Source: Epithemia pelagica
Lineage: Eukaryota; Protista; Bacillariophyta
NCBI GenBank assembly: GCA_946965045.2
Contig: OX337232.1
Span: 1,302,001-1,366,000 of the forward strand
Length of the DNA stretch: 64,000 bases
Direction: 5' to 3'
Part shown: positions 1-64,000 of the stretch, piece after piece
Layout of the letters: each line of letters begins with the position of its first letter
How positions within the stretch are numbered: the first letter of the stretch is position 1
The notes under the pieces: generated by a model
Told to the model about the DNA's origin: nothing
What the model saw: only the letters and a program-made list of their open reading frames with translations
Database searches by the model: none
Made by a program: the position numbers and the translations under genes

Positions 1-253
1 CATCTATCGTCCTTATTTGAAGAAACCACCGCCAAGGCCAGAGGCCCTCGAGGCGGGAGAGGAAGATGCGACACCCCCATTGTTGGCCGGTGTGGATGGT
101 GGAGTTGTTGATACGAATACCATGGACAGTACCGACAGCAGCCTACCTCCCCCAACGTCATCCATGGAAAGAGGAACCCAAACAGGAAATGAGAACGACA
201 CGGAACAATCATCTTCCACATCAAACGACACAATTGGGCCACCGAAGTCTTAG
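1..253 (+). CDS. 3' end of an unknown protein-coding gene (5'-partial)
   Basis: The frame is open from the window edge (IYRPYLKKPPPRPE...) to TAG at 251-253. It encodes a low-complexity S/T/D/E-rich tail with no recognisable domain. Confidence 0.4.
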   Translation, partial: IYRPYLKKPPPRPEALEAGEEDATPPLLAGVDGGVVDTNTMDSTDSSLPPPTSSMERGTQTGNENDTEQSSSTSNDTIGPPKS

Positions 254-891
254 CGGGAACGGCGACTACAAGGATCCTGCTGGGACAAACGAGCCAAAAA
301 CAACCATCATCGCTCTGTAAGGTCTGTTGAAGATATAGAAGTCTTTGCATTGGCAGACCCAGGGCTGTGGTTAGCACAGTGGTTCCCAATTCTGTTACTC
401 ATTGCGCGGGCTGTAGTTCAATGGCATTGATAAATAATCATTGCTTTTTCACAGATGCGAAGTTGTGGCAAGACATATCCTTCGGTATCTTGACAGCGAA
501 TCGATGTAATATCTAGTAGGTAGGAAATAGATAATGCCATGGTTCAATGGCGCAGTTTAATCCTCCATGACTCCTTTTTGTTTGTACTAAGAGGAAGGTA
601 GATATGGTTCAGCGTAACTCTCAAGTCGTTCAATAGTACACCTATTCAATAAAGCACACCCAATGATGATCAACCACGAATACGAGCAACCAAAATGCTT
701 CCCGTGATTCGGCAAGAGACAAAGGGAAATAAAGATTGGATCTTTCAGAAGTGATAAGCACAAAGAGACTCGCCGAAACCATGGCACAAACCATCGCTCT
801 TTCCCTCACAACAAAATTACTCGCAGTTGCTTTCTGCGCCTTCCCATCAAACTGTCTTGCGGTGATTCGTAATGTAGTTGTTGCTGTATTC

Positions 892-2176
892 TCATCGGTG
901 TTTGAGCACCAAAATGATCAACAGGACAAAAATAAGTGAGGAAAGACAAATTATACATCGCATGGGTCGTGCATTCTTTTGCGTTTCTTCCGCCTTTTCG
1001 AGTTGTTTGATTCCAGTTTTGGTATGTTCGACAACCGTTTCCATATTGTAATCAATGCGATCCAAAATGGTTCCTTGATCAATCACCAACACAGCCAATT
1101 CTTTGAAGATTTGTCCCAACTCTTCAATGGACTGTGCAATTTTGACAATCTCTTGGTCACGGCTACGAACCGCTTCTTGCAAATCATCCACCACTGCCAT
1201 TTGCTGAGTTGTAAAGAATTCTCCGCTACCACCACCGGGGCCACCACCACCAGCACCCCCTGATGAGGTACTCGCATTCAAGTCAATGCCGAACCGAGAA
1301 TCTGCACCCGCCACCAAACCACCACTTTTTTGAGTCTGCACTTCGGACAGATACTTTCTTTGTGATTGACGAAAGGTCACTGAAAGCTCTTGCAAGCGCT
1401 TTGCCAAGCTGATAATGTTCAGGGATTCATGCGCAGAGTTGCATCGTCAGATCCTTCCAAAGGAACAACACAGACACTAAGGAACCAAGTAATAAAACTT
1501 ACCTTCTTTGGATATTTGCTCCAATGGTCGCTTCTTGCCCCCCAGCTCGTTTGGTGGCAACACCAACTTTCTGTAAATGTCGCTCGGCAGTCCGAAAAGC
1601 ACTGGTAATGTCTTGAGTCAAGGCTTCAATTTTTCCTTCCATGTGTTCCAAGTCCCGACCAAAGACGGAACCCACTCGCTGCGAGTGCATTGATTGCAAG
1701 GTAGACATTTGCGTTTGAATTTCTGACAAACAATGTTCAACAGCATTGACATCTTCAACCCAGGCAGGAGGTTTGGGCGATCCACTGTTAAAGGTTGACA
1801 TTTGAATCCCTCCAGAACCATGACCCTCTTCCGCCAACATCAAATCGTGATGTTCCATGTTGACAGAGGAACTTCCACCACCGGCAGAAAGCTTCTTGTA
1901 CCCGTTTCCATGGTCTAGATAGGATTTATGTGAATGTCGAGAAATAATGAAACAAACGAAACAAGTGAGGGAGAAAGAGAACAAAAACGAGGGCAACCGA
2001 ACAAATGTTGGCATGAGTGGTAAGGTGGGTCATGGACACAACTATCACTTGCGTCCTCATCAAAGTGAGCATCAGCTGTGTCACCGACCTGGGGTACCGT
2101 CGCCCTGTGCAGCACGTTTCCTGATAAACGCCGTGCGGCGTTCGATGAAAGCTCGGGTCAAATCTCGAGTTGCCAT
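892..2176 (-). CDS. STX16: Syntaxin-16/Tlg2-type Qa-SNARE, 3 exons (2176-~2098, 1914-1503, 1408-892)
   Basis: Has the N-peptide MATRDLTRAF, an Habc region (PPAWVEDV...), the SNARE motif RDQEIVKIAQSIEELGQIFKELAVLVIDQGTILDRIDYNME and a C-terminal TM anchor. Intron 1409-1502 is GTAAGT...CAG. The first intron acceptor is at 1915-1916; its donor (2097 or 2088) is ambiguous. Confidence 0.9.
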
Positions 2177-2691
2177 GGTTGACCAGACAAGGATTTCGGT
2201 TCTCAGGTTTTGGGTCTTGTGGAAAAGGGCCACAATGAGAAATGAGACGGCAAAAATACTCTGGAGGTGAAAAAATACTCTGGAGGTGAAAAATGCTGTA
2301 TCATGGTTGTGAGCAGTAGAGTCAGCTTCCGGTAACTTGACTGCCTGTATCTCTCATATTGTACGCAACATATCGGGATTCGGGACTCTCGGGATCTTCT
2401 GGTCGTTGATTTAAAAAGAGGAAGAAACAGATGAGGAGTGAAGAGTACCGAGAACGTGAGGAACGTGACAATTACTCCCCAGAGGGAGTAATTGTGAGGG
2501 TCTTGAAATTACTACCTGGGAAACAAACCCGCTGGGGGGTAGAGTAACACTGACAAGGAAACTGCCGACTGGGGAGATCAAAAAATACCGTAATCGTCTT
2601 TTCTCTCTGTGTGTTGTGTGTCCCTCTTGCTCTTGCTTGAGTATTGTTCCCATCGCATCTACACAAAGGAAAACTAATTTATCCAGCAGAT

Positions 2692-4128
2692 ATGTCCAGC
2701 AAGAAGCGGAGAAATGATAACGCGCAAATGCGCCGAGAGGAGTATGAGAATGAGATGCTTCGTGACAATGACCAGGGTGGAAATGATGAGGCGGCAAGTG
2801 GTGGTGCACCTCGTCTACTCCCGGCGAATGCTCTTGGAGGTCGTCGTATAATAAAAGTGAACCGGCCAACCCGTGTATCGGGCAATGCAAGTGTAGCCAG
2901 CGTTGGATCCAGCAGCTCCTCGAAACCCAATATTTTTGCAAATGTACGTTTGACGACGGACCACCCACAACCGGCACCAAACAACTCGTTCTTCGCATCT
3001 TCCAAATTTCCATCCATGTCTTCCAATGGTGGAACGGCCACTGTTCCGAAATCAAATGCAACAGCTTCTCCTCTCCCTACATCAATGTTTGGAGCCAAGG
3101 CGACGAATCCCACACCCACGATGACCACAAAGTCCGTTAGACCGCAATCATTTCCCAATCAATTCAAGAACACGGAACTTTCTCGTTTTTCCCTGGAGCA
3201 GGATAAGGAATTTCTGGAGAAGTTCATTGAAGGCTATCCATCGTATGTCGACCAAATGAGTACTTTATGGGAGTACGGCTTCTTTAGGATGCTCAAAGAG
3301 AATCGCCTTCAAAACAAAGACAAAGACATTAGCGGGAAGAGTAACGCGACTATTACAACCTCCCACGTAAGCACAAAAGCCACGACTCCTTCATCATCTC
3401 ATACCCTCCCTGCCCCATCATTTGGAACTTCCAAACCCTTTACATTTTCCAATTCATCTTCCATTTCTCCACTCTCTGAAGCTCCACCAGCGGCCGCATC
3501 TTCAAATGTGAATCCTTTTTCTTTTACGGGACCAACAAAGCCATCTTTTACAGCCGATTCGGCCACAACGTCACATAAAGGAGGATTTGTGTTTGGGCCG
3601 TCGGGAACTAATTCGTTATCTTCATACAGCAAAGATACTGGTCCCGGTCCGTCGCCTGTTGGTGAAGCACCTACAAACGCAGACAGTGGTTTCTTGGTCG
3701 ACTCCCAGGACGATCATGACAAGGTGCGTAAGACTGAAGATCCAGATTGGAATGAGGTGCAATCTTTTCCATCGGTTCGCATTTATCATCAGGAAAATAT
3801 AAGCGATCCGTCATCCGAGTGGAAAAGTTTTGCGTCGGGTGAATTGCACATTCAGGCACACAAGAAAAATGCTAAAGAACAACGGATCGTGATGCGCAAT
3901 GAGGGCGGGACAACCGTGCTGGTAAATATGAAAATATCTGATTATATGCAATTCAGAATCAAAATTGAAACGAGCAAGAAAAATAAAACATTTGGAGTGA
4001 TTGACTTTCGAGGGATGAATGATAGCGAGCGGGGCATGGAAAGCTTTAAAATCAAAGCACAAGAACAGACGGCGCGTACTTTGTGCGAACTCTTGGAATC
4101 TATTGCCAAGGCAGCTAGTCTCTCGTAA
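2692..4128 (+). CDS. NUP50: Nup50/Nup2-like nucleoporin with C-terminal Ran-binding (RanBD) domain
   Basis: The basic N-terminus (SKKRRNDNAQMRREEYE...RRIIKVNR) resembles the Nup50 importin-alpha-binding segment. The S/T/P-rich middle has FG/FxF motifs (MFG, SFG, FVFG, PFTF, PFSF). The C-terminus WKSFASGELHI...RIVMRNEGGTTVLVN is RanBD-like. First ATG is at 2692. Confidence 0.8.
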   Translation: MSSKKRRNDNAQMRREEYENEMLRDNDQGGNDEAASGGAPRLLPANALGGRRIIKVNRPTRVSGNASVASVGSSSSSKPNIFANVRLTTDHPQPAPNNSFFASSKFPSMSSNGGTATVPKSNATASPLPTSMFGAKATNPTPTMTTKSVRPQSFPNQFKNTELSRFSLEQDKEFLEKFIEGYPSYVDQMSTLWEYGFFRMLKENRLQNKDKDISGKSNATITTSHVSTKATTPSSSHTLPAPSFGTSKPFTFSNSSSISPLSEAPPAAASSNVNPFSFTGPTKPSFTADSATTSHKGGFVFGPSGTNSLSSYSKDTGPGPSPVGEAPTNADSGFLVDSQDDHDKVRKTEDPDWNEVQSFPSVRIYHQENISDPSSEWKSFASGELHIQAHKKNAKEQRIVMRNEGGTTVLVNMKISDYMQFRIKIETSKKNKTFGVIDFRGMNDSERGMESFKIKAQEQTARTLCELLESIAKAASLS

Positions 4129-4835
4129 ACGAGCCTCGTCAATATTGGGGTAGTAGAAGAAGAAGGCTGGACTTGCTGCTTCGAGTGATTGCCTTCGTTT
4201 CCTTTCCTTGATCGATGGATTTGAGTTACCTTGAAGTAATGATGGATCACTTCTCTTTGACTTCCAAACGAATCATCACAACCTGGTGAGAAGAATGACT
4301 TATTGCTTCTCGCTGTATGAACTATATCATTACTATGGCGACGTTTTGGTTCGTCACTTCCTTTGGACATATATGTTCTTTCTAGGTAGATTCAGATACC
4401 GCAGTCACAATGATTTTTGTACTCGACCACTACTCGTATTCGTAGGAAGTAGGAACACATAGCAAAGTCCAAAACTCTCTAGCGGGGTCGATTCTTCCGT
4501 TTCAGCATGAAATCTAATGCGACCGACATCCATAAACAGCAACACAAACAACAACACCAAGCAGCAACAAAGAAGGAGCGGAAGAAGCAGTTGATTGACG
4601 ACGAGCAATACACAACAAACGGTAAGTTTTCTAGCATGTTATGATATATCTGAGACGACTCCATACTTCGTCGTCGTGCAATCAAGCTGGTGTTGTCCTT
4701 CTTTCTCACGAAGGTTTATTTATGTTTTGTTTACCCCATCCAACGAATATCCATCATCTGCTGTATGCCCTCTGTTACTTGCCTTCCACCTGGGGTACAC
4801 AATCCTTTCGCGGAACATGGAAACGGTAGATAACA

Positions 4836-5018
4836 ATGGTATTTCAACGACAGGATGCATGGCGGAACCATCCAATGTACCAAAATCTTATGCGGGATCC
4901 TTTCCCAGGCTTGAAAAAGGCTGTGATAATCTACGCGATTTACTTGGGTTGTGAATATGCATACAAGTCCCTGGGACCGAAACCCAAAATATCGCACGGA
5001 GATGGACACGGGCACTAA
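4836..5018 (+). CDS. NDUFB3: Mitochondrial complex I B12 subunit (NDUFB3-like), 60 aa
   Basis: RQDAWRNHP...PFPG followed by one TM helix matches the R-x-[ED]AWR...FPG pattern of NDUFB3/B12. Confidence 0.72.
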   Translation: MVFQRQDAWRNHPMYQNLMRDPFPGLKKAVIIYAIYLGCEYAYKSLGPKPKISHGDGHGH

Positions 5019-5429
5019 ATGTAATATCGTGTCTGCCCGAGATAAAAAATAAAGAAAAGTGGAAAGGCATTCCAACCATTACAAGTGAATTAAACAAATT
5101 ATCTGCTAACAATAATAGTAGTAAGAACAATTGAACCCCCATCACTTCTACGTCTGTGAGTATTCCGATGCATGTCCATAGTCTCCGCAACACGTTCCAA
5201 CCATTTTCGAACTGTTACCGAACCTCAAGATGGAGAACATGGAACACATGCCAACTCGAATGGAAGCGTGGATCATGCGCGGCGTCGGAGAGGATTCGCC
5301 ACGAGTGATCTTTTGACAACACAACATACGATGGCTACTTCTCCAACTCTGGGGAAAAGAAATTTAGTACAGATGACACGCCACCGGGACTGCCCACATA
5401 TTGTAAGAGAGAGTGGGTCAAGATTATTT

Positions 5430-5876
5430 TCATGTTTCTTCACGGGGGAGATTATTGACATGAATAGATTTTTCAATTGATGTATCAAACTCCTGATACA
5501 CCTTGAGCGCAACCAACATGTAGTCGTAGAAGGAAGACACCACTACTCGAAGCAGTTTTGCCTCGATGGCTTGGAACGATCTTATCCAAGTCAAAGGGAA
5601 AATGATAAGACAAGAACAGAGAGGAAAGTAATGACGTCAGAAAAATGAACGGAGCATCCACACTCACATTCTCAGAATATTTTGTTCTTCCCCATGAAGG
5701 GAGAACTCCTTGAGTACCTTGTCGCTAATCTCGGTGTCAACCTGCATCACCTGCATTGTCTTCACCGCGTGTTCTGAAGTAGGGAACGCCACATCAATAT
5801 CGCAACCATAAGGAAAGTCACATGCTCGGTCATTTTCTGTGGCCACTGGTTCCTCCGTTTGAGGCATCGTCGTCAT
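5430..5876 (-). CDS. PCC1: KEOPS complex subunit Pcc1/LAGE3, 2 exons (5876-5668, 5580-5430)
   Basis: Exon 1 reads IDVAFPTSEHAVKTMQVMQVDTE. Splicing the GTGAGT...AG intron 5581-5667 gives ILRISFQAIEAKLLRVVVSSFYDYMLVALKVYQEF, the Pcc1 signature. Confidence 0.85.
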
Positions 5877-6880
5877 TGTAATATGCTCTTCATTGACTCG
5901 AGAGCGTATCGAGGTTTGTGCAGAAAATAAAATCTGCATCCGGGCCCAAAGAAGCTCCAACCACTGTACCATTCCTGGGGACTATGGGAGTTATTCGTCT
6001 GAGTTCAGTATGAACGGGACGGGTGGGCCGGAAGGCTTGGGGTCTGGGGTGGGAATTTCCAGAAAGACCAGCTGTTCCGAAAACGGACGGACACTAGAGT
6101 AAAAAGTACAATTGAGCAAACATGGCGGTTGATGAAACGGTTAAATATATACGGCAATGATATAGCAATGAATATTTTAATGGTCAGTCATGGTATGATT
6201 TGGAGGTGCACCTCCAACCGCGTAAAATGTGAGTGGGGACTTACCCTTGACGAATCTCTGCTAGTAATGTAAGACGCCCAACCGTTCTGGAATGACTGAA
6301 ACAAGACTTTTTGTTTGAAAGCTCGTAGGAACAGGTAGCAAGACATTAGAGAGAATTGCTGTGTTCGATAACGGGCATGAATCGCTACAACGGCAGAGTT
6401 AAATTCATATTATCATCATACAGCAACAAAGAATTATAAATTGACTAGGAAAGCATATATTATGAATTTTGTTTTTCTTCGTTCGTTCTGCTGACCAGGA
6501 TGCATGTGGTATTGATAATAGCATATTGGTATACGATAAAAGCAGAAGCCCTTATATCTCTCGATTGGCACTCATATTGTATTTCAGTACACATATCACA
6601 ATCGCTCAATGGAACATCGCGAAATTGCCTTTTGCGCCTGATCCTGATGGTCCGCAACGTCGACAAGATGACACTCGTAGCAGTGGCTCGTAACAGGTAG
6701 AACTGTAGCTTGACCTCTATAGATACAATCAATTAGCATCCAAATAGACAACTAGAACATTCATTAGCAACCGAATCAGATTGAGTCGCAGAACTAGTAG
6801 CTACCAATACCAGCTAACGGTGTAAACGGTCGTAGCCGGCCTTGCCGAGACGTGGCCAGAAGCGCCTTCATTTACTATGA

Positions 6881-7031
6881 CACAAATGCAATGGTGATGT
6901 GGCGACAATCAATACTCGTGTTGTTGGATCTAAACATGGACCAACAGAGAAAGACATTCCTCCAAATGTGGTTTATGCAACAAAAACTAATCTTGATCGA
7001 GCAGCAATCAATGATGCCATTTTTGCTAAAC
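6881..7031 (+). pseudogene. PIF1-family helicase remnant, 5' piece (interrupted by the 7032-13183 transposon)
   Basis: ATINTRVVG...VYATKTNLDRAAINDAIFAK is a PIF1 motif IV-like segment. An in-frame TGA at 6878-6880 precedes it, and no Walker A/B exon was found upstream. Confidence 0.75.
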
Positions 7032-7058
7032 CACGTTCGACAAGGAGCCGATTTTGTA
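7032..7058 (+). repeat. Left bipartite TIR: CACGTTCGACAAGG + 2 bp + CCGATTTTGTA
   Basis: Read directly from the sequence; reverse complement of the blocks at 13146-13156 and 13170-13183. Confidence 0.93.
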
Positions 7059-7356
7059 TTGTAATATTATGCCTACAGTATTCACTTGGTCTTGGTCTCT
7101 AGGTTGTAGGTCTTCGCCGGCCGACCCTCCACACGTGCCCATGTGTGTATCGTATCTCGTTCCATTTTTTGAAGTGCAGAACTCGTGATTTGCGCATCAA
7201 CGATGATGATACCGTGGGATGTAGTTCTCCAATCGCGAACATATTGCACAGCTTCATTCAGATGATAGTTGTCCATAATACCCTAGAAAGTGTTCGCGAT
7301 TGCACTATTTTTGCCATCTTCCGCTGGAGTAGTAGCCTCCAACAACTTGGATCGTC

Positions 7357-9816
7357 ATGGACGAAGCACTCGCAAAGTTGATCCGTGAAATTGGTTCGGC
7401 CAATAGGCCATGGTGGTATGGCATAAATGTAGGTGAAAGCGATGAGAACAGTCTTGCTAATCTACTTGGGATCTCTACGGAGTCCCTAATGTGCCTATTG
7501 AGTGTTGTCGGATGGGTGTCACGAGTGGCAACAACGAACGAATCAACATCCTCGTCGTGGAGAGTTCAAGAGAGGAAAATTGAAACCTTCCTAGACCGGT
7601 TTCACCTACGAGACATCACAGCGCTCGCGAAAAGCAGGTATGGAAATGAGCAACGGCGACATTTCCTTGAAGTGGGTTGCGACAAAACGAGTGCAAGTCC
7701 GCTTTATGTCTTCCGAAATTTCACCAAGCCATCGATTCAAAATACCAAATCCATTGCAGTACAAACAAAAAAGCTGCTTCTGAATGCAACAACAAAACAA
7801 GCTGGTGACAGTTCTACGGGGACGACTACGAATCCAACAACGCTGATAAAAACCCCATCTCCAAGGCGGCGCAGAAGTAGCATCCTGAAGAGGCCAAGAG
7901 GAGCAGCTGCTGATGACAAGAGGACGCAAAAGCGAGTTTCTCTCTCCAGTGAGACATTGGAGAATGAAAGAAAACGAGCGATGAGAATGGAGAACAATTC
8001 AAAGATCACCACTCCTGCTACCAACCAGAACAACAACAAGCAGCACGTGAGCCGGAATCAACTCATCAAGCAACAGCTGATTTGCCATTTGTTTCCGAAA
8101 GTCTTCAAGCCGGAGTTCTTCGATGTGATGGAAGAATACTTTTTGGAATCCGAATCTTTTGAGGAGCAAGATCTTGCTGGTGCCCTCGCCTCCGTCATGA
8201 AAGTACTGTATGAACACAACGAGAGAGAAAGAGGCGAAATGTTGGGGGTTCAAAGTTTTATGACCCCCAATCAAAAATTGAGCACACCTACGTTGCATGC
8301 CTATGGAATTGACACAACAAACAAACGCGTGGTTAGTGATCTTGTGCGAGACCTTGTCACTCTATCTGACAAGCGAAGAAAGCACGATGTGCTCACGACC
8401 CGGATGTCTAACGGTAGGATGGTATCTTTGGTTCGGATACCAAAATCTACCAATTTGAAAAGCTTCCATGAGCAAGACAGACACTTCAAGTGGATTGATC
8501 AAGTCTTGGAAGCACTCGGGAAACAAAACGACAGGCCGCGGAAGGTGTTGAAGCCGAGTACAGATGTGCGAAATGACGAGGTAGATGAGCTAGAGGAGGA
8601 TCAGTTAGAGGAGGGGCAAGAAGAGGAGCTGACCGACATGGAGTATACGGCAAAGAATCTCTTTGCCCATCTCGGCAAGAGATTTCCAAATGGGGTCAAG
8701 GAGGCAGTGAAACAACAAAAGTTTGCGTGCGTTGCAATGGACCCGGTTGCAACGTTTGCCATGTGGTCGGACGCAAACATAAACTACTCGCAGGCAAGAC
8801 TGATTGCACGTCACCTCAAGTACTGGTTCGGATGTCCCCTGGTTAGCTCACCTGATGAGCTAAAGAGAGTCCTAGTAACTAAGAAGGCTGTGGCACCGGA
8901 ATGCAATACGCTACAATTAAACAACGAGTCAATCGAATGGAGTGTGCGAGATGCGACACAGGTATTGCTTTACTTTTGCAATACTGTGTTTAATCGAGCT
9001 GACACTCGACAGCATTGGACCTCTATTGATATGGTTGTGTCGGCCGACCATGGGAAAGGCTTCTCTCGTGCCCATGCGGTCTTAATTTGTCGGAAACATG
9101 ACCCTAGCTCAAATAAGTGGACGGAACACAAAGACTCCTACAGTCTAGCAGATGCTAGGTGCAAGAAGGACACCTACGAGATCCTGAAAAGCACCTACAT
9201 GCCAAAACTAGACAGTGCGCTAAGTCAGTTGACAGAGAAAGGCGGTATCGACGTGTGGAAGCGAGCCCAACTAAATGAAAATGAAGAGTGGTACTACTCA
9301 AGGCTTGCGGGGTCACGTCCTGACCAACCTAGCGACACACGCTTCTATGGAGGACTCCCAGTAGAAGTGTTCTTGGCAGGAGACCTAGCCCAAATTATGA
9401 CCAACTATGGGCGAGAAGGCATGTCTAGCTGCTGGTGTGCCTTTTGTCAGCTGACAAAGGCAGAATGGCAGCCACTTAGTCATGCTCGAGGCACAAAGTG
9501 GTCGCTTGCGACAATGAAGGCCCAGCTTGAATACAACAAAACGCTCGATGAGAATGCAAAGGGTGCCCTGCGAAAGGGAATAAAAAATGTGCCTTTGCTT
9601 ACTGCCGTGGATGTGTGTCATGTGTCAATGCCTGTTCTCCACATCAAGTTGGGCGTTGTGAACAAGGCTCTAGATTGTTTGTACAGTGATCTCCAGGCTG
9701 CCTGTGAGATCTACACAGCAGCCTGGATCGATCTTGAAACGGAATGGCTCAGACAGAAAAAGGAAGAAGAACAAGTGGTGAGCGAGCTGATGGAAATCAC
9801 GCGGCAGATACAGGAA

Positions 9817-9854
<38 letters not shown>

Positions 9855-10791
9855 GGTTCCGGATGAGCACATTGCAGCTGAGATTGCTTTGTTGAAACAA
9901 AGCCTGAAGGAGAAGGATGGTGAGCGGAAGGCAAGGGTAAAGTTGGTTAAAGAAGCAAAACATGAATGGGACAAAGAGAAGAGTGTCCCTGAGAACTCAC
10001 GAAAGCATGGACAACCTGTCTATTGCAAGTTCGAAGGGATCGAGCGTGCCCATGGAATTGACAGGGCAGCGTTTCATGGGGGTGCTCTGCAAGGCAACCC
10101 CTGCAGCACAGTGTTGGTTGATCGGAAGTTTATCTTCGGAGAGATTTGGGTCTACGTCCGGGACCTCCCGGACGAACAGAAATGGGTGGATAATGCGACA
10201 ATCAAAAGGGTGATTGATGCCTATGAACGATTGATGGGGCATCTCGATGCCACTTTTTCTATTTTGCAGACGCCTCGGAATCACATCACGCCACAACAGG
10301 TGCTCCACTTAGAGCATCATTTGAAGCATGCTTCTTGGGTATGGCGAGCACTCGACATCCCAATTTCACCCAAGATGCACATTTTGGAAGACCATGCACT
10401 TGACGCAGTGAAACGGTACGGCGGAATCGGTGATTTGGGTGAAGATGAAGGCGAGCGCGCCCATCAGACTGGGGCGCAGATGGAAAGCCGCATGAAGTCT
10501 CTAAACCACTCAACAAAGGGGCAAGTTGTAGCTCAGTTGGAGGTGATGACAAAGAATGACGCAGTGCAAGACAGGCTTGTTGCGGTCACGAAAGCGGTAC
10601 AACGGAACGTGAACAGGAGAAATGGTGAGGGGGGTGATCAAGAAGCCCCCAAATCCTACAAAGGCAACAAGCACAAGGCCTTGCGTGACTCTGAGCGGGT
10701 GGCACTTCTATCGATGTTCGCTATCCAAGAGGAGAAGTACCCCCGACTTGATGAACTACGACACCAAAAGCTGCTTCAGTCGGAATCATGA
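7357..10791 (+). CDS. DDE transposase of the RAG1/Transib/Chapaev-like group, 1144 aa, intact ORF
   Basis: Motifs in RAG1-core order: SADHGKG (D1, 9046), AGDLA (D2, 9382), CWCAFC (Zn), PVLHIKLG, PKMHILEDH (Zn His pair) and GIGDLGEDEGERAHQ (catalytic E, 10453). Confidence 0.85.
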
Positions 10792-10841
10792 TAGCTACCA
10801 TAATCGCATGTAAGGAATACTAAGTAAGTTTTGGTTAATGA

Positions 10842-11267
10842 CTAAGCTTTCTCTAGTACAAGTCCCCGCTTCGGGAAACCACTGTCACGGCACGCTATTT
10901 TTAGGAGCTTGAAAGACTCATGGTGCCCCATGATGGTGAAGCGAAGCATCCACTCCCGACACTCTTCTCCAACGTGACATCGGTCTCCTTCATGTCCCAA
11001 AGGCAATGGAACGACTGCAAAGAACTCGAGTCCCTCGTGTCCATTGCGTTGACTCCTGACACGAAAGACATCCCAAGCCAACACTTCATGGGACAGAAAT
11101 GTCTTATGGACCAGCGTTTTGTCGGCGCCGGTGTAAGACACTTGAAAGCCATGCCCAAAGTTTGTCTTGCCGACAAAGAGAGCGGCACTGTGGCTCCGAG
11201 TCCACATGTGATCCTCTGAATCACGGTCTACTATTCCGACCTCAAACATTCCACCAGTCAATCTCAT
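10842..11267 (-). CDS. Transposon accessory ORF2 (141 aa from ATG 11267), unknown function, convergent with the transposase
   Basis: Complex, beta-strand-like composition (MFEVGIVDRD...FQVSYTG...VLAWDVFRV). Its stop lies 50 bp from the transposase stop. The 5' end may extend into the CAA-rich tract. Confidence 0.55.
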   Translation of the reverse strand: MRLTGGMFEVGIVDRDSEDHMWTRSHSAALFVGKTNFGHGFQVSYTGADKTLVHKTFLSHEVLAWDVFRVRSQRNGHEGLEFFAVVPLPLGHEGDRCHVGEECREWMLRFTIMGHHESFKLLKIACRDSGFPKRGLVLEKA

Positions 11268-11389
11268 TGTTGTTGCGTCGTTTTTGCCGCCACCAGCAGT
11301 CCTGTTCTTTTCCGTTGCTTCTGCCACGGGGGCGTGTGTTGTCGTGGCTTGTGTCGTTGTCGTTCTTCTTCTTGTTGTTTGAGGTCAGC

Positions 11390-11860
11390 GTGGTTGCTTG
11401 CGTTGTCGTTGTTGATGTTGTTGTTGTCGTCGCGGCTTGTGTTGCTACTGTTGTTGTTGCCACGGCTTGTCTTGACGTTGTTGCTGTTGTCTTCGTCGCG
11501 GGTTGTGTTGTCGTCGTCGTTGTTGTCGTCGCTTGTTGTCGCGGGTTGTGTTGTTGGTGTTGGTGTTGTTGTTTCCTGTCAGCGTCGTGGATTGTGTTGT
11601 TGTTGTCGTTTGTTGATGTCGCAGTGGTGTGTTGTTGTTGCCACGGCTTGTCTTGACGTTGTTGCTGTTGTCTTCGTCGCGGGTTGTGTTGTCGTCGTCG
11701 TTGTTGTCGTCGCTTGTTGTCGCGGGTTGTGTTGTTGGTGTTGTTGTTGTTGTTGTTTCCTGTCAGCGTCGTGGATTGTGTTGTTGATGTCGCCGTGGTG
11801 TGTTTTGTTGTTGTTGTTGTTTGTTGATGTCGCCGTGGCGTGTTTTGTTGTTGTTGTTGT
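11390..11860. repeat. (GTT/GTC)n-rich low-complexity tract containing a 181-bp tandem duplication and a 40-bp duplication
   Basis: CACGGCTTGTCTTGACG... starts at both 11461 and 11642. GATGTCGCCGTGG occurs at both 11786 and 11826. Confidence 0.85.
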
Positions 11861-12206
11861 TTGCTGTCAGCTCCGTGGTCCGTGGATTGGGTTGTTGTCG
11901 TCGTCGTCAAAGTTTGTTTGTTGTGTTAGTTCCGTCGCCGTCCTCGTCCTTGGCTGCTGGCGCGGACGATGGAGTGGCCTCCTGCGCTGTTTGATTGTTG
12001 CATCTTGCATCACCATGTGCTTCGCTCTCTCATCATTCCCGATTGTGGAATGATTGTTGATATTCAAAAAGTGGGAACGTCGTTCCCACAGGTCAAGCAC
12101 GTGTGCAGTCTTGTTGCGGACAAGGCGGGAAGCGCACGCAAGCTCTTCTACACATGGTGGAGAAGCACTTCGTTTGATTGTTGCATCTCTTCACTTTTTG
12201 GAAACC

Positions 12207-12871
12207 ATGCAAGCAGATGAGCAGAAGCAACCGGATGGATATTGCCTCACGGCAATCCTGAAGGACCAAGCTTCAGGCACCACTGCTGTCCTCAATGGTG
12301 TTGCCACTGATGGCATTGTCGTGTCGTCATCGTCGTCTTCGTTGCCTTTTTCGTTTTCTGTGGACAACTTCACAGGTGAGAAACACGTTGTACACTTGTC
12401 TCTGCTGTTTCACGTACTTACCTTTTTGTTGTATCGGTTCCAGGAACCATTTGCATCGACGGTGACTGCTGGAAGCTTGTTTACCTCGACCAGCGTCACC
12501 GTTCGATGCAATCCAAAGACCCGTTGAGCGTCATTGCCTTCAAGATGAAGGATGCTGAACGCACGGACCACGGGGTTGGTACCATTCACGAAGGAGAAGG
12601 AGAAGAAGAAGCCTCAACTGACGAGTCGTCGGACGATGGTGTTGTGTACACCAAGGACTCATTTTCTCAGGATGTCACCATGATGCAAGACGAGCGCCTT
12701 CTCAAGGCTTTCGACTTGATGAGCCCTGATTCACGACATGAACGTGAAGAGGATGATGAGTTACAGAAGAAGAAGAAGAAATGGAACAACAACAACAACA
12801 GCAATGATAGCGATGACTCACCTTTGTTTGCTCGTCGGTCGACGCGACGCAACAACAAAAAGAAGAACTAA
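12207..12871 (+). CDS. Transposon accessory ORF3, 2 exons (12207-12375, 12444-12871), 198 aa, unknown function
   Basis: A canonical 68-bp intron (GTGAGA...CTTAC...pyrimidine tract...CCAG) joins two ORFs in frame: DNFTG|TICIDGDCWKLVYLDQRHRSMQSKDP. The protein ends in an acidic then K/R-rich (NLS-like) tail. Confidence 0.65.
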
Positions 12872-13047
12872 TCACAGGTGGTGGGGCAGCCGTTGATGAT
12901 TCTTGTTTGATTGTTGAATAATGAACCAACCCGCCAGGAATAAGTAGTAGTAGTAGTGAGCAGTGCACGTTGTTGACATGTCTGTTGTTGTGCTCGTTCA
13001 TATCCGTAGTAGTTTATCACCCGCTTTGCTTTTGCATCTGTTGTTGT

Positions 13048-13113
13048 TGCACGCTGGAGGCATGTTCTAATAGGTTATGATGCACCTTGGAGGTACGTTC
13101 TAATAGGTTATGA
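13048..13113. repeat. Subterminal 33-bp tandem repeat x2 (29/33 identical)
   Basis: TGCACGCTGGAGGCATGTTCTAATAGGTTATGA followed by TGCACCTTGGAGGTACGTTCTAATAGGTTATGA. Confidence 0.9.
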
Positions 13114-13145
13114 GACTTCAAGAGAAGTGGAAAATAGTACTAAAG

Positions 13146-13183
13146 TACAAAATCGGGGTTTACTGTACCCCTTGTCGAACGTG
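13146..13183 (-). repeat. Right bipartite TIR: CACGTTCGACAAGG + 13 bp + CCGATTTTGTA (read on minus strand)
   Basis: Reverse complement reads CACGTTCGACAAGG-GGTACAGTAAACC-CCGATTTTGTA. Confidence 0.93.
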
Positions 13184-13186
13184 AAC

Positions 13187-13983
13187 ATCTGGAAAATACC
13201 CATTCAAAAGATCCTAATGTTGACCCTCCCATGCACACAATCTGTATCAAAGCGTCCAACTTGAAGTGGAAAAAAGCGGGAACAAGAAATGACTATGTTG
13301 ATTTCAACAAGGCAAGTGAAGATATCCTATATGCCACCTGTGGTGAGGGTCACTTGCAAGGACGAGACAACAAGAGATATGATCCACTTTTGAAACTGTA
13401 TTATAGAAGACCGTTGTGTATCAATGAAAACAAAGACGTTGAGTCATGTATTGCTAATGGAGCCATGTGTGAATTCAATGGCGTTCTCCTTAAGCAAGGG
13501 GTGACATTAACTGATTTGGAGAAAATATTGATTGATGGATATTATGTTTGGAGTCTTAAGGTCACTCAAATCGAGGGAATCAAGGTGAAAATGGTTGATG
13601 GAAACCAGAACCATGTTGTTCTTTTGAAGCCTCAGACTGTTACTCAACAAGTGCAGTTCCCACTCCCCATGTTTGGCATGAAACGAGTGAGGAAAACGAT
13701 GAAAATGACGCAGCTTCCTCTCAATGTGTCCAATGCAAGGACTGTTCATAAGCTACAAGGGAGATCAATCGAATTTCTTTACATATCGAACTGGGACTAC
13801 ACGGGCAATTGGAACTATGTTTGTTTGTCGACAGTTTGCCAGCTCAAAGGCCTTTTCCTTGCAAAACCACTTATAGCCGACAAATGTCGTGGAATGTCTG
13901 CTGAATGTAAAGAGTTTCATGTACATTTCCGGACAACTAAACGTCCGCCACCCGCGGTTCAGCTCGATGAAAGACTTAATTAA
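13187..13983 (+). pseudogene. PIF1-family (Helitron-type) helicase remnant, 3' piece
   Basis: Contains LKLYYRRPLCINENKDVESCIANG, QLPLNVSNARTVHKLQGRS (motif V) and WNYVCLSTV (motif VI, with the usual Arg of SRV replaced by Thr). Confidence 0.8.
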
Positions 13984-14544
13984 CTTTCATTTCTAGGAAG
14001 TGCTGCCAAAGATAAATAGAATAGTCCTGTCCACTGTACTACTGATACTGAACTCAGCCGTCCTTTACCGCCTTGGCGGTTTCAATCAGTACTACTTGGA
14101 GCTGCCCACCCCGAGCTATATCTCCTTCCCCCTTAACTCTTCTCTATCTAGCGGAGTACTCCTACGCTGCATCCCCTTACAACAATGTGTTCGTGAACAG
14201 CTGAAAATGAACTCGTCTCTCATTACCAATGTCTTGAACAAAGCAAGGTTCTCAGCCAGGTCGCTTGTCTGCTTCTTCTTGTTCAATTCCTTAAACGATC
14301 TTATGGTCTTCTAATCCAGTGAACAATGGTGCTGGGAGATTTTGACTGATGTATTGTGACGAATCATACATTGATGGAGCCACATCCGCGTACAAGTCCA
14401 GAATAAAAGCTGCCATATAAGGGAGTGGACTGACAATTCTTTTGCGTCGAACCGAGAAGGTGAACTGGCCACTACCCAGTGCACGACAAATTGCAGGTTT
14501 GTCAAAGTGGATCAATGGTGGACCAATGGATGATCCTTCCATCC

Positions 14545-15981
14545 TTAGGCCAGCAATGATTGACTTCTTGTGTTATCCTCAACGTTTGGATTTCCATTTG
14601 CGTTGCCCTGGTTGCGGATGCGTGCCCACCAGGTGGAAAGAAGTTTTGGTCTCTTGTAGAAAAACAGCCCAACAATCAGTAGCGCATAGCTTGCAGCTAG
14701 TACGGAAAAGACATCCGACTTTCGAATACGCCATCGTCTCATTGGAGGAATGGGGACGTCTCGACCGCATTCGTCGAGTTCAGATTGACCGCATGTATTT
14801 CGAAGCACCGAAAGAAGCGCGTTGCCATGAAGAGCTACATTGTCCACAGCGAAGAGGGAAATTGAGTTGAAACCACCATCATAGATAAGGTCCACCATAT
14901 CAGCGTTTACGTTTGAAGCATGATTGTCTTCCAGGATGGAGGAAAAGTGGGATAAGCCCATCGCAACCGCATGTGCATCCACTTGCCACAATGCTTGAAC
15001 TTCGTTGAAAGGGTGAATGTCCAAACTGAACGGTGGTCCCAATTGCGAATTGTAATCTGATGCCTCGTTATTCGCACTGGCTAGGGCATAAGCTTGGAGC
15101 TTTTCCCATTGATCCCGTGAATTCTTGCACGATGTTTTGTTGTTGTATCCCCAGCACGTTACAAGCTCGGCTGAAACGGAATGAAGTACGAAGGAAAAGA
15201 AGTGAGAAAAGAGAAAGGATCGTCAAGTTTGTGAGATGTATGGGGTTAAATCAAATGACATACACTCAAGGTAGTTTTCTTTGGCGCAACTGCTGCCATA
15301 GTAGTCGTGGCCATCTACTGCCAGAACGTAGCCTTTTGATGCATCAGTTTGTGAAGCCTCATATTTCGCGTCACCAATTGTCCACTCATAGATGTCCCCA
15401 CATTCACGATATGGGATCCCATATTGACCATAAATTGATTCCAAGGCGCTTGTCATGGCATAGGGATCATCGTCGTATTGATTTGAATTCTCGTAGTCAA
15501 AGTGACTGGTGAGGAGGAGAACAAGTTCTGTTGGATTGTCTGCAGCCCACCGAACAATATCTTCGACCGCATCTCGGAACGTCACGGGAATGTGAATGGC
15601 TCCATGGTGGAATATTACGGTTCCATTGGTGAGCAAGAATGGTCGCAGATCGAGTGCTCTTGCTCCATTGTTTAACTGGTCGTACAAACTCCCGACTTGC
15701 GTTTTGCTATAAAAAGAGGATAGTCCAGTTTTCGAAAGTCCGACCTTAATATATCCTGTCGCAGCATCGTGGGCGAATACAAACGAGGCCTCAGAGAGAT
15801 AGAGGTCGTCGGGTTGATTGGGCAAGTAGCACGCCGGAAACGAAAAGTCTGATGCGCTATGCCGTGAACATGGTATGCGATGATAAGCTAGCACTCCAAT
15901 ATGACTTGTAAGCAACGCAGCAAAGAAGTTAACAACGATCGGAACCAAGCGAGCTCTAGGTAGATTGATGTTGCGCATCAT
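14545..15981 (-). CDS. PI-PLC X-domain (PLC-like phosphodiesterase) protein with signal peptide and C-terminal TM; 2 exons (15981-15264, 15170-14545)
   Basis: FAHDAATG and TQVGSLYDQLNNGARALDLRP...FHHG are PI-PLC X-box features. The GTATGT...TTTCAG intron 15171-15263 joins the two ORFs in frame (448 codons). Confidence 0.85.
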
Positions 15982-16522
15982 GCCAGATCAATCATCGGCT
16001 GATTTTTCTGCTTTTTTTGCGTTGCTCATGTCATTCTTTTTTGTCATTGGGCCATTTTGGTTATGGATCGCTGAACGGAGTACTTGTAGGTTATGCCTAC
16101 TATTGTATATTGCCATAGGCCGAGCCGGCCGCCTCATACCCGTTAAAGCTACATGTGGGTTTACCTTTTCGCGTTAACCTCTTCGCACCCCTCTAGCACG
16201 AAATCGAATCTACTAGCTAGAGGATCACCACTCACCACCGAGCACCGAGGTTCCTTCTTTCTTGAAGACAAGTCCAATTTCATGGAATTTGGGATCTGTG
16301 TGGTGAGAGTTGTCATGGGATAGTTATGATCAACACGGAAGCTTACTTTTGTGGCAACCGAGATCTACGAGTGACTGACTCTGAAGAAGATGGGTCCTTC
16401 CATCTAAGTCTCTTTTTCCACAGGGCTAATTCTGGCCTGGAAAGAGAGCTAAACATTGTATTTAACAAAACTCTATTATAATGGTTTCAAATATGTAAAT
16501 GTATGTGATTGGAGCAGTGCAT

Positions 16523-18421
16523 CTACTCCTTTTGCTCCCATGCCATCCCATTTTGCTCTGGCTGTGGTTGCTGGTGCGGCTGTGCCCCGAAATAGTTTTC
16601 TGCTGATACTTTGCTGCTCTCTTTTGATATCAGGGACACGTCTTCGTCGTCCGACTCTATTGAGAGTGGACTTCTTGATCGAAGACTTCGTTCCCATGAT
16701 GGCATGGAGGCCAACACTCGAGGTCCCTGATTAGCTTCTTGCATCATTGAAGTAGGAGCGTCAGGCATAGCTTCGTTTTCAAAAACCTTTGTTAAAGACG
16801 CTCCGCCAATCGATCCGGTTGCAGAGTGATCCCCCATCATCATACCAGATTGATTCTCGAGAACACTTCCAGCCCCTTCCATTTCCATACTTCCTTCCTC
16901 ACCACGGCCACTAAAGTAAGACGCCGCAGTGCTGAACTGTTCCGAAACCGGCAGCCAACTGTGACAGCTACCAAGCGATGAGAATGCAACAGACGAGAAT
17001 CCCACAGACGATTGTTGGTCTGGTACGGCCAGTCTTGGTGGCGGTGGCATACGTTCTTCGGACGCAACGCTTCCTTCATTGTCGTTGGCCGAACGATCCA
17101 CAAGCTGTACCTCTTGTCCTTCCCATTCAACCGCCATCTCATCTTCCGGTTCTTCCACTTGTTGATTGTGAACCTCAGGTGGTTGAGGGGCCACGGGTGG
17201 AAAGGCTGGTGCTGGTTTCTGTGCAGTGTCATTACCGCATAATATACTTCCCGCATCCCAGGATCCGATCGATCCAAGGATCTGGGTAGCCACTTGGTCC
17301 ATGAGAGTACTATTTTGTTCCTCATCAAGGCCTTGGGGTTCAATATCATGTGGTTGTGCGTGGTTGTCCACAAGCGAATTGCCACTCATGACAGAATTGC
17401 TTGACGATGGCGCAACTCGTTTCACACTTCGCTTGGTATCACTTCGGAACTTGACCATTCGCCGTTTCTTGCTGTCATCATTGTGTACATACGACAATGG
17501 TTTGCTCGAGATTGATCCCAGGGATCCACCACTTGTGACATGGGCATCGTGAGCGTCTCCAGAATTGGAATGATGGCTTCCAAGAGAGCCATTACCCGAG
17601 GTTTGTCCTCCACTAAGACTAAGGCTTTCCTCTGTCCATCTCTTGAGGCTCTCTGCGCTCGAGCTTATATAATCAGCAGTCTGCTCAAACGCTGACTTGG
17701 GCGGCGGAGGAGGATGCGGGTGGTGAGGATGCCCATGCGGCGGAGGAGGGTAATAACCCCAGTGTCCTTCGGGTGGTGGTGGTGGATAGTAGCCTGGGTG
17801 ACCTGGATGTGCATGATGGGGATGAGGAGGAGGTGGGTGAGGGGCGTGATGAGAATATCCGTAGTATGAAGGGTAAGACGGTCCCCATCCTCCCTGATAA
17901 TAGGTCGGAGATGATTGTGGTGGTGGTGGCATTTGACTTGGAGCATTAACGTGTGTTTCGTGTTCTTCCTTCTTGAGCTCTGCTCGTTGCTCGTTGATTT
18001 CCGTTTCGATTTCGGCACGAATCGTGGGAGCATTCTCACGCAGTGCTTGACTCGTCTTATCTCTAGCTTTTTCATCCCCAATGTCCCTCCAAAGACCTGT
18101 CTTCTTATCTTGCTGAAGAAACCGTCCCGGTGGATCAAGACCACGAATTTCGGAAACAATACTACTTGCTATAAGGCGCTTTTCACGCTTGAACCGCGCC
18201 GTGAGATAAACACGTTTCCGCTTCTCTACAAGCGTTCGAAAGCGCTCGTTTCCAGGGTGTGAATTAATACTCCCTCCACGCCCACACAAAACATCGTTCG
18301 GACTTGGGTCCTTTGTTGTTTCGTTCTTAAAGTCTGGTGTCGACCCAGAATCAGGTGATATTTGTGCTGTGGTATCCATATCCTCCGAAGTCGGTGTTGT
18401 CATATCTCTGTCTTCACTCAT
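16523..18421 (-). CDS. DUF6824-domain protein (diatom-expanded putative regulator), 632 aa
   Basis: NDVLCGRGGSINSHPGNERFR...GRFL...WRDIGDEKARDKTSQALRE is the DUF6824 signature, followed by a P/H/Y-rich low-complexity region. Confidence 0.85.
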   Translation of the reverse strand: MSEDRDMTTPTSEDMDTTAQISPDSGSTPDFKNETTKDPSPNDVLCGRGGSINSHPGNERFRTLVEKRKRVYLTARFKREKRLIASSIVSEIRGLDPPGRFLQQDKKTGLWRDIGDEKARDKTSQALRENAPTIRAEIETEINEQRAELKKEEHETHVNAPSQMPPPPQSSPTYYQGGWGPSYPSYYGYSHHAPHPPPPHPHHAHPGHPGYYPPPPPEGHWGYYPPPPHGHPHHPHPPPPPKSAFEQTADYISSSAESLKRWTEESLSLSGGQTSGNGSLGSHHSNSGDAHDAHVTSGGSLGSISSKPLSYVHNDDSKKRRMVKFRSDTKRSVKRVAPSSSNSVMSGNSLVDNHAQPHDIEPQGLDEEQNSTLMDQVATQILGSIGSWDAGSILCGNDTAQKPAPAFPPVAPQPPEVHNQQVEEPEDEMAVEWEGQEVQLVDRSANDNEGSVASEERMPPPPRLAVPDQQSSVGFSSVAFSSLGSCHSWLPVSEQFSTAASYFSGRGEEGSMEMEGAGSVLENQSGMMMGDHSATGSIGGASLTKVFENEAMPDAPTSMMQEANQGPRVLASMPSWERSLRSRSPLSIESDDEDVSLISKESSKVSAENYFGAQPHQQPQPEQNGMAWEQKE

Positions 18422-20620
18422 GGTCGGTGCTGCGAGAGAGTGCCGCTTTGCGAATTGGGGCGTGACTGTTGGCTACTGCGAATGATTATCAAGGAATAAA
18501 CAGCACAAAATGTATTTTGGACTTGCGAATGCCAACAACAAGGCTTCGATCCTTGGGCGTCTTTGGTTCCTATTGTCCCCTTTCCAAAGATGAAACGTTG
18601 AGCCAATCGTGTCCTTATTCTTGATCAGTGCACCTTTCTATATCGCCGATTCGTCCTTGATTAGTCTCTCTCGGGAGGAGTACTTTTTTCGTGGCCTCCT
18701 CCTCTTGTTTTCTCCGTTCGATGATGGTACATCAACAATGTACGTACACAACAAAAGGAGAGCAGCGAGGAAAGCGGTCATGAAAAAAGGATACACACGG
18801 AGCGTTGGGCCACCCCACTGTTCTCTGCTTCTCCGCGGTCTCGTGGGAGAGCCATAGATAAAATTTCATATATCATACGTAACGTTATATATTGATAATC
18901 GCTCATTTAACGTATCATCGAGTCGTTCCAGCGCACCCTGGATGCAAACAGATACCCCCTTACAAATGTTTAGAAGGTAGCACGTGAACGTGACCTAAGT
19001 AAGTTTTATCTTTTTAATTGCCCTTTCTTGGGGGCAGTGACAGATGGCCGACAAAAACATGAAAGTTAGATCTACCAGCCAATTTTTCAATCTAATCGAA
19101 TGCCAACGCAGACGATCCACCTCGGGAATGAGTCGCTACACTGTACTCGTACGGTGTTTAGGGCGAGAGGGAACAATGGATGAGACTTTTTCTCTCACAA
19201 AATCTCACTCAACGGAAATGAAAATTTGGTTTTTGGTTTCCCGGCTGGTGTGGTTCCTAAAAAATGGCCATTCGACAATCAATGTAGTGTATGTTGTATT
19301 CTATTGCCATTCCCGCCATCTGTCAGGTAGTAGTGTTTTGTTCCTAGGTAGTCTCGAGATCTTGGAACGGAAAGACCGGCCCGCTTGTTGTCTGTGCTCG
19401 ACAGCGCCAACGAAAGAAACATGAGGAACAACGACCGATCGTGCTCTGTTCAACTCCTACGATCCCCTTTCAACGACAAAGAGAAGGACGTTGAACCACT
19501 ATCCACATGCTAGTTGTCATTTTCCTTGGTTTTTCCTCCCCGCTTGTCTACGACCAATTCGCGTTGGTCTTGGTTCAACATCGAAAATCGATCCAAACTG
19601 CACAACCATTTGAGTCGTTCATCTTCCGATCTGAGTCGTATGGAATGGATACATTACCGGGAAGAAAGATGGGATCAAAGATGAGATACCTTGATTGATT
19701 GATTGAGCTTTCCCTGCTTTGTCCCGGAAAGCAACGACGTGGCCTTTAGGATGTCCCGGACCATCAACCACAAGGGATATCCTTCGAATATTGTCGAGCA
19801 TACCGTATACATCCCCGTATGTGCCAAGTATTGTTCGCAGCAACAGCAGAAGAGCATTGGTGTTTCATACGTAGCGCTGTCACGTTTCATTGGAAAATTC
19901 ATGTTTTGTCGAGCAGGAAAGTCGGAAGTCGGAATGGGCCGACGTCTTCCCACCGCTGGCCAAACGTTGATGGGCATGTCGAATTACGGCCGTCAGATGG
20001 TCAAGATAGACGGGAGGCAACATTTAGGATAACTTCTACTACTAGGTTTTTTCATGAGAAGATCATGACCATTGGTGGGGGAGCACTGCGCCGTTTGCAA
20101 AATCTTGAACCCCACACACCGCGATTCTTATACCATGGAAAGATTCTGTTAGTATCAACACCTCGCTGTAGCAAGAGATGTCGTTGATCGAATCGTCACT
20201 GGATTGGTCGTCTTGAATGATGTGAGAATAGGGATATGGGTTATGGGAATGAGCCGTTTTGTCCCGCGCCAAAATGGAATGTCGGCAGGTGCGTGGGGGA
20301 GATTCCTGCGCCGAAGCACATGCGCAGGTGACGGGTTCGCCTAAGTATTCAAAATACATAGAAGCGCATATTGGACCTGGACGCGCCCGTCAGACGGCGC
20401 GATCATTCTTTCATCTTTTGAAGTTTGACGCCAAGAACGACGAGAAACAGAGAACATCATTGCCGCCATGGTCGAAGGGTAAACATTCAATTCACAGGTA
20501 TTAGTTGACTTCGACTCTTGTGGGATCCTGACGCATCACAAAGTCGCAACAAGACAATTCATTCGCGTGGAGCGCAACCAGTCGCAACAAATCAGCAACC
20601 ACAGTTTCTGTCGTGGGGGC

Positions 20621-23600
20621 ATGCCGAAACGAAAACAACCGAGTTCTGCTTCCGACACAGAGGATGACAATGATGGACGCGCATCTCCCTTTCTTCCGAA
20701 ATGTGACAATGTACAAGTAAATCACACTGCAGCACCAAGGAATCAAGAGAATGTTCCTCCGCGAATTCCTCCCCCACAAAACGGGAATACATTCTCCTCG
20801 TCTCCGACACCATTGCTCGACCGTCGATACCCTGAAAGATCCGATGGGGTCTTAGCCAAGAGCGCAACTGACGAAAAGAGTAGCGGCAGGTCCACGGGGG
20901 AATTTGGGGGTACATCTAGAATACCCGGAATTCCCAAAGAAAAAACGAGCTCTATTTCGTTCCAAACAGCTGGAACTGGAAGGTCTCTGCAGGTGTCGAA
21001 TGAACAACTCCTTCGAGCTGAAGCGCTAGTTTCACGTCCATCATCTGAAAAATCGCGTGGTCACGACGAACAAGTTTCGGACGACAGTAATGTCGTGCCC
21101 CTCCATTTCGATAGTGCACAACCCTCCACAGACTCGACCAATCCCCCAGCTACAGGACTGTTTCAGAGCGCCGGTTGTGGCAAGGCGATTCATGTCAAGG
21201 AAGAAGACCTCACCAGAGCGAACGACCTTCTTAATCGACCTGCCAAAAATACAGGGAACCATTCCGAGTTCACTGGCTTTAGAGAAATTCACCCGGGAGG
21301 GATTGGAAAAGGGGGCCGAAAAGGACGTGATGCGGCTAATCAAACTGCCGGCAACACAAGGCCTCTTCCAGCAAGAGTTTCATTCGGTGGCCTCGACTGT
21401 CACAGTTCGTCCAGTAGTAGAGAAAGAGACAGCATTCAAAACACATCGCTCAGTCACAGTGCGTCCTTTCACAGTGCAGGAAGTGGCAAGACGATTCAAG
21501 TGGATCCGGAAGCCCTTCTCAGGGCAAATGATATGCTCAATCGATTAGACAATGACAGTTCACGTCAAACAAGAGGTGGCCAACTTCATAAGGACCACGA
21601 TACCAATGTGAAACACATTCCACGCGATCGCAGTCGGACGAAAGATAGCCAATTGTTTCAGAGTGCCGGGAGCGGGAAGACTATACAAGTCGATGACGAA
21701 CAACTTTCAAGGGCAAATGAGCTTCTGAACGTACCTGTTCCTGCCACAACCACAATGCGTCGACCGCCGAGAGTCTCGTTGCCAAGTGTGGGTGACTTCA
21801 GAACCAAGGATGGTAATGAGAAATGCGAAAAGAAAGGTGCGCCTATGGCATTGTTTCAAAGTGCAGGAAGTGGCAAAACGCTTCATGTGGATGAGGAAGA
21901 GATGGAGAGAGCAAGCGAGCTTCTGAACAAACCTGTAAAAACCTCTCGCCATTGTCCTTCAACGATGCCATTGCAGAACGGAGGGACTGGTAAAGAACAT
22001 GGTGAAGGCGAGGGACACGGAACTTCGGGGACAAAATCTGGATTATTTGCTAGTGTGTTTCAAACCGCCGCAAGCGGTAAGACTATTGAGATCGATGAAG
22101 ACCAGCTTGCAAGGGCCGATGAGCTTCTAAACGAACCTGTCACAAATACTGCGAGTCGGCCACCAAGGGTCTCGTTGCTAGGTACGGGCGACTTGAAAAC
22201 CAATAGTAAGAATGGAAAATTTGTGAATGAAGGTGCACCCATGGCATCATTTCAAAGCGCGGGAAGTGGCAAAACGCTTCATGTGGATGAGGAAGCTATG
22301 ACGCGAGCAAACGAGCTACTTAACAAACCTGTGAAAAGGTCACGAGATTGTCCACCAGAGACGCCGTTGCAAGACGGAGGGAATGACAAAGGACTTGACA
22401 AAGGCCCGCGACAAGCAACTACTGGAACGAATGTAGCTGTTTCGTTTCAGAGTGCGGGGAGCGGTAAGACCATACACGTCGATGAAGAACAACTCTCAAG
22501 GGCAAATGAGATTCTGAACGTTCCTGTCACAAACACTTCGAGTCGGCCACCAAGGGTCTCGTTGCCAGGTGTGGGTGACATCAGAACCAAGGCCGGTATT
22601 GAGAAATGCGGAAGGAAAGGTGCACCCATGGCATCATTTCAAAGCGCGGGAAGTGGCAAAACGCTTCATGTGGATGAGGAAGCTATGACGCGAGCAAGCG
22701 AGCTACTTAACAAACCTATGAAAAGGTCACGAGATTGTCCACCAAAGACGCCGTTGCAAGACGGAGGGAATGACAAAGGACTTGACAAAGGCCCGCGACA
22801 AGCAACTACTAGGATAAATCCTGGTGTTTCGTTTCAGAGTGCCGGGAGCGGTAAGACCATAAACGTCGATGAAGAACAACTCTCAAGGGCAAATGAGCTT
22901 TTGAACGTTCCTGTCACAACCACTTCGAGTCGGCCACTAAGGGTCTCGTTGCCAGGTGTGGGTGACTTCAGAACCAAGGCCAGCTTTGAGAAATGCGGAA
23001 GGAAAGGTGCACCCATGGCATTGTTTCAAAATGCGGGAAGTGGCAAAACGCTTCATGTGGATGAGGAAGAGATGGCGAGAGCAAGCGAGCTTCTGAACAA
23101 ACCTGTAAAAACCTCTCGCCATTGTCCTCCAAGGATGCCGTTACAAGATGGAGGGAATGGGCGTGACGAAGGCGCGAAACAAGAAACTGCTGGGACGAAT
23201 GCAGCTGTTTCGTTTCAGAGTGCGGGGAGCGGTAAGACCATAGACGTCGATGAAGAACAACTCTCAAGGGCAAATGAGCTTTTGAACGTTCCTGTCACAA
23301 ACACTTCGAGTCGGCCACCAAGGGTCTCGTTGCCAGGTGTGGGTGACATCAGAACCAAGGCCAGTTTTGAGAAATGCGGAGGGAAAGGTGCACCCATGGC
23401 ATTGTTTCAAAATGCGGGAAGTGGCAAAACGCTTCATGTGGATGAGGAAGAGATGGCGAGAGCAAGCGAGCTTCTGAACAAACCTGTAAAAACCTCTCGC
23501 CATTGTCCTCCAAGGATGCCGTTACAAGATGGAGGGAATGGGCGGGGCAAAGGCCCGCAACAGGGAACTGCTGGGACGAATGCTGGTGTTTCGTTTCAGA

Positions 23601-26600
23601 GTACGGGGAGCGGTAAGACCATAGACGTCGATGAAGAACAACTTTCAAGGGCAAAGGAGCTTCTCAATGAACCTGCTCCTTCCACAAACACTTCGAGTCG
23701 GCCACCAAGGGTTTCATTACCAGGTTTGGGTGACTTCAGAACCAAGGACCAGATTGAAAAACACGAAAACACAGGTGTGCCTGTGGCATCATTTCAAGGT
23801 GGTGGAAGTGGCAAATCACGTAATGTGGATGAGGAAGATACTCGAACAAGTGAGCTTCTCGATGGAACGTCACAGAATCCGGCATATTGTCCACCTAGAG
23901 TATCGATGCATGAGTCAAGTTTTGAGTATAAAGCCCAAGAAAGCAGTAAGAAGAATCAGTCGGATGGAGAGTGCAAGGACATTTCATTTTCCAGTTTTCA
24001 ACTCCCCAGCTCCGAATCAATTGATCTCGGCCAATTGGACATTGATGCCTCCCCTGCACATGAGAGCAGCGTAAAGGAGGGCAAGAAGGATCTCGTCACT
24101 CAAGAAGTGATCCTATCATTCGTTTACTCGCAAGTCCATGATTATGATTGTTCTTTTACAACGTCGCGCGGAGAAAATGAGGGGACAAATGATTCGAAAA
24201 GCGAGCGTCCATCAGATCGAAACGTCACCCCATCGTCTTTACGTGGCTCCTCACTTATCGATATCACTAGTCCTCCTTCTTCACATGGACCAGGCACGGA
24301 GAGTATTCCAGCTTCATTGGCATCTCCAGGAAGACAGGCGAGATCGAAAGCAGCTAATTCTGGAGTTATGTCGGATATTCAATTTCAATCTCACGATGAG
24401 ATGTCGAATCCTTACAAAACACCGTATGCTACAAAACATATCTCGCTGACGGATTCGCGGGGGGCTGCATTTTCCTCCTTGAGAGCAAACACTGGACACT
24501 TACTGGAAGCTGCAATAAGAAGAGGCGCGATGTCAGGTTTAGACGAATGCAGAATTTATGGTGTAAACCCATTAGTCTGCGGAACGAACAGTGCAAACTC
24601 CGAATCAATTCGATTCGACAGAGAAACGAGGGCTCCTTGCGACCGTAACTCGGCTCGTAGTGAAGGCCTTATAGGTTGCGCGGCAGATCTTGAGCTTGCC
24701 CTAAAATCTGCAGGATGCAACACTGACAAAATCTCATCCGTTTGGATTCGCAACCATTCTCGTTGGATAAATTGGAAACTGTGCTCAATTGAACGACGCT
24801 TTCCTCGCTTTTTGGCTAATCGTTTCTTCACGTATGATCGCGTTGTCGCCCACTTGTGCTCTCGTTATCGGAAAGAAATTGAGGATGGGAAACGTTCGGC
24901 ACTCCGCCAGATTCTCAACCACGATGCCTCTGCGAAACGAATGATGACTCTGTGTATTGCGCAAGTACTCCGTAAAGAAGCAGAATCAGCGATTTCTTTT
25001 TCGCTCGAATTGACTGATGGATGGTACTCTGTTTATGCTGAGCCCGACCGATTTCTCACGAAAAAGATTGAGGATGGGACACTTTGTGAGGGTACCAAAG
25101 TTGTATTGTCTCAAGCTGAGCTGTGTGGTGGGGATGAAGGTGTTGATCCCTTAGATGAAGGCTTCAAACCGTCCGAAGCTCCGTATCTACGGATATTTGC
25201 AAACGGAACAAGAATTGCCAAGTGGGGAATGAAGCTTGGCTTTGTCCCTCAACAAACCAAGAGCATGGATTCCCCGTCCTTGACAGTCAAAAGTATGCGT
25301 GGGATTGTGCCTGGTGGCGGGATTGTTCCACGGATTGATGTCACCGTATTGAAAAGGCACCCTATCCAATATCTCACCCAAGGCGACGATGAACCAAGAC
25401 GGACAATATCTGAGAATGAGGAAATGGAGCGTCGTACAAAATTTGAAAACAAACAAGCACGTTTTGTTGAAAAAATGGTTTCGGAGATAGAGGCTCAATG
25501 CTCAAAGGTGCGTTCGCATCTGTCAATTATTGGAAGTTAGACTTGATCTAACTATTCTCTGTTCTCGTCAGGATCTTGAAGAAGAAGCACCTGCAATCTG
25601 GCGTCAGCGTGCTGCGGGAAATGATGACTTCGACGCATCTGCCTTATCATATAGTGAACAAAAACAACTTGAGGTTTGGAACCGGAAACGCCTTGAACTT
25701 CTGCGGGTCAACGTGGAGCAAGAAATGAAAGGCAGACTGGAAGAACATGACATTGTTTTTGTGCAGTCCAAGCCCTTTCATAGATTTGTTGTTTGTACTT
25801 CAGACTATTTCGAGGAGAACGATGGTAAAACCTCATCAACCGCTGACCTTACGCTATGGGAGCCAACAGAAGAACAGCTTGAATTACTTAAAGAGGGAAC
25901 TTGTGTGCGGATGAGCAATGTGTCAGTGAAAGATGAGACTTTCGAATGCCGTTTGCAGTTAGTAGCAAACTCGAGGACTAGATTCCGCTCGGCTGAAGCA
26001 GATATCGCTGATCACATCAACAAAATAACATCGAAAAGACTTGGGCTGGTACAGGTCCACGCTCTATCGAAAAGAAAATCGATGCTTGTTTTCAATCTGG
26101 CTGCGATAGTAATGGAGGTTGTGGTGACAAGTATGGGGATGCAATACATTGCAACTGATAGATCCGGGCTGGTTGTGCGCATCGAATGCTTCGAAGCTGG
26201 GACTGCATCATCGATAGACCTTCCTGAACGTTTTCCAGTGCTTGTATTCCAAGGACTTCGCTTGGTTGATTACGACTCGTATTCAAACTGTGCTGTTGCT
26301 GAGATGGGCAGTGAGTCAACAGTCAATATGAATACTACAGACCCTAGTGTTTGTTCACTGCAACGTTGGGTCGGCACAGAGGACGGTCAGACTCGTTTGT
26401 GTAAACTCGCTCCTTATATCAAGGCCAGGCTTTCACCAGTCCCTGTCGCCAAGAATTCGAGAAGTCTCGTTCAAGCCCTAGGATATTTGACCGACTTTAT
26501 GGTTTTGCATGGTGGCGAACTCGTTGTCAAAGTTGACTGTTTTGCGACGGGTATTCAGAGCTGGTCATTACCACTTTCTCTTTTATCCCGAATCAAGTAC

Positions 26601-26831
26601 CTGCATAAACAGGAGAGAAGTATGGTTTTTCTCAGTCCAGAAGAAGAACAGCGACTTTCTCAGCTATCGTCTCTGGATTGTATTGTCCGTATCAAAAGCC
26701 TCCTACGCTTCGTATTACAGCCACAAAATGATCATCCCGAAGGGCACTGCCGATACGTTGTTGTTGACGTGTCTGTGGCCAATGCAAAGGCGGTTGCCCA
26801 ACTGTACCACCAGTTTTGTGCGCTAGAATAA
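20621..26831 (+). CDS. BRCA2: BRCA2 homolog, 2 exons (20621-25507, 25572-26831), about 2048 aa
   Basis: Has multiple BRC repeats (F-x-[ST]-A-G-[ST]-G-K...), the helical domain WIRNHSRWINWKL, and OB1 LELTDGWYSV...LRIFANGTRIAKWGMKLG. The 64-bp intron has a CTAAC branch point and is followed by OB2/OB3-like sequence (ADLTLWEP). Confidence 0.95.
20960..23860 (+). repeat. BRC repeat array: 14 clear + 1 degenerate BRC motifs; later ones in tandem two-BRC units of 396/387/387/381 bp
   Basis: Unit-marking ATGs (PMAxFQ) lie at 21845, 22241, 22628, 23015 and 23396. Confidence 0.9.
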
Positions 26832-26987
26832 CAAGTAGAACTCATACGACCTCCGAGCTCCATGTCAGCCATCCTTGCGTCTTGTTTCCAGATGAAGTAT
26901 CCCGGCCACGCATCCATTTCTACAGATACATGCCATGGAGAAGACAAGACAATTTCTATTTTAAGGGACGTAACCGTTTCATACCTG

Positions 26988-29900
26988 TCACCTCCCCCCG
27001 TCTTCAATGGACTCGGTCAACAGCTCCAAGAGCTTATCGAACCCAATCGCCCGCCACATGGCTTGCCAATTATTGTCCACGTCGGGTGCCCCCTCTGGAC
27101 GACGAGCCACAGTGTGCATTTGTTCGGGACTGGCACCGTAAGGATACATGCCCGCCTTTTCCGCACGAGCATGCATGCCCGCCATTTGTTCGTCCGTCAT
27201 TGTAGCACTACGAGACATGAAATTGATCCCCTCAAATACGCGAACACCACCACGTTCCAAGCACTGGAATTGTATGCTTTCGTTATATTCACCAGTGGCT
27301 GGATCTTTTTGCACATCCACTATGTAGTTGGGAAATTCGACTCCAAACCCACTTTCTCTCAAGATGCCTGGAGGATCGTTTGGATCCACTCTTCCAAACA
27401 AGAAGTAGTGAGCACCATTCGCTACCGGACTCTTGTCCCACGAGAGTTTGGCAGCATCCGGTGCTGGTCCTTTTACGGCAAAGTCGTCTACCCACCCAGT
27501 TCCACCGTCCGTCAACTTGATTTTGAGTGTTGTGTCGTAGACTTCTTTGAACTGCGTCCAGTCATGGAACTTTTGTTCATACCATAACCCTTGGTACTTG
27601 TTCAAGTCAAAGTTATCCATACTTGGTTGTCGCACTTCATCGTAAGCGGGACATCCTTTTACAACTTGACCTTTGTAGCTGTCGTCGACAGCCAGGTTGA
27701 AGTCGCCCATGCCTGCAGTGCCGTCGAGGCCGGCACCAACATAGGAAAAGAAAGCAGCTACAGCAGCAATGTTCAGTGCAGTACGCAGCTGTTGCGATAC
27801 AGAAAAAGCCCCAATAAATAGAGCATTCCCCAACAAGAACAACAGTGGAACAAGTTGATCTCCCAACACTTTGGGCCCCGGTGTTCCATGCATCACATCA
27901 CTGATCCACAGAATGGGTTGTAATATCGGATGACCCACTGCAAAAAATACCCAAAAGTTGAGAGCCGGCCAGAATTCCTCTGGAGACGCGTTTTGCTTCA
28001 TTTCCATGATGGAGTTGTAGAAATCAGCATAGGCACCCGCGTGAGAAGCCACGGCGACTGCTCCTGCGATCGCTGCAATGATGGGTAAGGCACTATTTTT
28101 AACCATAGACACAACGTTGGTGCTGCTCTCTTCAACCGCACCATCTCCGCCAATCTTGTCCGTGGCGACCCGCTCAAGTAGGTCAACAAACGCATCGGCG
28201 AATTCCTTGTTCGTTTCCGCGCTCACCACTGGTGACATGGGATGGAATGTGAATTTGAAGGCTCCATTCACAGTCATACAGGAGAGAGGATACAAACATC
28301 CAGAACGCACATGTGGAGTGGCAAAGTACACGTCCTCCACACGATGCCGTCCATGTTGAATTTGCAACTTCCGGGAGGCATCGTCCTCGTCGCCCTCTCT
28401 TGCAAAGGCGGATTGGCGTTCGTACACACCGACATTGGTGACACCTGCACTGTAGGCCCGCCCTTGTGTATCCTTGGACTGTGACGTCAAATGCACGAGA
28501 TTGTTCATATCGGAAATGGTCATGGCAAAATCAAACACACGGACCGCTTCTTCTGGACCATTGGTGTCGACAAACGCCTTTGTTTGACTCTTGGACTCCT
28601 TGGCCAGGTCCCAAAATTTTTGGTCCGACCGGGTCTTGCCTCCTCGTAGTGCCTTTCCGGATCCGTCAGGGACCGGTCCCAACATGAGATCATGACTGCC
28701 AGCCATGCAAGCTACCGTATCGGCCGGATCCAACTGTTTCCCAAATCGTCGCATATCCAAGGATTGCAAAACCTTGTAATTCCGTGACTTTTCGGCGGCG
28801 GCGTCATTTCCGACAAAGTCAGCGGCCGTCAATGTCATGGCGGCAGTTAATGCATTGGACATGGAGACGCCATTGGCTCGGCACTTGTTCAAGACCGCCG
28901 TCGTCGTGTCTTGGTCCAACGTTCGGAATTGTGCCACCGTTTCACGCTTGGCACTGCCTTGATCTTGACCTCCGGCCGTCTTGCCTGAGATAATTTGCAA
29001 GGCACCCAAAAGAGGATTGGCCGTTTCTTCCTGATCCGCCGTGGTTGGATTGGGCAAAATCACGGGATCTTTGGACGATTCCCCCGCCTTGCCGAGTACG
29101 TAGGAAACAGTGGAAAGGGAAAAGGACTTGGTTCCCTCTTCACTAAAGCGATGACCCAATCCCAAGACCGAGTCTTCGACGCTCATGGGCATGTCAGCAT
29201 GTAATTTGGAAGGAGGATCGATGTTACCCGAAGATTCCAAACTGGCAACATTTTGCATTATTTGATCAACGAACCGATTGACGCTGGATTGATCGGAAAT
29301 GGCATGGTTCAAGGAAAATACCAAAGCGCATGGCTTTTCCTTGTTGGAAGATCGGTACCATTCCACCTTCCACAAGGGCCCAGATTCTGTGTTACACCAC
29401 GATCCATCGTCATCCAAGTCTTGGACAAAGGTGTTTTGCCATTGTTGCGTCAACTCCGCTTCGTCGTCCAACGAATTGTACACGGTCAATACTTGATCGA
29501 CCGAAAAGGGAGATTGAGGATCCATGACAAAGGTGCAGGGATTGGGATCTCCCTTGCGTACCATTTGCATGAGATCAATGCGTTTCTCGGGTTCTCCGTC
29601 ACCTTCCACACGTGCATTCAAGAGTGGATGTGCTGCCATGGCTTCTTGTAGCGCTTGTCGAAAAATCGATTCCTCCGGTGTGGCGCTCAATACCACGGCA
29701 CAAACATGAGTCATTTGAGGAAACACAGTGTTGGTCTTTTCGATACCTGGTCCGTACTGACGAGGCAGCATGAGCAATTCCTGTGATCCCAAAACACGAC
29801 GACGTTGGTCTGTCGAGGAGGAGGAGGAGGAGGAAGAAGAAGAAGAAGAGGATTCGGTGGGTTTGGGCTCTTCGACGGCTGCCGATTGTGACAAAGAACG

Positions 29901-30050
29901 ACCACGTTTGGACACATCCACTGGAAGTGACGGTACAGCTTCGATCCAGGGACTTGTTCTGGAAGAGAGAGGGGCCACAAAGGCACGTGCGATAGGAAAG
30001 GCCGTCGAGCCTATCCACCAAATGGCCGACAGTCGTGACAACAAGTTCAT
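26988..30050 (-). CDS. Plastid-targeted fusion: CoA-dependent acyltransferase (condensation/alcohol-acetyltransferase-like) + TM helices + lipocalin, about 1020 aa, intronless
   Basis: The leader MNLLSRLSAIWWIGSTAFPIARA|FVAP is a signal peptide + Phe. It has the HxxxD motif LVFSLNHAISDQ, SLDMRR and SNVG-like TNVGVY motifs, 3-4 hydrophobic segments, and the lipocalin SCR1 FDLNKYQGLWYE. Confidence 0.8.
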   Translation of the reverse strand: MNLLSRLSAIWWIGSTAFPIARAFVAPLSSRTSPWIEAVPSLPVDVSKRGRSLSQSAAVEEPKPTESSSSSSSSSSSSSTDQRRRVLGSQELLMLPRQYGPGIEKTNTVFPQMTHVCAVVLSATPEESIFRQALQEAMAAHPLLNARVEGDGEPEKRIDLMQMVRKGDPNPCTFVMDPQSPFSVDQVLTVYNSLDDEAELTQQWQNTFVQDLDDDGSWCNTESGPLWKVEWYRSSNKEKPCALVFSLNHAISDQSSVNRFVDQIMQNVASLESSGNIDPPSKLHADMPMSVEDSVLGLGHRFSEEGTKSFSLSTVSYVLGKAGESSKDPVILPNPTTADQEETANPLLGALQIISGKTAGGQDQGSAKRETVAQFRTLDQDTTTAVLNKCRANGVSMSNALTAAMTLTAADFVGNDAAAEKSRNYKVLQSLDMRRFGKQLDPADTVACMAGSHDLMLGPVPDGSGKALRGGKTRSDQKFWDLAKESKSQTKAFVDTNGPEEAVRVFDFAMTISDMNNLVHLTSQSKDTQGRAYSAGVTNVGVYERQSAFAREGDEDDASRKLQIQHGRHRVEDVYFATPHVRSGCLYPLSCMTVNGAFKFTFHPMSPVVSAETNKEFADAFVDLLERVATDKIGGDGAVEESSTNVVSMVKNSALPIIAAIAGAVAVASHAGAYADFYNSIMEMKQNASPEEFWPALNFWVFFAVGHPILQPILWISDVMHGTPGPKVLGDQLVPLLFLLGNALFIGAFSVSQQLRTALNIAAVAAFFSYVGAGLDGTAGMGDFNLAVDDSYKGQVVKGCPAYDEVRQPSMDNFDLNKYQGLWYEQKFHDWTQFKEVYDTTLKIKLTDGGTGWVDDFAVKGPAPDAAKLSWDKSPVANGAHYFLFGRVDPNDPPGILRESGFGVEFPNYIVDVQKDPATGEYNESIQFQCLERGGVRVFEGINFMSRSATMTDEQMAGMHARAEKAGMYPYGASPEQMHTVARRPEGAPDVDNNWQAMWRAIGFDKLLELLTESIEDGGR

Positions 30051-30602
30051 GATTTCAACAGAACGCAATACCTCTAATCCAGAGCTTCTGTGACAAAAGC
30101 TTGACAAAATAGGAAGATTTCGATGGTCCTGACACCCTTGGATGTTCCTCTTTCCGTGTCCCTCGTCTTGTTGCCTTCGTTGGAACAAGAAACGACACGG
30201 TGAACCGGAAGAATGAGGTATGCGGCGATGGTTGATTGTTGGATGGAAGTTCAACCGTGACTGACATTTGACGTTTCAGTCACTACTTTCTACGTCATAT
30301 GGTCCGCGGCAAAGACACGCGCGTCGGGCGAACCATGTTTTCCGCGCATGCCGACCGTCACACCAGTATCTTCGCAACCAACAACGAGACTGCGTCTCTT
30401 CGTTTTGAAAACTTCGAACCAGGAACCAGGACACGAGAAGCCTGGTTCATTCTCATCCTGGTCATTTTAGTGTTGCCCACCATCATCCTTGCTCTCCTGA
30501 ACTGTCAGTGGTGAAAGGAACGATTGATTGCCATCCTTAGTTCGGCAGGACTGTGAATTTGTGTTGGCAGTGGATGTGCGGAATTCCTGAGAGCAATGCA
30601 CC

Positions 30603-31586
30603 ATGTCCTTACCACCACCGCCTCTTTCTCCACTACCACGACGCGTCCAAAGTGCACCACCTTCTCCCATTGCTGTGGTAGTGGCATCCAGTCCGTCGTC
30701 GCCGCGGGGTGGTTTCTCGACGGCATACAACAGTGAAAGCGAACGAGTGATGACAGTAACAGAACAGCAACAACAAGAACGACAACAGCAAAGTGAAGAA
30801 GCAAGTCCAAAAGAGGATGGATCGCAACCAGGAAGTGAACTACGACTTTCGCTTGCGGAACTAGATGCTCCAACGACTCCCTGTCGACGGAGAGTCAGTC
30901 AAAGCCCAAGGACACAATCGTCGTCTCGGAAAGGCCGTCGGTCACGAAAAAGAAACGAAGAACCCTGTTCCTCTCCTCTCTCTTTTGCTGCGTCCCAAAC
31001 ATCGACACCCTTGTCGTTGACACAATGCCGCAAACGACGCAAATACACTGCTACACCCACGAGCAATGCCAAACCAAAACCAACACTGCCGTCTGCCTCG
31101 TATTGTTGCATTTGTATGCAAGACGCTGCCGACCATCACCAACTGGCAAAGGTCAATGGCTGTTTGCACCACTTTTGCTTTGATTGCATTGCTGAATGGT
31201 CCAAGGTGGAAAACTCTTGTCCCCTCTGCAAGAACCGCTTTACTCAAATTATTCGCATTCCTCCTCGTCACCGCAACAGCAATCGTACAAGAGGACAGGC
31301 ATCCGATCCGGAACAGCATGACCCAATGACGAACAAAGACAAGAATGAGTCGCAAGAAACGTCACCTTGCCCGGATCATTCCGACGAAATGAAAGATCCA
31401 GAGCCTGACATTCTCTTTGTGGAGGAGCGTCATCAAGAACAAGAACATCATCATGCCGTCATGGTCTCACTCTTGGCGACACGTGAACTGGAGGCACCGC
31501 ACGATCCGTCCTTTTGGACGAGAATTCTTGCGCAGTTTGCACCCTTGTTTGGACTCGCCTTGTCCTCGGAGGGCAGCGAGGGATAA
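30603..31586 (+). CDS. C3HC4 RING-finger protein (PHRF1/TOPORS-type RING), 327 aa
   Basis: CCICMQ...GCLHHFCFDCIAEWSKVENSCPLCKNRF. Confidence 0.85.
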   Translation: MSLPPPPLSPLPRRVQSAPPSPIAVVVASSPSSPRGGFSTAYNSESERVMTVTEQQQQERQQQSEEASPKEDGSQPGSELRLSLAELDAPTTPCRRRVSQSPRTQSSSRKGRRSRKRNEEPCSSPLSFAASQTSTPLSLTQCRKRRKYTATPTSNAKPKPTLPSASYCCICMQDAADHHQLAKVNGCLHHFCFDCIAEWSKVENSCPLCKNRFTQIIRIPPRHRNSNRTRGQASDPEQHDPMTNKDKNESQETSPCPDHSDEMKDPEPDILFVEERHQEQEHHHAVMVSLLATRELEAPHDPSFWTRILAQFAPLFGLALSSEGSEG

Positions 31587-32009
31587 TCCTACCAAGGTTC
31601 CGCGCTGGTCATCCATCCACAAGGAACAGGCAGTTTTTGGACAACTGGATTGATTCAGTGGATTGATTGGATCGGAAACGCAATAGAGGGCTGCAGAAGG
31701 CCCTATTAGAATGAATGCTTCCAATAGACCTCTAGAGTAGGATGATGCTACTCTCTTGAATCTTGAATGCGACGATGTTTCAAGTTCCTACCTAGGAGTA
31801 GAACCTAAGATAGAGTAGTAAGGTACTCCTAGGGACTTTAGCTCTAGCTCTCGTCTCTACAGCTTCGTATCGCGCGCGACCAATAAGGCCAATCCTTTAG
31901 CTCGCAAAACCAAATCAAAATTTCGTGCACGTCAGCATTTTGCGTCACGTTGACGTCATATATCCGGGTAAAAGAGCATTTCCGGATTTGTTCCAACCAA
32001 TCCAGAACT

Positions 32010-32033
32010 CTGGATTTGTTCGAACAAATCCAG
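32010..32033. repeat. Perfect 24-bp palindrome CTGGATTTGTTCGAACAAATCCAG (imperfect copy at 31982-32004)
   Basis: Read directly from the sequence. Confidence 0.9.
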
Positions 32034-32926
32034 GAAATTCATTAGGGATAGTGTTTTACTAATGGTAGTGTAGAGGCTGCCCACAGTTTCGAATATGTCA
32101 GGCGGGCGTTCGATATGGTGGGCGGGCGTGACACATGATGGACGGGCGTTCGACTTCAACGGTATCCTTGCGCTTCCTTAGTACCCAAAAGTTTTAGTAT
32201 TCAATTTTTCTAAGTGAAGGGTGGGGGAGGATGGGGGACAGGATTCGAAAAGGCGCGGTCTTTTGGATTTGTTTTGCGAATGCGTAAGGACGGCGTTACA
32301 AGCTGAGTTCAGACAGAATGTTCCTGACGTAGCGCTCCAGTAGGAAATCTACGTAATCCGCGCGAGCCATCCCCTTAATATAGCCCTTCTATTTATGCCT
32401 CTACCGTTCTACCAAAAATTGACCATGGTGAACGGTCCTTTTGACCGATCTCTTGCCAAATAGGAGACGGCTCCATGATCCCATGCTCTGAACCTCTTCT
32501 CCATTCATGGGTTGAGCATGGAGAACGATGTCGGCGCTGCATTCGTTTTGTAGGTGTCGTTTTATCTAGTTGAAGGTGGTCGCCGCGCGATTTACTACGG
32601 CGACTCACGGCAAAACTTGGTGCAACCAATGCACCTCTATTGTAGAATCGAATGATAGAAGATAGAACAAAGACTATGAACACTTGTAGCGTTGTTCACG
32701 TCAAAAATTGATATTCTTCTCGTTAGATATATGGAACTTAGACTAGAAGTTGCGTCGTTCACAACAAAGATTGATGTTCTTTTCTTTGTTGTGACTCACA
32801 CAGCCGTACCTGAACGCAATGTATTGTACGGTAAACGTAACACAACTATAGAATTAGATCGTATTCATAGAGAATGAAGATCCTACTCAAATGATAATCA
32901 TAAAACGCTGCTACATTGTTCACTAT

Positions 32927-33499
32927 CTAGGCTTGTTGATGATTAAAGAAGAGATTTTGAAGCGGGTGCTTGAGCATCATCGCACCAAGCGAAATGTTGA
33001 AGCGATCCATATCCTTGCTGCCCATGTAGATTGTAACGACCTGGGGTTCCATGCAGGCTTTAGGGTTGATGGAGCAGCGTGTGTAGAGGCGGATGCGTCC
33101 CATGGGAGGTCCGTTCTTGCTCGTCTTTCCAGAGACCTGGTCCAGGTGCGACAGAGCAATGAACCCAACTGGAACAACCAACGCTGGTTCCTCATGCTCG
33201 CTTGTTGCATCCCGGTCAAAGACTGCAATCCGTAGGTAGTCGGTCGCAAGCTCCCGCTGCACAAGCAGATGGCCACGGTCGACGATGTTGTGGCCAGTGT
33301 CCTTGTTTCTCGACATGGGCCCGATGAGCGCGCAAACATCGCTGGCATAAAAGCACGACTTGAACGGGAGACCAGCACCACCCTCACGGCCATCCTCTTC
33401 GTTGAACTCGAACTTCGTCCTCATGTTGGTCATCTTGTTTCTTCTTCCTTGCCTCTTCCTGTCGTCTCTGTTTGATTGTTCCATTGCACGGCGGGTCAT
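32927..33499 (-). CDS. Transposon cargo ORF, 190 aa, unknown function
   Basis: Open frame with a basic N-terminus and globular-looking C-terminal part (RGHLLVQRELATDYLRIAVFDRD...). No family recognised. Confidence 0.5.
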   Translation of the reverse strand: MTRRAMEQSNRDDRKRQGRRNKMTNMRTKFEFNEEDGREGGAGLPFKSCFYASDVCALIGPMSRNKDTGHNIVDRGHLLVQRELATDYLRIAVFDRDATSEHEEPALVVPVGFIALSHLDQVSGKTSKNGPPMGRIRLYTRCSINPKACMEPQVVTIYMGSKDMDRFNISLGAMMLKHPLQNLFFNHQQA

Positions 33500-33670
33500 T
33501 CGGAAGTTGCTTCATGCTGCAAGTTGATTTTGTGGCGCGCGCCGATATTGTTCACGAATGAGCGCGGGGGGATTCCCTAGATGACACAAGAACGGAGAGC
33601 GGGCAACAATCAAACAAACAAACACAACAATCAAACGAACGAATCCCTATTGTGTTCTCACTTTCCAACG

Positions 33671-34577
33671 ATGCGCCAGACGCGTAGTGCTACCAAACGA
33701 GCTGAGTCTGCGAAGAAGGAGCAGGAGGACTCCGCCGCAGCTCCCTCCACAACCGCATTTCCCTCCGACAAGGGAAACAAGGGAAACAAGGCAAACAAGA
33801 AAATGAAGACAAAGACGGCCGTGGACAACAAAACGTCGAAGAAGAAGAAGACGACGACGACGAAGTGTCCCGCTTCGACAAAGAAGCATGTGACCTTCAA
33901 CCTTGAGGGTCCTTCGTCGTGGCACGAGCGCGCAAAACAGTGGCAACTCACCATTGGGGATGAAGATGGTATCCCAGTGTTCTTCGTCAGCAACAAGGAC
34001 GTCGAATGCGCTAACCTGTCGGATATCGCGGCAGAGCTCCTTGCGATCGAGGCTGTCGGCAAAGAAGGTAAGTTTGATTGTTCATTGTTGGTTTTGAGTC
34101 TCCCTTTCTCACGACGCGCCCTCTGCTGCCACAGACACCAAACCCAACAGCAAGCCCGACAACAAGCCCGACAGCAAGCCCGAGAAGGAGATCAAGAAGG
34201 AGGACGACGTCGAGAACAAGACTCCAGAGTCTTATGTGACCCCGAAGAAAGTAACTTCTTCCCCGAAGGTGGCGTCTCGAGCTTTCGCACTGACCCCCTC
34301 CCAGAAGCATGCTTTCCAGCGTCGGATTGCTGAGGAACAGGTGAAGGAAAGTGGAGCGACAGACCCTCGCCAGACTTTGAATGAGTCGCTGGCATTGGGA
34401 GAAAACATCCCGTCGTCTCCTCCTTTGTTCTTTAGCAATCCTTCCCGTGCATACCGGACATCCATTGATTCGTATGCCGATGATGGATTTCTCGAGACCC
34501 AAGAAGACTTCATCGGTACGCAGCAAAACGGGCTTTTTGGTCCCGATTACTTGGATCATGAGGACGAGGCGTACTAG
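33671..34577 (+). CDS. Transposon cargo gene, 2 exons (33671-34067, 34135-34577), 279 aa, K-rich, unknown function
   Basis: A 67-bp GTAAGT...CACAG intron joins two ORFs in frame (VGKE|DTKPNSKPDNKP...VTPKK). Confidence 0.65.
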
Positions 34578-35103
34578 ATATCTACTGATGGACGTTTTAG
34601 GTATCCTTAATCACTAAATATGAATCGATTTGTCATCATGGTACTTGTAGTGCTTCTACAGTCGTTCTTGTTGTGATTATCATTATTGTCGTCGTCCAAG
34701 TCCTCGTCATTGTCGTGGCTATCATTGTCGTCGTTGTATTGTAGTCGTCCTTGTTGTAGCTATCATCGCTCATCCCGTTTGTCCTCTTCATCATCGTTAT
34801 GGTCGTGATTGTCATGGTCATCATCATCGTCATCGTCGTCATCCAGCTTCCCAGTGTCGGCAGTTGGGTCCCGGTTTGCGGGCGCGTCTCGTATGGATGT
34901 ACGAGGGAGTTCGTGATTGGTCCCAGACGAGCTATGATTCTTATCTCATATTTTGCGTTTTCGACACTTCATGGAAACAAACACGACAATGTACTAAAGT
35001 ATAATATGAAGGAATAAACTAATAAATCTTAATGTCATACTGCAACTCAACGTACCATGGTATTCTTTTTCAACAATAACACACTTTCACCACGAGGAAA
35101 GAT

Positions 35104-37953
35104 CTAAGTTTGATCGGCTTCTTTGCTCGCGATCTTCTTACCAGGTTTATAATTCGCGGCCACAAGCACCTTACGAGGATTGTCACTTAGGACGCAAACA
35201 CGCTTGTCCCCGACCCAAAGCTTAACCCCAACGAGCCCACTTCGGCGAACACCAGGGATGTCTTTGTCATGGAAGTAGTAGTCGGAAAGCCTGCTTTCTC
35301 CAGAAGGAAGGTTGTAGGTGTTCTTTGGCATGGGATCGTGAACGGTCCCATCTTTTCCTTGGTACACGTAGAAATGTGCACGTGGATTCCCCATCTCCCC
35401 AGTCTTAAAGCCACCAGCATGGACAGTATCTCCTCGAACGAGGAGAAACGTGCCATATGGGATATGTACCACTTTACCCAGCTCGTTCATATAATCCTTG
35501 TGCTTCTCACCGCGGAAACTCCACAATTCAACGGACATACCCTCCTCCGCCAGGGGCATGAAAACAATAAAAGGCATGCGTTCCCGGAGTGGCAGATCTG
35601 CATTCGCTCTCCGAGTCTTTTTGATTGGTTGCTTCCCGGAGGGCGTTTTGGGACCTTCGGACATGTTCCCTGTTACGCTCTGGAACAAGAAGTCGATGTG
35701 AGGTTCTTGAACTTTTGCCTCTGTGGTCTTCATGAACGAAAGGTGAATGTTGATTTGGTCCGCAAATGAATCATCTTTTGCGTAGTTCATCCCATAGAGA
35801 GCTGAGGCAAGCAGCTGCTTGAAATTGGCCGTGACCTTTGCAGCATGTTCGGGGTTAACGTGGCCGAAGTACCGAATGTTGGACACCATTCCCTCATGTT
35901 CCATCATTGCCATCAACAAATTTGGTGTGTAGTCTTGAACAGATTTGAAAAATTTGCCCTTTCCTTTCTGGTCCAAGCCTGTGCTGTGCCACGCATTCTC
36001 CAACATTTCGAGGAGATCTGGCGGAGTTGTCAAAAAATATCCTCGATACATTTTGTTTTCAATATCGTACAGCCATTTGAAATACTTCGAGCGCAATTCT
36101 CTATGTAACAACTTCATTTTCTCGAAACGCTCATTCTCCTTCGCTTTCGCATCGATCGCTTCCATCTCCTCAAAAATACTATCCGTGTCATCTTCTGCCA
36201 TTACCACTGGTACGAACATTCCAGTACTAGGGCTGGGATTGGCTTGAGTGGCGGGTTGAGCTTGTGCTGCAGGTAGGACGGGACTGCTGGGAAGGAGCAC
36301 GGGTTGAGCTTGTGCTGCAGGTGGGATGGGATTGCTCGGAAGGAGGTGGGGTGAGCCTTCGACCGGCTGGGTCGTGCGTTGTTGTTGCTGCTGATGATGG
36401 AGCGATGAAGGTAGAGTCCCCCCGTAACCTCCATAGTTGGGTTGATTGTAGGACGGAGGATGTCCATGGTACTGCGGCGGAGGATGACTCGTCGGAGGAT
36501 GAGGATAATGCGGCGGAGGATAAGGATAATGCGGCGGAGGATGATGATTGTACTGCGGCGGAGGGTAATTGTACTGCGGCGGAGGATAATTGTACTGCGG
36601 CGGAGGATGGTGATAATATTGCGGAGGATAATGCGGCGGCAGCTGAGGGGGCGAATTGTAGTGCTCAGAAACGTATTGCGGAGGAGGCGGAGAAGGAGGA
36701 CGAGCAACAGTAGCAACTGGACGGAAAACAGTAGAAGGAGAAGTTAAGACAGGCTTCTTTGTTTTTTTCCCGTCGTCTTCATTTTCATCACTGGGTCGAC
36801 CGCGTTTCTTTCCCTCGTCTTCGTCGTCGTCACCTTTCGTCGACGGTCGGATAACCTGTTCGGAGGACGTCGGCGATTCGTCCGTAAGGTTATAAAACAA
36901 AGACAGCTCGTCGCCCGGCTCAATATTTTTGATTGCCTTAACTAGAAGATTCGGCATGATTCTCACGTTGTAACCGTCGTCCGATTCATCCGGTGGATTG
37001 TCTGTACCGTACAGATGGTGTTGGTGGTCGTTGATTAAGTGCAGCCCCATGCCGAAGTGATCGTCGTTGTCTGCTTGAAGCCTTCGATTGTCACGTCCGA
37101 ACTGAATCGCGTACTCGTTGGGTACAACTGTCCGAGACGTGACGTCGTTTCCCGTGTACGCACCAATCACTTCACCATCTTTGATTGTCCGAACTGCAAA
37201 AACGCCAAACCCGGCGCCTGGGAGTTTTGACTCCTTCACCTCAAACAGAAGCATTTTTCCAAGGTAGATCTTGACTACCGGATTGTTCGCAAATGTGTAA
37301 CCGACATGCTTGCCGATCGGGAAGGTATGTTTTCTGTTCTTCTTGACAGGGAGACCCATTCCACTCGAAAGTGGCACAATCTTCCCCTTTAGCAAGCCAG
37401 AACCGGGCTTCCGAATTGGAGCTTCTTGGACCGAAAAAGTGGCCGAAATCTTCCGTGAGACATACTCTCCCATAGCACAGGCAAGTACAGCACTGTCTTT
37501 GATCTTGGAGAGCGTCTTGAGGCCTTCGGTGAAAGTCCTGATTGGATCCCGTCCAGAACGAGAAGGGAGTTTCTCCACTTCCTCGATGCCTTTCTTGTAG
37601 TCCTCTGTGCGCGTATCGATGAGGAGCTGCCGCATTTGAGTTTCCGAATACTGTTTGCTGTGGTCCTTCTCTGGATGGCCACGCCGAACATCTGCAAGCT
37701 TTTTATCCTTCACTTCGGCAAAGTCTTGATCCGAAAGAAACCGATGGTGCTTTGTTGTTGTCGCTTCGTCTGTTGCTGCTGCTTCGGGTGCTGCGGCTGC
37801 TGCTGCTTCGGGCGCCGCTGCTGCTTTGGCTGACTGCTCTTCCGCTGCATCTATTGCAAGTATAAGAGCGTCAAGATTTCCTTTGTCACTCATGCTGTCT
37901 CGTTTTTGAGCGCCTGCTTTTGAATACTGTTTCTTAGGGCTTGGTTTCCCCAT
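35104..37953 (-). CDS. Cargo fusion protein: SET domain + AT-hook-like KRGRP + P/Y-rich repeats + C-terminal Fe(II)/2OG dioxygenase-like (DSBH) domain, about 949 aa
   Basis: SET motifs: GAGFGVFAVRTIKDGEVIGAYTG, LHLINDH, VKAIKNIEPGDELSLFYN. DSBH motifs: QEPHIDF (HxD), FIVFMPL, LLVRGDTVHAGG (distal His), PRAHFYV (Arg). Confidence 0.8.
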   Translation of the reverse strand: MGKPSPKKQYSKAGAQKRDSMSDKGNLDALILAIDAAEEQSAKAAAAPEAAAAAAPEAAATDEATTTKHHRFLSDQDFAEVKDKKLADVRRGHPEKDHSKQYSETQMRQLLIDTRTEDYKKGIEEVEKLPSRSGRDPIRTFTEGLKTLSKIKDSAVLACAMGEYVSRKISATFSVQEAPIRKPGSGLLKGKIVPLSSGMGLPVKKNRKHTFPIGKHVGYTFANNPVVKIYLGKMLLFEVKESKLPGAGFGVFAVRTIKDGEVIGAYTGNDVTSRTVVPNEYAIQFGRDNRRLQADNDDHFGMGLHLINDHQHHLYGTDNPPDESDDGYNVRIMPNLLVKAIKNIEPGDELSLFYNLTDESPTSSEQVIRPSTKGDDDEDEGKKRGRPSDENEDDGKKTKKPVLTSPSTVFRPVATVARPPSPPPPQYVSEHYNSPPQLPPHYPPQYYHHPPPQYNYPPPQYNYPPPQYNHHPPPHYPYPPPHYPHPPTSHPPPQYHGHPPSYNQPNYGGYGGTLPSSLHHQQQQQRTTQPVEGSPHLLPSNPIPPAAQAQPVLLPSSPVLPAAQAQPATQANPSPSTGMFVPVVMAEDDTDSIFEEMEAIDAKAKENERFEKMKLLHRELRSKYFKWLYDIENKMYRGYFLTTPPDLLEMLENAWHSTGLDQKGKGKFFKSVQDYTPNLLMAMMEHEGMVSNIRYFGHVNPEHAAKVTANFKQLLASALYGMNYAKDDSFADQINIHLSFMKTTEAKVQEPHIDFLFQSVTGNMSEGPKTPSGKQPIKKTRRANADLPLRERMPFIVFMPLAEEGMSVELWSFRGEKHKDYMNELGKVVHIPYGTFLLVRGDTVHAGGFKTGEMGNPRAHFYVYQGKDGTVHDPMPKNTYNLPSGESRLSDYYFHDKDIPGVRRSGLVGVKLWVGDKRVCVLSDNPRKVLVAANYKPGKKIASKEADQT

Positions 37954-38365
37954 GGTCGAAACACAAAAACTCGAAACACGAAACACAAGAAACACGAAAC
38001 GCAGCATTCTCCTCAGCCCTCAGCCCACATTCCAAAAAAAAAATCTTGAGCTCACATACTAAAAAACGGTGAAGTTTTGGTATGTGGGCTGAGTTACTTA
38101 AGGATTTGCGTGCCAGTTTTGCGATGCGTGCGCGTTTTCGGAGAGGGAGGCGTGTTTCGCGCGAGGTCTGCTCCGAAAATCGTCCATTTTCTCGCTCTCT
38201 CACATTTTCGAGGTACTTACAAACTGATAATCCAACACGCAACACGAGCACGCAACACGGAAGTGATCATTGATACCAATAACTGACAAGAAATACATTC
38301 AATAAAATGGATTGCTGTTATAAATAGTTAAGTTACATGCATTTTGATGATAAATGGAGATTAGA

Positions 38366-41300
38366 TCAGGTTTCTACTGCACCAGATCCTTGCGTTTCTC
38401 TCCAGAGACGTGAGATGAAGCCATGATCTTGGTCGAAGGCGGATCGGTGACACTTGATTGCTTTTGACATCTTTTCAATTTCGGCATACGAGAGGCCCGC
38501 AGCTGCATAGTCGCTGTTGTTGGAATTTTGATCGTATAACAAGTACGCGAGCATATAGCGACGTGCCTTTGCTGACATTTTCCGCATGATTTCGGGTGTT
38601 GTTTTCTTCAGGCTCGCTGTCAAACATCGTAAAAAGGCAGCTTTGTCTTTCTTCTCATTCAGTGAGAAAGCACGAAAGACTTTTTTTGAGTAACCCCAGC
38701 CATACTCGATCCCCTCACCGGCCATTTCACAGTGATACTTGGTCGATACGAGAATCTCGATCCTGCAACGATGTCGTTCAGACAAGTCTTCCGCCAGCTT
38801 CTCCATTGCAGATTTTTCGTTCTTGAAATCGGAGCATTCGCTCATCAGATGAACCATAGAGTACTTTTTGTAGTCCGCCTGATAGGCTTCTTTCACAGTC
38901 TTCTTATCCGCTTCCAACCATGCATCTCTGGTTGTCTTGACGTACTTGATCATGTTGTTAGGGTCTATCCACCCCCGCTCCCATAACACTTGAAAGAGCC
39001 CTTTTGCATTATTCATCCAGCCTTCCTCGATCACATCATCTTCAATCACCGTTGCAATGTTGGAGCGTTTACAAAGGTCCTGTAGTTCACCAGCATTTTT
39101 CGATTGAAATGAACGTTGCATTCCAGGTCCCATGACCCGGACAAGTTTTGCCATGAGCTCCTTCTTTGTGAGGTTGCGCTTTTTCTTTCTACCAGTTCGG
39201 TGTGTATTCTTCGATGCGACACGCTGCGCGTCATTGAGACGATGGCCTTTTTTAGCAACTGGACCACGATCGTTCTCCTGATAGACGAGGTGTTGTACGT
39301 CACCAACTCGTAGTTTGTCGTCATGGTTGTACGGGCCAAGGCAAGCTTGATCAATAATTTGTGTGTCCCGCATGCTGGGAACAGCTCCTCCCCAGTCGTT
39401 ATTCATGTTCAGAGCATTTAACCCATCGGATTGTTGTTTTCCATGACCACTGCTTTGGTCGAACAAAAAGACAAAGTCATGGGCGGGGAACATGACCACG
39501 AGGCAATCGACAATATCCTCCAACTGCAAGGCCATGTATTCATAATTCCAATATCCCTCTTTATCTGCTCCGTATTCAAAAAAGCGAGTGAACGGTTGGG
39601 CATTGGTAATTGGAGTCTTGGCAGTGTGACCATTGAGGTTCACTGCAGCCTCGGTAGAGACGTATTTGTTGTGTGTCGCATGTAGACGGAGTTCATTAAT
39701 CCGAAATAGACTCGCAGCAAGCAACGGGTTTCCGTTCATAAGGAAGCCCCATGATCGGCTTACAAAAGCGCTGATCATCATCCCATGTCCATCATCCTTT
39801 GGCAGCATTTTAGTTGCGCCATCTTTAGTGTACCATGCCTTAGACGAGAAGGAAAACTGCTTGTAGATCGATTCGTCCTGGCCGATGAGGATGACAGGTT
39901 TGCGGTCGGAGGGAAACCTGTGTGACAAGTTTCCATTGTGAATTGTGTTTTCTGGTTTGATGTACCGTTCAAATTCGCTTGGGAAGGCATCAACATGGTA
40001 CTCCCGCATCTGCTTGCCTGTTGTTACATCAGTGTACTCAAATACAAAGCTGTTTGGCAAGAGCTTCTCCTTGCCCGCATTCCCTTCGTTTTCAAGTTTG
40101 ATTGCATCCTCGGTAGGGAGCTGCACCCACCGATACGACAGCTCTTCCCACTTAAAGTACTTCTTGACAAAAGCAGCTCTGTGGGCAACATTCTCAGCAT
40201 TTTCGTGTCGATCAGTGAAGTATGTTTTCGTGTGTTCCTTGAACACGAGCCCTGCAGCAGCAATACATCGCCACGCTGTGCTTTGCGAAATGGTGGAAAG
40301 CTTCATCGATGCCAAGAAGGCCTCGTACGATACTGGCGTTGCATTCGTATCCATGCACTCTTGTACGATCATGGTATGCATATCCGGAAGCAATGTTGTC
40401 CTCAGGTACATTAGAGCAGACTCTGTTGTAAGAGTGCTCAGGTTTTCCTTTGCCCAGCATTCAAACTTTACCTTTGCTTCAGGTATGTGAACGAATAAGA
40501 CGGGCGATGGCTCTTTCCCAATATGAACGTGGTAGTTGGGATGAGGGAAACTGTCGTTTTCCCGAAAGTACCTGTGAAAACGAGCAATGGTCTTGGGATG
40601 TTTTTTTACTTTTTCACCATAAATCTGTTCCATTTTGCTTATGGCTTCGCTTATGCAGTTCAGCCATGTACGACCGTGTGGCATATCAAGCAACGCTATC
40701 TTATAAGAAAGTTGTAAATACGTTGCCTTGAGCAGTACCCTCTGTTGCTGTTCCTGGTTGGGGGGGAAGATGTCTCCCTTGTTAACCACATTCGGAAGTG
40801 CCTCCACGTTGGAAATGGCCCTTTCAAGGGTTTCTATCCATCGCTCAAGATTTCGTTTTGACGATCCTGGAGAATCGCATTTGCCGGCAAAGAGCCTACG
40901 GTTCCTTGGCTCATCAAAACAGGCGCTTTCCATTTGTTGCGATAGACCTTGGATCATCTCACTCTCGAAAACTGAAAAACCAATCGGCAAACTCTGTGGA
41001 TGGTCATGGCCGATTTCGTCTGTGGCCAATTCAGGATGTTGGATTGCTCCAACAAGCACCTGATTTGTGTTGTCGTGAGGTGGTGACGTTTGCATTTCGG
41101 TAGGGCTGTCTCCAATTTGTGGCGGTTGACCATGTTGCTGCGTTGCAGTGCTCTTCATTGCTGGTGGTGTTGTAGTGTTTCTTGCTTGCTTGGATACAGT
41201 TGCCGTGCCTTCATGTACCCCTGGTGAGTCTTCGTTCCTTCGCTTCGTTGGCTTCTCTCGTCCCGACCGCCGAATCACATTCTCGGCTGCAGCCTCCAGC

Positions 41301-41632
41301 CATTCTTGGTGATCGTTCAACATCACTGGCAGTTTTGTTGTGTCGGAGCTTATATACAAGAATGTGTATCTTTGTTTATTGATTGTGATTTTGTGGCGGT
41401 ACCAGCCAAACTTGTTTGGTTCCGACACCTCATTTTCGAAAATGGGTTTAAGGACAATGTCTCTAGAGAAAAGAGAATTCAATCTGATTGTCGACAGTCC
41501 TGGCAACCAAGTTCTCAGGTATCCTACAATCTCGGTGTCTTGGATCCACTTGTTGCAGAATCCAAACGAGGATCGGGTGCATCGCGTCTTAAAGACGTCA
41601 AGAATATCTTTCCCAGAAAAATTTCGTTCCAT
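38366..41632 (-). CDS. IS630-Tc1-mariner-like DDE transposase, 1088 aa, intact ORF
   Basis: IGQDES (D1), MISAF, GYWN, FLFDQSSGH (D2, codon 39460) and STKYHCEMAGEGIEYGWG (E, codon 38707; equivalent to the PxYSPxLNPIExxW box). D2-E spacing is about 250 aa. Confidence 0.88.
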   Translation of the reverse strand: MERNFSGKDILDVFKTRCTRSSFGFCNKWIQDTEIVGYLRTWLPGLSTIRLNSLFSRDIVLKPIFENEVSEPNKFGWYRHKITINKQRYTFLYISSDTTKLPVMLNDHQEWLEAAAENVIRRSGREKPTKRRNEDSPGVHEGTATVSKQARNTTTPPAMKSTATQQHGQPPQIGDSPTEMQTSPPHDNTNQVLVGAIQHPELATDEIGHDHPQSLPIGFSVFESEMIQGLSQQMESACFDEPRNRRLFAGKCDSPGSSKRNLERWIETLERAISNVEALPNVVNKGDIFPPNQEQQQRVLLKATYLQLSYKIALLDMPHGRTWLNCISEAISKMEQIYGEKVKKHPKTIARFHRYFRENDSFPHPNYHVHIGKEPSPVLFVHIPEAKVKFECWAKENLSTLTTESALMYLRTTLLPDMHTMIVQECMDTNATPVSYEAFLASMKLSTISQSTAWRCIAAAGLVFKEHTKTYFTDRHENAENVAHRAAFVKKYFKWEELSYRWVQLPTEDAIKLENEGNAGKEKLLPNSFVFEYTDVTTGKQMREYHVDAFPSEFERYIKPENTIHNGNLSHRFPSDRKPVILIGQDESIYKQFSFSSKAWYTKDGATKMLPKDDGHGMMISAFVSRSWGFLMNGNPLLAASLFRINELRLHATHNKYVSTEAAVNLNGHTAKTPITNAQPFTRFFEYGADKEGYWNYEYMALQLEDIVDCLVVMFPAHDFVFLFDQSSGHGKQQSDGLNALNMNNDWGGAVPSMRDTQIIDQACLGPYNHDDKLRVGDVQHLVYQENDRGPVAKKGHRLNDAQRVASKNTHRTGRKKKRNLTKKELMAKLVRVMGPGMQRSFQSKNAGELQDLCKRSNIATVIEDDVIEEGWMNNAKGLFQVLWERGWIDPNNMIKYVKTTRDAWLEADKKTVKEAYQADYKKYSMVHLMSECSDFKNEKSAMEKLAEDLSERHRCRIEILVSTKYHCEMAGEGIEYGWGYSKKVFRAFSLNEKKDKAAFLRCLTASLKKTTPEIMRKMSAKARRYMLAYLLYDQNSNNSDYAAAGLSYAEIEKMSKAIKCHRSAFDQDHGFISRLWRETQGSGAVET

Positions 41633-42115
41633 CCTGTTGTAGACCGTGTTGCGTGGGATGAGTTGGATGATCGAATTATTGAGGATGATGCCAACCGTTT
41701 GAGATGTTGCCCCATTTGGGGTGGTTCAAGTAAACCCTAAAGCATCCGGATGCAGCTCGGCAACATCTCGAACGGTTGGGATGGCCCTCCACCATGGTCG
41801 TTAGACAACAACCGTTTTTTCATCATTTTCGACGGAATTCTAGCGTTCGGAAGCTGTCACACATCACGGTACGAAACAAAAAATTTATTATTCAGACACT
41901 GGGTTGTCACGAGTCGGACACTTTCATTCACTAGTCAGGCCAAACGCTATTGAGGATTATATTTTATGGTACTAAATCTACGAGGGGTCTACGTCAGGAA
42001 CATACTCCCTGAACTCAGCTTGTAGGCACAATTTCCAAAACCAAATCCGGCCCGGCCCCGCACGGATTGGTTTTGTTGAGCTAAAGGATTGGCCTAATCA
42101 ATTCTGTAATTTGTA

Positions 42116-42686
42116 CTCCCTCCTGAAAGAAAATACTTCACGTTTTTTTTTTGGTTATTTTAGTCGCATAAAAAGATTACGTAGGATCTGGTACAACTCT
42201 ACAGGAGGACGGCCGGCTCATTCGGAGTATAAAAATTTTAGAATAATATGGGGGAACATATTGGTTGACATGCGCGAGTCTACACTATTATAGGAAAAGT
42301 ACAACTTTTGTGTGCGACGAGTGAGCAGAACCATGGCCAAAGGTGCCGTCGTTGACCATGGAATTCAGCATGGAAATGGCACGAATCTTGTCAGTTGTAC
42401 ACATATTCCTACTCTTTGATGCCTCGCGGGGCCGCCCTGAAGAGGACGTGTTTGGAGCCGCCATAGAAGTGTCAACCGGTGGGCTCTGAAGACCGATGCT
42501 CAAAATCACGCCTTTTGAACAATCGTATCTCGTTCCAAAGCAAGAATCGAACATATAAATAATACACCAATATAGAGCTAATAAGTAGGGCTTTCTAACA
42601 AAAAAATTTTTATGGAAAAAGGACGTTCGCTCGTGAAAATATCGCTTTTTTGGTAAAAGCGTGAAGTATTTTCTTTCAGGAGGGAG
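42116..42686. mobile_element. 571-bp non-autonomous Stowaway/mariner-like element (MITE), perfect 27-bp TIRs, TA TSD
   Basis: CTCCCTCCTGAAAGAAAATACTTCACG lies at 42116-42142 and its reverse complement at 42660-42686. TA is at 42114-42115 and 42687-42688, and the target site is palindromic (TTGTACAA). An internal minus-strand ORF fragment reads DKIRAISMLNSMVNDGTFGHG. Confidence 0.9.
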
Positions 42687-44474
42687 TACAACACAAAGTT
42701 ACATGACCTTTTCTGAACAACCCGGCGGGATCTCTTACCGGTATGTATCAAAAAGTACTGATACTCCGCAAACATATGAAGTCGTACTGTTTCAACACTC
42801 TAATCTATCGTATACTACCTATCCGTCTCATGACTCATGACAGATGGGTTGAAACAATCTTCAGCGGTTTTTTATTGGTAATAATGATTTTTCTTCTTAT
42901 ATTATGTCATTCTTTCTCATATTCAATGTTTAATACTGTTTAATATCCGTATCTTTCCTCAAAATACGAATATTTTCCTGACTGGAAAGGGCAGTTGTAT
43001 TAACGCCATACGTAAGGAACGGGTTTTAAGGGTAACGGAGTAGAAAATAAACTACTCCCATAAAAAATATGGGATCAGTGCTTTGACTCCCATAAACTAC
43101 TCCCATCTTAACACGGTTTGAAAACTCCCAGTTTTAATTTCGAGTACAAATTTATTCATAGTGAGAATTTTTTGTCATTTTAGTCGCTTTTCTCGAACTT
43201 GAGCGGCCATCCGCGATGACCATGAGAGACAATGAGGGCGGACAATGAAAATGGCATGGATCATCTTCCAATGATGCCAAACCAGGTCAGAATGGATGAA
43301 GGAAAGTCAATTGATCAAGACAGATGGTATGTGGAGGCGAAAGTTGACCAAGGAAAGGTTCAATGTGTCGAAAAAGGGTCAATGCTGTGAAGCAGGCAAA
43401 AACATGGTCTGAGAGAGGGAATTGCCGAATGCTCAACAGAGGTGCCGTCAAATCACAAATAAAGACAAAGCCCTATAGTTCATATTATTTTACACCAGAA
43501 TGGAAGGTCTTGACATTTGCTGTTGGATATTGAGTGTGTTCGTACTGCTCAAAGTTGGGCCATGGTCGATGGGATGAGAAAATCACAAAAATCATCCAAG
43601 TTTTGATACACGAAACGACTGTTATAATTTCAAAATCAGTGTAGACTATGATATATGAAAATGTTCAAAATTCCACAAACTATTGGAATTACCAGTGAAA
43701 AAGACAATGACGTCTATATTCCAATTAGTAGATGTCTTCAAAGTTATGGGAGGAGTGTATATACTGCTCGAATTTATGGGATCAGTATATATACTGCTCC
43801 CTTACGTATGGCGTTAATTTTAAAAGCCCTCCATAGCAATAATAAGAAATAAGACACAATACGATTACTCATATCGGACGAAATACGAGTACAATAGTTC
43901 TCATATCGAGTGGGGGGAATAATGGGGGTAGTTGTCGTAGAGTGATGACGCTGGACATGAAAGATAGGAATTACGGGACCAGCAGAAATAGTATAGAAAA
44001 ATCCAAAGTAATGGTTTTTATTCACTAATTCCGATATGTTTGAAATTTGGACCTGGAGGCACGAGTATTATTTCTTGTCGTGTGGCTCAATTGCACGCAC
44101 GTGTTGTTTCGTTTCACATGCGCCTTTTTGGAGGGAGTATTTCCCGTCTCCCGTCCCCATTCCCCATTCCCCACTCCCCAATAGACTGTTGTATACAGCC
44201 CCCTAACTCTCGGTTTTTCAGTAACAGCACACACTTTCCTCGCTGCTCCTCTCCTCCAATTGTTGTCCTCAGAGCATCTCTATTCACAGAACGAAAGCAC
44301 CACTACCAGTTGGATAGATGTCGTTTCCCATTCAACTTGACATCTCATCGTTTGCCAGTTTTTAACCACGTCCTTACATCGAGATCCTTTCGTCATTATC
44401 ATCCGTTTTAGGCCTGGATTGTCCAGTCCCTTTCTGGTGTCTTCCCACTTTGGTGTCTTCATTCGATTGCCACC

Positions 44475-46634
44475 ATGTCTTCCGAACCTCGTGTGGACGA
44501 CCATTCCAGTACACGACAACGATCTCGAAGGCCACGAACTGCTACATCACGTTCTGGAACCACCACTGCTGCGGTAGCGTCCTTGTTATCGTCCGATCAC
44601 ACCCCCACTTCTTCCCCAACCACTGTGGGAAGTTCTTCCAGGGCACCACCTCATCCGAAACGCCGTTTCTCAGAGGCCTTTTCAGATGACTCGACGTCGT
44701 CATCATCAACATCCTTTTATTCAGATGAAGAAGAAGTTGTATCTTCACAAGAGAACGATCCAAAGCAGCGCCATTCTTCAACAAAAACGGACAAGAACAA
44801 ACACAAAAACGCTTCTTCGTGCAAATCCAAAAGGAAACGCAAAAGACTCAAGTCATCATCCAAAAGCCGTAAAAAGCTTGACGATGAGTCCGAATCCTCC
44901 TCTTCCTCCTGCAAGAGTAGTTGCAGTGCGAGTAGTAGTGGCAGCAGTGTGTGCAGCTCGACCATTGATGACTGCTGTATCTGCATGAGTAAACCAGGAT
45001 ACCGGGAAGTTTCCAGCCTTGATGGATGCAGTCATCAATACTGTTTCACGTGCATCGCGAAGTGGGCGGAAACAGAGAACACATGCCCACTTTGTAAGAA
45101 ACGATTCACCAAGATAGCGAGAGTAAATCCTCTGACACCTCAACGAGACAGTCACCAACCTGGAACAGCGACAACAAGTTCGAATACTGCAGGAGCAACC
45201 CCTTATGACACTTCCTCCAATAGCATTCAAGTTGAAAACCGGAATCAACATCGACCTGCCGTTCGAGGAGGAAGTGGTCCACCAGGCTGGCTTGATGGCA
45301 TTGGTTCAGGCATTACTGGAGGTGGTGTCGATGAAGACGATAACAATGCTGTGGCTTCCGCCGTTGGTCTTGCTTTATCCTTGCTTCACTATATGGACGG
45401 CGGAGAAAGCGATGAAGAAGCAGGAATGCTTTCTCTTCAGGAAGAACTCATGCGACATTTACGTCGTGGAGAGCAACAGCAAGAAGAAGAACGTCGTCAA
45501 CGCACTTCTTCCACGAACGCTGTGTCTCGCCGTGGTGCGAACCAGAGCACGCATCATCACCGGAACCACAACATGCTCCTCCATCCAGAACCTTCCGATT
45601 CCTCTCAGGCTCATTCACCACGGTCGCTACAGTCCCATCTCTCTCCTTCCTCTCAGCGGCCGGGAGAAGGGGCGGCCTCGGCGACAACGATTGTCGTCGG
45701 CGGAGGCCTCCGCGCTCGACAAGACACTACCTCAAGTTCGAATCATCCAGATTCTCAGCCGTTTTATCCGCATCATGGCTCTCCCAGTGCTACTACTGGT
45801 GGGATGACGAATGATATCCGTTTTCTGCGTGGACCTGGCAGCGTGAACTCGAGTGGCGCTTTCCTTACTGCGGACCTTGCCGTTGCTGCAGCAGCAGCTT
45901 CGGCTGTTCAAGTGAGTAATTACATGGTGGCTCGACAGCTTCACGAAGAACATGGCCTTTCCCCACTCGTTGCGTCTTCCATTGCAGCAGCGACGCATGG
46001 TAGTGGCATTCCGGTAATTGCGTCTCATCATTCCACCACAGCTGCGCTGGTCCAGTACCCCACTGCTCCCTCCTTCTTACCCCCCGTGAACGTACCAACG
46101 GCACGCGAGGCCATGTTGTCGCAGTATGCCCTTGTGGATGATCTCCACAATGCGGCAGTGGCCCATCCAAGCGCCATGTCTCCGTTCCATAGTCACGGTA
46201 CCACTGCAATGCATGGTCAAGCAGCTCCGAGTTTACTTTCCGGATCGTTCCGTTCCGGGGGTACACTAATTCCTCCAGCGGCCACAGGAAGTATTGCTGC
46301 GCCAACCGTCAACCCTGCTGCTTCATATCCGTTTACCAGCGGGACTAGTATGACGACATCCTTGGTTCCTCAACCACAGATGATGACGAACCTTCATCCA
46401 AGCGTGGCAAGTCCGCCCCATGTTGGTCCAGCGTCTTCGTTGATTTCACAAGTAATGAATTCGGCGTCACCGCCGTCTTCTTTGGCAGGTTCCCCCATGA
46501 ATCCGCCTGCCACCGCAGCGGCCTCGGTGGGACAACCAACTCCTCCTCCCCAACAGCTGGGGCATTACCACTTACTACCCTCTGGAGAATGGGTGATGGG
46601 GTCCTCTGTACAATACCCAAACGGAAACTTTTAA
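44475..46634 (+). CDS. C3HC4 RING-finger protein (paralog of 30603-31586), 719 aa
   Basis: CCICMS...GCSHQYCFTCIAKWAETENTCPLCKKRF. The ATG is in a GCCACCATG context, and the C-terminus is long and low-complexity. Confidence 0.85.
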   Translation: MSSEPRVDDHSSTRQRSRRPRTATSRSGTTTAAVASLLSSDHTPTSSPTTVGSSSRAPPHPKRRFSEAFSDDSTSSSSTSFYSDEEEVVSSQENDPKQRHSSTKTDKNKHKNASSCKSKRKRKRLKSSSKSRKKLDDESESSSSSCKSSCSASSSGSSVCSSTIDDCCICMSKPGYREVSSLDGCSHQYCFTCIAKWAETENTCPLCKKRFTKIARVNPLTPQRDSHQPGTATTSSNTAGATPYDTSSNSIQVENRNQHRPAVRGGSGPPGWLDGIGSGITGGGVDEDDNNAVASAVGLALSLLHYMDGGESDEEAGMLSLQEELMRHLRRGEQQQEEERRQRTSSTNAVSRRGANQSTHHHRNHNMLLHPEPSDSSQAHSPRSLQSHLSPSSQRPGEGAASATTIVVGGGLRARQDTTSSSNHPDSQPFYPHHGSPSATTGGMTNDIRFLRGPGSVNSSGAFLTADLAVAAAAASAVQVSNYMVARQLHEEHGLSPLVASSIAAATHGSGIPVIASHHSTTAALVQYPTAPSFLPPVNVPTAREAMLSQYALVDDLHNAAVAHPSAMSPFHSHGTTAMHGQAAPSLLSGSFRSGGTLIPPAATGSIAAPTVNPAASYPFTSGTSMTTSLVPQPQMMTNLHPSVASPPHVGPASSLISQVMNSASPPSSLAGSPMNPPATAAASVGQPTPPPQQLGHYHLLPSGEWVMGSSVQYPNGNF

Positions 46635-47397
46635 AGTTGCAGTCTCTCTCTCATATTTTCCGAACGTGAAGCACTGCATCAGTTTCGGTCTCTCTCATGT
46701 TTTACGGGACGTGCAGCATTGCATCAAAATATACAGCTCTCTATCGCAAGGGTCGTAACCGGGTTTCACTGGATATCGAATCGCTGGAGATGAGATAAAA
46801 CTATGGGCCATATTTTCGGCTTGAAAAGGTAGGGAGCACGTTCACGAAAAGGAAAGAAGCTTCAAAGATGATTCGGAATGCTGAAATGGTATTATGCGTT
46901 GGAAGTTGGTCTAATAGAGAACACTAAGGACCGTGTGCATTCGGGATTCAGGATACTCCCTCTCTTATTTCTAAAAACATGCAGTACATTTAACTTTTCT
47001 CGAAACCCTTTCCTCTCCACAATAAATCAATATTAATAATAAAGATACAAACAAAGAACAGAGAAGCGCACCCTGACTCTCCCACGCCTTATCTAACTTC
47101 GAGTTCATGTTTCGTAGATCTAACGAGCCGCTGTTGACGAACCCTCAAATGAGACTCGTTGGGAAGAACGTGTAACATGAGAGAGAATGAGTTCCACAGG
47201 GTCAAAGTCTAGGTCAATGTTGCAACATCATCACGCAGTGTGATCTTCGAGGAGAGACCTGAAACCAGATCAAGAGAGGATAAGTACGTGTCGATCAGCG
47301 ATCAGCCAGGACGCGTAAAGTACACCCCGCTATGGTGCGCCCTGCAATGTCTCTTCTTCCATTCGACAAAGGCCAGATGCTGGAAGGCTAAAGGCGC

Positions 47398-49344
47398 TCA
47401 TCCCATACGAGTCGTATTTGGCTTCGTTGCCACAAACTCTGATGATGACGCTCCCGGCAAGGACGCTGGATCCGGACCGCTTGTACCAGCAATTCCGTGA
47501 TCAATGTTTCTCCAAGCCAGTGGGAACTCACGAGCGAAATGAGATCCACTAATGGGCCAATATTCTCGCATTCGGTACTTCTTCTCGGCCAGGGCGTAAT
47601 AATAAGAGTTAACAATACCATGTGCAAACCCTGGTCGTTTGTGCAAATCACTGTCGTATCCCCGTAATCGATTGATATAACCGGTAAATGTACTGAACCA
47701 GCATCCAAAAAACGTACGTGATCTTGACGCCACCAATTGATCCAGCATACCATAAAAATTGGGACTCAGACCTTTTATTTCTTCGGTAAAGTCACTCAAG
47801 TACAACATATCGTAATGCTCAGCCAATGGAGCAAAGAACGCTTTGTCACGAACCTCATCAGTCGCCATATAGACCGTGGTTCCCTCTGGTATTTCCTCTT
47901 TGGCAATCTCGTACATTTCCTGAGCCGATACACGCGTTTTCTTGTACTGAAAATCACCTCGTCGCACATGAAAGGCATCAAATGGGGTATTCTCCGGTGT
48001 TACTGGTTCTTCACTCGTTGTTGGTGTCTTGGAAGATGAACCCTGCCTTTGACGAACATGCTTTCGAATGGCTTGAACAATGCGCGCAGCTGCACACTGT
48101 ATTTCATTCTTATATCGTACATGATCTCGTACAAATCGCTTCATCCACAAATCTGTCTTCCAGTCTTCAAAGAACAAAAAGGTGTAGAAATGAGTGAGCA
48201 GGCGTCCTCCAGAGAAGCCTTTTTTACCTGCAAAATGCAAGACTTCTTGTTCTTGCAGTTTGGTATCGTACAAACACAACTGTGATCCTCGTTGTGCATT
48301 TTGCTGTTCCTTCCATCGTTCCTTGGTGGAAGCATGGACGGATGTCGGATTTCCAATGTAGTCTTCAAAGGGTGGAAAACCTCCATCGGTCACCGATATT
48401 TCTTGAAACAAATTTGTGAGAGTTGTATCGTTTTTTGGCTGTGCGGGGAAGGCGGCCATACACTTCATGGTATCCCAGCTTTCGGGTGTACCGCCAATCT
48501 CGCGCAAATATGGCTCCAATAAGTTTTCATTGTCCCCTCGCCCATCCCATTTCGAAATATTTCCTGGTGGAAACAAGACTTTTCCAGTAGTCGTCGATTT
48601 CAAATGACCTTTCAAGGCTCGTTGGAGAAGGAACTCCTCCATGGTTATGATTTGCAGACCGTGAACATGACGTGCCATTTCATGGATTGGAAAGAAATCT
48701 TGAAACCCAAACGGACGGTATCTTCCGCGATTACCAGACTTGGGGTCTGTTTCGGCCTTGTCTAGCAAATACATTGGTTGATCAGGAGGTAGAACCAGAA
48801 TCCGACCCATGGCAATTGCTAGAGCCATGACTGTTTCCATAGCCATCCGAATGTTGTTGAATCCTCCATGATCTGGCTCAAACGTGATGAATTTGGGATT
48901 ATCAGGATCGTAAAAAGGAGATATGTAAGCTTCATCTTCAGCGATATCTTGCCAATAAACCATTTCTTGCGTCTCTTCGACACGCATGGGGCCTCCAAAA
49001 TCTTTACACTGCAAATGTCCAAAATGTTTCCCTGTCGCAGAGTTTTTCCATGCCGGATTCTCAATACCAGCACCACCAAACAACGCCTGATCCAGACTGT
49101 CAAGCTCTTTGGGAGGAGGAGGTATCTCTGACATGGCGTTGAGTGATTCTTGAGGAAGATTATTGCCTGGACTGTCATGTTTGTATTGCGTCAAGAGGAA
49201 TGATCCATGGAAAAACGATGCTACCAAGGTGGCAATACAGCAACATCCCAGGAAAAATGCCACTGTTGAAAAACGGAGAGAATGGCCACGCTGTCGCCTC
49301 GGGCTGCCGCTAGAGGTTACCAATGGTCTCTTATTGACGACCAT
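47398..49344 (-). CDS. GDP-fucose O-fucosyltransferase family protein (GT-B, POFUT-like), type II membrane; paralog A
   Basis: FEPDHGGFNNIRMAMET, HVRRGDF, YMATDE and DQLVASRSRTFFGCWFSTFTGYINRLRG, with an N-terminal TM. Alternative start at 49404. Confidence 0.88.
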   Translation of the reverse strand: MVVNKRPLVTSSGSPRRQRGHSLRFSTVAFFLGCCCIATLVASFFHGSFLLTQYKHDSPGNNLPQESLNAMSEIPPPPKELDSLDQALFGGAGIENPAWKNSATGKHFGHLQCKDFGGPMRVEETQEMVYWQDIAEDEAYISPFYDPDNPKFITFEPDHGGFNNIRMAMETVMALAIAMGRILVLPPDQPMYLLDKAETDPKSGNRGRYRPFGFQDFFPIHEMARHVHGLQIITMEEFLLQRALKGHLKSTTTGKVLFPPGNISKWDGRGDNENLLEPYLREIGGTPESWDTMKCMAAFPAQPKNDTTLTNLFQEISVTDGGFPPFEDYIGNPTSVHASTKERWKEQQNAQRGSQLCLYDTKLQEQEVLHFAGKKGFSGGRLLTHFYTFLFFEDWKTDLWMKRFVRDHVRYKNEIQCAAARIVQAIRKHVRQRQGSSSKTPTTSEEPVTPENTPFDAFHVRRGDFQYKKTRVSAQEMYEIAKEEIPEGTTVYMATDEVRDKAFFAPLAEHYDMLYLSDFTEEIKGLSPNFYGMLDQLVASRSRTFFGCWFSTFTGYINRLRGYDSDLHKRPGFAHGIVNSYYYALAEKKYRMREYWPISGSHFAREFPLAWRNIDHGIAGTSGPDPASLPGASSSEFVATKPNTTRMG

Positions 49345-49811
49345 CGCGTTAACACGAAAATTTCTGGTTATCCTTGAAAGCCCACAGTCATTTTGACGCG
49401 CCATAATTTTTGGCAAGCGGAAAAAGTGAGGGACATCACAAGAAAGCGCGACTTATAAGCGATCTTCTATACTTATCCTAAAAATGGTCACGATCGGCAG
49501 AAAACATCGGGAATTGGGATTTGGGATACATCAATAGATGCCACTCTTTGGGAGTATCCTAATCCTAAAAAGAAGAATATCCATGTAACTCATGTGACCA
49601 TTGAAGGAGGAGACCTAGGAGAACTCCAGCTTTAAGCGAACGTCGCTCAAATATAATCTGTATGTGTCTTGCAAAGCTTTCCCGGAGTTTCCCTTTCGTA
49701 TTTCTCGCCAAAAATGAGAAGACTCGTCCAAGCCTTACCATCAGCTCTGGCTGAGAAACACCGAGTCGAAAGCAGTACGTTTCTGCCACTGTCTGGATTC
49801 GCGCCGAGACA

Positions 49812-50648
49812 CTACGTAAGAGTGATTTTGTCTTTATCCGGCCATGCATTCTTGTTGGCTGTCAGTGTAGCAGTCATAACGACATGGCCATTCGATGCAT
49901 GCTCTCGAGCCAAGGCAAAGCTAGAGCGTAGGACATCAAATACTTGATTGCCATTTCCATCCAGCATGGAACAAAAATGTGTTTTCACCCCATCTTTCCA
50001 CACCGGCGATTGTTTGGCATGACCAATCACTTTGTAAATCACTGACATGTGATCTTCCATTCCCAATGGATAAATGGCAAATTGGGCTGCTATGCGAGAG
50101 GGTTGCTGCTGCGCAACTTGAAGCATTTCGTCCGTTGCTGTCCGTTCGGGCAAGGATGAGAATTGATCCAAGTCTTCTCCAGGACAACCTGCTGAAAATG
50201 TACATTGCATAGAAACATGACGAGGAGGACAATCCACCATTTGTTTGCCTTTATTCTCGGGCACGGCGACAACAGCTGCTCGGGCAAATGCAATGCGTAC
50301 CGCTTCAAACAAGGCCGGTTCTGGCCCAAGCAACACACTGGAAACATCATCGGGTTGCACCCTCAGACCCAAGTCCGGGATTCCCGAGACGGCTGTCTTG
50401 ACCGCTTCTTTCAACGAAGGAGGAGAAGGCGTGCCCTCGTCACCCTTCGCTTCCAGATTGGTACCGTCCAAAGCCACATTGGGATAGAGGGAAAAACGTA
50501 CTCCAGTAAATGACGTCACCGTCGTAGGTCCGATCCCTCCGCGAGGGTCGGGTTCTGAGAATGCTGATTCAATGCCATCGAGTAGGAATCCACAGAGCAC
50601 AAGCAGGGAGAGCCCCCAAACGACCAAGATATGCGTTGACATTGCCAT
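49812..50648 (-). CDS. YkoF-like thiamine/HMP-binding protein (two ferredoxin-like repeats) with N-terminal signal peptide, 278 aa
   Basis: The repeats begin GVRFSLYP and AAQFAIYPLG. Also has DDVSSVLLG, HVSMQCTFSAGCPGE, HFCSMLDG...VFDVL and HVVMTATLTAN. Hydrophobic leader MAMSTHILVVWGLSLLVLCGFLLDGIESA|F. Confidence 0.78.
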   Translation of the reverse strand: MAMSTHILVVWGLSLLVLCGFLLDGIESAFSEPDPRGGIGPTTVTSFTGVRFSLYPNVALDGTNLEAKGDEGTPSPPSLKEAVKTAVSGIPDLGLRVQPDDVSSVLLGPEPALFEAVRIAFARAAVVAVPENKGKQMVDCPPRHVSMQCTFSAGCPGEDLDQFSSLPERTATDEMLQVAQQQPSRIAAQFAIYPLGMEDHMSVIYKVIGHAKQSPVWKDGVKTHFCSMLDGNGNQVFDVLRSSFALAREHASNGHVVMTATLTANKNAWPDKDKITLT

Positions 50649-50839
50649 ATGACCGAAGGCTCATCGGTTGGTCGTTGCCGCGATTGCTGATGACCCAGCA
50701 ACCCGAGAAAAATGATCACGACTTGGGGGTCGTCAGTCGCAAAGATGATCCCATTTTAAAAGGGGTGAAAGTGGGGTCTACCCCCTTTAACGAGATGGAT
50801 CATTTTTCACATCGCATCATTGGAGATTGGAGATCAACG

Positions 50840-52915
50840 ATGTCGGACAAGGCAGATATCCAAAGACCAGGTGATTCTGCCACGGCGAAGAAAGGGAAAC
50901 AGAAACACCTCTTGTCCCTCTATTTCATTTACGTTGTATGTGGCTTTGCTGCTGTTTCGCTTTTCCTTTCGTTTTCTGCCGGCGATCAACTTCCTGGCCA
51001 TGAATCGCACAGTGCTTCGACTGGCCGAGGGTTTCATCATAACTCTATTCTAGCTCAAAGCAAAGTGAGTCTCAGTGCATTGAAGAAAAACCGGAATAAT
51101 AAGCGGCAACAGAAAAAAGGCGCAAAACTAGATGAGGTCACACCACCACAAAAACGGAATGTGAAAAGAGAACCTGAATTCGATGGAGAAGAAGAACTAC
51201 AACACCAAAACCAGCCGCCCGAATCGGAAGAGCAGGATGAGACACCCGAATCTGAATCTTCTAAACCTTCTCCCTTGGCGGGATTGTCATGCGCTGATCA
51301 CGGAGGACCTTTGGACTCTTTGGCGCAAGAAATGGTCTATTGGGAAGACATTCCTTCCGACAATCGACATGTATCACCCTTCTACGCTCCCGAACGATAC
51401 TTGACTTTTGAACCTGATCATGGTGGGTTCAACAATATTAGAATGGCAATGGAAACTGTCGTAGCCCTGGCCTATGCAATGGGACGAACATTGGTCTTGC
51501 CACCGGCACAATCCATGTATTTGCTGGGGAAGGTACAACCAGGACAATCCTCAACACCAAAGTTTTCTTTTGCGCACTTTTTTGATATGCCTGCGATTCA
51601 TGCCGAACACAATGGATTGGATATCATCACGACTGATGAGTTCATTAAACGCCAAATCGATACTTCCGAAAGATCGGGTAGTACCGTCTTACAAAAGCTG
51701 GTAGCCAAGAAGCAACGGACGAATTATGATGGGGATGAAAACACATGGTACCACATTCTACGGGGACATGCTCGTAGTCTGATTTGGGACCCAAGCCAAT
51801 GCTTTGCGTACTTTCCGGCCTTGGCCCATCACGATACCAAACGAGTAAAAGAACTCTATCGGGAGGTTGTCACGAAAACCCTACAAAACGCGCAAGATCT
51901 TCACCTCGGCCATGAAGTATGGAATCAGTTTATTGGGAAACCGCCACCACTGAACGCATCAGAAGCGTATCGTCTGGGCGAATTCTATAATCATCGAAAG
52001 CACTTGTGCCTCTACGACTCAAAATTGCAAGATGAACCCGTATTACATTTCCCGGCGGCGCTTGGAAAGTCTCCAGTCGACCGTAAAATGATTCAAGAGA
52101 ACAACGAGAAAGACAAAGATGATGAGGAGGAAGCCGTTGATCGTTCCAAATGGGACCCCCGACTACTTGTTCATTTTTATGCGTTTTTGTTTTTTGCCGA
52201 TTACCACCAGGATTTGTGGATGAAGCGTTTTGTTCGCGACCATGTAAGATATACAGACGAGATCCAGTGCGCCGCTGCTCGTGTGGTGGCTGAGCTGCGT
52301 CGGCAAGTACGAACAGTCCATGGTCGATCCGATGGGTTGTTTCATTCCATGCATATCCGTCGAGGCGATTTTCAATTCAAGGAGACGCGGATATCGGCCG
52401 AAGAAATGTTGGTAAAAACCAAGCTCCATTTCAAAGATGGTGATATTGTCTTTGTGGCCACTGATCATCACGAAAAAGAGTTTTTCAAACCGTTGGAGGA
52501 CCACTATGAACTCTATTTCTTGGACGACTTTATTGCTTCATCCAAAGGAAAAAGCAGGAATGTTACGGCCGTTCTGGGTCCTGAAGTGAACTCCAATTAT
52601 TACGGTATGATTGATCAATTGGTAGCCTCACGCGGGAAAATATTCTATGGGTGTTGGTTCAGTACCTTTACAGGATATATCAATCGACTACGTGGGTATC
52701 ACTCACAAAAGAACAAGGAACCAGGGTACGAAGATGGAAAAATCATGACGTCCTTCTATTATGCTCTTCCGGATCGGCTCAATCACATGCTTACATACTA
52801 TCCGGTGAAGCAAGCGTTTTACGCCAGAGAGTTTCCAACCGCGTGGCGTCTGATCGACCAAGATTTGCATCCATCGGCCATACAACCCGGCAGCATCTCA
52901 AAAAGCTCTCTCTAG
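50840..52915 (+). CDS. GDP-fucose O-fucosyltransferase family protein; paralog B
   Basis: FEPDHGGFNNIRMAMET, HIRRGDF, FVATDH and DQLVASRG...WFSTFTGYINRLRG, with an N-terminal TM. ATG 50840 is in frame; an upstream in-frame ATG is also possible. Confidence 0.88.
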   Translation: MSDKADIQRPGDSATAKKGKQKHLLSLYFIYVVCGFAAVSLFLSFSAGDQLPGHESHSASTGRGFHHNSILAQSKVSLSALKKNRNNKRQQKKGAKLDEVTPPQKRNVKREPEFDGEEELQHQNQPPESEEQDETPESESSKPSPLAGLSCADHGGPLDSLAQEMVYWEDIPSDNRHVSPFYAPERYLTFEPDHGGFNNIRMAMETVVALAYAMGRTLVLPPAQSMYLLGKVQPGQSSTPKFSFAHFFDMPAIHAEHNGLDIITTDEFIKRQIDTSERSGSTVLQKLVAKKQRTNYDGDENTWYHILRGHARSLIWDPSQCFAYFPALAHHDTKRVKELYREVVTKTLQNAQDLHLGHEVWNQFIGKPPPLNASEAYRLGEFYNHRKHLCLYDSKLQDEPVLHFPAALGKSPVDRKMIQENNEKDKDDEEEAVDRSKWDPRLLVHFYAFLFFADYHQDLWMKRFVRDHVRYTDEIQCAAARVVAELRRQVRTVHGRSDGLFHSMHIRRGDFQFKETRISAEEMLVKTKLHFKDGDIVFVATDHHEKEFFKPLEDHYELYFLDDFIASSKGKSRNVTAVLGPEVNSNYYGMIDQLVASRGKIFYGCWFSTFTGYINRLRGYHSQKNKEPGYEDGKIMTSFYYALPDRLNHMLTYYPVKQAFYAREFPTAWRLIDQDLHPSAIQPGSISKSSL

Positions 52916-53458
52916 AGATCATTCCATAGTTATCAGACTTCATAATATTTTATTTCCTAAATGATATGGGATTGCATGATGGCTTCGTACTAAAACAATG
53001 CTTCATGGTTCGTCCCTACCCGTTTGGATGGTCCCCCACTACGGAGATTGAATTAATTGTGAGGGCTTTTGTATTTGTGGGGGAATTGGCGCCGGCGGCC
53101 GCTTGAGTATTTAGGTGGGGGAATGGATGATGGAAGTTATTATTTAGCTGGTAAGGCAGGCGCGATGCATCATTTTTTCTCTCTCATTGGATACCATTAC
53201 TCATTGCGTGCCAAGGACGTGTGTGCCAACAGAACAAATAATACGAATACCATCCTCACAATCAGCCAACAAACGTCGAAGGTGTCCCGTCACCAAAGCT
53301 TCATCGACCAGATTCGCAAGATTCAAGAATTCATCACCACATCTTGTTGCTATCAAAGCGGTTCCCTTCGAATAGCCATTCTCAATACGTCGTTAGACAA
53401 AGAATCGCTGGCAATCATACACAAATAAGCTATCTTCCTGAACACCTGAGATTGAGAC

Positions 53459-55726
53459 ATGTTGATGCCGATCAGTAAAATGGGAGGGAACAAATGGAGG
53501 TCTTTCAGAAGAAAGCTCAACGACAAAGTTGTTTTGGTGATATTTCTTGCGGCTGTATGTTCCTTTCTTGCAACGGCCATGTATCTGTCATTTGCGGTGG
53601 GAAAGTTACCAACAAAAAGTTCGAGGAAACTAGAAGTTTCTGATATATCAGAAAAATCACTTCATCGGCGCACATCTATGATTCCAGCAACAAGGAAGAG
53701 CAAGATTGGAAGAAAGAGCCCATCAGAGAATGAACAGCATGCAGAGATGGTCTCGATGAAAAGAAACGAGGAAACACAATCCGTCCAGTCGAAACCTGAG
53801 AGTCCTTCAGGCAATCGACAGTCAGTGGAGGTAACCCCGCCGGAAAGACAGGAGGAAACGCAGCTTGAATCAAAGATTCAACAAGGCAATCGACAGCCAG
53901 AGAAGACAACCTCGGATTCGAAGTCCGCCCAGCCTCAATCTAAGAGTCTACCAGATAATCGACAGCCGATTGAAGAAACCTCACTGAAGAAACAAGAGGC
54001 AAAAGAGCGTGAACAGAAGAGTCCACCAAACAAACGACAGCCAGTGGAGCACGCCTCATTGGAAAGGAAAGAGGAAACACAGTCCGCCCATTTTGAAAAG
54101 GACGAAAGCAACGTACATGACACGCCCACCGATACTTCATCAATTGCCGGTTTGTCGTGTAATGATCATGGAGGGCCGTCCAATCGTATGGCTGAGGAAA
54201 TGGTGTACTGGCAAGATATTCCTTCCGACAATCTCAATGTGTTTCCCTTTCGTCAGAGCACCAGTGAGAAATACTTGACATTTGAACCAGATATGGGTGG
54301 ATTCAACAATGTGCGAATGGCTATGGAAACAGTTCTAGCCTTGGCGTTTGCCATGGGACGGACGTTGGTGTTGCCTCCGACTCAATCAATCTATTTGCTG
54401 AACGAGAAGCAACGCGATGGCGGAGAGCAAAATGGCCAGCCACCACAATTTTCCTTCATCAAGTTCTTTGATTTACAATCCATTGCCGCGGAAAACGAGG
54501 GACTGGAAATAATCACCACGGAGGAATTCCTTCAACGACAAGTACGTAAAGCAGCCGATGGCAGCAACGCTGGAGACAAGGCTGTTCCACGTCAGCTTTG
54601 GGCAGAAAGTAATCGTACCAACTGGGATGGTCAACACAAGGAATGGTTCCAGATGGTTCGGAAGAACGCCAAGAATCTGATTTGGGATCCACACCAATGC
54701 ATTGCCTACTTCCCAGCTTCTCCACAACAGGACATTCGAGAGGTGGAAAATCGGTACCAGGAAATTGTCAACAAGACGACACACCGGGCAAAAGAATCGG
54801 GATTTGACAAGTCAGAGGCATGGAGGCTCTTTGTAGAGAAACCACAACCTCTCAATGCATCCGAATCAGATCGCATGGAGGAATTTTATGCCGACCGTCA
54901 AACACTTTGCTTATACGATTCCCAGCTGCAAGCAGAACCGCTCCTTCACTTCCCCCTCACTAAGGTCGAGGGACAGAATGAAGTGGGCCGCGAAAAGTGG
55001 GACCCTCGACTCCTGGTGCATTTTTATGCATTCTTGTTCTTTGCGGATTATCATCAAGACTTGTGGATGAAACGATTTGTCCGTGATCATGTGCGATACA
55101 CGGATGAGATACAATGTGCCGCCGCACGGGTCGTGGCCGAGCTCCGTCATCATATTCGTGCCGTTCATGGTCGAACCAATGGAAGGTTTCATTCGATGCA
55201 TGTGCGACGAGGTGACTTTCAATTTGTGGAAGCACATGTTTCCGCCGAAGAATTATTGAATCGAACACAAAGCCAGTTCCGCAAGGGTGACATTGTCTAT
55301 GTCGCGACCGATGAACGTGACAAGTCATTTTTCAAGCCGCTTCAAGATCATTACATTCTATATTTCCTCGATGACTTCATTTTGTCGACACAGAAGAGGG
55401 AAACTGGTGTCACGCCCGTTCTCGGCCAAGAAGTGGATTCAAACTTTTATGGCATGATTGATCAACTTGTTGCATCAAGGGGAGAAGTGTTTTTTGGGTG
55501 TTGGTTTAGTACCTTCACCGCGTACATTAACCGCTTGCGGGGGTACCACTCTCAGAAGAACAGAGAACCAGGATACGAAGATGGTAAACTCATGACATCT
55601 TTCTATTATACACCGGTTGACCGTTTGGATCATATGCTGAGGTACTTCCCCATCAAACAATCGTTTTACGCACGAGAGTTTCCGACAGCATGGCGAATGA
55701 TTGACTACGATGTAGCCGAAAAGTAG
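53459..55726 (+). CDS. GDP-fucose O-fucosyltransferase family protein; paralog C
   Basis: FEPDMGGFNNVRMAMET, HVRRGDF, YVATDE and DQLVASRG...WFSTFTAYINRLRG, with an N-terminal TM. Confidence 0.88.
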   Translation: MLMPISKMGGNKWRSFRRKLNDKVVLVIFLAAVCSFLATAMYLSFAVGKLPTKSSRKLEVSDISEKSLHRRTSMIPATRKSKIGRKSPSENEQHAEMVSMKRNEETQSVQSKPESPSGNRQSVEVTPPERQEETQLESKIQQGNRQPEKTTSDSKSAQPQSKSLPDNRQPIEETSLKKQEAKEREQKSPPNKRQPVEHASLERKEETQSAHFEKDESNVHDTPTDTSSIAGLSCNDHGGPSNRMAEEMVYWQDIPSDNLNVFPFRQSTSEKYLTFEPDMGGFNNVRMAMETVLALAFAMGRTLVLPPTQSIYLLNEKQRDGGEQNGQPPQFSFIKFFDLQSIAAENEGLEIITTEEFLQRQVRKAADGSNAGDKAVPRQLWAESNRTNWDGQHKEWFQMVRKNAKNLIWDPHQCIAYFPASPQQDIREVENRYQEIVNKTTHRAKESGFDKSEAWRLFVEKPQPLNASESDRMEEFYADRQTLCLYDSQLQAEPLLHFPLTKVEGQNEVGREKWDPRLLVHFYAFLFFADYHQDLWMKRFVRDHVRYTDEIQCAAARVVAELRHHIRAVHGRTNGRFHSMHVRRGDFQFVEAHVSAEELLNRTQSQFRKGDIVYVATDERDKSFFKPLQDHYILYFLDDFILSTQKRETGVTPVLGQEVDSNFYGMIDQLVASRGEVFFGCWFSTFTAYINRLRGYHSQKNREPGYEDGKLMTSFYYTPVDRLDHMLRYFPIKQSFYAREFPTAWRMIDYDVAEK

Positions 55727-55961
55727 ATTAATTAAAACTCAATGTTATCGTCTTAGATCGCACACTTAGAGAGAAAAAGTTTCGAATTTCAGGTCAGACA
55801 TGTTGTCATCATAAATTTTCAAAATGTCCATGTACTCCCAAGAATTCATTTGATTGAATGTAAGATGAAATTAAAAAATGGGAGTCAACATCTGGGTGGA
55901 AAGGTTGACCACAAAAGCGGACAATGGCCAAGGTTTTCCGTTGTCCGTCAAAAAGGATTCT

Positions 55962-56636
55962 TCATGCTGCGTGAGCAGCCACACGACCAAAACTATTGAA
56001 AAAAGCGTTGATCGAGAAAAAATGGTCAGCACATAACATGTCCTTGTCCTTTGCAAAATTAATGATAGTTTTGAGAGTTCGATTCCATTGACCAGCATGT
56101 TCTAGGTTGGCAAGCTCGTTGTTGCAATGTGTTGCGTTGGTACAAACGGCCATAAGGACTTTGAGCACAGGGTCGCATGGCGCTGGTGCACTTTTGGATG
56201 TCAAGGAAATGGCCTGTTCGTAAAAGGAAAGAGCTTTTTGAACCAAAAAGGTGTGTGTCTTGCTTTCCTCCCATTGCAGATGGAAACAAAGACCAAGATT
56301 GAACAAACAGGTGATGGCACTGCTGTTATACTGTTCGCTTGTCAAGCCGACCTCATCTGGATGAGCTTGCTCTGAAAACTCAAAATGAAACGGACAGGAG
56401 TAAAAATCGCTTTTGGCGACATCCGTGCATGTATCATCCTCCTCCAAGGCGTATACGGTAACGAAACGGTCTAAAACACCGGCATCGCGATTGCACCCGT
56501 CAATGGGAGTAGGCTGAAGGGAGCAACCTGAAAGTAGGGTGATGGCATGGCAAAAGACCTCCGCTGCCTCTTCATAGTCACCACCATCAATGAGGTACAC
56601 ACCCAGGTGGTTTAGAGCTTGGATTTCTCCCAACAT
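55962..56636 (-). CDS. Small TPR-like helical protein of a diatom-type family, 224 aa
   Basis: ALNHLGVYLIDGGDYEEAAEVFCHAI and CLFNLGLCFHLQ...ALSFYEQA are TPR-like helices. Confidence 0.65.
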   Translation of the reverse strand: MLGEIQALNHLGVYLIDGGDYEEAAEVFCHAITLLSGCSLQPTPIDGCNRDAGVLDRFVTVYALEEDDTCTDVAKSDFYSCPFHFEFSEQAHPDEVGLTSEQYNSSAITCLFNLGLCFHLQWEESKTHTFLVQKALSFYEQAISLTSKSAPAPCDPVLKVLMAVCTNATHCNNELANLEHAGQWNRTLKTIINFAKDKDMLCADHFFSINAFFNSFGRVAAHAA

Positions 56637-57611
56637 TTCGTTGCGCCGTTACACTCCCCTCTTTTTATGATGAAGACGCCCGCTCTCGAAGGAGATCTGT
56701 TCTTCTGGCACTTTCACGAGAGCGATTGCGTTTATGTTATAGACGGCAGTATCCGGTATTCCCGTAATCCGTAAAGGTACGTTCCCTTTGACTCTGACTC
56801 TACTCGTAACAACTACTCCTACGAATACTCGTAGTGTGATGTATGCATTGGGACCATACAAGGTGGGAGTACGGATATGGTAAAAGGCGGTATGCAATTT
56901 GACCCAACCGCCGGACCCGGAGGCGGCCAGACGAAAGGATCAACGCGTGATTGTGAGGGGTGATCCTAACGGAGCGCGATATCAATGGTTTTCGAGTGCT
57001 ACGTCAGGCCTCGTAGGCAAGATCGTCATAATATGATACTCCGTTAGGATCAGCCCTGAGACATGTGATCTTGATAATTGATAGAGAGATTGAGAATTGA
57101 GATGCGAGTATGTGATCCCGCAAAGACAAGAGCAGATAACAGTATAGTGAAGTCGCCGCTTCAGGACTAGGTAGACACACGCAACGCGTAACAACAGACA
57201 CATGACAGAGGTTGCGGTTCCGATAACATCTATTCATTCTCTGTTGGTCTTATTCCATGATCTCCGACCACCAAACGGGATATGGAGAAAGATTTTCCAT
57301 GCAACATAACATAATCATGCGAAAAGGAACTTGCTCGAAACCTCGATCAATCTACTCCTAGAACACATATGAGTCTTCCGACGGTAAGTCGATATCCTAT
57401 GTAGGAGTAGCTGCTACTCCACTTGTCAATAAATCCCTGCCCTCAAAAGTGATGCTATACCAACTGGTATTCACAACCAAGTCTCTTCTCCAGTGGGATA
57501 CACTCAGGTCATCGTGACTGACAGCGTATGCTAAGATAAACTGTTAACGTTTACTCCTTACGTCGTCGCCAAGCTGCACGCTACTGGAAGTAAACAGGTA
57601 GGTCGAGAATG

Positions 57612-58656
57612 CTAATCGTATTGCGGAATTCCCAACAACCAACGAACTAGCCGATCACAAAGATTGGATTCCCGTCGTTGTGGTCCATCTCTTGTTACCA
57701 GCAAAATGTCATTTTCCGTCAGACCAGCTTTTGGGTATCGTTCCGTTTCTCCTTCAGCTGATTTCAATGGTGCTGGTTTGGTACCATTTTCGTTTTGTCT
57801 CTGACCCCAGAGGTCGGCCCCGTTTTGAATATGTGGATTATTCTTCCTATGAAGTTGGATTGCATCGTCATCGGCCAGTGGTTTGACGCCGCAATAAATG
57901 TCATTGCTGAGTTCAATTACAGAGTGACAGAGAGCTTTCTTGGCCTCCAGCTCACTCGCATACTGGATGGCGATCCAATTGGAATGACCGGGTCGACACA
58001 AACCACAATGATCCACAACGTGTCCATACAGAGAGAAGTGCTGTAGCAACTCCTGGTACTGTTCTGCGGTTGCATAGCCAAACCCAAGGACCCAGCAGTT
58101 GTGGGCAGTGGGGACGAGACTTCGCTCCGTGGTTGAGACCAGCTCTCGGCTCGTCGATGAACTCGCAACGGGTGTTGACTGAAAAAAGAATGAGATACCA
58201 TGCGACAAAAGATTCCTCCGGAACACAGAATTTACGACTTACAATACTTCTGTTCGGGGGTCTGTACGCAGCATTGGAAGACACAACTCCAAGGGGTCCC
58301 TCCAGGGCGGTCCCAAGGCTTATACTTGCACGAGGTGGAGGGGGAATTGCCCCATGGAATGATTTGGTACTGGTCCCATTATTTAATACAGAGGGATTGA
58401 TTTGCACATTTTCCTTGTCCTCTCGAAATATTACAGAAGGAGAAGGTCGACGATGCCGAAGCTCGTTGTTGTTGTACGTCGTTGAAATGATATCTTTTGT
58501 GGAAGTGGTCACAATGGAAGGTGGATCGCGACCCAACAAAGGGTTATCGATCGACTTATTGGAAACGGAAGAAGCTGTTGATTCCTTCCGTTCATTCAAC
58601 CGCTCCGCATGGGGTTCGGTGAAGAAATAGTTTGAAGCACTAGTTGCCGATGCCAT
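57612..58656 (-). CDS. NUP35: Nup35/Nup53 nucleoporin (MPPN RRM), 2 exons (58656-58243, 58178-57612), 326 aa
   Basis: WVLGFGY...LLQHFSLYG...SNWIAIQYASELEAKKALC is the Nup53-type RRM. The 64-bp GTAAGT...TTCAG intron joins the ORFs in frame, and the C-terminus ends in an amphipathic helix (LCDRLVRWLLG). Confidence 0.85.
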
Positions 58657-59521
58657 GGTGGTGGATTATGAAGAGACAGGAGACGGAGACAGCATGAACT
58701 GCGAGGACAGCATGTGTCACGCCGACGCCACGAGCGTGACCAAAAGCGCGCGGGGTCACGGGGTGGCTGGCTCCCTACCACTTCCTCAAGTCGGACTCGG
58801 AAATGGCCATGGCGTGAAACGCGAACGCAGCACTGTCTGTTGTGATTGTGGGCCTTCACCATGATGACACTCTGACAAGAGAAAGAATCACCGAGATCCG
58901 AGAGTAATGGTGTTCAGTGTTTAGAATTCAGAACTTTTATCAATCACATTGCTTCCTGTCGCTTCGACAAGGTTCGAGGGCCGTTTCCATCACAAGAATC
59001 GATGAACACCCGAAAAATATCGTTCGGTTCAACTCACCAAGAGGAAATACGAATTTTGAAACGCGAACCCGCAGAGCCCGAAGATTTGAGATCTGATGGT
59101 TCTGGTTGCATTCCATTTCAGTTCTTGCATGTGACAGCAACTGGTAGAGAGCATGACTATTCTGGAGACTGAGGGATGTTCAATCATTTGTCGATACAAC
59201 AATCAACAATCCGTCGCTTTGATTGCAGCCAGTTACATTATTTTCCCTACCATGTGTCATTCTCTGAACTTCTCCTCTTCTATTCGCCTTTCAACACTTC
59301 TGTGAACCAGGAACCAGGAGCAAAAAGAATTCTTTGACAACCAGCTATCACCTCGATCAAAACTGTCATTGTTTCTTCTCCTCATAATGTGGGCACAATA
59401 GTGCAAGTGAACCGGTAATGAACAAGGTAGGTCTGCCAAGCCGATCAATATTGGACAATGGATTCTCTTAAACCAAGGAGCCATTCTGCCGCCTCACATA
59501 AAATGGTTTCCTTTTTTTCAG

Positions 59522-60710
59522 ATGACAGCCACACGCATCGCCACTGCCGTTTCTGTGCTCCTACTTGTATTGGGAGCGGCCAACTGTTTCCAGGTACGAT
59601 CATCACAATACAACTGCCGCGATTCACGTAGTCAAGTGATTGCTCTTCAGGCCGTGGATTTCACAAAAGCCTTTGAGCAGGAGAACGAGGGAAATCCCTC
59701 CAGTGACCCACTGTCCTTATGTGGCAAGTCGGAGAAGAAAGATAAATATTGGTTCGATCAACGAATTCATACTGTGGGCAATATTGGTATAGGTGGGGGA
59801 TTCCACGCCTGGATCGCCCCTTTTGCGACGAGGCAAATTGATAGGTTGGCCTATGGTGGCCTGAACTTGAGATTGGAGGTAAGCCGTTCGATGCGTGGAT
59901 TCTACAGTGATGATCTGGTTAGCTGCTGTCCCTTCTCTCTTCTATGTTTGCATGATGGTTGAGTCGTTGCCCCGTGCTAGACCAGATGACTTACGAACTT
60001 TCTTCCTTGCTTGTTGGTTTGTGCATTCACTCAACCAAACGAAGGCTGCAAAGGAATTAAACCAGACACTTCACGCCGAGAAGGCTCGTGTATTGGATAT
60101 GTGCTGTGGTGTTGGAATGTCGACCCGTGCCCTGGGTGAAGCTTTTCCAGATGCCATTGAACTTGTCGGTTTGGACACTTCTCCGCAAATGATAGCCATG
60201 GCTAACTTTATTGAGAGCCATTTCAACTTGTGGAAGTCCCTCTTCGACAGTTTTCGTAAAGGTCTAGACCACGGGGTTTCTCTTTCGTGGGGCCATTGGC
60301 AAGGATGTTGGAAAGATCTTATGAAACAAGCCAAACCGTCATCCACCTGTGGCTTGTTTCAAGATTTGCGATTTGTAAAAGCGAATGCGCAAGACACCAA
60401 GATGCCATCCATGTCATATGATTTGGTTACTATTATGTACGCCTTTCACGAAACGCCTCATCACGGCCGTTGCAGTATTTTGCAGGAAGCCCGACGAGTG
60501 TTGTCACCCGGTGGTCTTTTGGCCATTGTTGATATATCAACCGACTACGTCCCTTCGCATTCAATGCTATCTGGGGAGCCGTTTGTTTTGGAGTATCAGC
60601 AAAATATCGACAGTCAACTTCGAGCTACAGACGGCTTCTCACTTGAAGAATGTAAGACCATGGTTCCTGGACACGTCAGTATGTGGACGCTTCGGCGACA
60701 AGAAAACTAG
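59522..60710 (+). CDS. Class I SAM-dependent methyltransferase (UbiE/Methyltransf_11-like), probably plastid-targeted; 2 exons (59522-59878, 60045-60710)
   Basis: Leader ...LGAANC|FQV. Motif I VLDMCCGVG, LVGLDTSPQM, KANAQDT, YDLV and ILQEARRVLSPGG are present. The intron is GTAAGC...AAG. Confidence 0.85.
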
Positions 60711-61004
60711 AATGTTTCGTTGTGTGTACAGAGAAGATGAAGAGAGACAGCCAAATCGAATTTCGGATAAAACCATCGAAATTGGGCATGTGTTGCGAAA
60801 TGAAAGACTGTTAATAGCGCGTTTGGTAACTGTCGAAAGATCTAGGTAGGATCAACTTGTTTCTTTACAGAAAAGTAAATCATTTCTTTCTGGGGTAGAT
60901 TCGGAGAAAGGATGAAAAATTAGAACGAAGAGAGCGACTTCGGACATCGGGTCAATGTTCTTCTACAGGAGTGCTTATAGAATCAACCCTTGTTCAATCG
61001 TTTT

Positions 61005-64000
61005 TCACGAACAAAGTTTATTGCTGGTAAAGTACTTTCGTCGCAACAAAAGGAGTGCATACTCGGCGATCACGGCGCCCAAGTAAATGACTGTCAGAAC
61101 ATTAAGTGCTTGGCGGGCATCGGTGTAGGGCCAATAACCCGACTGAGTTGCCAAGACATTTCCATTCCACTGCAAGCACGTGGCAAAACTACCACATGCT
61201 TTCTTGCTGTTGTGTTCAAATTGATCGGACAATACTCCAGCCGATGCCCAAAAGGTAAAAGACAATCGATACAACCACCTAATGCTTTCGGGAGCGTCGC
61301 GGGGCGTCGAAACAAAACCCGAGAAACAAAGATTGAGAAAGATGAACACCAGGTAGATTCGGTAAAACACGTGATGGCCATTCAGAGCCACTGACAAACA
61401 ACGTCCCATGCTCAACATACACAGCAAATACACGCATGTAAAGACGACTTGATTCGGAAAAGAGGACCAGTCCCAGTCCAAAATAACATAGGCAATGACC
61501 AAGGCCACAAATGTGGACAAGAGCGCAATGGAAAAACTGTATAGATGCGTCGCCATTTGATAGGACGCAGCAGAGATTCTTCTATCCTGCAACTCGTATC
61601 GATGTGCAAGCCAAATGCGGTTGCTCTGAAGAACATGATGTTGCAACAACAAAATAGGCACCAGCAATAACATCCAACATGCAAGCGTGAGAGTTCTGGG
61701 CGATTTTGCCGCCAAGGTTACAAAATAGGCCACAATTGCGAAAGCAAGCGGAATGACAAGGAAATCCCACACGTTGGATCCGTATGCCATGACGAGTCGC
61801 TCGCTCGTGGGCGATATCTGAGAGAATGGGTTTTTGCGGGGTAGCGATAAGGCCTGTTTGTCTCTCTTTGACCCGGTCGAAACATAGCATTCTTCTTCAT
61901 TCTGGTACGTAGATTCTTGTTTTGGACTGCATGTGTGACGATTTGTTTGGAAAGAATCACTGGTGTCCTGATGCACAAAAGTGCGTACACACTCCTCCAA
62001 AGTTTCCGATTCATCATTATTCAGCATATTCTGGAGGATAAGTCGATCTTCATCGAGAATTACCTTGCCTTGCCGAAGTACTGTCAATCGATCGATATGG
62101 TGCAACAGTAGAGGTTCTCGAAGGGACACTAAAATAACCAGGTTCGGATGCGTCTTAGTCAGATTGCTGCTTAGCCAGTGTAACAGATACGCACTCATTT
62201 CTGGAGACATATCATGAAAGGGCTGTATTCAAACAAGGAATAAAACCAATGTGAGCTGATGGTAGTTCCCCAAAGCAATGCATTTTCAAGAATGCTTTTT
62301 CGTACCTCATCCAAAAGCACTACAGATGGATCGGTCAACAAGGAAGCCGCAATGGCAAGGATGCGACGTTGACCATGTGTGAGACTGCCAATCTTGCTTG
62401 TATAAACTTCGGGTTCATACACATCGGTAGTCACGAGCGGGCTCTGATCTGGATGAAACATTCTTCTTGCTACAAACGCTTTGGATTCTTTGTTGCCGGA
62501 AGTGGAGTTATGATCGGCCGATGCAGGGAATGTTTCACTTCTTTCATTCATACTCGGTAGATCATTGTTCGGTGAAGAAGCGTTGCTGGTAGGATTGTCT
62601 GCTTCACTGCCGTCTTCGGACTGGACATCATCTTTCTCTTCCTCCTCAGTTCGTGGTCCGTTTTGTTTGCTACCATGAACCAAAGATGACAATCCTTTGG
62701 AGTGGGGAGAATCGTCCTTCTGGATGAAGCCATCCGCTTCATGTGGATTCCAAGCGCTATACGCTGACCGTACCATGTCCTGAACCTGTGTTGTCAGTGC
62801 CTTTCCCGCTCCATACAAATTGGCACAAACTTCCAAATACAAGGCCGGTGTTAGGGTGTCTACGGCAACCCTATCGTCTTGTCGCATGTACGTGACCCGC
62901 TCATAGAGGTCATTGTTGTGTGGTGCAGCCAAGATGGAACGTGTTCCATCGAGACGCATTCGAGGGGGAAGCTGTCCAGCAATGACCGACATCTTTCAAA
63001 GAAACAAAGCAGCAGGACACTGTGAGAGCTCCTGTTTTCTTTCACTTTGAAGCACGCATACACACATACCAGAGTGGACTTTCCCGATCCCGACGGTCCG
63101 ATCAAGCCATGAATCCTTCCCGGTGCTAACTCCAGATGAACATCGTCCAGAATGACATTGGACTTGGTTGTTTCTCGTTTCCAGCAACTACAAAGGGCAT
63201 TCGTTCGGAGAATTACGCTAACGTGAGAAAGTTTTACTCTTCGGCCCATTTCGTTGTCCTTTGGAGCGTTCGATGCGGTGTCCTCCACCAGCATCGCACC
63301 CTCGGTTTTTTGTTCGGTCTGGTCCTTATTTCCCGCTGAAGTACTGGGAGACTTGGGAGAGTGTGATTCGTTTGATGGTTGCAATACAAATGCGCAGACC
63401 TCTTCCTCCACGGTTCTGCTCTCTGTGCTTTTTCTTTCGCCGTGGTCGTCTTCATGCTCCAACATGCTAGATGAAGGGAGTTCCGTTCCCGAGTTCCCTC
63501 GACCTGGATCGGGATGGTCATTTTTATTGTTGTGTGGGGAGGTTCCACGACAAAAACGGAGGCGAATCACCATCGTCCTCCCTTGAAACCACAGTCCGGT
63601 GATCACAAACAACCCTAGGAAAGCCAACCACAAAATTTGCAAAACGGGGTTCACCTCGGCGTACGTCGAGTCCACCTCAAGCATGGCCTGACAGGTACGG
63701 GACAGGGTTTGATTATTGTCATTGCCCAGGGAGGAGGGATCGAGACAATTGGGACCAACACACTGGTCCACAACGAGTCCAACCTTTTGATTATTTCCTC
63801 TCCCGAGCAACGACGAGACACCGTCTTGGACAAAGAGTCCAATATAGTCACGAATGACTTTTTGCCCTGCACTGTGGCAAATTCCCAAACGTCCTGGTCG
63901 TACCAAAGAGTTGCTCCCAACTCGTACAAGAAGGGAACGGCAATGCCATATTCACCATCGGCCAAGTCACCCTGACTGCGGCAACGAATCTCAAACATAT
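61005..64000 (-). CDS. ABCG-type (NBD-TMD) half transporter, 5'-partial; exons include ...-63070, 62992-62306, 62222-61005
   Basis: Walker A GPSGSGKSTL, Q-loop YMRQDD and Walker B VVLLDE|P are joined across GT-AG introns 62993-63069 and 62223-62305. An ABC2-type 6-TM domain follows. The 5' structure above about 63900 is unresolved. Confidence 0.85.

Follow-up and report, generated by a model that had tools for sequence, protein, structure and literature searches.

A probable Chapaev-like transposon with a RAG1/Transib-type transposase core and bipartite, non-equivalent ends in a diatom

Asymmetric bipartite ends are already known from ProtoRAG, P elements, piggyBac and En/Spm. In piggyBac and the P element, the two conserved blocks are separated by spacers of 3 versus 31 bp and 21 versus 9 bp, respectively, and both ends are required. 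En/Spm, a CACTA transposon of maize, is characterized by a 3-bp target site duplication (TSD), CAC-type tips, two encoded proteins and subterminal motifs that are arranged differently at each end; these motifs are bound by TNPA, and TNPD acts at the terminal inverted repeat (TIR). How the 12/23 rule originated from transposon ends is a standing question; symmetry prevails among Transib ends, and the asymmetry of ProtoRAG is only 27/31 (PMC8289069). RAG1-like motifs and similarity to RAG1 are common to the whole CACTA-Mirage-Chapaev-Transib (CMCT) clade (PMC12730594). Within this clade, the hallmarks of Chapaev are a TSD of 3-4 bp, invariable 5'-CAC..GTG-3' termini and the C(2)C, LH and H(4)H motifs, with Chapaev3 having the TSD TWA (PMC4079192). 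The Chapaev transposase corresponds to DUF1280 (PMC3985635), and a zinc-finger domain termed Chapa, in some cases joined by a RING, has been described at the N-terminus (PMC4411706).

Here, we describe an intact, recently mobile cut-and-paste transposon found in a 64-kb stretch of DNA (hereafter, the window) from a probable marine diatom (Table 1). In an empty-site contig from the public runs X1 and X3, position 7031 joins directly to the sequence from 13187 onward, which proves both element boundaries and the 3-bp TSD. Furthermore, in the marine-metagenome contig X4, block A begins beside a different flank, providing an independent junction at 7032. Six full copies (the one in the window, L001, L002, L003, L005 and L006) are 99.3-99.5% identical, and five of the six are bordered by a perfect 3-bp TSD, with AGA, TAC, CGT and GGT found in the other copies. 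The element is cut at its CAC..GTG tips, and insertion proceeds with a 3-bp staggered cut. Overall, the element is evidently active. The copies differ in the length of the low-complexity repeat region, across which read joints skip 180-362 bp, and L002 and L003 are shorter by ~360 bp in this region. The sequencing runs containing the element look like DNA. Elsewhere in the window, a helicase-like ORF flanking the element received no support from Pfam, and two 1088-aa ORFs are not duplicates of one another.

Table 1. Positions of the element and its parts in the window.
Feature	Position	Strand	Remark
Complete autonomous transposon	7032..13183	+	6,152 bp; empty-site contig, six full copies
Left TSD copy, AAC	7029..7031		Sequence, empty site
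Left terminal block A, CACGTTCGACAAGG	7032..7045	+	Perfect 14-bp TIR
Left spacer, AG, 2 bp	7046..7047	+	Same in every copy
Left subterminal block B, CCGATTTTGTA	7048..7058	+	Sequence
Transposase ORF, 1144 aa, intact	7357..10791	+	RAG1-fold DDE core at ~aa 458-1080
Convergent ORF2, 161 aa	10842..11327	-	Retained in all copies
Low-complexity T/G-rich repeat region	11330..11950		Length differs among copies; 181-bp duplication
Right subterminal block B, CCGATTTTGTA on minus strand	13146..13156	-	Sequence
Right spacer, 13 bp, GGTACAGTAAACC read inward	13157..13169	-	Same in every copy
Right terminal block A, CACGTTCGACAAGG on minus strand	13170..13183	-	Sequence
Right TSD copy, AAC	13184..13186		Sequence, empty site

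The transposase contains the residues D564, D676 and E1033 (or E1029), C694/C697, L761-H762 and H1008/H1013, of which the C694/C697, L761-H762 and H1008/H1013 motifs are invariant or nearly so across 31 homologs. An AlphaFold2 model of the protein (pLDDT 93.6) was compared with known structures using Foldseek, and the best 49 PDB matches were all to RAG1, BbRAG1L or HzTransib, with E-values down to 8.6e-13. The structural Z-scores were 22.9 for RAG1 (residues 459-1008), 20.6 for HzTransib and 20.4 for BbRAG1L, at 10-12% identity to RAG1 in the structure matches. A RAG1-type DDE core with ZnC2/ZnH2 is present at the level of the fold. Upstream of the core, to which it is connected via an acidic linker, lies a conserved N-terminal module (aa 262-385); the structure model of this module (pLDDT 54.7) is unusable, and no fold resembling the nonamer-binding domain was found in it. 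On a by-eye reading, Cys and His are too scarce in residues 1-420 to make up a complex (Chapa) zinc finger. Searches of the window transposase against Pfam matched no family, zinc-finger families included, and neither this protein nor 30 of its homologs matched the RAG1 Pfam domain at E <= 0.1. The family profile retrieved no RAG1 chain from the PDB sequences, only coiled-coil noise. The convergent ORF2 yielded no Pfam match and no Atlas lead (best Atlas score 0.84), and its product does not align with the products of partner ORFs from relatives of the element.

The 3-bp TSD, the CAC..GTG tips, the DUF1280 matches among the homologs and the lack of a match to the RAG1 Pfam domain indicate that the element probably belongs to a Chapaev-like CMCT branch, outside the Transib/RAG line. 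All of the Chapaev hallmarks listed above are present: the TSD is within the 3-4-bp range, the tips are CAC/GTG, and C(2)C, LH and H(4)H motifs occur in the transposase. DUF1280 was matched by 4 of the 31 homologs (P0076 at 28.5 bits, above the cut-off of 25), and the link to Chapaev is transitive, via the homologs and the predicted shape, given that the window protein itself matches no Pfam family. As regards shape, the nearest Atlas neighbour of the transposase is a DUF1280 cluster, and in AFDB, a zinc-finger protein of the PHD type, bearing a name similar to that of the cluster, was matched with an E-value of 8e-19, ahead of RAG1 at 1.8e-12. Assignment to other named lines is not supported: the TSDs (AAC, AGA, TAC, CGT and GGT) do not conform to the TWA of Chapaev3, their length of 3 bp in five of the six copies and at the empty site differs from the 5 bp of Transib/RAG, and Transposase_21 (PF02992) has no match in the transposase or its homologs. 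The earlier note on this DNA had proposed a RAG1/Transib-like transposon with an intact 1144-aa enzyme carrying RAG1-core-like motifs, and had entered the 3-bp TSD as a caveat. The ORF is indeed intact with motifs conserved in the homologs, structure prediction recovered the RAG1/Transib fold (Z 22.9 to RAG1), and AAC borders the element on both sides, with the empty site and the five perfect copies bearing out the duplication. Accordingly, the likeness to RAG1 and Transib stands for the fold and the order of the motifs, but not for membership of the Transib/RAG line, against which speak the TSD length, the lack of a RAG1 Pfam match and DUF1280 (Chapaev) proteins as the nearest named relatives in both sequence and shape. 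We consider it probable that the element is a young autonomous cut-and-paste transposon of the Chapaev-like CMCT branch, with a RAG1/Transib-type core that includes the C2-H2 zinc site and with bipartite, non-equivalent ends.

In all six full copies, each end carries both blocks without a mismatch, separated by 2 bp at the left end and by 13 bp at the right end, that is, two types of block with two classes of spacer approximately one helical turn apart. Exact matches to blocks A and B were found in the window only at the two ends of the element, and an 11-mer common to two 50-bp stretches would be expected by chance ~6e-4 times (an estimate). Past block B, similarity between the ends drops to the chance level (local alignment versus shuffles, p = 0.35), and on the same grounds, we rejected a long imperfect TIR with several indels, suggested by a third common block in the global alignment. 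The earlier note had read the ends in the same way and added that CACGTTC, taken as a heptamer, and ATTTTGTA, taken as the distal block, give spacers of 12 and 23 bp. The arithmetic holds; the register, as stated there, is a choice, and an arbitrary one, because conservation extends over blocks of 14 and 11 bp, so that the 11-bp difference is the sole register-independent part of the 12/23 spacing. A search of the other copies for variable spacers or a lost distal block found neither among the six, an agreement that is uninformative on conservation because the copies are 99.4% identical.

The resemblance to RSSs could reflect common descent, with the 12/23 arrangement retained from an ancestor shared with Transib/RAG, as would be compatible with the shared fold, the CAC start and the A/T-rich distal block. 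Several observations make such homology highly improbable. In most Transib families, the TIRs are symmetric and lack a nonamer (PMC8289069). Furthermore, the TSD lengths differ, block B is oriented opposite to the nonamer, and the transposase, only 10-12% identical to RAG1, is nearer to Chapaev.

With 2 bp separating the inner block from the tip block on the left but 13 bp on the right, the two ends are structurally non-equivalent. The catalytic core presumably engages the 14-bp tip block, and the 11-bp inner block would presumably serve as a second protein-binding site, which might be recognized by the N-terminal module of the transposase (aa 262-385) or by the ORF2 product, as in the case of TNPA in En/Spm. 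Elements with non-equivalent ends commonly require one end of each kind. Block B could instead be a shared promoter or regulatory motif, or a site tolerant of spacing, with the extra 11 bp being a neutral indel in the master copy and the asymmetry having no role in pairing. Both ends are located upstream of inward-reading ORFs, nothing is conserved between them beyond the two blocks, one spacing state is observed per end, and one recent master is the ancestor of all copies. Nevertheless, block B is identical at both ends, inverted and within 40 bp of the tips, and a location so close to the tips, with the ATG ~300 bp away, is easier to reconcile with a site used in transposition than with a promoter. 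Furthermore, bipartite-end transposons are usually spacing-dependent, as exemplified by ProtoRAG (PMC8289069). We regard asymmetry without a role in pairing as possible but not likely.

The most far-reaching interpretation is that a true 12/23-like rule evolved here independently, whereby a transposase dimer would bind the tip and inner blocks and the one-turn difference would permit only left/right synapsis. With an offset of 11 bp, block B keeps facing the same side of the helix, and each of the six full copies pairs one left and one right end. The RAG1 fold, with an N-terminal module on an acidic linker that recalls the position of the RAG1 nonamer-binding domain before the core, is consistent with such a rule, as is the preference of ProtoRAG for asymmetric 27/31 ends (PMC8289069). 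Sequence resemblance to RSSs cuts both ways: the reverse complement of block B shares 7 of 9 positions with the RSS nonamer, but in the opposite orientation, whereas CACGTTC shares only 4 of 7 with the heptamer CACAGTG/CACAATG (CAC and one more base). On the opposing side, roughly one in four random offsets lies no more than 1 bp from a helical turn, the 12/23 register is a matter of choice, the near-identical copies carry no comparative signal, and no fold resembling the nonamer-binding domain was recovered from the transposase. With these points weighed, we deem an independently evolved rule of this kind unlikely, and we are equally doubtful of the broader proposition that a RAG1-fold transposase outside the Transib/RAG line has independently evolved ends coded by spacer length, of which only the left/right synapsis would be productive.

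Relatives of the element offer a partial view of the ends. Reads from a sister subfamily show a tip block altered to CACGTTCGCTTC, after which they run on into the left-end sequence of the element; no indel was reported, and the layout of the left end is kept. A metagenome scan for relatives returned three loci, none with both ends. One distant relative, L014, has a terminal inverted repeat, one end being absent from the other relatives, with no TSD at the termini, and its ends are unverified; with this caveat, it lacks the 11-bp offset, which speaks against a 12/23-like rule, and shows instead weak motifs offset by ~29-31 bp. TACAGTA, AGTACT and TTAGTACTATTT, common to the ends and to L014, were considered as signals, of which the 7-mers occur at chance expectation; a 12-mer common to the element and the right end of L014 is notable, as a lead only, given the termini without a TSD. 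Other candidates were discarded. The arrangement CACACGT-23-ATTTTGT in L013 would be expected ~0.2 times by chance and has no matching left end, and 14-mer matches in viral contigs are likewise due to chance and are unaccompanied by block B. A protein scan of viral_contigs found no relatives, the scan of genome_contigs for relatives gave no result, and a word-based protein search with the family profile added nothing new. In the literature, we found no description of such elements in diatoms.

The combination of a RAG1-fold enzyme with two sharp blocks offset by one turn provides a natural substrate for asking whether this architecture reads spacer length. If left/right synapsis were coded by the spacers, a unicellular alga would harbour a natural case of convergence on an arrangement like the 12/23 rule. 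Even without a role of the asymmetry in pairing, the element brings to light a large Chapaev-like branch, so far unnamed, with the RAG1 fold in diatoms and marine metagenomes, with 971 representative homologs of the transposase.

Among the known systems, Chapaev (CMC/CMCT, DUF1280) is the one that some of the homologs match, and the nearest predicted shapes are the DUF1280 cluster and the like-named protein. However, Chapaev has been described from animals, whereas the present element resides in a probable diatom, lacks the N-terminal Chapa zinc finger and RING, contains a second, convergent ORF and encodes a transposase below Pfam detection. With Transib/RAG, the element shares the overall fold of the core, which begins with the dimerisation and DNA-binding domain and extends through the C-terminal domain (Z 20-23), the DDE residues and the C2-H2 zinc site at similar spacing, and CAC at the cleavage site; it differs in the 3-bp rather than 5-bp TSD and in having no RAG2-like partner. 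Bipartite asymmetric ends are common to the present element, RSSs (12/23) and ProtoRAG (27/31; PMC8289069), but the gaps between the conserved blocks here are 2 and 13 bp, and the distal block is inverted relative to the nonamer. En/Spm resembles the element in its 3-bp TSD, CAC-type tips, two proteins and differing ends; by contrast, the diatom element has a single inner block per end instead of arrays of 12-bp motifs, its transposase does not match Transposase_21, and its ORF2 has no detectable similarity to anything. Finally, piggyBac and the P element likewise combine two blocks per end with unequal spacers, although their transposases belong to unrelated superfamilies and their offsets do not correspond to one helical turn.

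The element at 7032–13183 is real, complete and recently mobile. Its transposase belongs to a cluster of 11 proteins at 97% identity, all from a single assembly, and six of the seven loci retrieved for copy comparison contain full copies (5.8–6.15 kb, 99.3–99.5% identical), which diverge in a star-like pattern. Five of the six are flanked by perfect 3-bp duplications (AAC, AGA, TAC, CGT and GGT), with AAC on both flanks of the window element. Only the copy at locus L002 has unlike flanking triplets, ACC (5673–5675) versus ATA (11471–11473), a difference that mutation or recombination of one copy with another may explain. An empty site is preserved in a contig from the public read runs X1 and X3, which joins 7031 directly to ATCTGGAAAATACCC..., the sequence following the right AAC, and contains a single AAC, thereby fixing both boundaries and the 3-bp target site duplication (TSD). 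Together with the duplications, this site bears out the TSD length given in the earlier note. Placement of public contigs covered only the left portion of the element; a marine-metagenome contig from run X4 matches 7032–7162 without a mismatch and carries a different flank ahead of 7032. Runs X1 and X3 possibly represent the sample behind the window assembly, and X4 and X5 are independent. Two copy loci, L001 and L004, have a common left flank and upstream genes, and the pair represents a segmental duplication or else a single insertion present on two haplotigs; L004 has a split transposase and no right end within the locus.

On the plus strand, the left end consists of a 14-bp tip block, CACGTTCGACAAGG (7032–7045), AG and an 11-bp inner block, CCGATTTTGTA (7048–7058). 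Inward from 13183, the right end presents the 14-mer CACGTTCGACAAGG, 13 bases (GGTACAGTAAACC) and the 11-mer CCGATTTTGTA, in agreement with the two-block layout initially described, and within the 64-kb window each of the two blocks has exact matches only at these two ends. Alignment of the copies at both ends, a check that had been proposed, recovered the 2-bp left and 13-bp right gaps in all six near-identical full copies. A third shared block suggested by global alignment was rejected because, inward of the 11-bp block, the likeness between the ends is at the level of shuffled sequences (p = 0.35).

The earlier note had read these ends as 12/23-like signals, and spacers of 12 and 23 bp indeed result if CACGTTC is taken as the heptamer and ATTTTGTA as the distal element. 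Given that the conserved blocks are 14 and 11 bp long, this exact register is arbitrary, whereas the 11-bp difference between the ends does not depend on register and stands. A 12/23-type rule would accord with the perfection of both blocks at both ends, with an offset of about one helical turn and with the combination of one 2-bp end and one 13-bp end in each full copy, but we consider it unlikely. By our estimate, an arbitrary offset has roughly a one-in-four probability of lying within 1 bp of a helical turn, and the copies are too young for a conservation test (~1.3 variable sites expected in 80 terminal bases, none seen). The putative heptamer matches at 4/7 positions, and the reverse complement of the inner block matches the nonamer of recombination signal sequences (RSSs) at 7/9 positions but in the opposite orientation; homology of the ends to RSSs appears highly improbable. 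Furthermore, a terminal inverted repeat was seen in just one distant relative (locus L014; 14 bp, 5.9 kb apart, no TSD), in which the second motifs are only weak and are offset by ~29–31 bp. Functional asymmetry of the ends is plausible; in a rival reading, the inner block would serve the two inward-facing genes as a regulatory motif, or would be a binding site that tolerates different spacings, and the additional 11 bp would be a neutral indel that became fixed in the master copy. Asymmetric bipartite ends are also found in piggyBac (3/31), the P element (21/9) and En/Spm. In ProtoRAG, the TR1 and TR5 elements are 27 or 31 bp apart, and the asymmetric pair is preferred (PMC8289069). A 12-mer, TTAGTACTATTT, is located 41–46 bp inside the right end of both the window element (13132–13145) and the L014 element (6613–6630); the chance expectation for this match is ~2.5e-4, the L014 transposase being 29% identical and the L014 ends lacking TSD support.

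Contigs of a sister subfamily carry CACGTTCGCTTC in place of the first 12 bases and then rejoin the left-end sequence of the element without a reported indel, and reads of this subfamily display linked substitutions at 7242–7307. In X1, the first 400 bp are covered about twice as deeply as the element body, which implies that relatives or non-autonomous derivatives have the left end in common. One contig departs from the element at 7347, shortly upstream of the ATG, and non-autonomous or chimeric derivatives probably carry this left end as well.

The element is inserted in another repeat (6400–7031 and 13187–13983), the flank depth of which is multi-copy in X1. The frame read through the empty site codes for a helicase-like protein that ends in ...TVHKLQGRS..., which we take to resemble a PIF1/Helitron helicase; this frame has no Pfam support, and its left part is interrupted by stop codons. 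Elsewhere in the window, three adjacent ORFs of 672–784 aa (47398–55726) each encode a GDP-fucose protein O-fucosyltransferase domain.

Features annotated in the window
Feature	Coordinates	Strand	Description
Transposase ORF	7357–10791	+	1144 aa
ORF2	10842–11327	-	161 aa; downstream of the transposase in every copy, convergent
T/G-rich minisatellite-like region	11330–11950		inside the element; 125-bp repeat, 99% identical, 181 bp apart
DUF6824 protein	16523–18421		
BRCA2 homolog	20567–25540		

ORF2 has no Pfam match and only a weak Atlas score. Five relatives (transposases 25–36% identical) encode a convergent ORF of 148–174 aa in the same position, four of which resemble one another; ORF2 could not be convincingly aligned with them. 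Within the T/G-rich region, the copies differ by deletions of 180–362 bp. On the minus strand, this region precedes ORF2 and would yield a T/N/Q-rich peptide if read there. At locus L013, a separate 2.85-kb unit (4222–7076) is found just past the partner ORF belonging to a related transposon; it is bounded by perfect 33-bp terminal inverted repeats, contains an ORF of 708 aa and is probably another DNA transposon.

Neither Pfam nor the PDB sequences gave a match to the transposase, and an exhaustive search yielded 971 representative homologs. Among 31 full-length homologs, D564, D676, C694, C697, L761 and H762 are invariant and H1008, H1013, E1029 and E1033 nearly so, substantiating the D..D, CxxC, LH, HxxxxH and ExxxE motifs that had been picked out in the earlier note. 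The AlphaFold model of aa 420–1144, built from 75 sequences (pLDDT 93.6, pTM 0.90), supports the RAG1-type fold for which structure prediction had been suggested: the 49 PDB structures closest to it consist entirely of RAG1, amphioxus RAG1L and HzTransib entries (E down to 8.6e-13), and a second structural aligner gave Z 22.9 over mouse RAG1 residues 459–1008, 20.6 for HzTransib and 20.4 for BbRAG1L. RAG1 fragments also topped a language-model search. A module of ~120 aa ahead of the core (aa 262–385), followed by an acidic linker, is conserved among relatives; its predicted model was too poor for use. In two entries, a pair of helices just ahead of the dimerisation domain aligned with the last part of the RAG1 nonamer-binding domain, a loose match at high rmsd that we rejected as evidence for such a domain.

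A RAG1-like fold does not assign the element to the Transib/RAG line. Lineages of the CACTA/EnSpm-Mirage-Chapaev-Transib (CMCT) clade mostly have CA..TG tips in common and 2–5-bp TSDs, and ESTA transposases were matched to RAG1 by HHpred; RAG1-like motifs and RAG1 similarity are general to CMCT (PMC12730594). Pfam DUF1280, the Chapaev transposase, which clusters with RAG1 (PMC3985635), is matched by 4/31 homologs, one of them (P0076) above the curated cut-off, whereas RAG1 domain models, Transposase_21 (CACTA) and DUF1258 (Mirage) have no matches among the homologs scanned with Pfam. In shape comparisons, the closest Atlas cluster is one with DUF1280, and AFDB ranks a PHD-type zinc-finger protein, the name of which is like that of this cluster, far above RAG1 (E 8e-19 versus 1.8e-12). 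Kapitonov and Koonin placed Chapaev within the Transib superfamily as a distant clade (PMC4411706), so the original designation, 'RAG1/Transib-like', holds for the fold and in the wide superfamily sense only; the 3-bp TSD, the DUF1280 homologs and the missing RAG1 model matches speak against the Transib/RAG line itself. The element is thus reclassified as a Chapaev-like, RAG1-fold CMCT transposon. It has all the hallmarks of Chapaev given in PMC4079192: a TSD of 3–4 bp, tips that are invariably CAC..GTG, and the motifs C(2)C, LH and H(4)H. The assignment of the host as a probable diatom rests in part on metagenome matches of marine, biofilm and sediment origin. Compared to described Chapaevs, the element lacks the Chapa zinc finger or RING, its TSD is not TWA, its host is a probable diatom, and it carries a convergent second ORF.

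Follow-up and report, generated by a model that had tools for sequence, protein, structure and literature searches.

Fucoxanthin is among the most abundant carotenoids on Earth. The enzyme that acetylates it was described in April 2026, when Phatr3_J36932 of Phaeodactylum was identified as XACT, the xanthophyll acetyltransferase that serves fucoxanthin synthesis and depends on acetyl-CoA (Cao et al., PNAS 2026, PMC13080032). [quoted passage not shown] Knockout cells are green, lack fucoxanthin and accumulate fucoxanthinol, and the cDNA rescues them; the recombinant enzyme acetylates fucoxanthinol, phaneroxanthinol and allenoxanthin, uses acetyl-CoA almost exclusively and loses its activity upon deletion of L153 (PMC13080032). 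XACT activity was shown only for enzymes from Phaeodactylum, Nannochloropsis, Ectocarpus, Symbiodinium and haptophytes, and all reported members of the family come from algae that produce acetylated xanthophylls (PMC13080032). The preferred substrates vary by lineage (PMC13080032).

The gene studied here lies in a window of 64,000 nucleotides of Epithemia pelagica DNA; the contig is diatom nuclear DNA and not human. The minus-strand ORF extends over 26988..30254. Its first ATG, at 30050, opens a protein of 1020 amino acids plus stop, and upstream of 30050 this ORF holds no in-frame ATG. The gene is identical to ctg1296l of the unannotated ENA assembly ERZ21939226. This contig encodes the protein P0121, and P0001 represents the other haplotig. 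With tblastn no second copy of the gene was found in the window. An ORF of 1088 amino acids at 38366-41632 was considered as a paralogue on account of its equal ORF length and was rejected: it contains neither an AATase nor any other Pfam domain, and tblastn was negative. The features of the gene are as follows.

26988..30050, minus strand: complete intron-free coding sequence of the probable XACT orthologue, 1020 aa plus stop, collinear with 120 homologues
29982..30050, minus strand: putative signal peptide, aa 1-23, ending in ARA with F at +1 (ASAFAP-type diatom plastid motif)
29799..29981, minus strand: transit-peptide-like region, aa 24-84, Ser/Thr-rich, pLDDT <50, about 12% identity to homologues
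29814-29852, minus strand: run of 13 Ser within the transit-peptide-like region
28155..29798, minus strand: predicted catalytic acetyltransferase domain, aa 85-632, AATase family, two-lobed HxxxD fold
29619..29630, minus strand: HPLL motif, aa 141-144, with L144 as the counterpart of PtXACT L153
29292..29309, minus strand: NHAISD, aa 248-253, HxxxD catalytic motif, invariant or nearly so
28101..28154, minus strand: disordered linker, aa 633-650, pLDDT about 41-44, low conservation
27723..28100, minus strand: hydrophobic helical module, aa 651-776, presumed membrane anchor by hydropathy and predicted model
27669..27722, minus strand: conserved connector, aa 777-794, G-rich, with DFNLAVDD
27156..27668, minus strand: lipocalin barrel and flanking helix, aa 795-965, by AlphaFold2 (pLDDT about 95), Foldseek and the first motif
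27576-27590, minus strand: GLWYE, aa 821-825, within the lipocalin barrel
26991..27155, minus strand: conserved C-terminal tail, aa 966-1020, two helices (994-1016), ending in IEDGGR, 76% identity to homologues

The initial annotation, made from the letters alone, had described a single intron-free frame in which a bipartite plastid leader, an acyltransferase with an intact HxxxD, membrane segments and a lipocalin are fused. The 1020 uninterrupted codons bear out the frame. More than 100 diatom proteins share the arrangement from one end to the other, so that the fusion is not a gene-model artefact, as had been argued.

PtXACT shows the same order of parts: a plastid leader, an AATase domain that contains HxxxD and, within HPLL, the essential leucine, and a C-terminal lipocalin. 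Orthology to XACT was defined by an E value below 1e-20 to Phatr3_J36932 and membership in a monophyletic algal clade. The 120 homologue matches listed all scored above 800 bits and were diatom-like. The homologue P0012 is 63% identical to the window protein, collinear with it and ends in the same residues; like its near-identical relatives it derives from JGI metagenome samples. P0012 is 1020 amino acids long and carries L153 and H154 in its HPLL motif, as in the numbering of PtXACT, so that residue numbering, length and architecture suggest that it corresponds to PtXACT. The window protein differs from PtXACT in having Asn in place of H154. The tree of the family is similar to that of the diatom species and places the window protein among the raphid pennates, beside Entomoneis, Amphora and P0012; the nearest named relative is that of Entomoneis (71-73%). 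We therefore regard the gene as the XACT orthologue of a raphid pennate diatom, with a probability of roughly 90%. The literature check proposed with the initial annotation led to the published XACT, and the candidate fucoxanthin-pathway acetyltransferase it had suggested is matched by that family as a full-length collinear orthologue.

At the N-terminus, residues 1-23 end in ARA and are followed by F-V-A-P. The leader is only about 12% identical to those of the homologues. A small residue followed by F within positions 11-46 was nevertheless found in 69 of the 80 homologue leaders, as against 31 +/- 4 in shuffles. Judged by motif, the hydrophobic N-terminus followed by ARA|F has the form of the bipartite plastid presequence expected of an XACT, in agreement with the leader first described, and points to plastid targeting of the window protein. 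The nuclear-encoded pre-protein would enter the complex plastid by means of a signal peptide cut before Phe and then a Ser-rich transit peptide.

The catalytic domain has the AATase-type assignment (PF07247 / PTHR28037) and the HxxxD motif expected of an XACT. Its match to Pfam AATase PF07247 reached 23.5-25.8 bits against a gathering cut-off of 22 and is confined to the N-lobe (profile positions 28-190 of 500); the NCBIfam search of the protein gave a single chance match. Within the intact NHAISD motif, N248, H249, S252 and D253 do not vary among 42 homologues and hardly vary among 120. H141, P142 and L143 show no variation across the 42-sequence alignment, where L144, which occupies the place of the essential PtXACT leucine, is at least 90% conserved; in the 120 sequences all four residues of HPLL reach at least 90%. 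AlphaFold2 predicted the domain with pLDDT mostly above 90. A PDB relative was not found by sequence search; the fold search alone matched. Foldseek retrieved AzeD (8s6l, TM 0.83), the TRI3 15-O-acetyltransferase (3fot), NRPS condensation domains and PapA5 (1q9j), which have the same two-lobed fold with TM values up to 0.83 to the target. However, these CAT/condensation-fold structures are only 10-16% identical in sequence to the catalytic domain of the window protein.

The yeast-type alcohol acetyltransferases such as Atf1/Atf2 (PF07247, PTHR28037) share the HxxxD motif and also the specificity for acetyl-CoA (PMC13080032). In contrast to these, the window protein would act on a C40 xanthophyll, carries a plastid leader and continues into a membrane and lipocalin module. 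Xanthophyll hydroxyls are likewise esterified by the plant enzymes PYP1 and XAT, but these belong to other protein families and use long acyl chains (PMC13080032). By orthology to PtXACT, the window protein would be expected to catalyze the same reaction. In late intermediates of fucoxanthin synthesis, the 3-hydroxyl of the allenic end ring would then be the group on which H249 of NHAISD acts as general base, and this hydroxyl would attack acetyl-CoA, so that fucoxanthinol, phaneroxanthinol and allenoxanthin would be converted to fucoxanthin, phaneroxanthin and haptoxanthin, respectively.

A flexible linker ties the catalytic domain to a hydrophobic block, which most likely holds the enzyme at a plastid membrane near its lipophilic substrates. 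Kyte-Doolittle windows of at least 1.5 were found at aa 654-672, 733-751 and 757-775, with a conserved helix at 690-722. The AlphaFold2 model places five helices within aa 645-776 (approximately 654-668, 671-687, 690-722, 736-751 and 753-776); H707 and H721 are conserved in this module. Three to four transmembrane segments had been proposed at the outset. The hydrophobic helical block stood, with three hydropathy windows and five predicted helices, and from its hydropathy we infer that it spans the membrane. Pfam gave no significant match to the block (B12D and Tlr3_TMD matched at chance level; a sub-threshold match had E 0.013), and Foldseek found no PDB fold match for it. The words "transmembrane" and "membrane" do not occur in the text of PMC13080032, nor does that text mention a hydrophobic block between the two domains.

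The C-terminal lipocalin, too, agrees with the initial description, by its predicted fold and its first motif. The first motif alone matches Lipocalin_2, ApoD and Blc by sequence (E 0.07-0.8): Pfam Lipocalin_2 gave E 0.07 over 12 residues, with 13.5 bits against a cut-off of 24, and the PDB profile search of the region gave E 0.3-0.8. Since the Lipocalin_2 match lies below the cut-off, membership in the lipocalins is based on the fold and not on a sequence profile. DSSP on the AlphaFold2 model assigned eight main barrel strands and a helix at 953-965. Foldseek matched the barrel to 323 PDB chains at E<=1e-3; the 50 matches listed were all lipocalins (ApoD, TM 0.75). The eight-strand antiparallel barrel, the flanking helix and the GxW first motif, whose GLWYE aligns with ApoD and Blc, are those of a lipocalin, as in the Diatomista XACTs. 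ApoD, Blc, crustacyanin, sandercyanin and plant TIL share with the window protein the eight-strand barrel, the C-terminal helix and FDxxKYxGxWYE (TM to the targets 0.62-0.76). Identity to them is however only 13-22%, and the barrel of the window protein comes after the hydrophobic block and before a conserved tail of two helices. VDE and VDL are lipocalin folds able to bind and even transform xanthophylls; Pfam did not report the VDE lipocalin domain for the window protein or its C-terminal part.

In the prediction, the helices and the barrel form a single rigid unit (pTM 0.90, pLDDT 93). The conservation of this module exceeds that of the enzyme domain: identity to the homologues is about 82% in the barrel and 63% in the helices, versus 53% in the catalytic domain. 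The barrel forms a small family of its own, with 377 matches in 1.84 billion representatives. Proteins that consist of the module alone behind a plastid leader were found in a haptophyte and in Euglena, and diatoms have one as a second paralogue; 68 alignment columns have the same residue in the fused and the stand-alone clades. The named carriers of the helix-bearing form are diatoms, Triparma, Prymnesium and Euglena. A related barrel without helices is fused to the XACT of the dinoflagellate Breviolum; the diatom and Breviolum barrels lie on opposite sides of a deep split. Two Chrysista, Phaeothamnion and Chrysoparadoxa, have barrel-only relatives. When 185,579 genomes of bacteria and archaea were scanned, no relative of the module was returned; since the scan relied on conserved peptide patterns, this is a weak negative. 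To our knowledge, diatoms, Triparma, Prymnesium and Euglena all make diadinoxanthin, and we know of no acetylated xanthophylls and no XACT in Euglena. A strict tracking of diadinoxanthin producers by the module was considered; it is weakened by the barrels of Phaeothamnion and Chrysoparadoxa and by the helix-less dinoflagellate fusion.

What, then, could be the role of the C-terminal half? A possible interpretation, which we favor only tentatively, is that the helices and the lipocalin are a functional partner of the enzyme, i. e. a membrane-embedded carrier and not a mere anchor. With the same reserve, such a carrier might pass allenic xanthophylls from the bilayer or from VDL/ZEP to the catalytic domain, or might remove the product. 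The conservation of the module above that of the enzyme domain, the columns shared by fused and stand-alone clades and the rigid unit formed by helices and barrel are consistent with this. The nearest folds, besides ApoD and Blc, include crustacyanin and sandercyanin, which bind carotenoids or pigments. The distribution has the pattern of a Rosetta stone: in diatoms the fusion to XACT includes the helices, in Breviolum it lacks them, and in a haptophyte the module is encoded separately. The occurrence of the module in Euglena and the additional stand-alone paralogue kept by diatoms, however, speak against a carrier. In vitro, Km and Vmax shift when the lipocalin is removed, as a carrier might lead one to expect; yet for rescue of the mutant, as for activity in vitro, domain 1 of PtXACT is sufficient (PMC13080032). 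The published mutant retains an in-frame allele which still expresses the module, so that the module has never yet been removed by experiment (PMC13080032).

It is somewhat less likely that the module is only a membrane tether and regulatory sensor, which binds a small non-carotenoid molecule and thereby tunes the activity. The authors themselves propose a regulatory role of the lipocalin for an unknown ligand (PMC13080032), and the lipocalin neighbors bind steroids, fatty acids, heme and biliverdin. A sensor does not readily explain the stand-alone plastid-targeted copies, be it in Euglena or in lineages whose XACT lacks the module, and it leaves the stronger conservation relative to the enzyme domain unexplained. 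Whether as the carrier that we tentatively prefer or as a regulator, the barrel, although dispensable for catalysis, probably binds a hydrophobic ligand, which would be a xanthophyll for delivery or removal in the one case and a regulatory molecule in the other.

We consider it quite improbable that the module represents an autonomous plastid family with a carotenoid-handling or catalytic role of its own, which two separate fusions linked to xanthophyll acetylation. Taken furthest, this idea would have the module perform a step at the allenic end group, for example the water elimination that leads from neoxanthin to diadinoxanthin, which is ascribed to "a yet unknown enzyme" in Bai et al. 2022.

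For the catalytic half, the wax-ester, phytyl-ester or lipid-remodelling role named as the alternative at the outset found no support, and an acyltransferase for these or another hydrophobic alcohol such as a sterol, instead of a xanthophyll acetyltransferase, is highly unlikely: the HxxxD fold is common to many O-acyltransferases, PapA_C and Condensation matched weakly in the Pfam search and Foldseek also matched the glycolipid acyltransferase 8jos, but the window protein is over its full length orthologous to a characterised family whose Phaeodactylum member is nearly restricted to acetyl-CoA (PMC13080032), it has the HxxxD of BAHD enzymes without a DFGWG-like motif or a match to Pfam Transferase, and it lacks the HHxxxDG of WS/DGAT as well as any match to Pfam WES_acyltransf or the other wax-ester/phytyl-ester synthase families.

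The function guessed from the sequence is thus correct but was already published in April 2026. The acetylation of fucoxanthin was the last large gap of the pathway, and it was closed by that study (PMC13080032). The locus described here adds an unannotated orthologue from another diatom and shows that the family is recognisable from raw sequence. Its remaining value is in the C-terminal half, with its high conservation, its undescribed hydrophobic block and its stand-alone relatives. If the module does have a second function in the traffic or chemistry of xanthophylls, this would bear on the remaining steps of the pathway and on the engineering of fucoxanthin production.

By its sequence, the 1020-aa protein encoded on the minus strand of the window belongs to the XACT family, the xanthophyll acetyltransferases described for the fucoxanthin pathway of Phaeodactylum tricornutum (PtXACT, Phatr3_J36932; Cao et al., PNAS 2026, PMC13080032). 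This supports the interpretation of the initial annotation, a plastid xanthophyll acetyltransferase of the fucoxanthin pathway, and answers its literature question, as an assigned fucoxanthin acetyltransferase does exist. The XACT mutant is green and without fucoxanthin, fucoxanthinol builds up, and the cDNA restores the defect. Substrates of the recombinant enzyme are fucoxanthinol, phaneroxanthinol, allenoxanthin and 9'-cis-neoxanthin, which it acetylates with essentially only acetyl-CoA as acyl donor; diadinoxanthin, violaxanthin and all-trans-neoxanthin are not converted. The reaction is an acetyl-CoA-dependent O-acetylation of the 3-hydroxyl of the allenic ring of late fucoxanthin intermediates, and Domain 1 alone suffices for it in vivo and in vitro. 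The family is restricted to lineages that have acetylated xanthophylls; XACT carries the lipocalin in Diatomista and dinoflagellates but not in haptophytes and Chrysista (PMC13080032).

All 120 listed homologue matches score above 800 bits, and the named ones are diatoms (Entomoneis with 71-73%, Nitzschia, Amphora, Pseudo-nitzschia, Stephanocyclus and others). The homologue P0012 has 1020 aa and carries L153 and H154 in its HPLL motif, the residues and numbers published for PtXACT, so that the two are presumably the same protein. Past the leader, P0012 and the window protein align with 63% identity all the way to the C-terminus. In the family tree, whose branching reflects diatom relationships, the window protein stands among the raphid pennates. 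The window protein has the sequence-level features of XACT that were checked (AATase domain with HxxxD, the HPLL leucine, plastid leader and C-terminal lipocalin), and it would work like PtXACT.

The open reading frame extends over 26988..30254 (-). Its first ATG lies at 30050, exactly the start coordinate proposed initially, and opens an unbroken frame of 1020 codons, far beyond chance in DNA with a G+C content of 48%. The initial annotation had regarded this frame as a single intron-free fusion and not as a gene-model artefact. This view holds, because over 100 proteins align with it collinearly from end to end; the motifs named in it were likewise all found (ARA, then FVAP, aa 21-27; NHAISD, aa 248-253; GLWYE, aa 821-825). 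The sequence is identical to that on contig ctg1296l of the ENA assembly ERZ21939226. A syntenic second copy on ctg1340l (locus L001) of the same assembly is 99.76% identical over 5 kb (window 26000-31000), and its XACT differs at four residues (178, 368, 569 and 923). This copy probably represents the second haplotype of a diploid diatom. The ENA gene model (908 aa; P0121 for the window copy, P0001 for the other haplotig; loci L001 and L004) begins at Met113 and omits 29715-30050 (-), i.e. the plastid leader and 28 conserved residues. This latter segment, aa 85-112 (RVLGSQELLMLPRQY...), is invariant among the homologues; the model places the start too far downstream.

The genes around XACT are eukaryotic (BRCA2-like, RING, SET, DUF6824), and the contig is diatom nuclear, not human. 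No functional tie to XACT is evident for the following four:
16523-18421, minus strand, DUF6824 protein
30603-31586, plus strand, RING-finger protein, adjoining XACT in divergent orientation
35104-38007, minus strand, SET-domain protein
38366-41632, minus strand, 1088-aa ORF with no Pfam domain
Two overlapping ORFs make up the BRCA2-like gene (20567-26831, +; domains BRCA2 repeat, helical, OB1 and OB2). They are linked in frame (...SEIEAQCSK / DLEEEAPAI...) by a GT...AG intron of 64 nt (25508-25571), and thus this is one gene without a frameshift.

The leader (aa 1-84) has an identity of only ~12% to its homologues, and most of it, aa 15-79, has a pLDDT below 50 in AlphaFold2. Of the 80 homologue leaders, 69 (31 +/- 4 in shuffles) conserve a hydrophobic N-terminus with a small residue and Phe behind it, a pattern that we take to be the ASAFAP-type signature of plastid import in diatoms. 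Through this bipartite leader the protein would be imported into the plastid. In the transit-peptide region there is a run of 13 Ser codons (29814-29852, -), which is of low complexity and likely variable in length; its opposite strand reads as a poly-Glu ORF.

The catalytic domain (aa 85-632) exceeds the gathering threshold of Pfam AATase and has weaker matches to PapA_C and Condensation. Its pLDDT is mostly above 90 in the full-length AlphaFold2 model (81.9 overall), for which Foldseek returned AzeD (TM 0.83), the trichothecene 15-O-acetyltransferase TRI3, NRPS condensation domains and PapA5. A motif check found neither the BAHD motif DFGWG nor the WS/DGAT motif HHxxxDG in the window protein. 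As in other HxxxD enzymes, the general base would be H249 of NHAISD. The counterpart of PtXACT H154 in the window protein is Asn (aa 145; 29616-29618, -; HPLLN versus HPLLH), as it is in six other listed homologues; the commonest residue there is Arg. Hence H154N of the published in-frame allele is a natural variant, which agrees with the finding that deletion of L153 alone abolishes in vitro activity (PMC13080032).

Behind the catalytic domain, AlphaFold2 predicts a disordered linker (aa 633-650) and, within aa 645-776, five helices, of which three have a Kyte-Doolittle mean above 1.5, then an eight-strand barrel with a flanking helix and a two-helix tail. Modelled separately with 115 homologues, aa 641-1020 reached a pLDDT of 93.3 and a pTM of 0.90. 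Foldseek found 323 PDB matches to this model at E<=1e-3. The 50 listed are all lipocalins, among them sandercyanin, ApoD (TM 0.75), crustacyanin, Blc, plant TIL and others. By its predicted fold the barrel is a lipocalin; recognition from sequence is limited to the first motif, and the barrel fails the curated lipocalin sequence profiles. Only ~190 columns align in these matches, and therefore the helical block is without a solved counterpart. The helical block probably provides membrane attachment, and the barrel probably binds a ligand.

Over 41 homologues, mean identity to the window protein is 53% in the catalytic domain, 63% in the helical block, 82% in the barrel and 76% in the tail. A search with aa 641-1020 alone yielded complete stand-alone proteins of ~400-480 aa with their own leaders, from the haptophyte Prymnesium parvum, from Euglena gracilis and, as a second diverged diatom copy, from Attheya. 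Proteins consisting of helical block and lipocalin only, with their own signal/transit peptides, are P0170, P0172, P0176 and P0178, further P0216 (Prymnesium parvum KAL1522140.1), P0225 (Euglena gracilis), and P0182 and P0242 (Attheya). The module tree has three clades: the fused form, the stand-alone haptophyte/Euglena type and the stand-alone diatom paralogue. At 68 columns the residue is identical across all three, among them two His of the helices (H707, H721) and, in the barrel region, C800, H829, D830, C930 and R937. The module family is small: an exhaustive profile search over 1.84 billion representatives gave no more than 377 proteins at E<=1e-3. In Pfam and the literature search we found no family or paper describing the stand-alone helical and lipocalin proteins.

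Distant relatives without the helices are stand-alone barrels in the Chrysista Phaeothamnion and Chrysoparadoxa and the XACT-fused barrel of Breviolum. The barrel-only relatives (P0364, Phaeothamnion confervicola CAM9608471.1; P0384, Chrysoparadoxa australica CAM9773982.1; P0369; P0373; ~35% identity) have leaders with an Arg-Arg motif, then a hydrophobic stretch and ALA. These look like twin-arginine thylakoid-lumen signals and raise a question about the orientation of the XACT barrel relative to the membrane. Dinoflagellate XACT (P0412, Breviolum minutum; P0385) has HSIDD instead of HAISD and, in place of the helical block, a ~35-residue linker to the barrel. In the unrooted barrel tree a long, well-supported branch parts helix-bearing from barrel-only forms, and the dinoflagellate fused barrel groups with the barrel-only Chrysista proteins, away from the diatom barrel. 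The simplest reading is that XACT fused twice to this lipocalin lineage. One old fusion with later loss of the helices would be a less simple alternative, for which an unrooted tree leaves room. The pattern of a double fusion argues for a functional link of XACT and lipocalin.

Cao et al. judged the lipocalin dispensable and call for work on its ligand; a membrane segment is mentioned nowhere in their paper (PMC13080032). In their mutant S32, one allele has a frameshift and the other an in-frame deletion of 3 bp (PMC13080032); the second should therefore still yield a protein of full length whose module is intact. We infer that the published mutant does not cover a null of the module. It is conceivable, though improbable, that the module has its own xanthophyll-handling role or even catalyses a step such as neoxanthin to diadinoxanthin, for which the enzyme was unknown in Bai et al. 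2022 and our literature search found no paper assigning it.

The function of XACT is already published, and the locus is an unannotated new member of an experimentally characterised family. Its remaining interest lies in the highly conserved module of helices and lipocalin.
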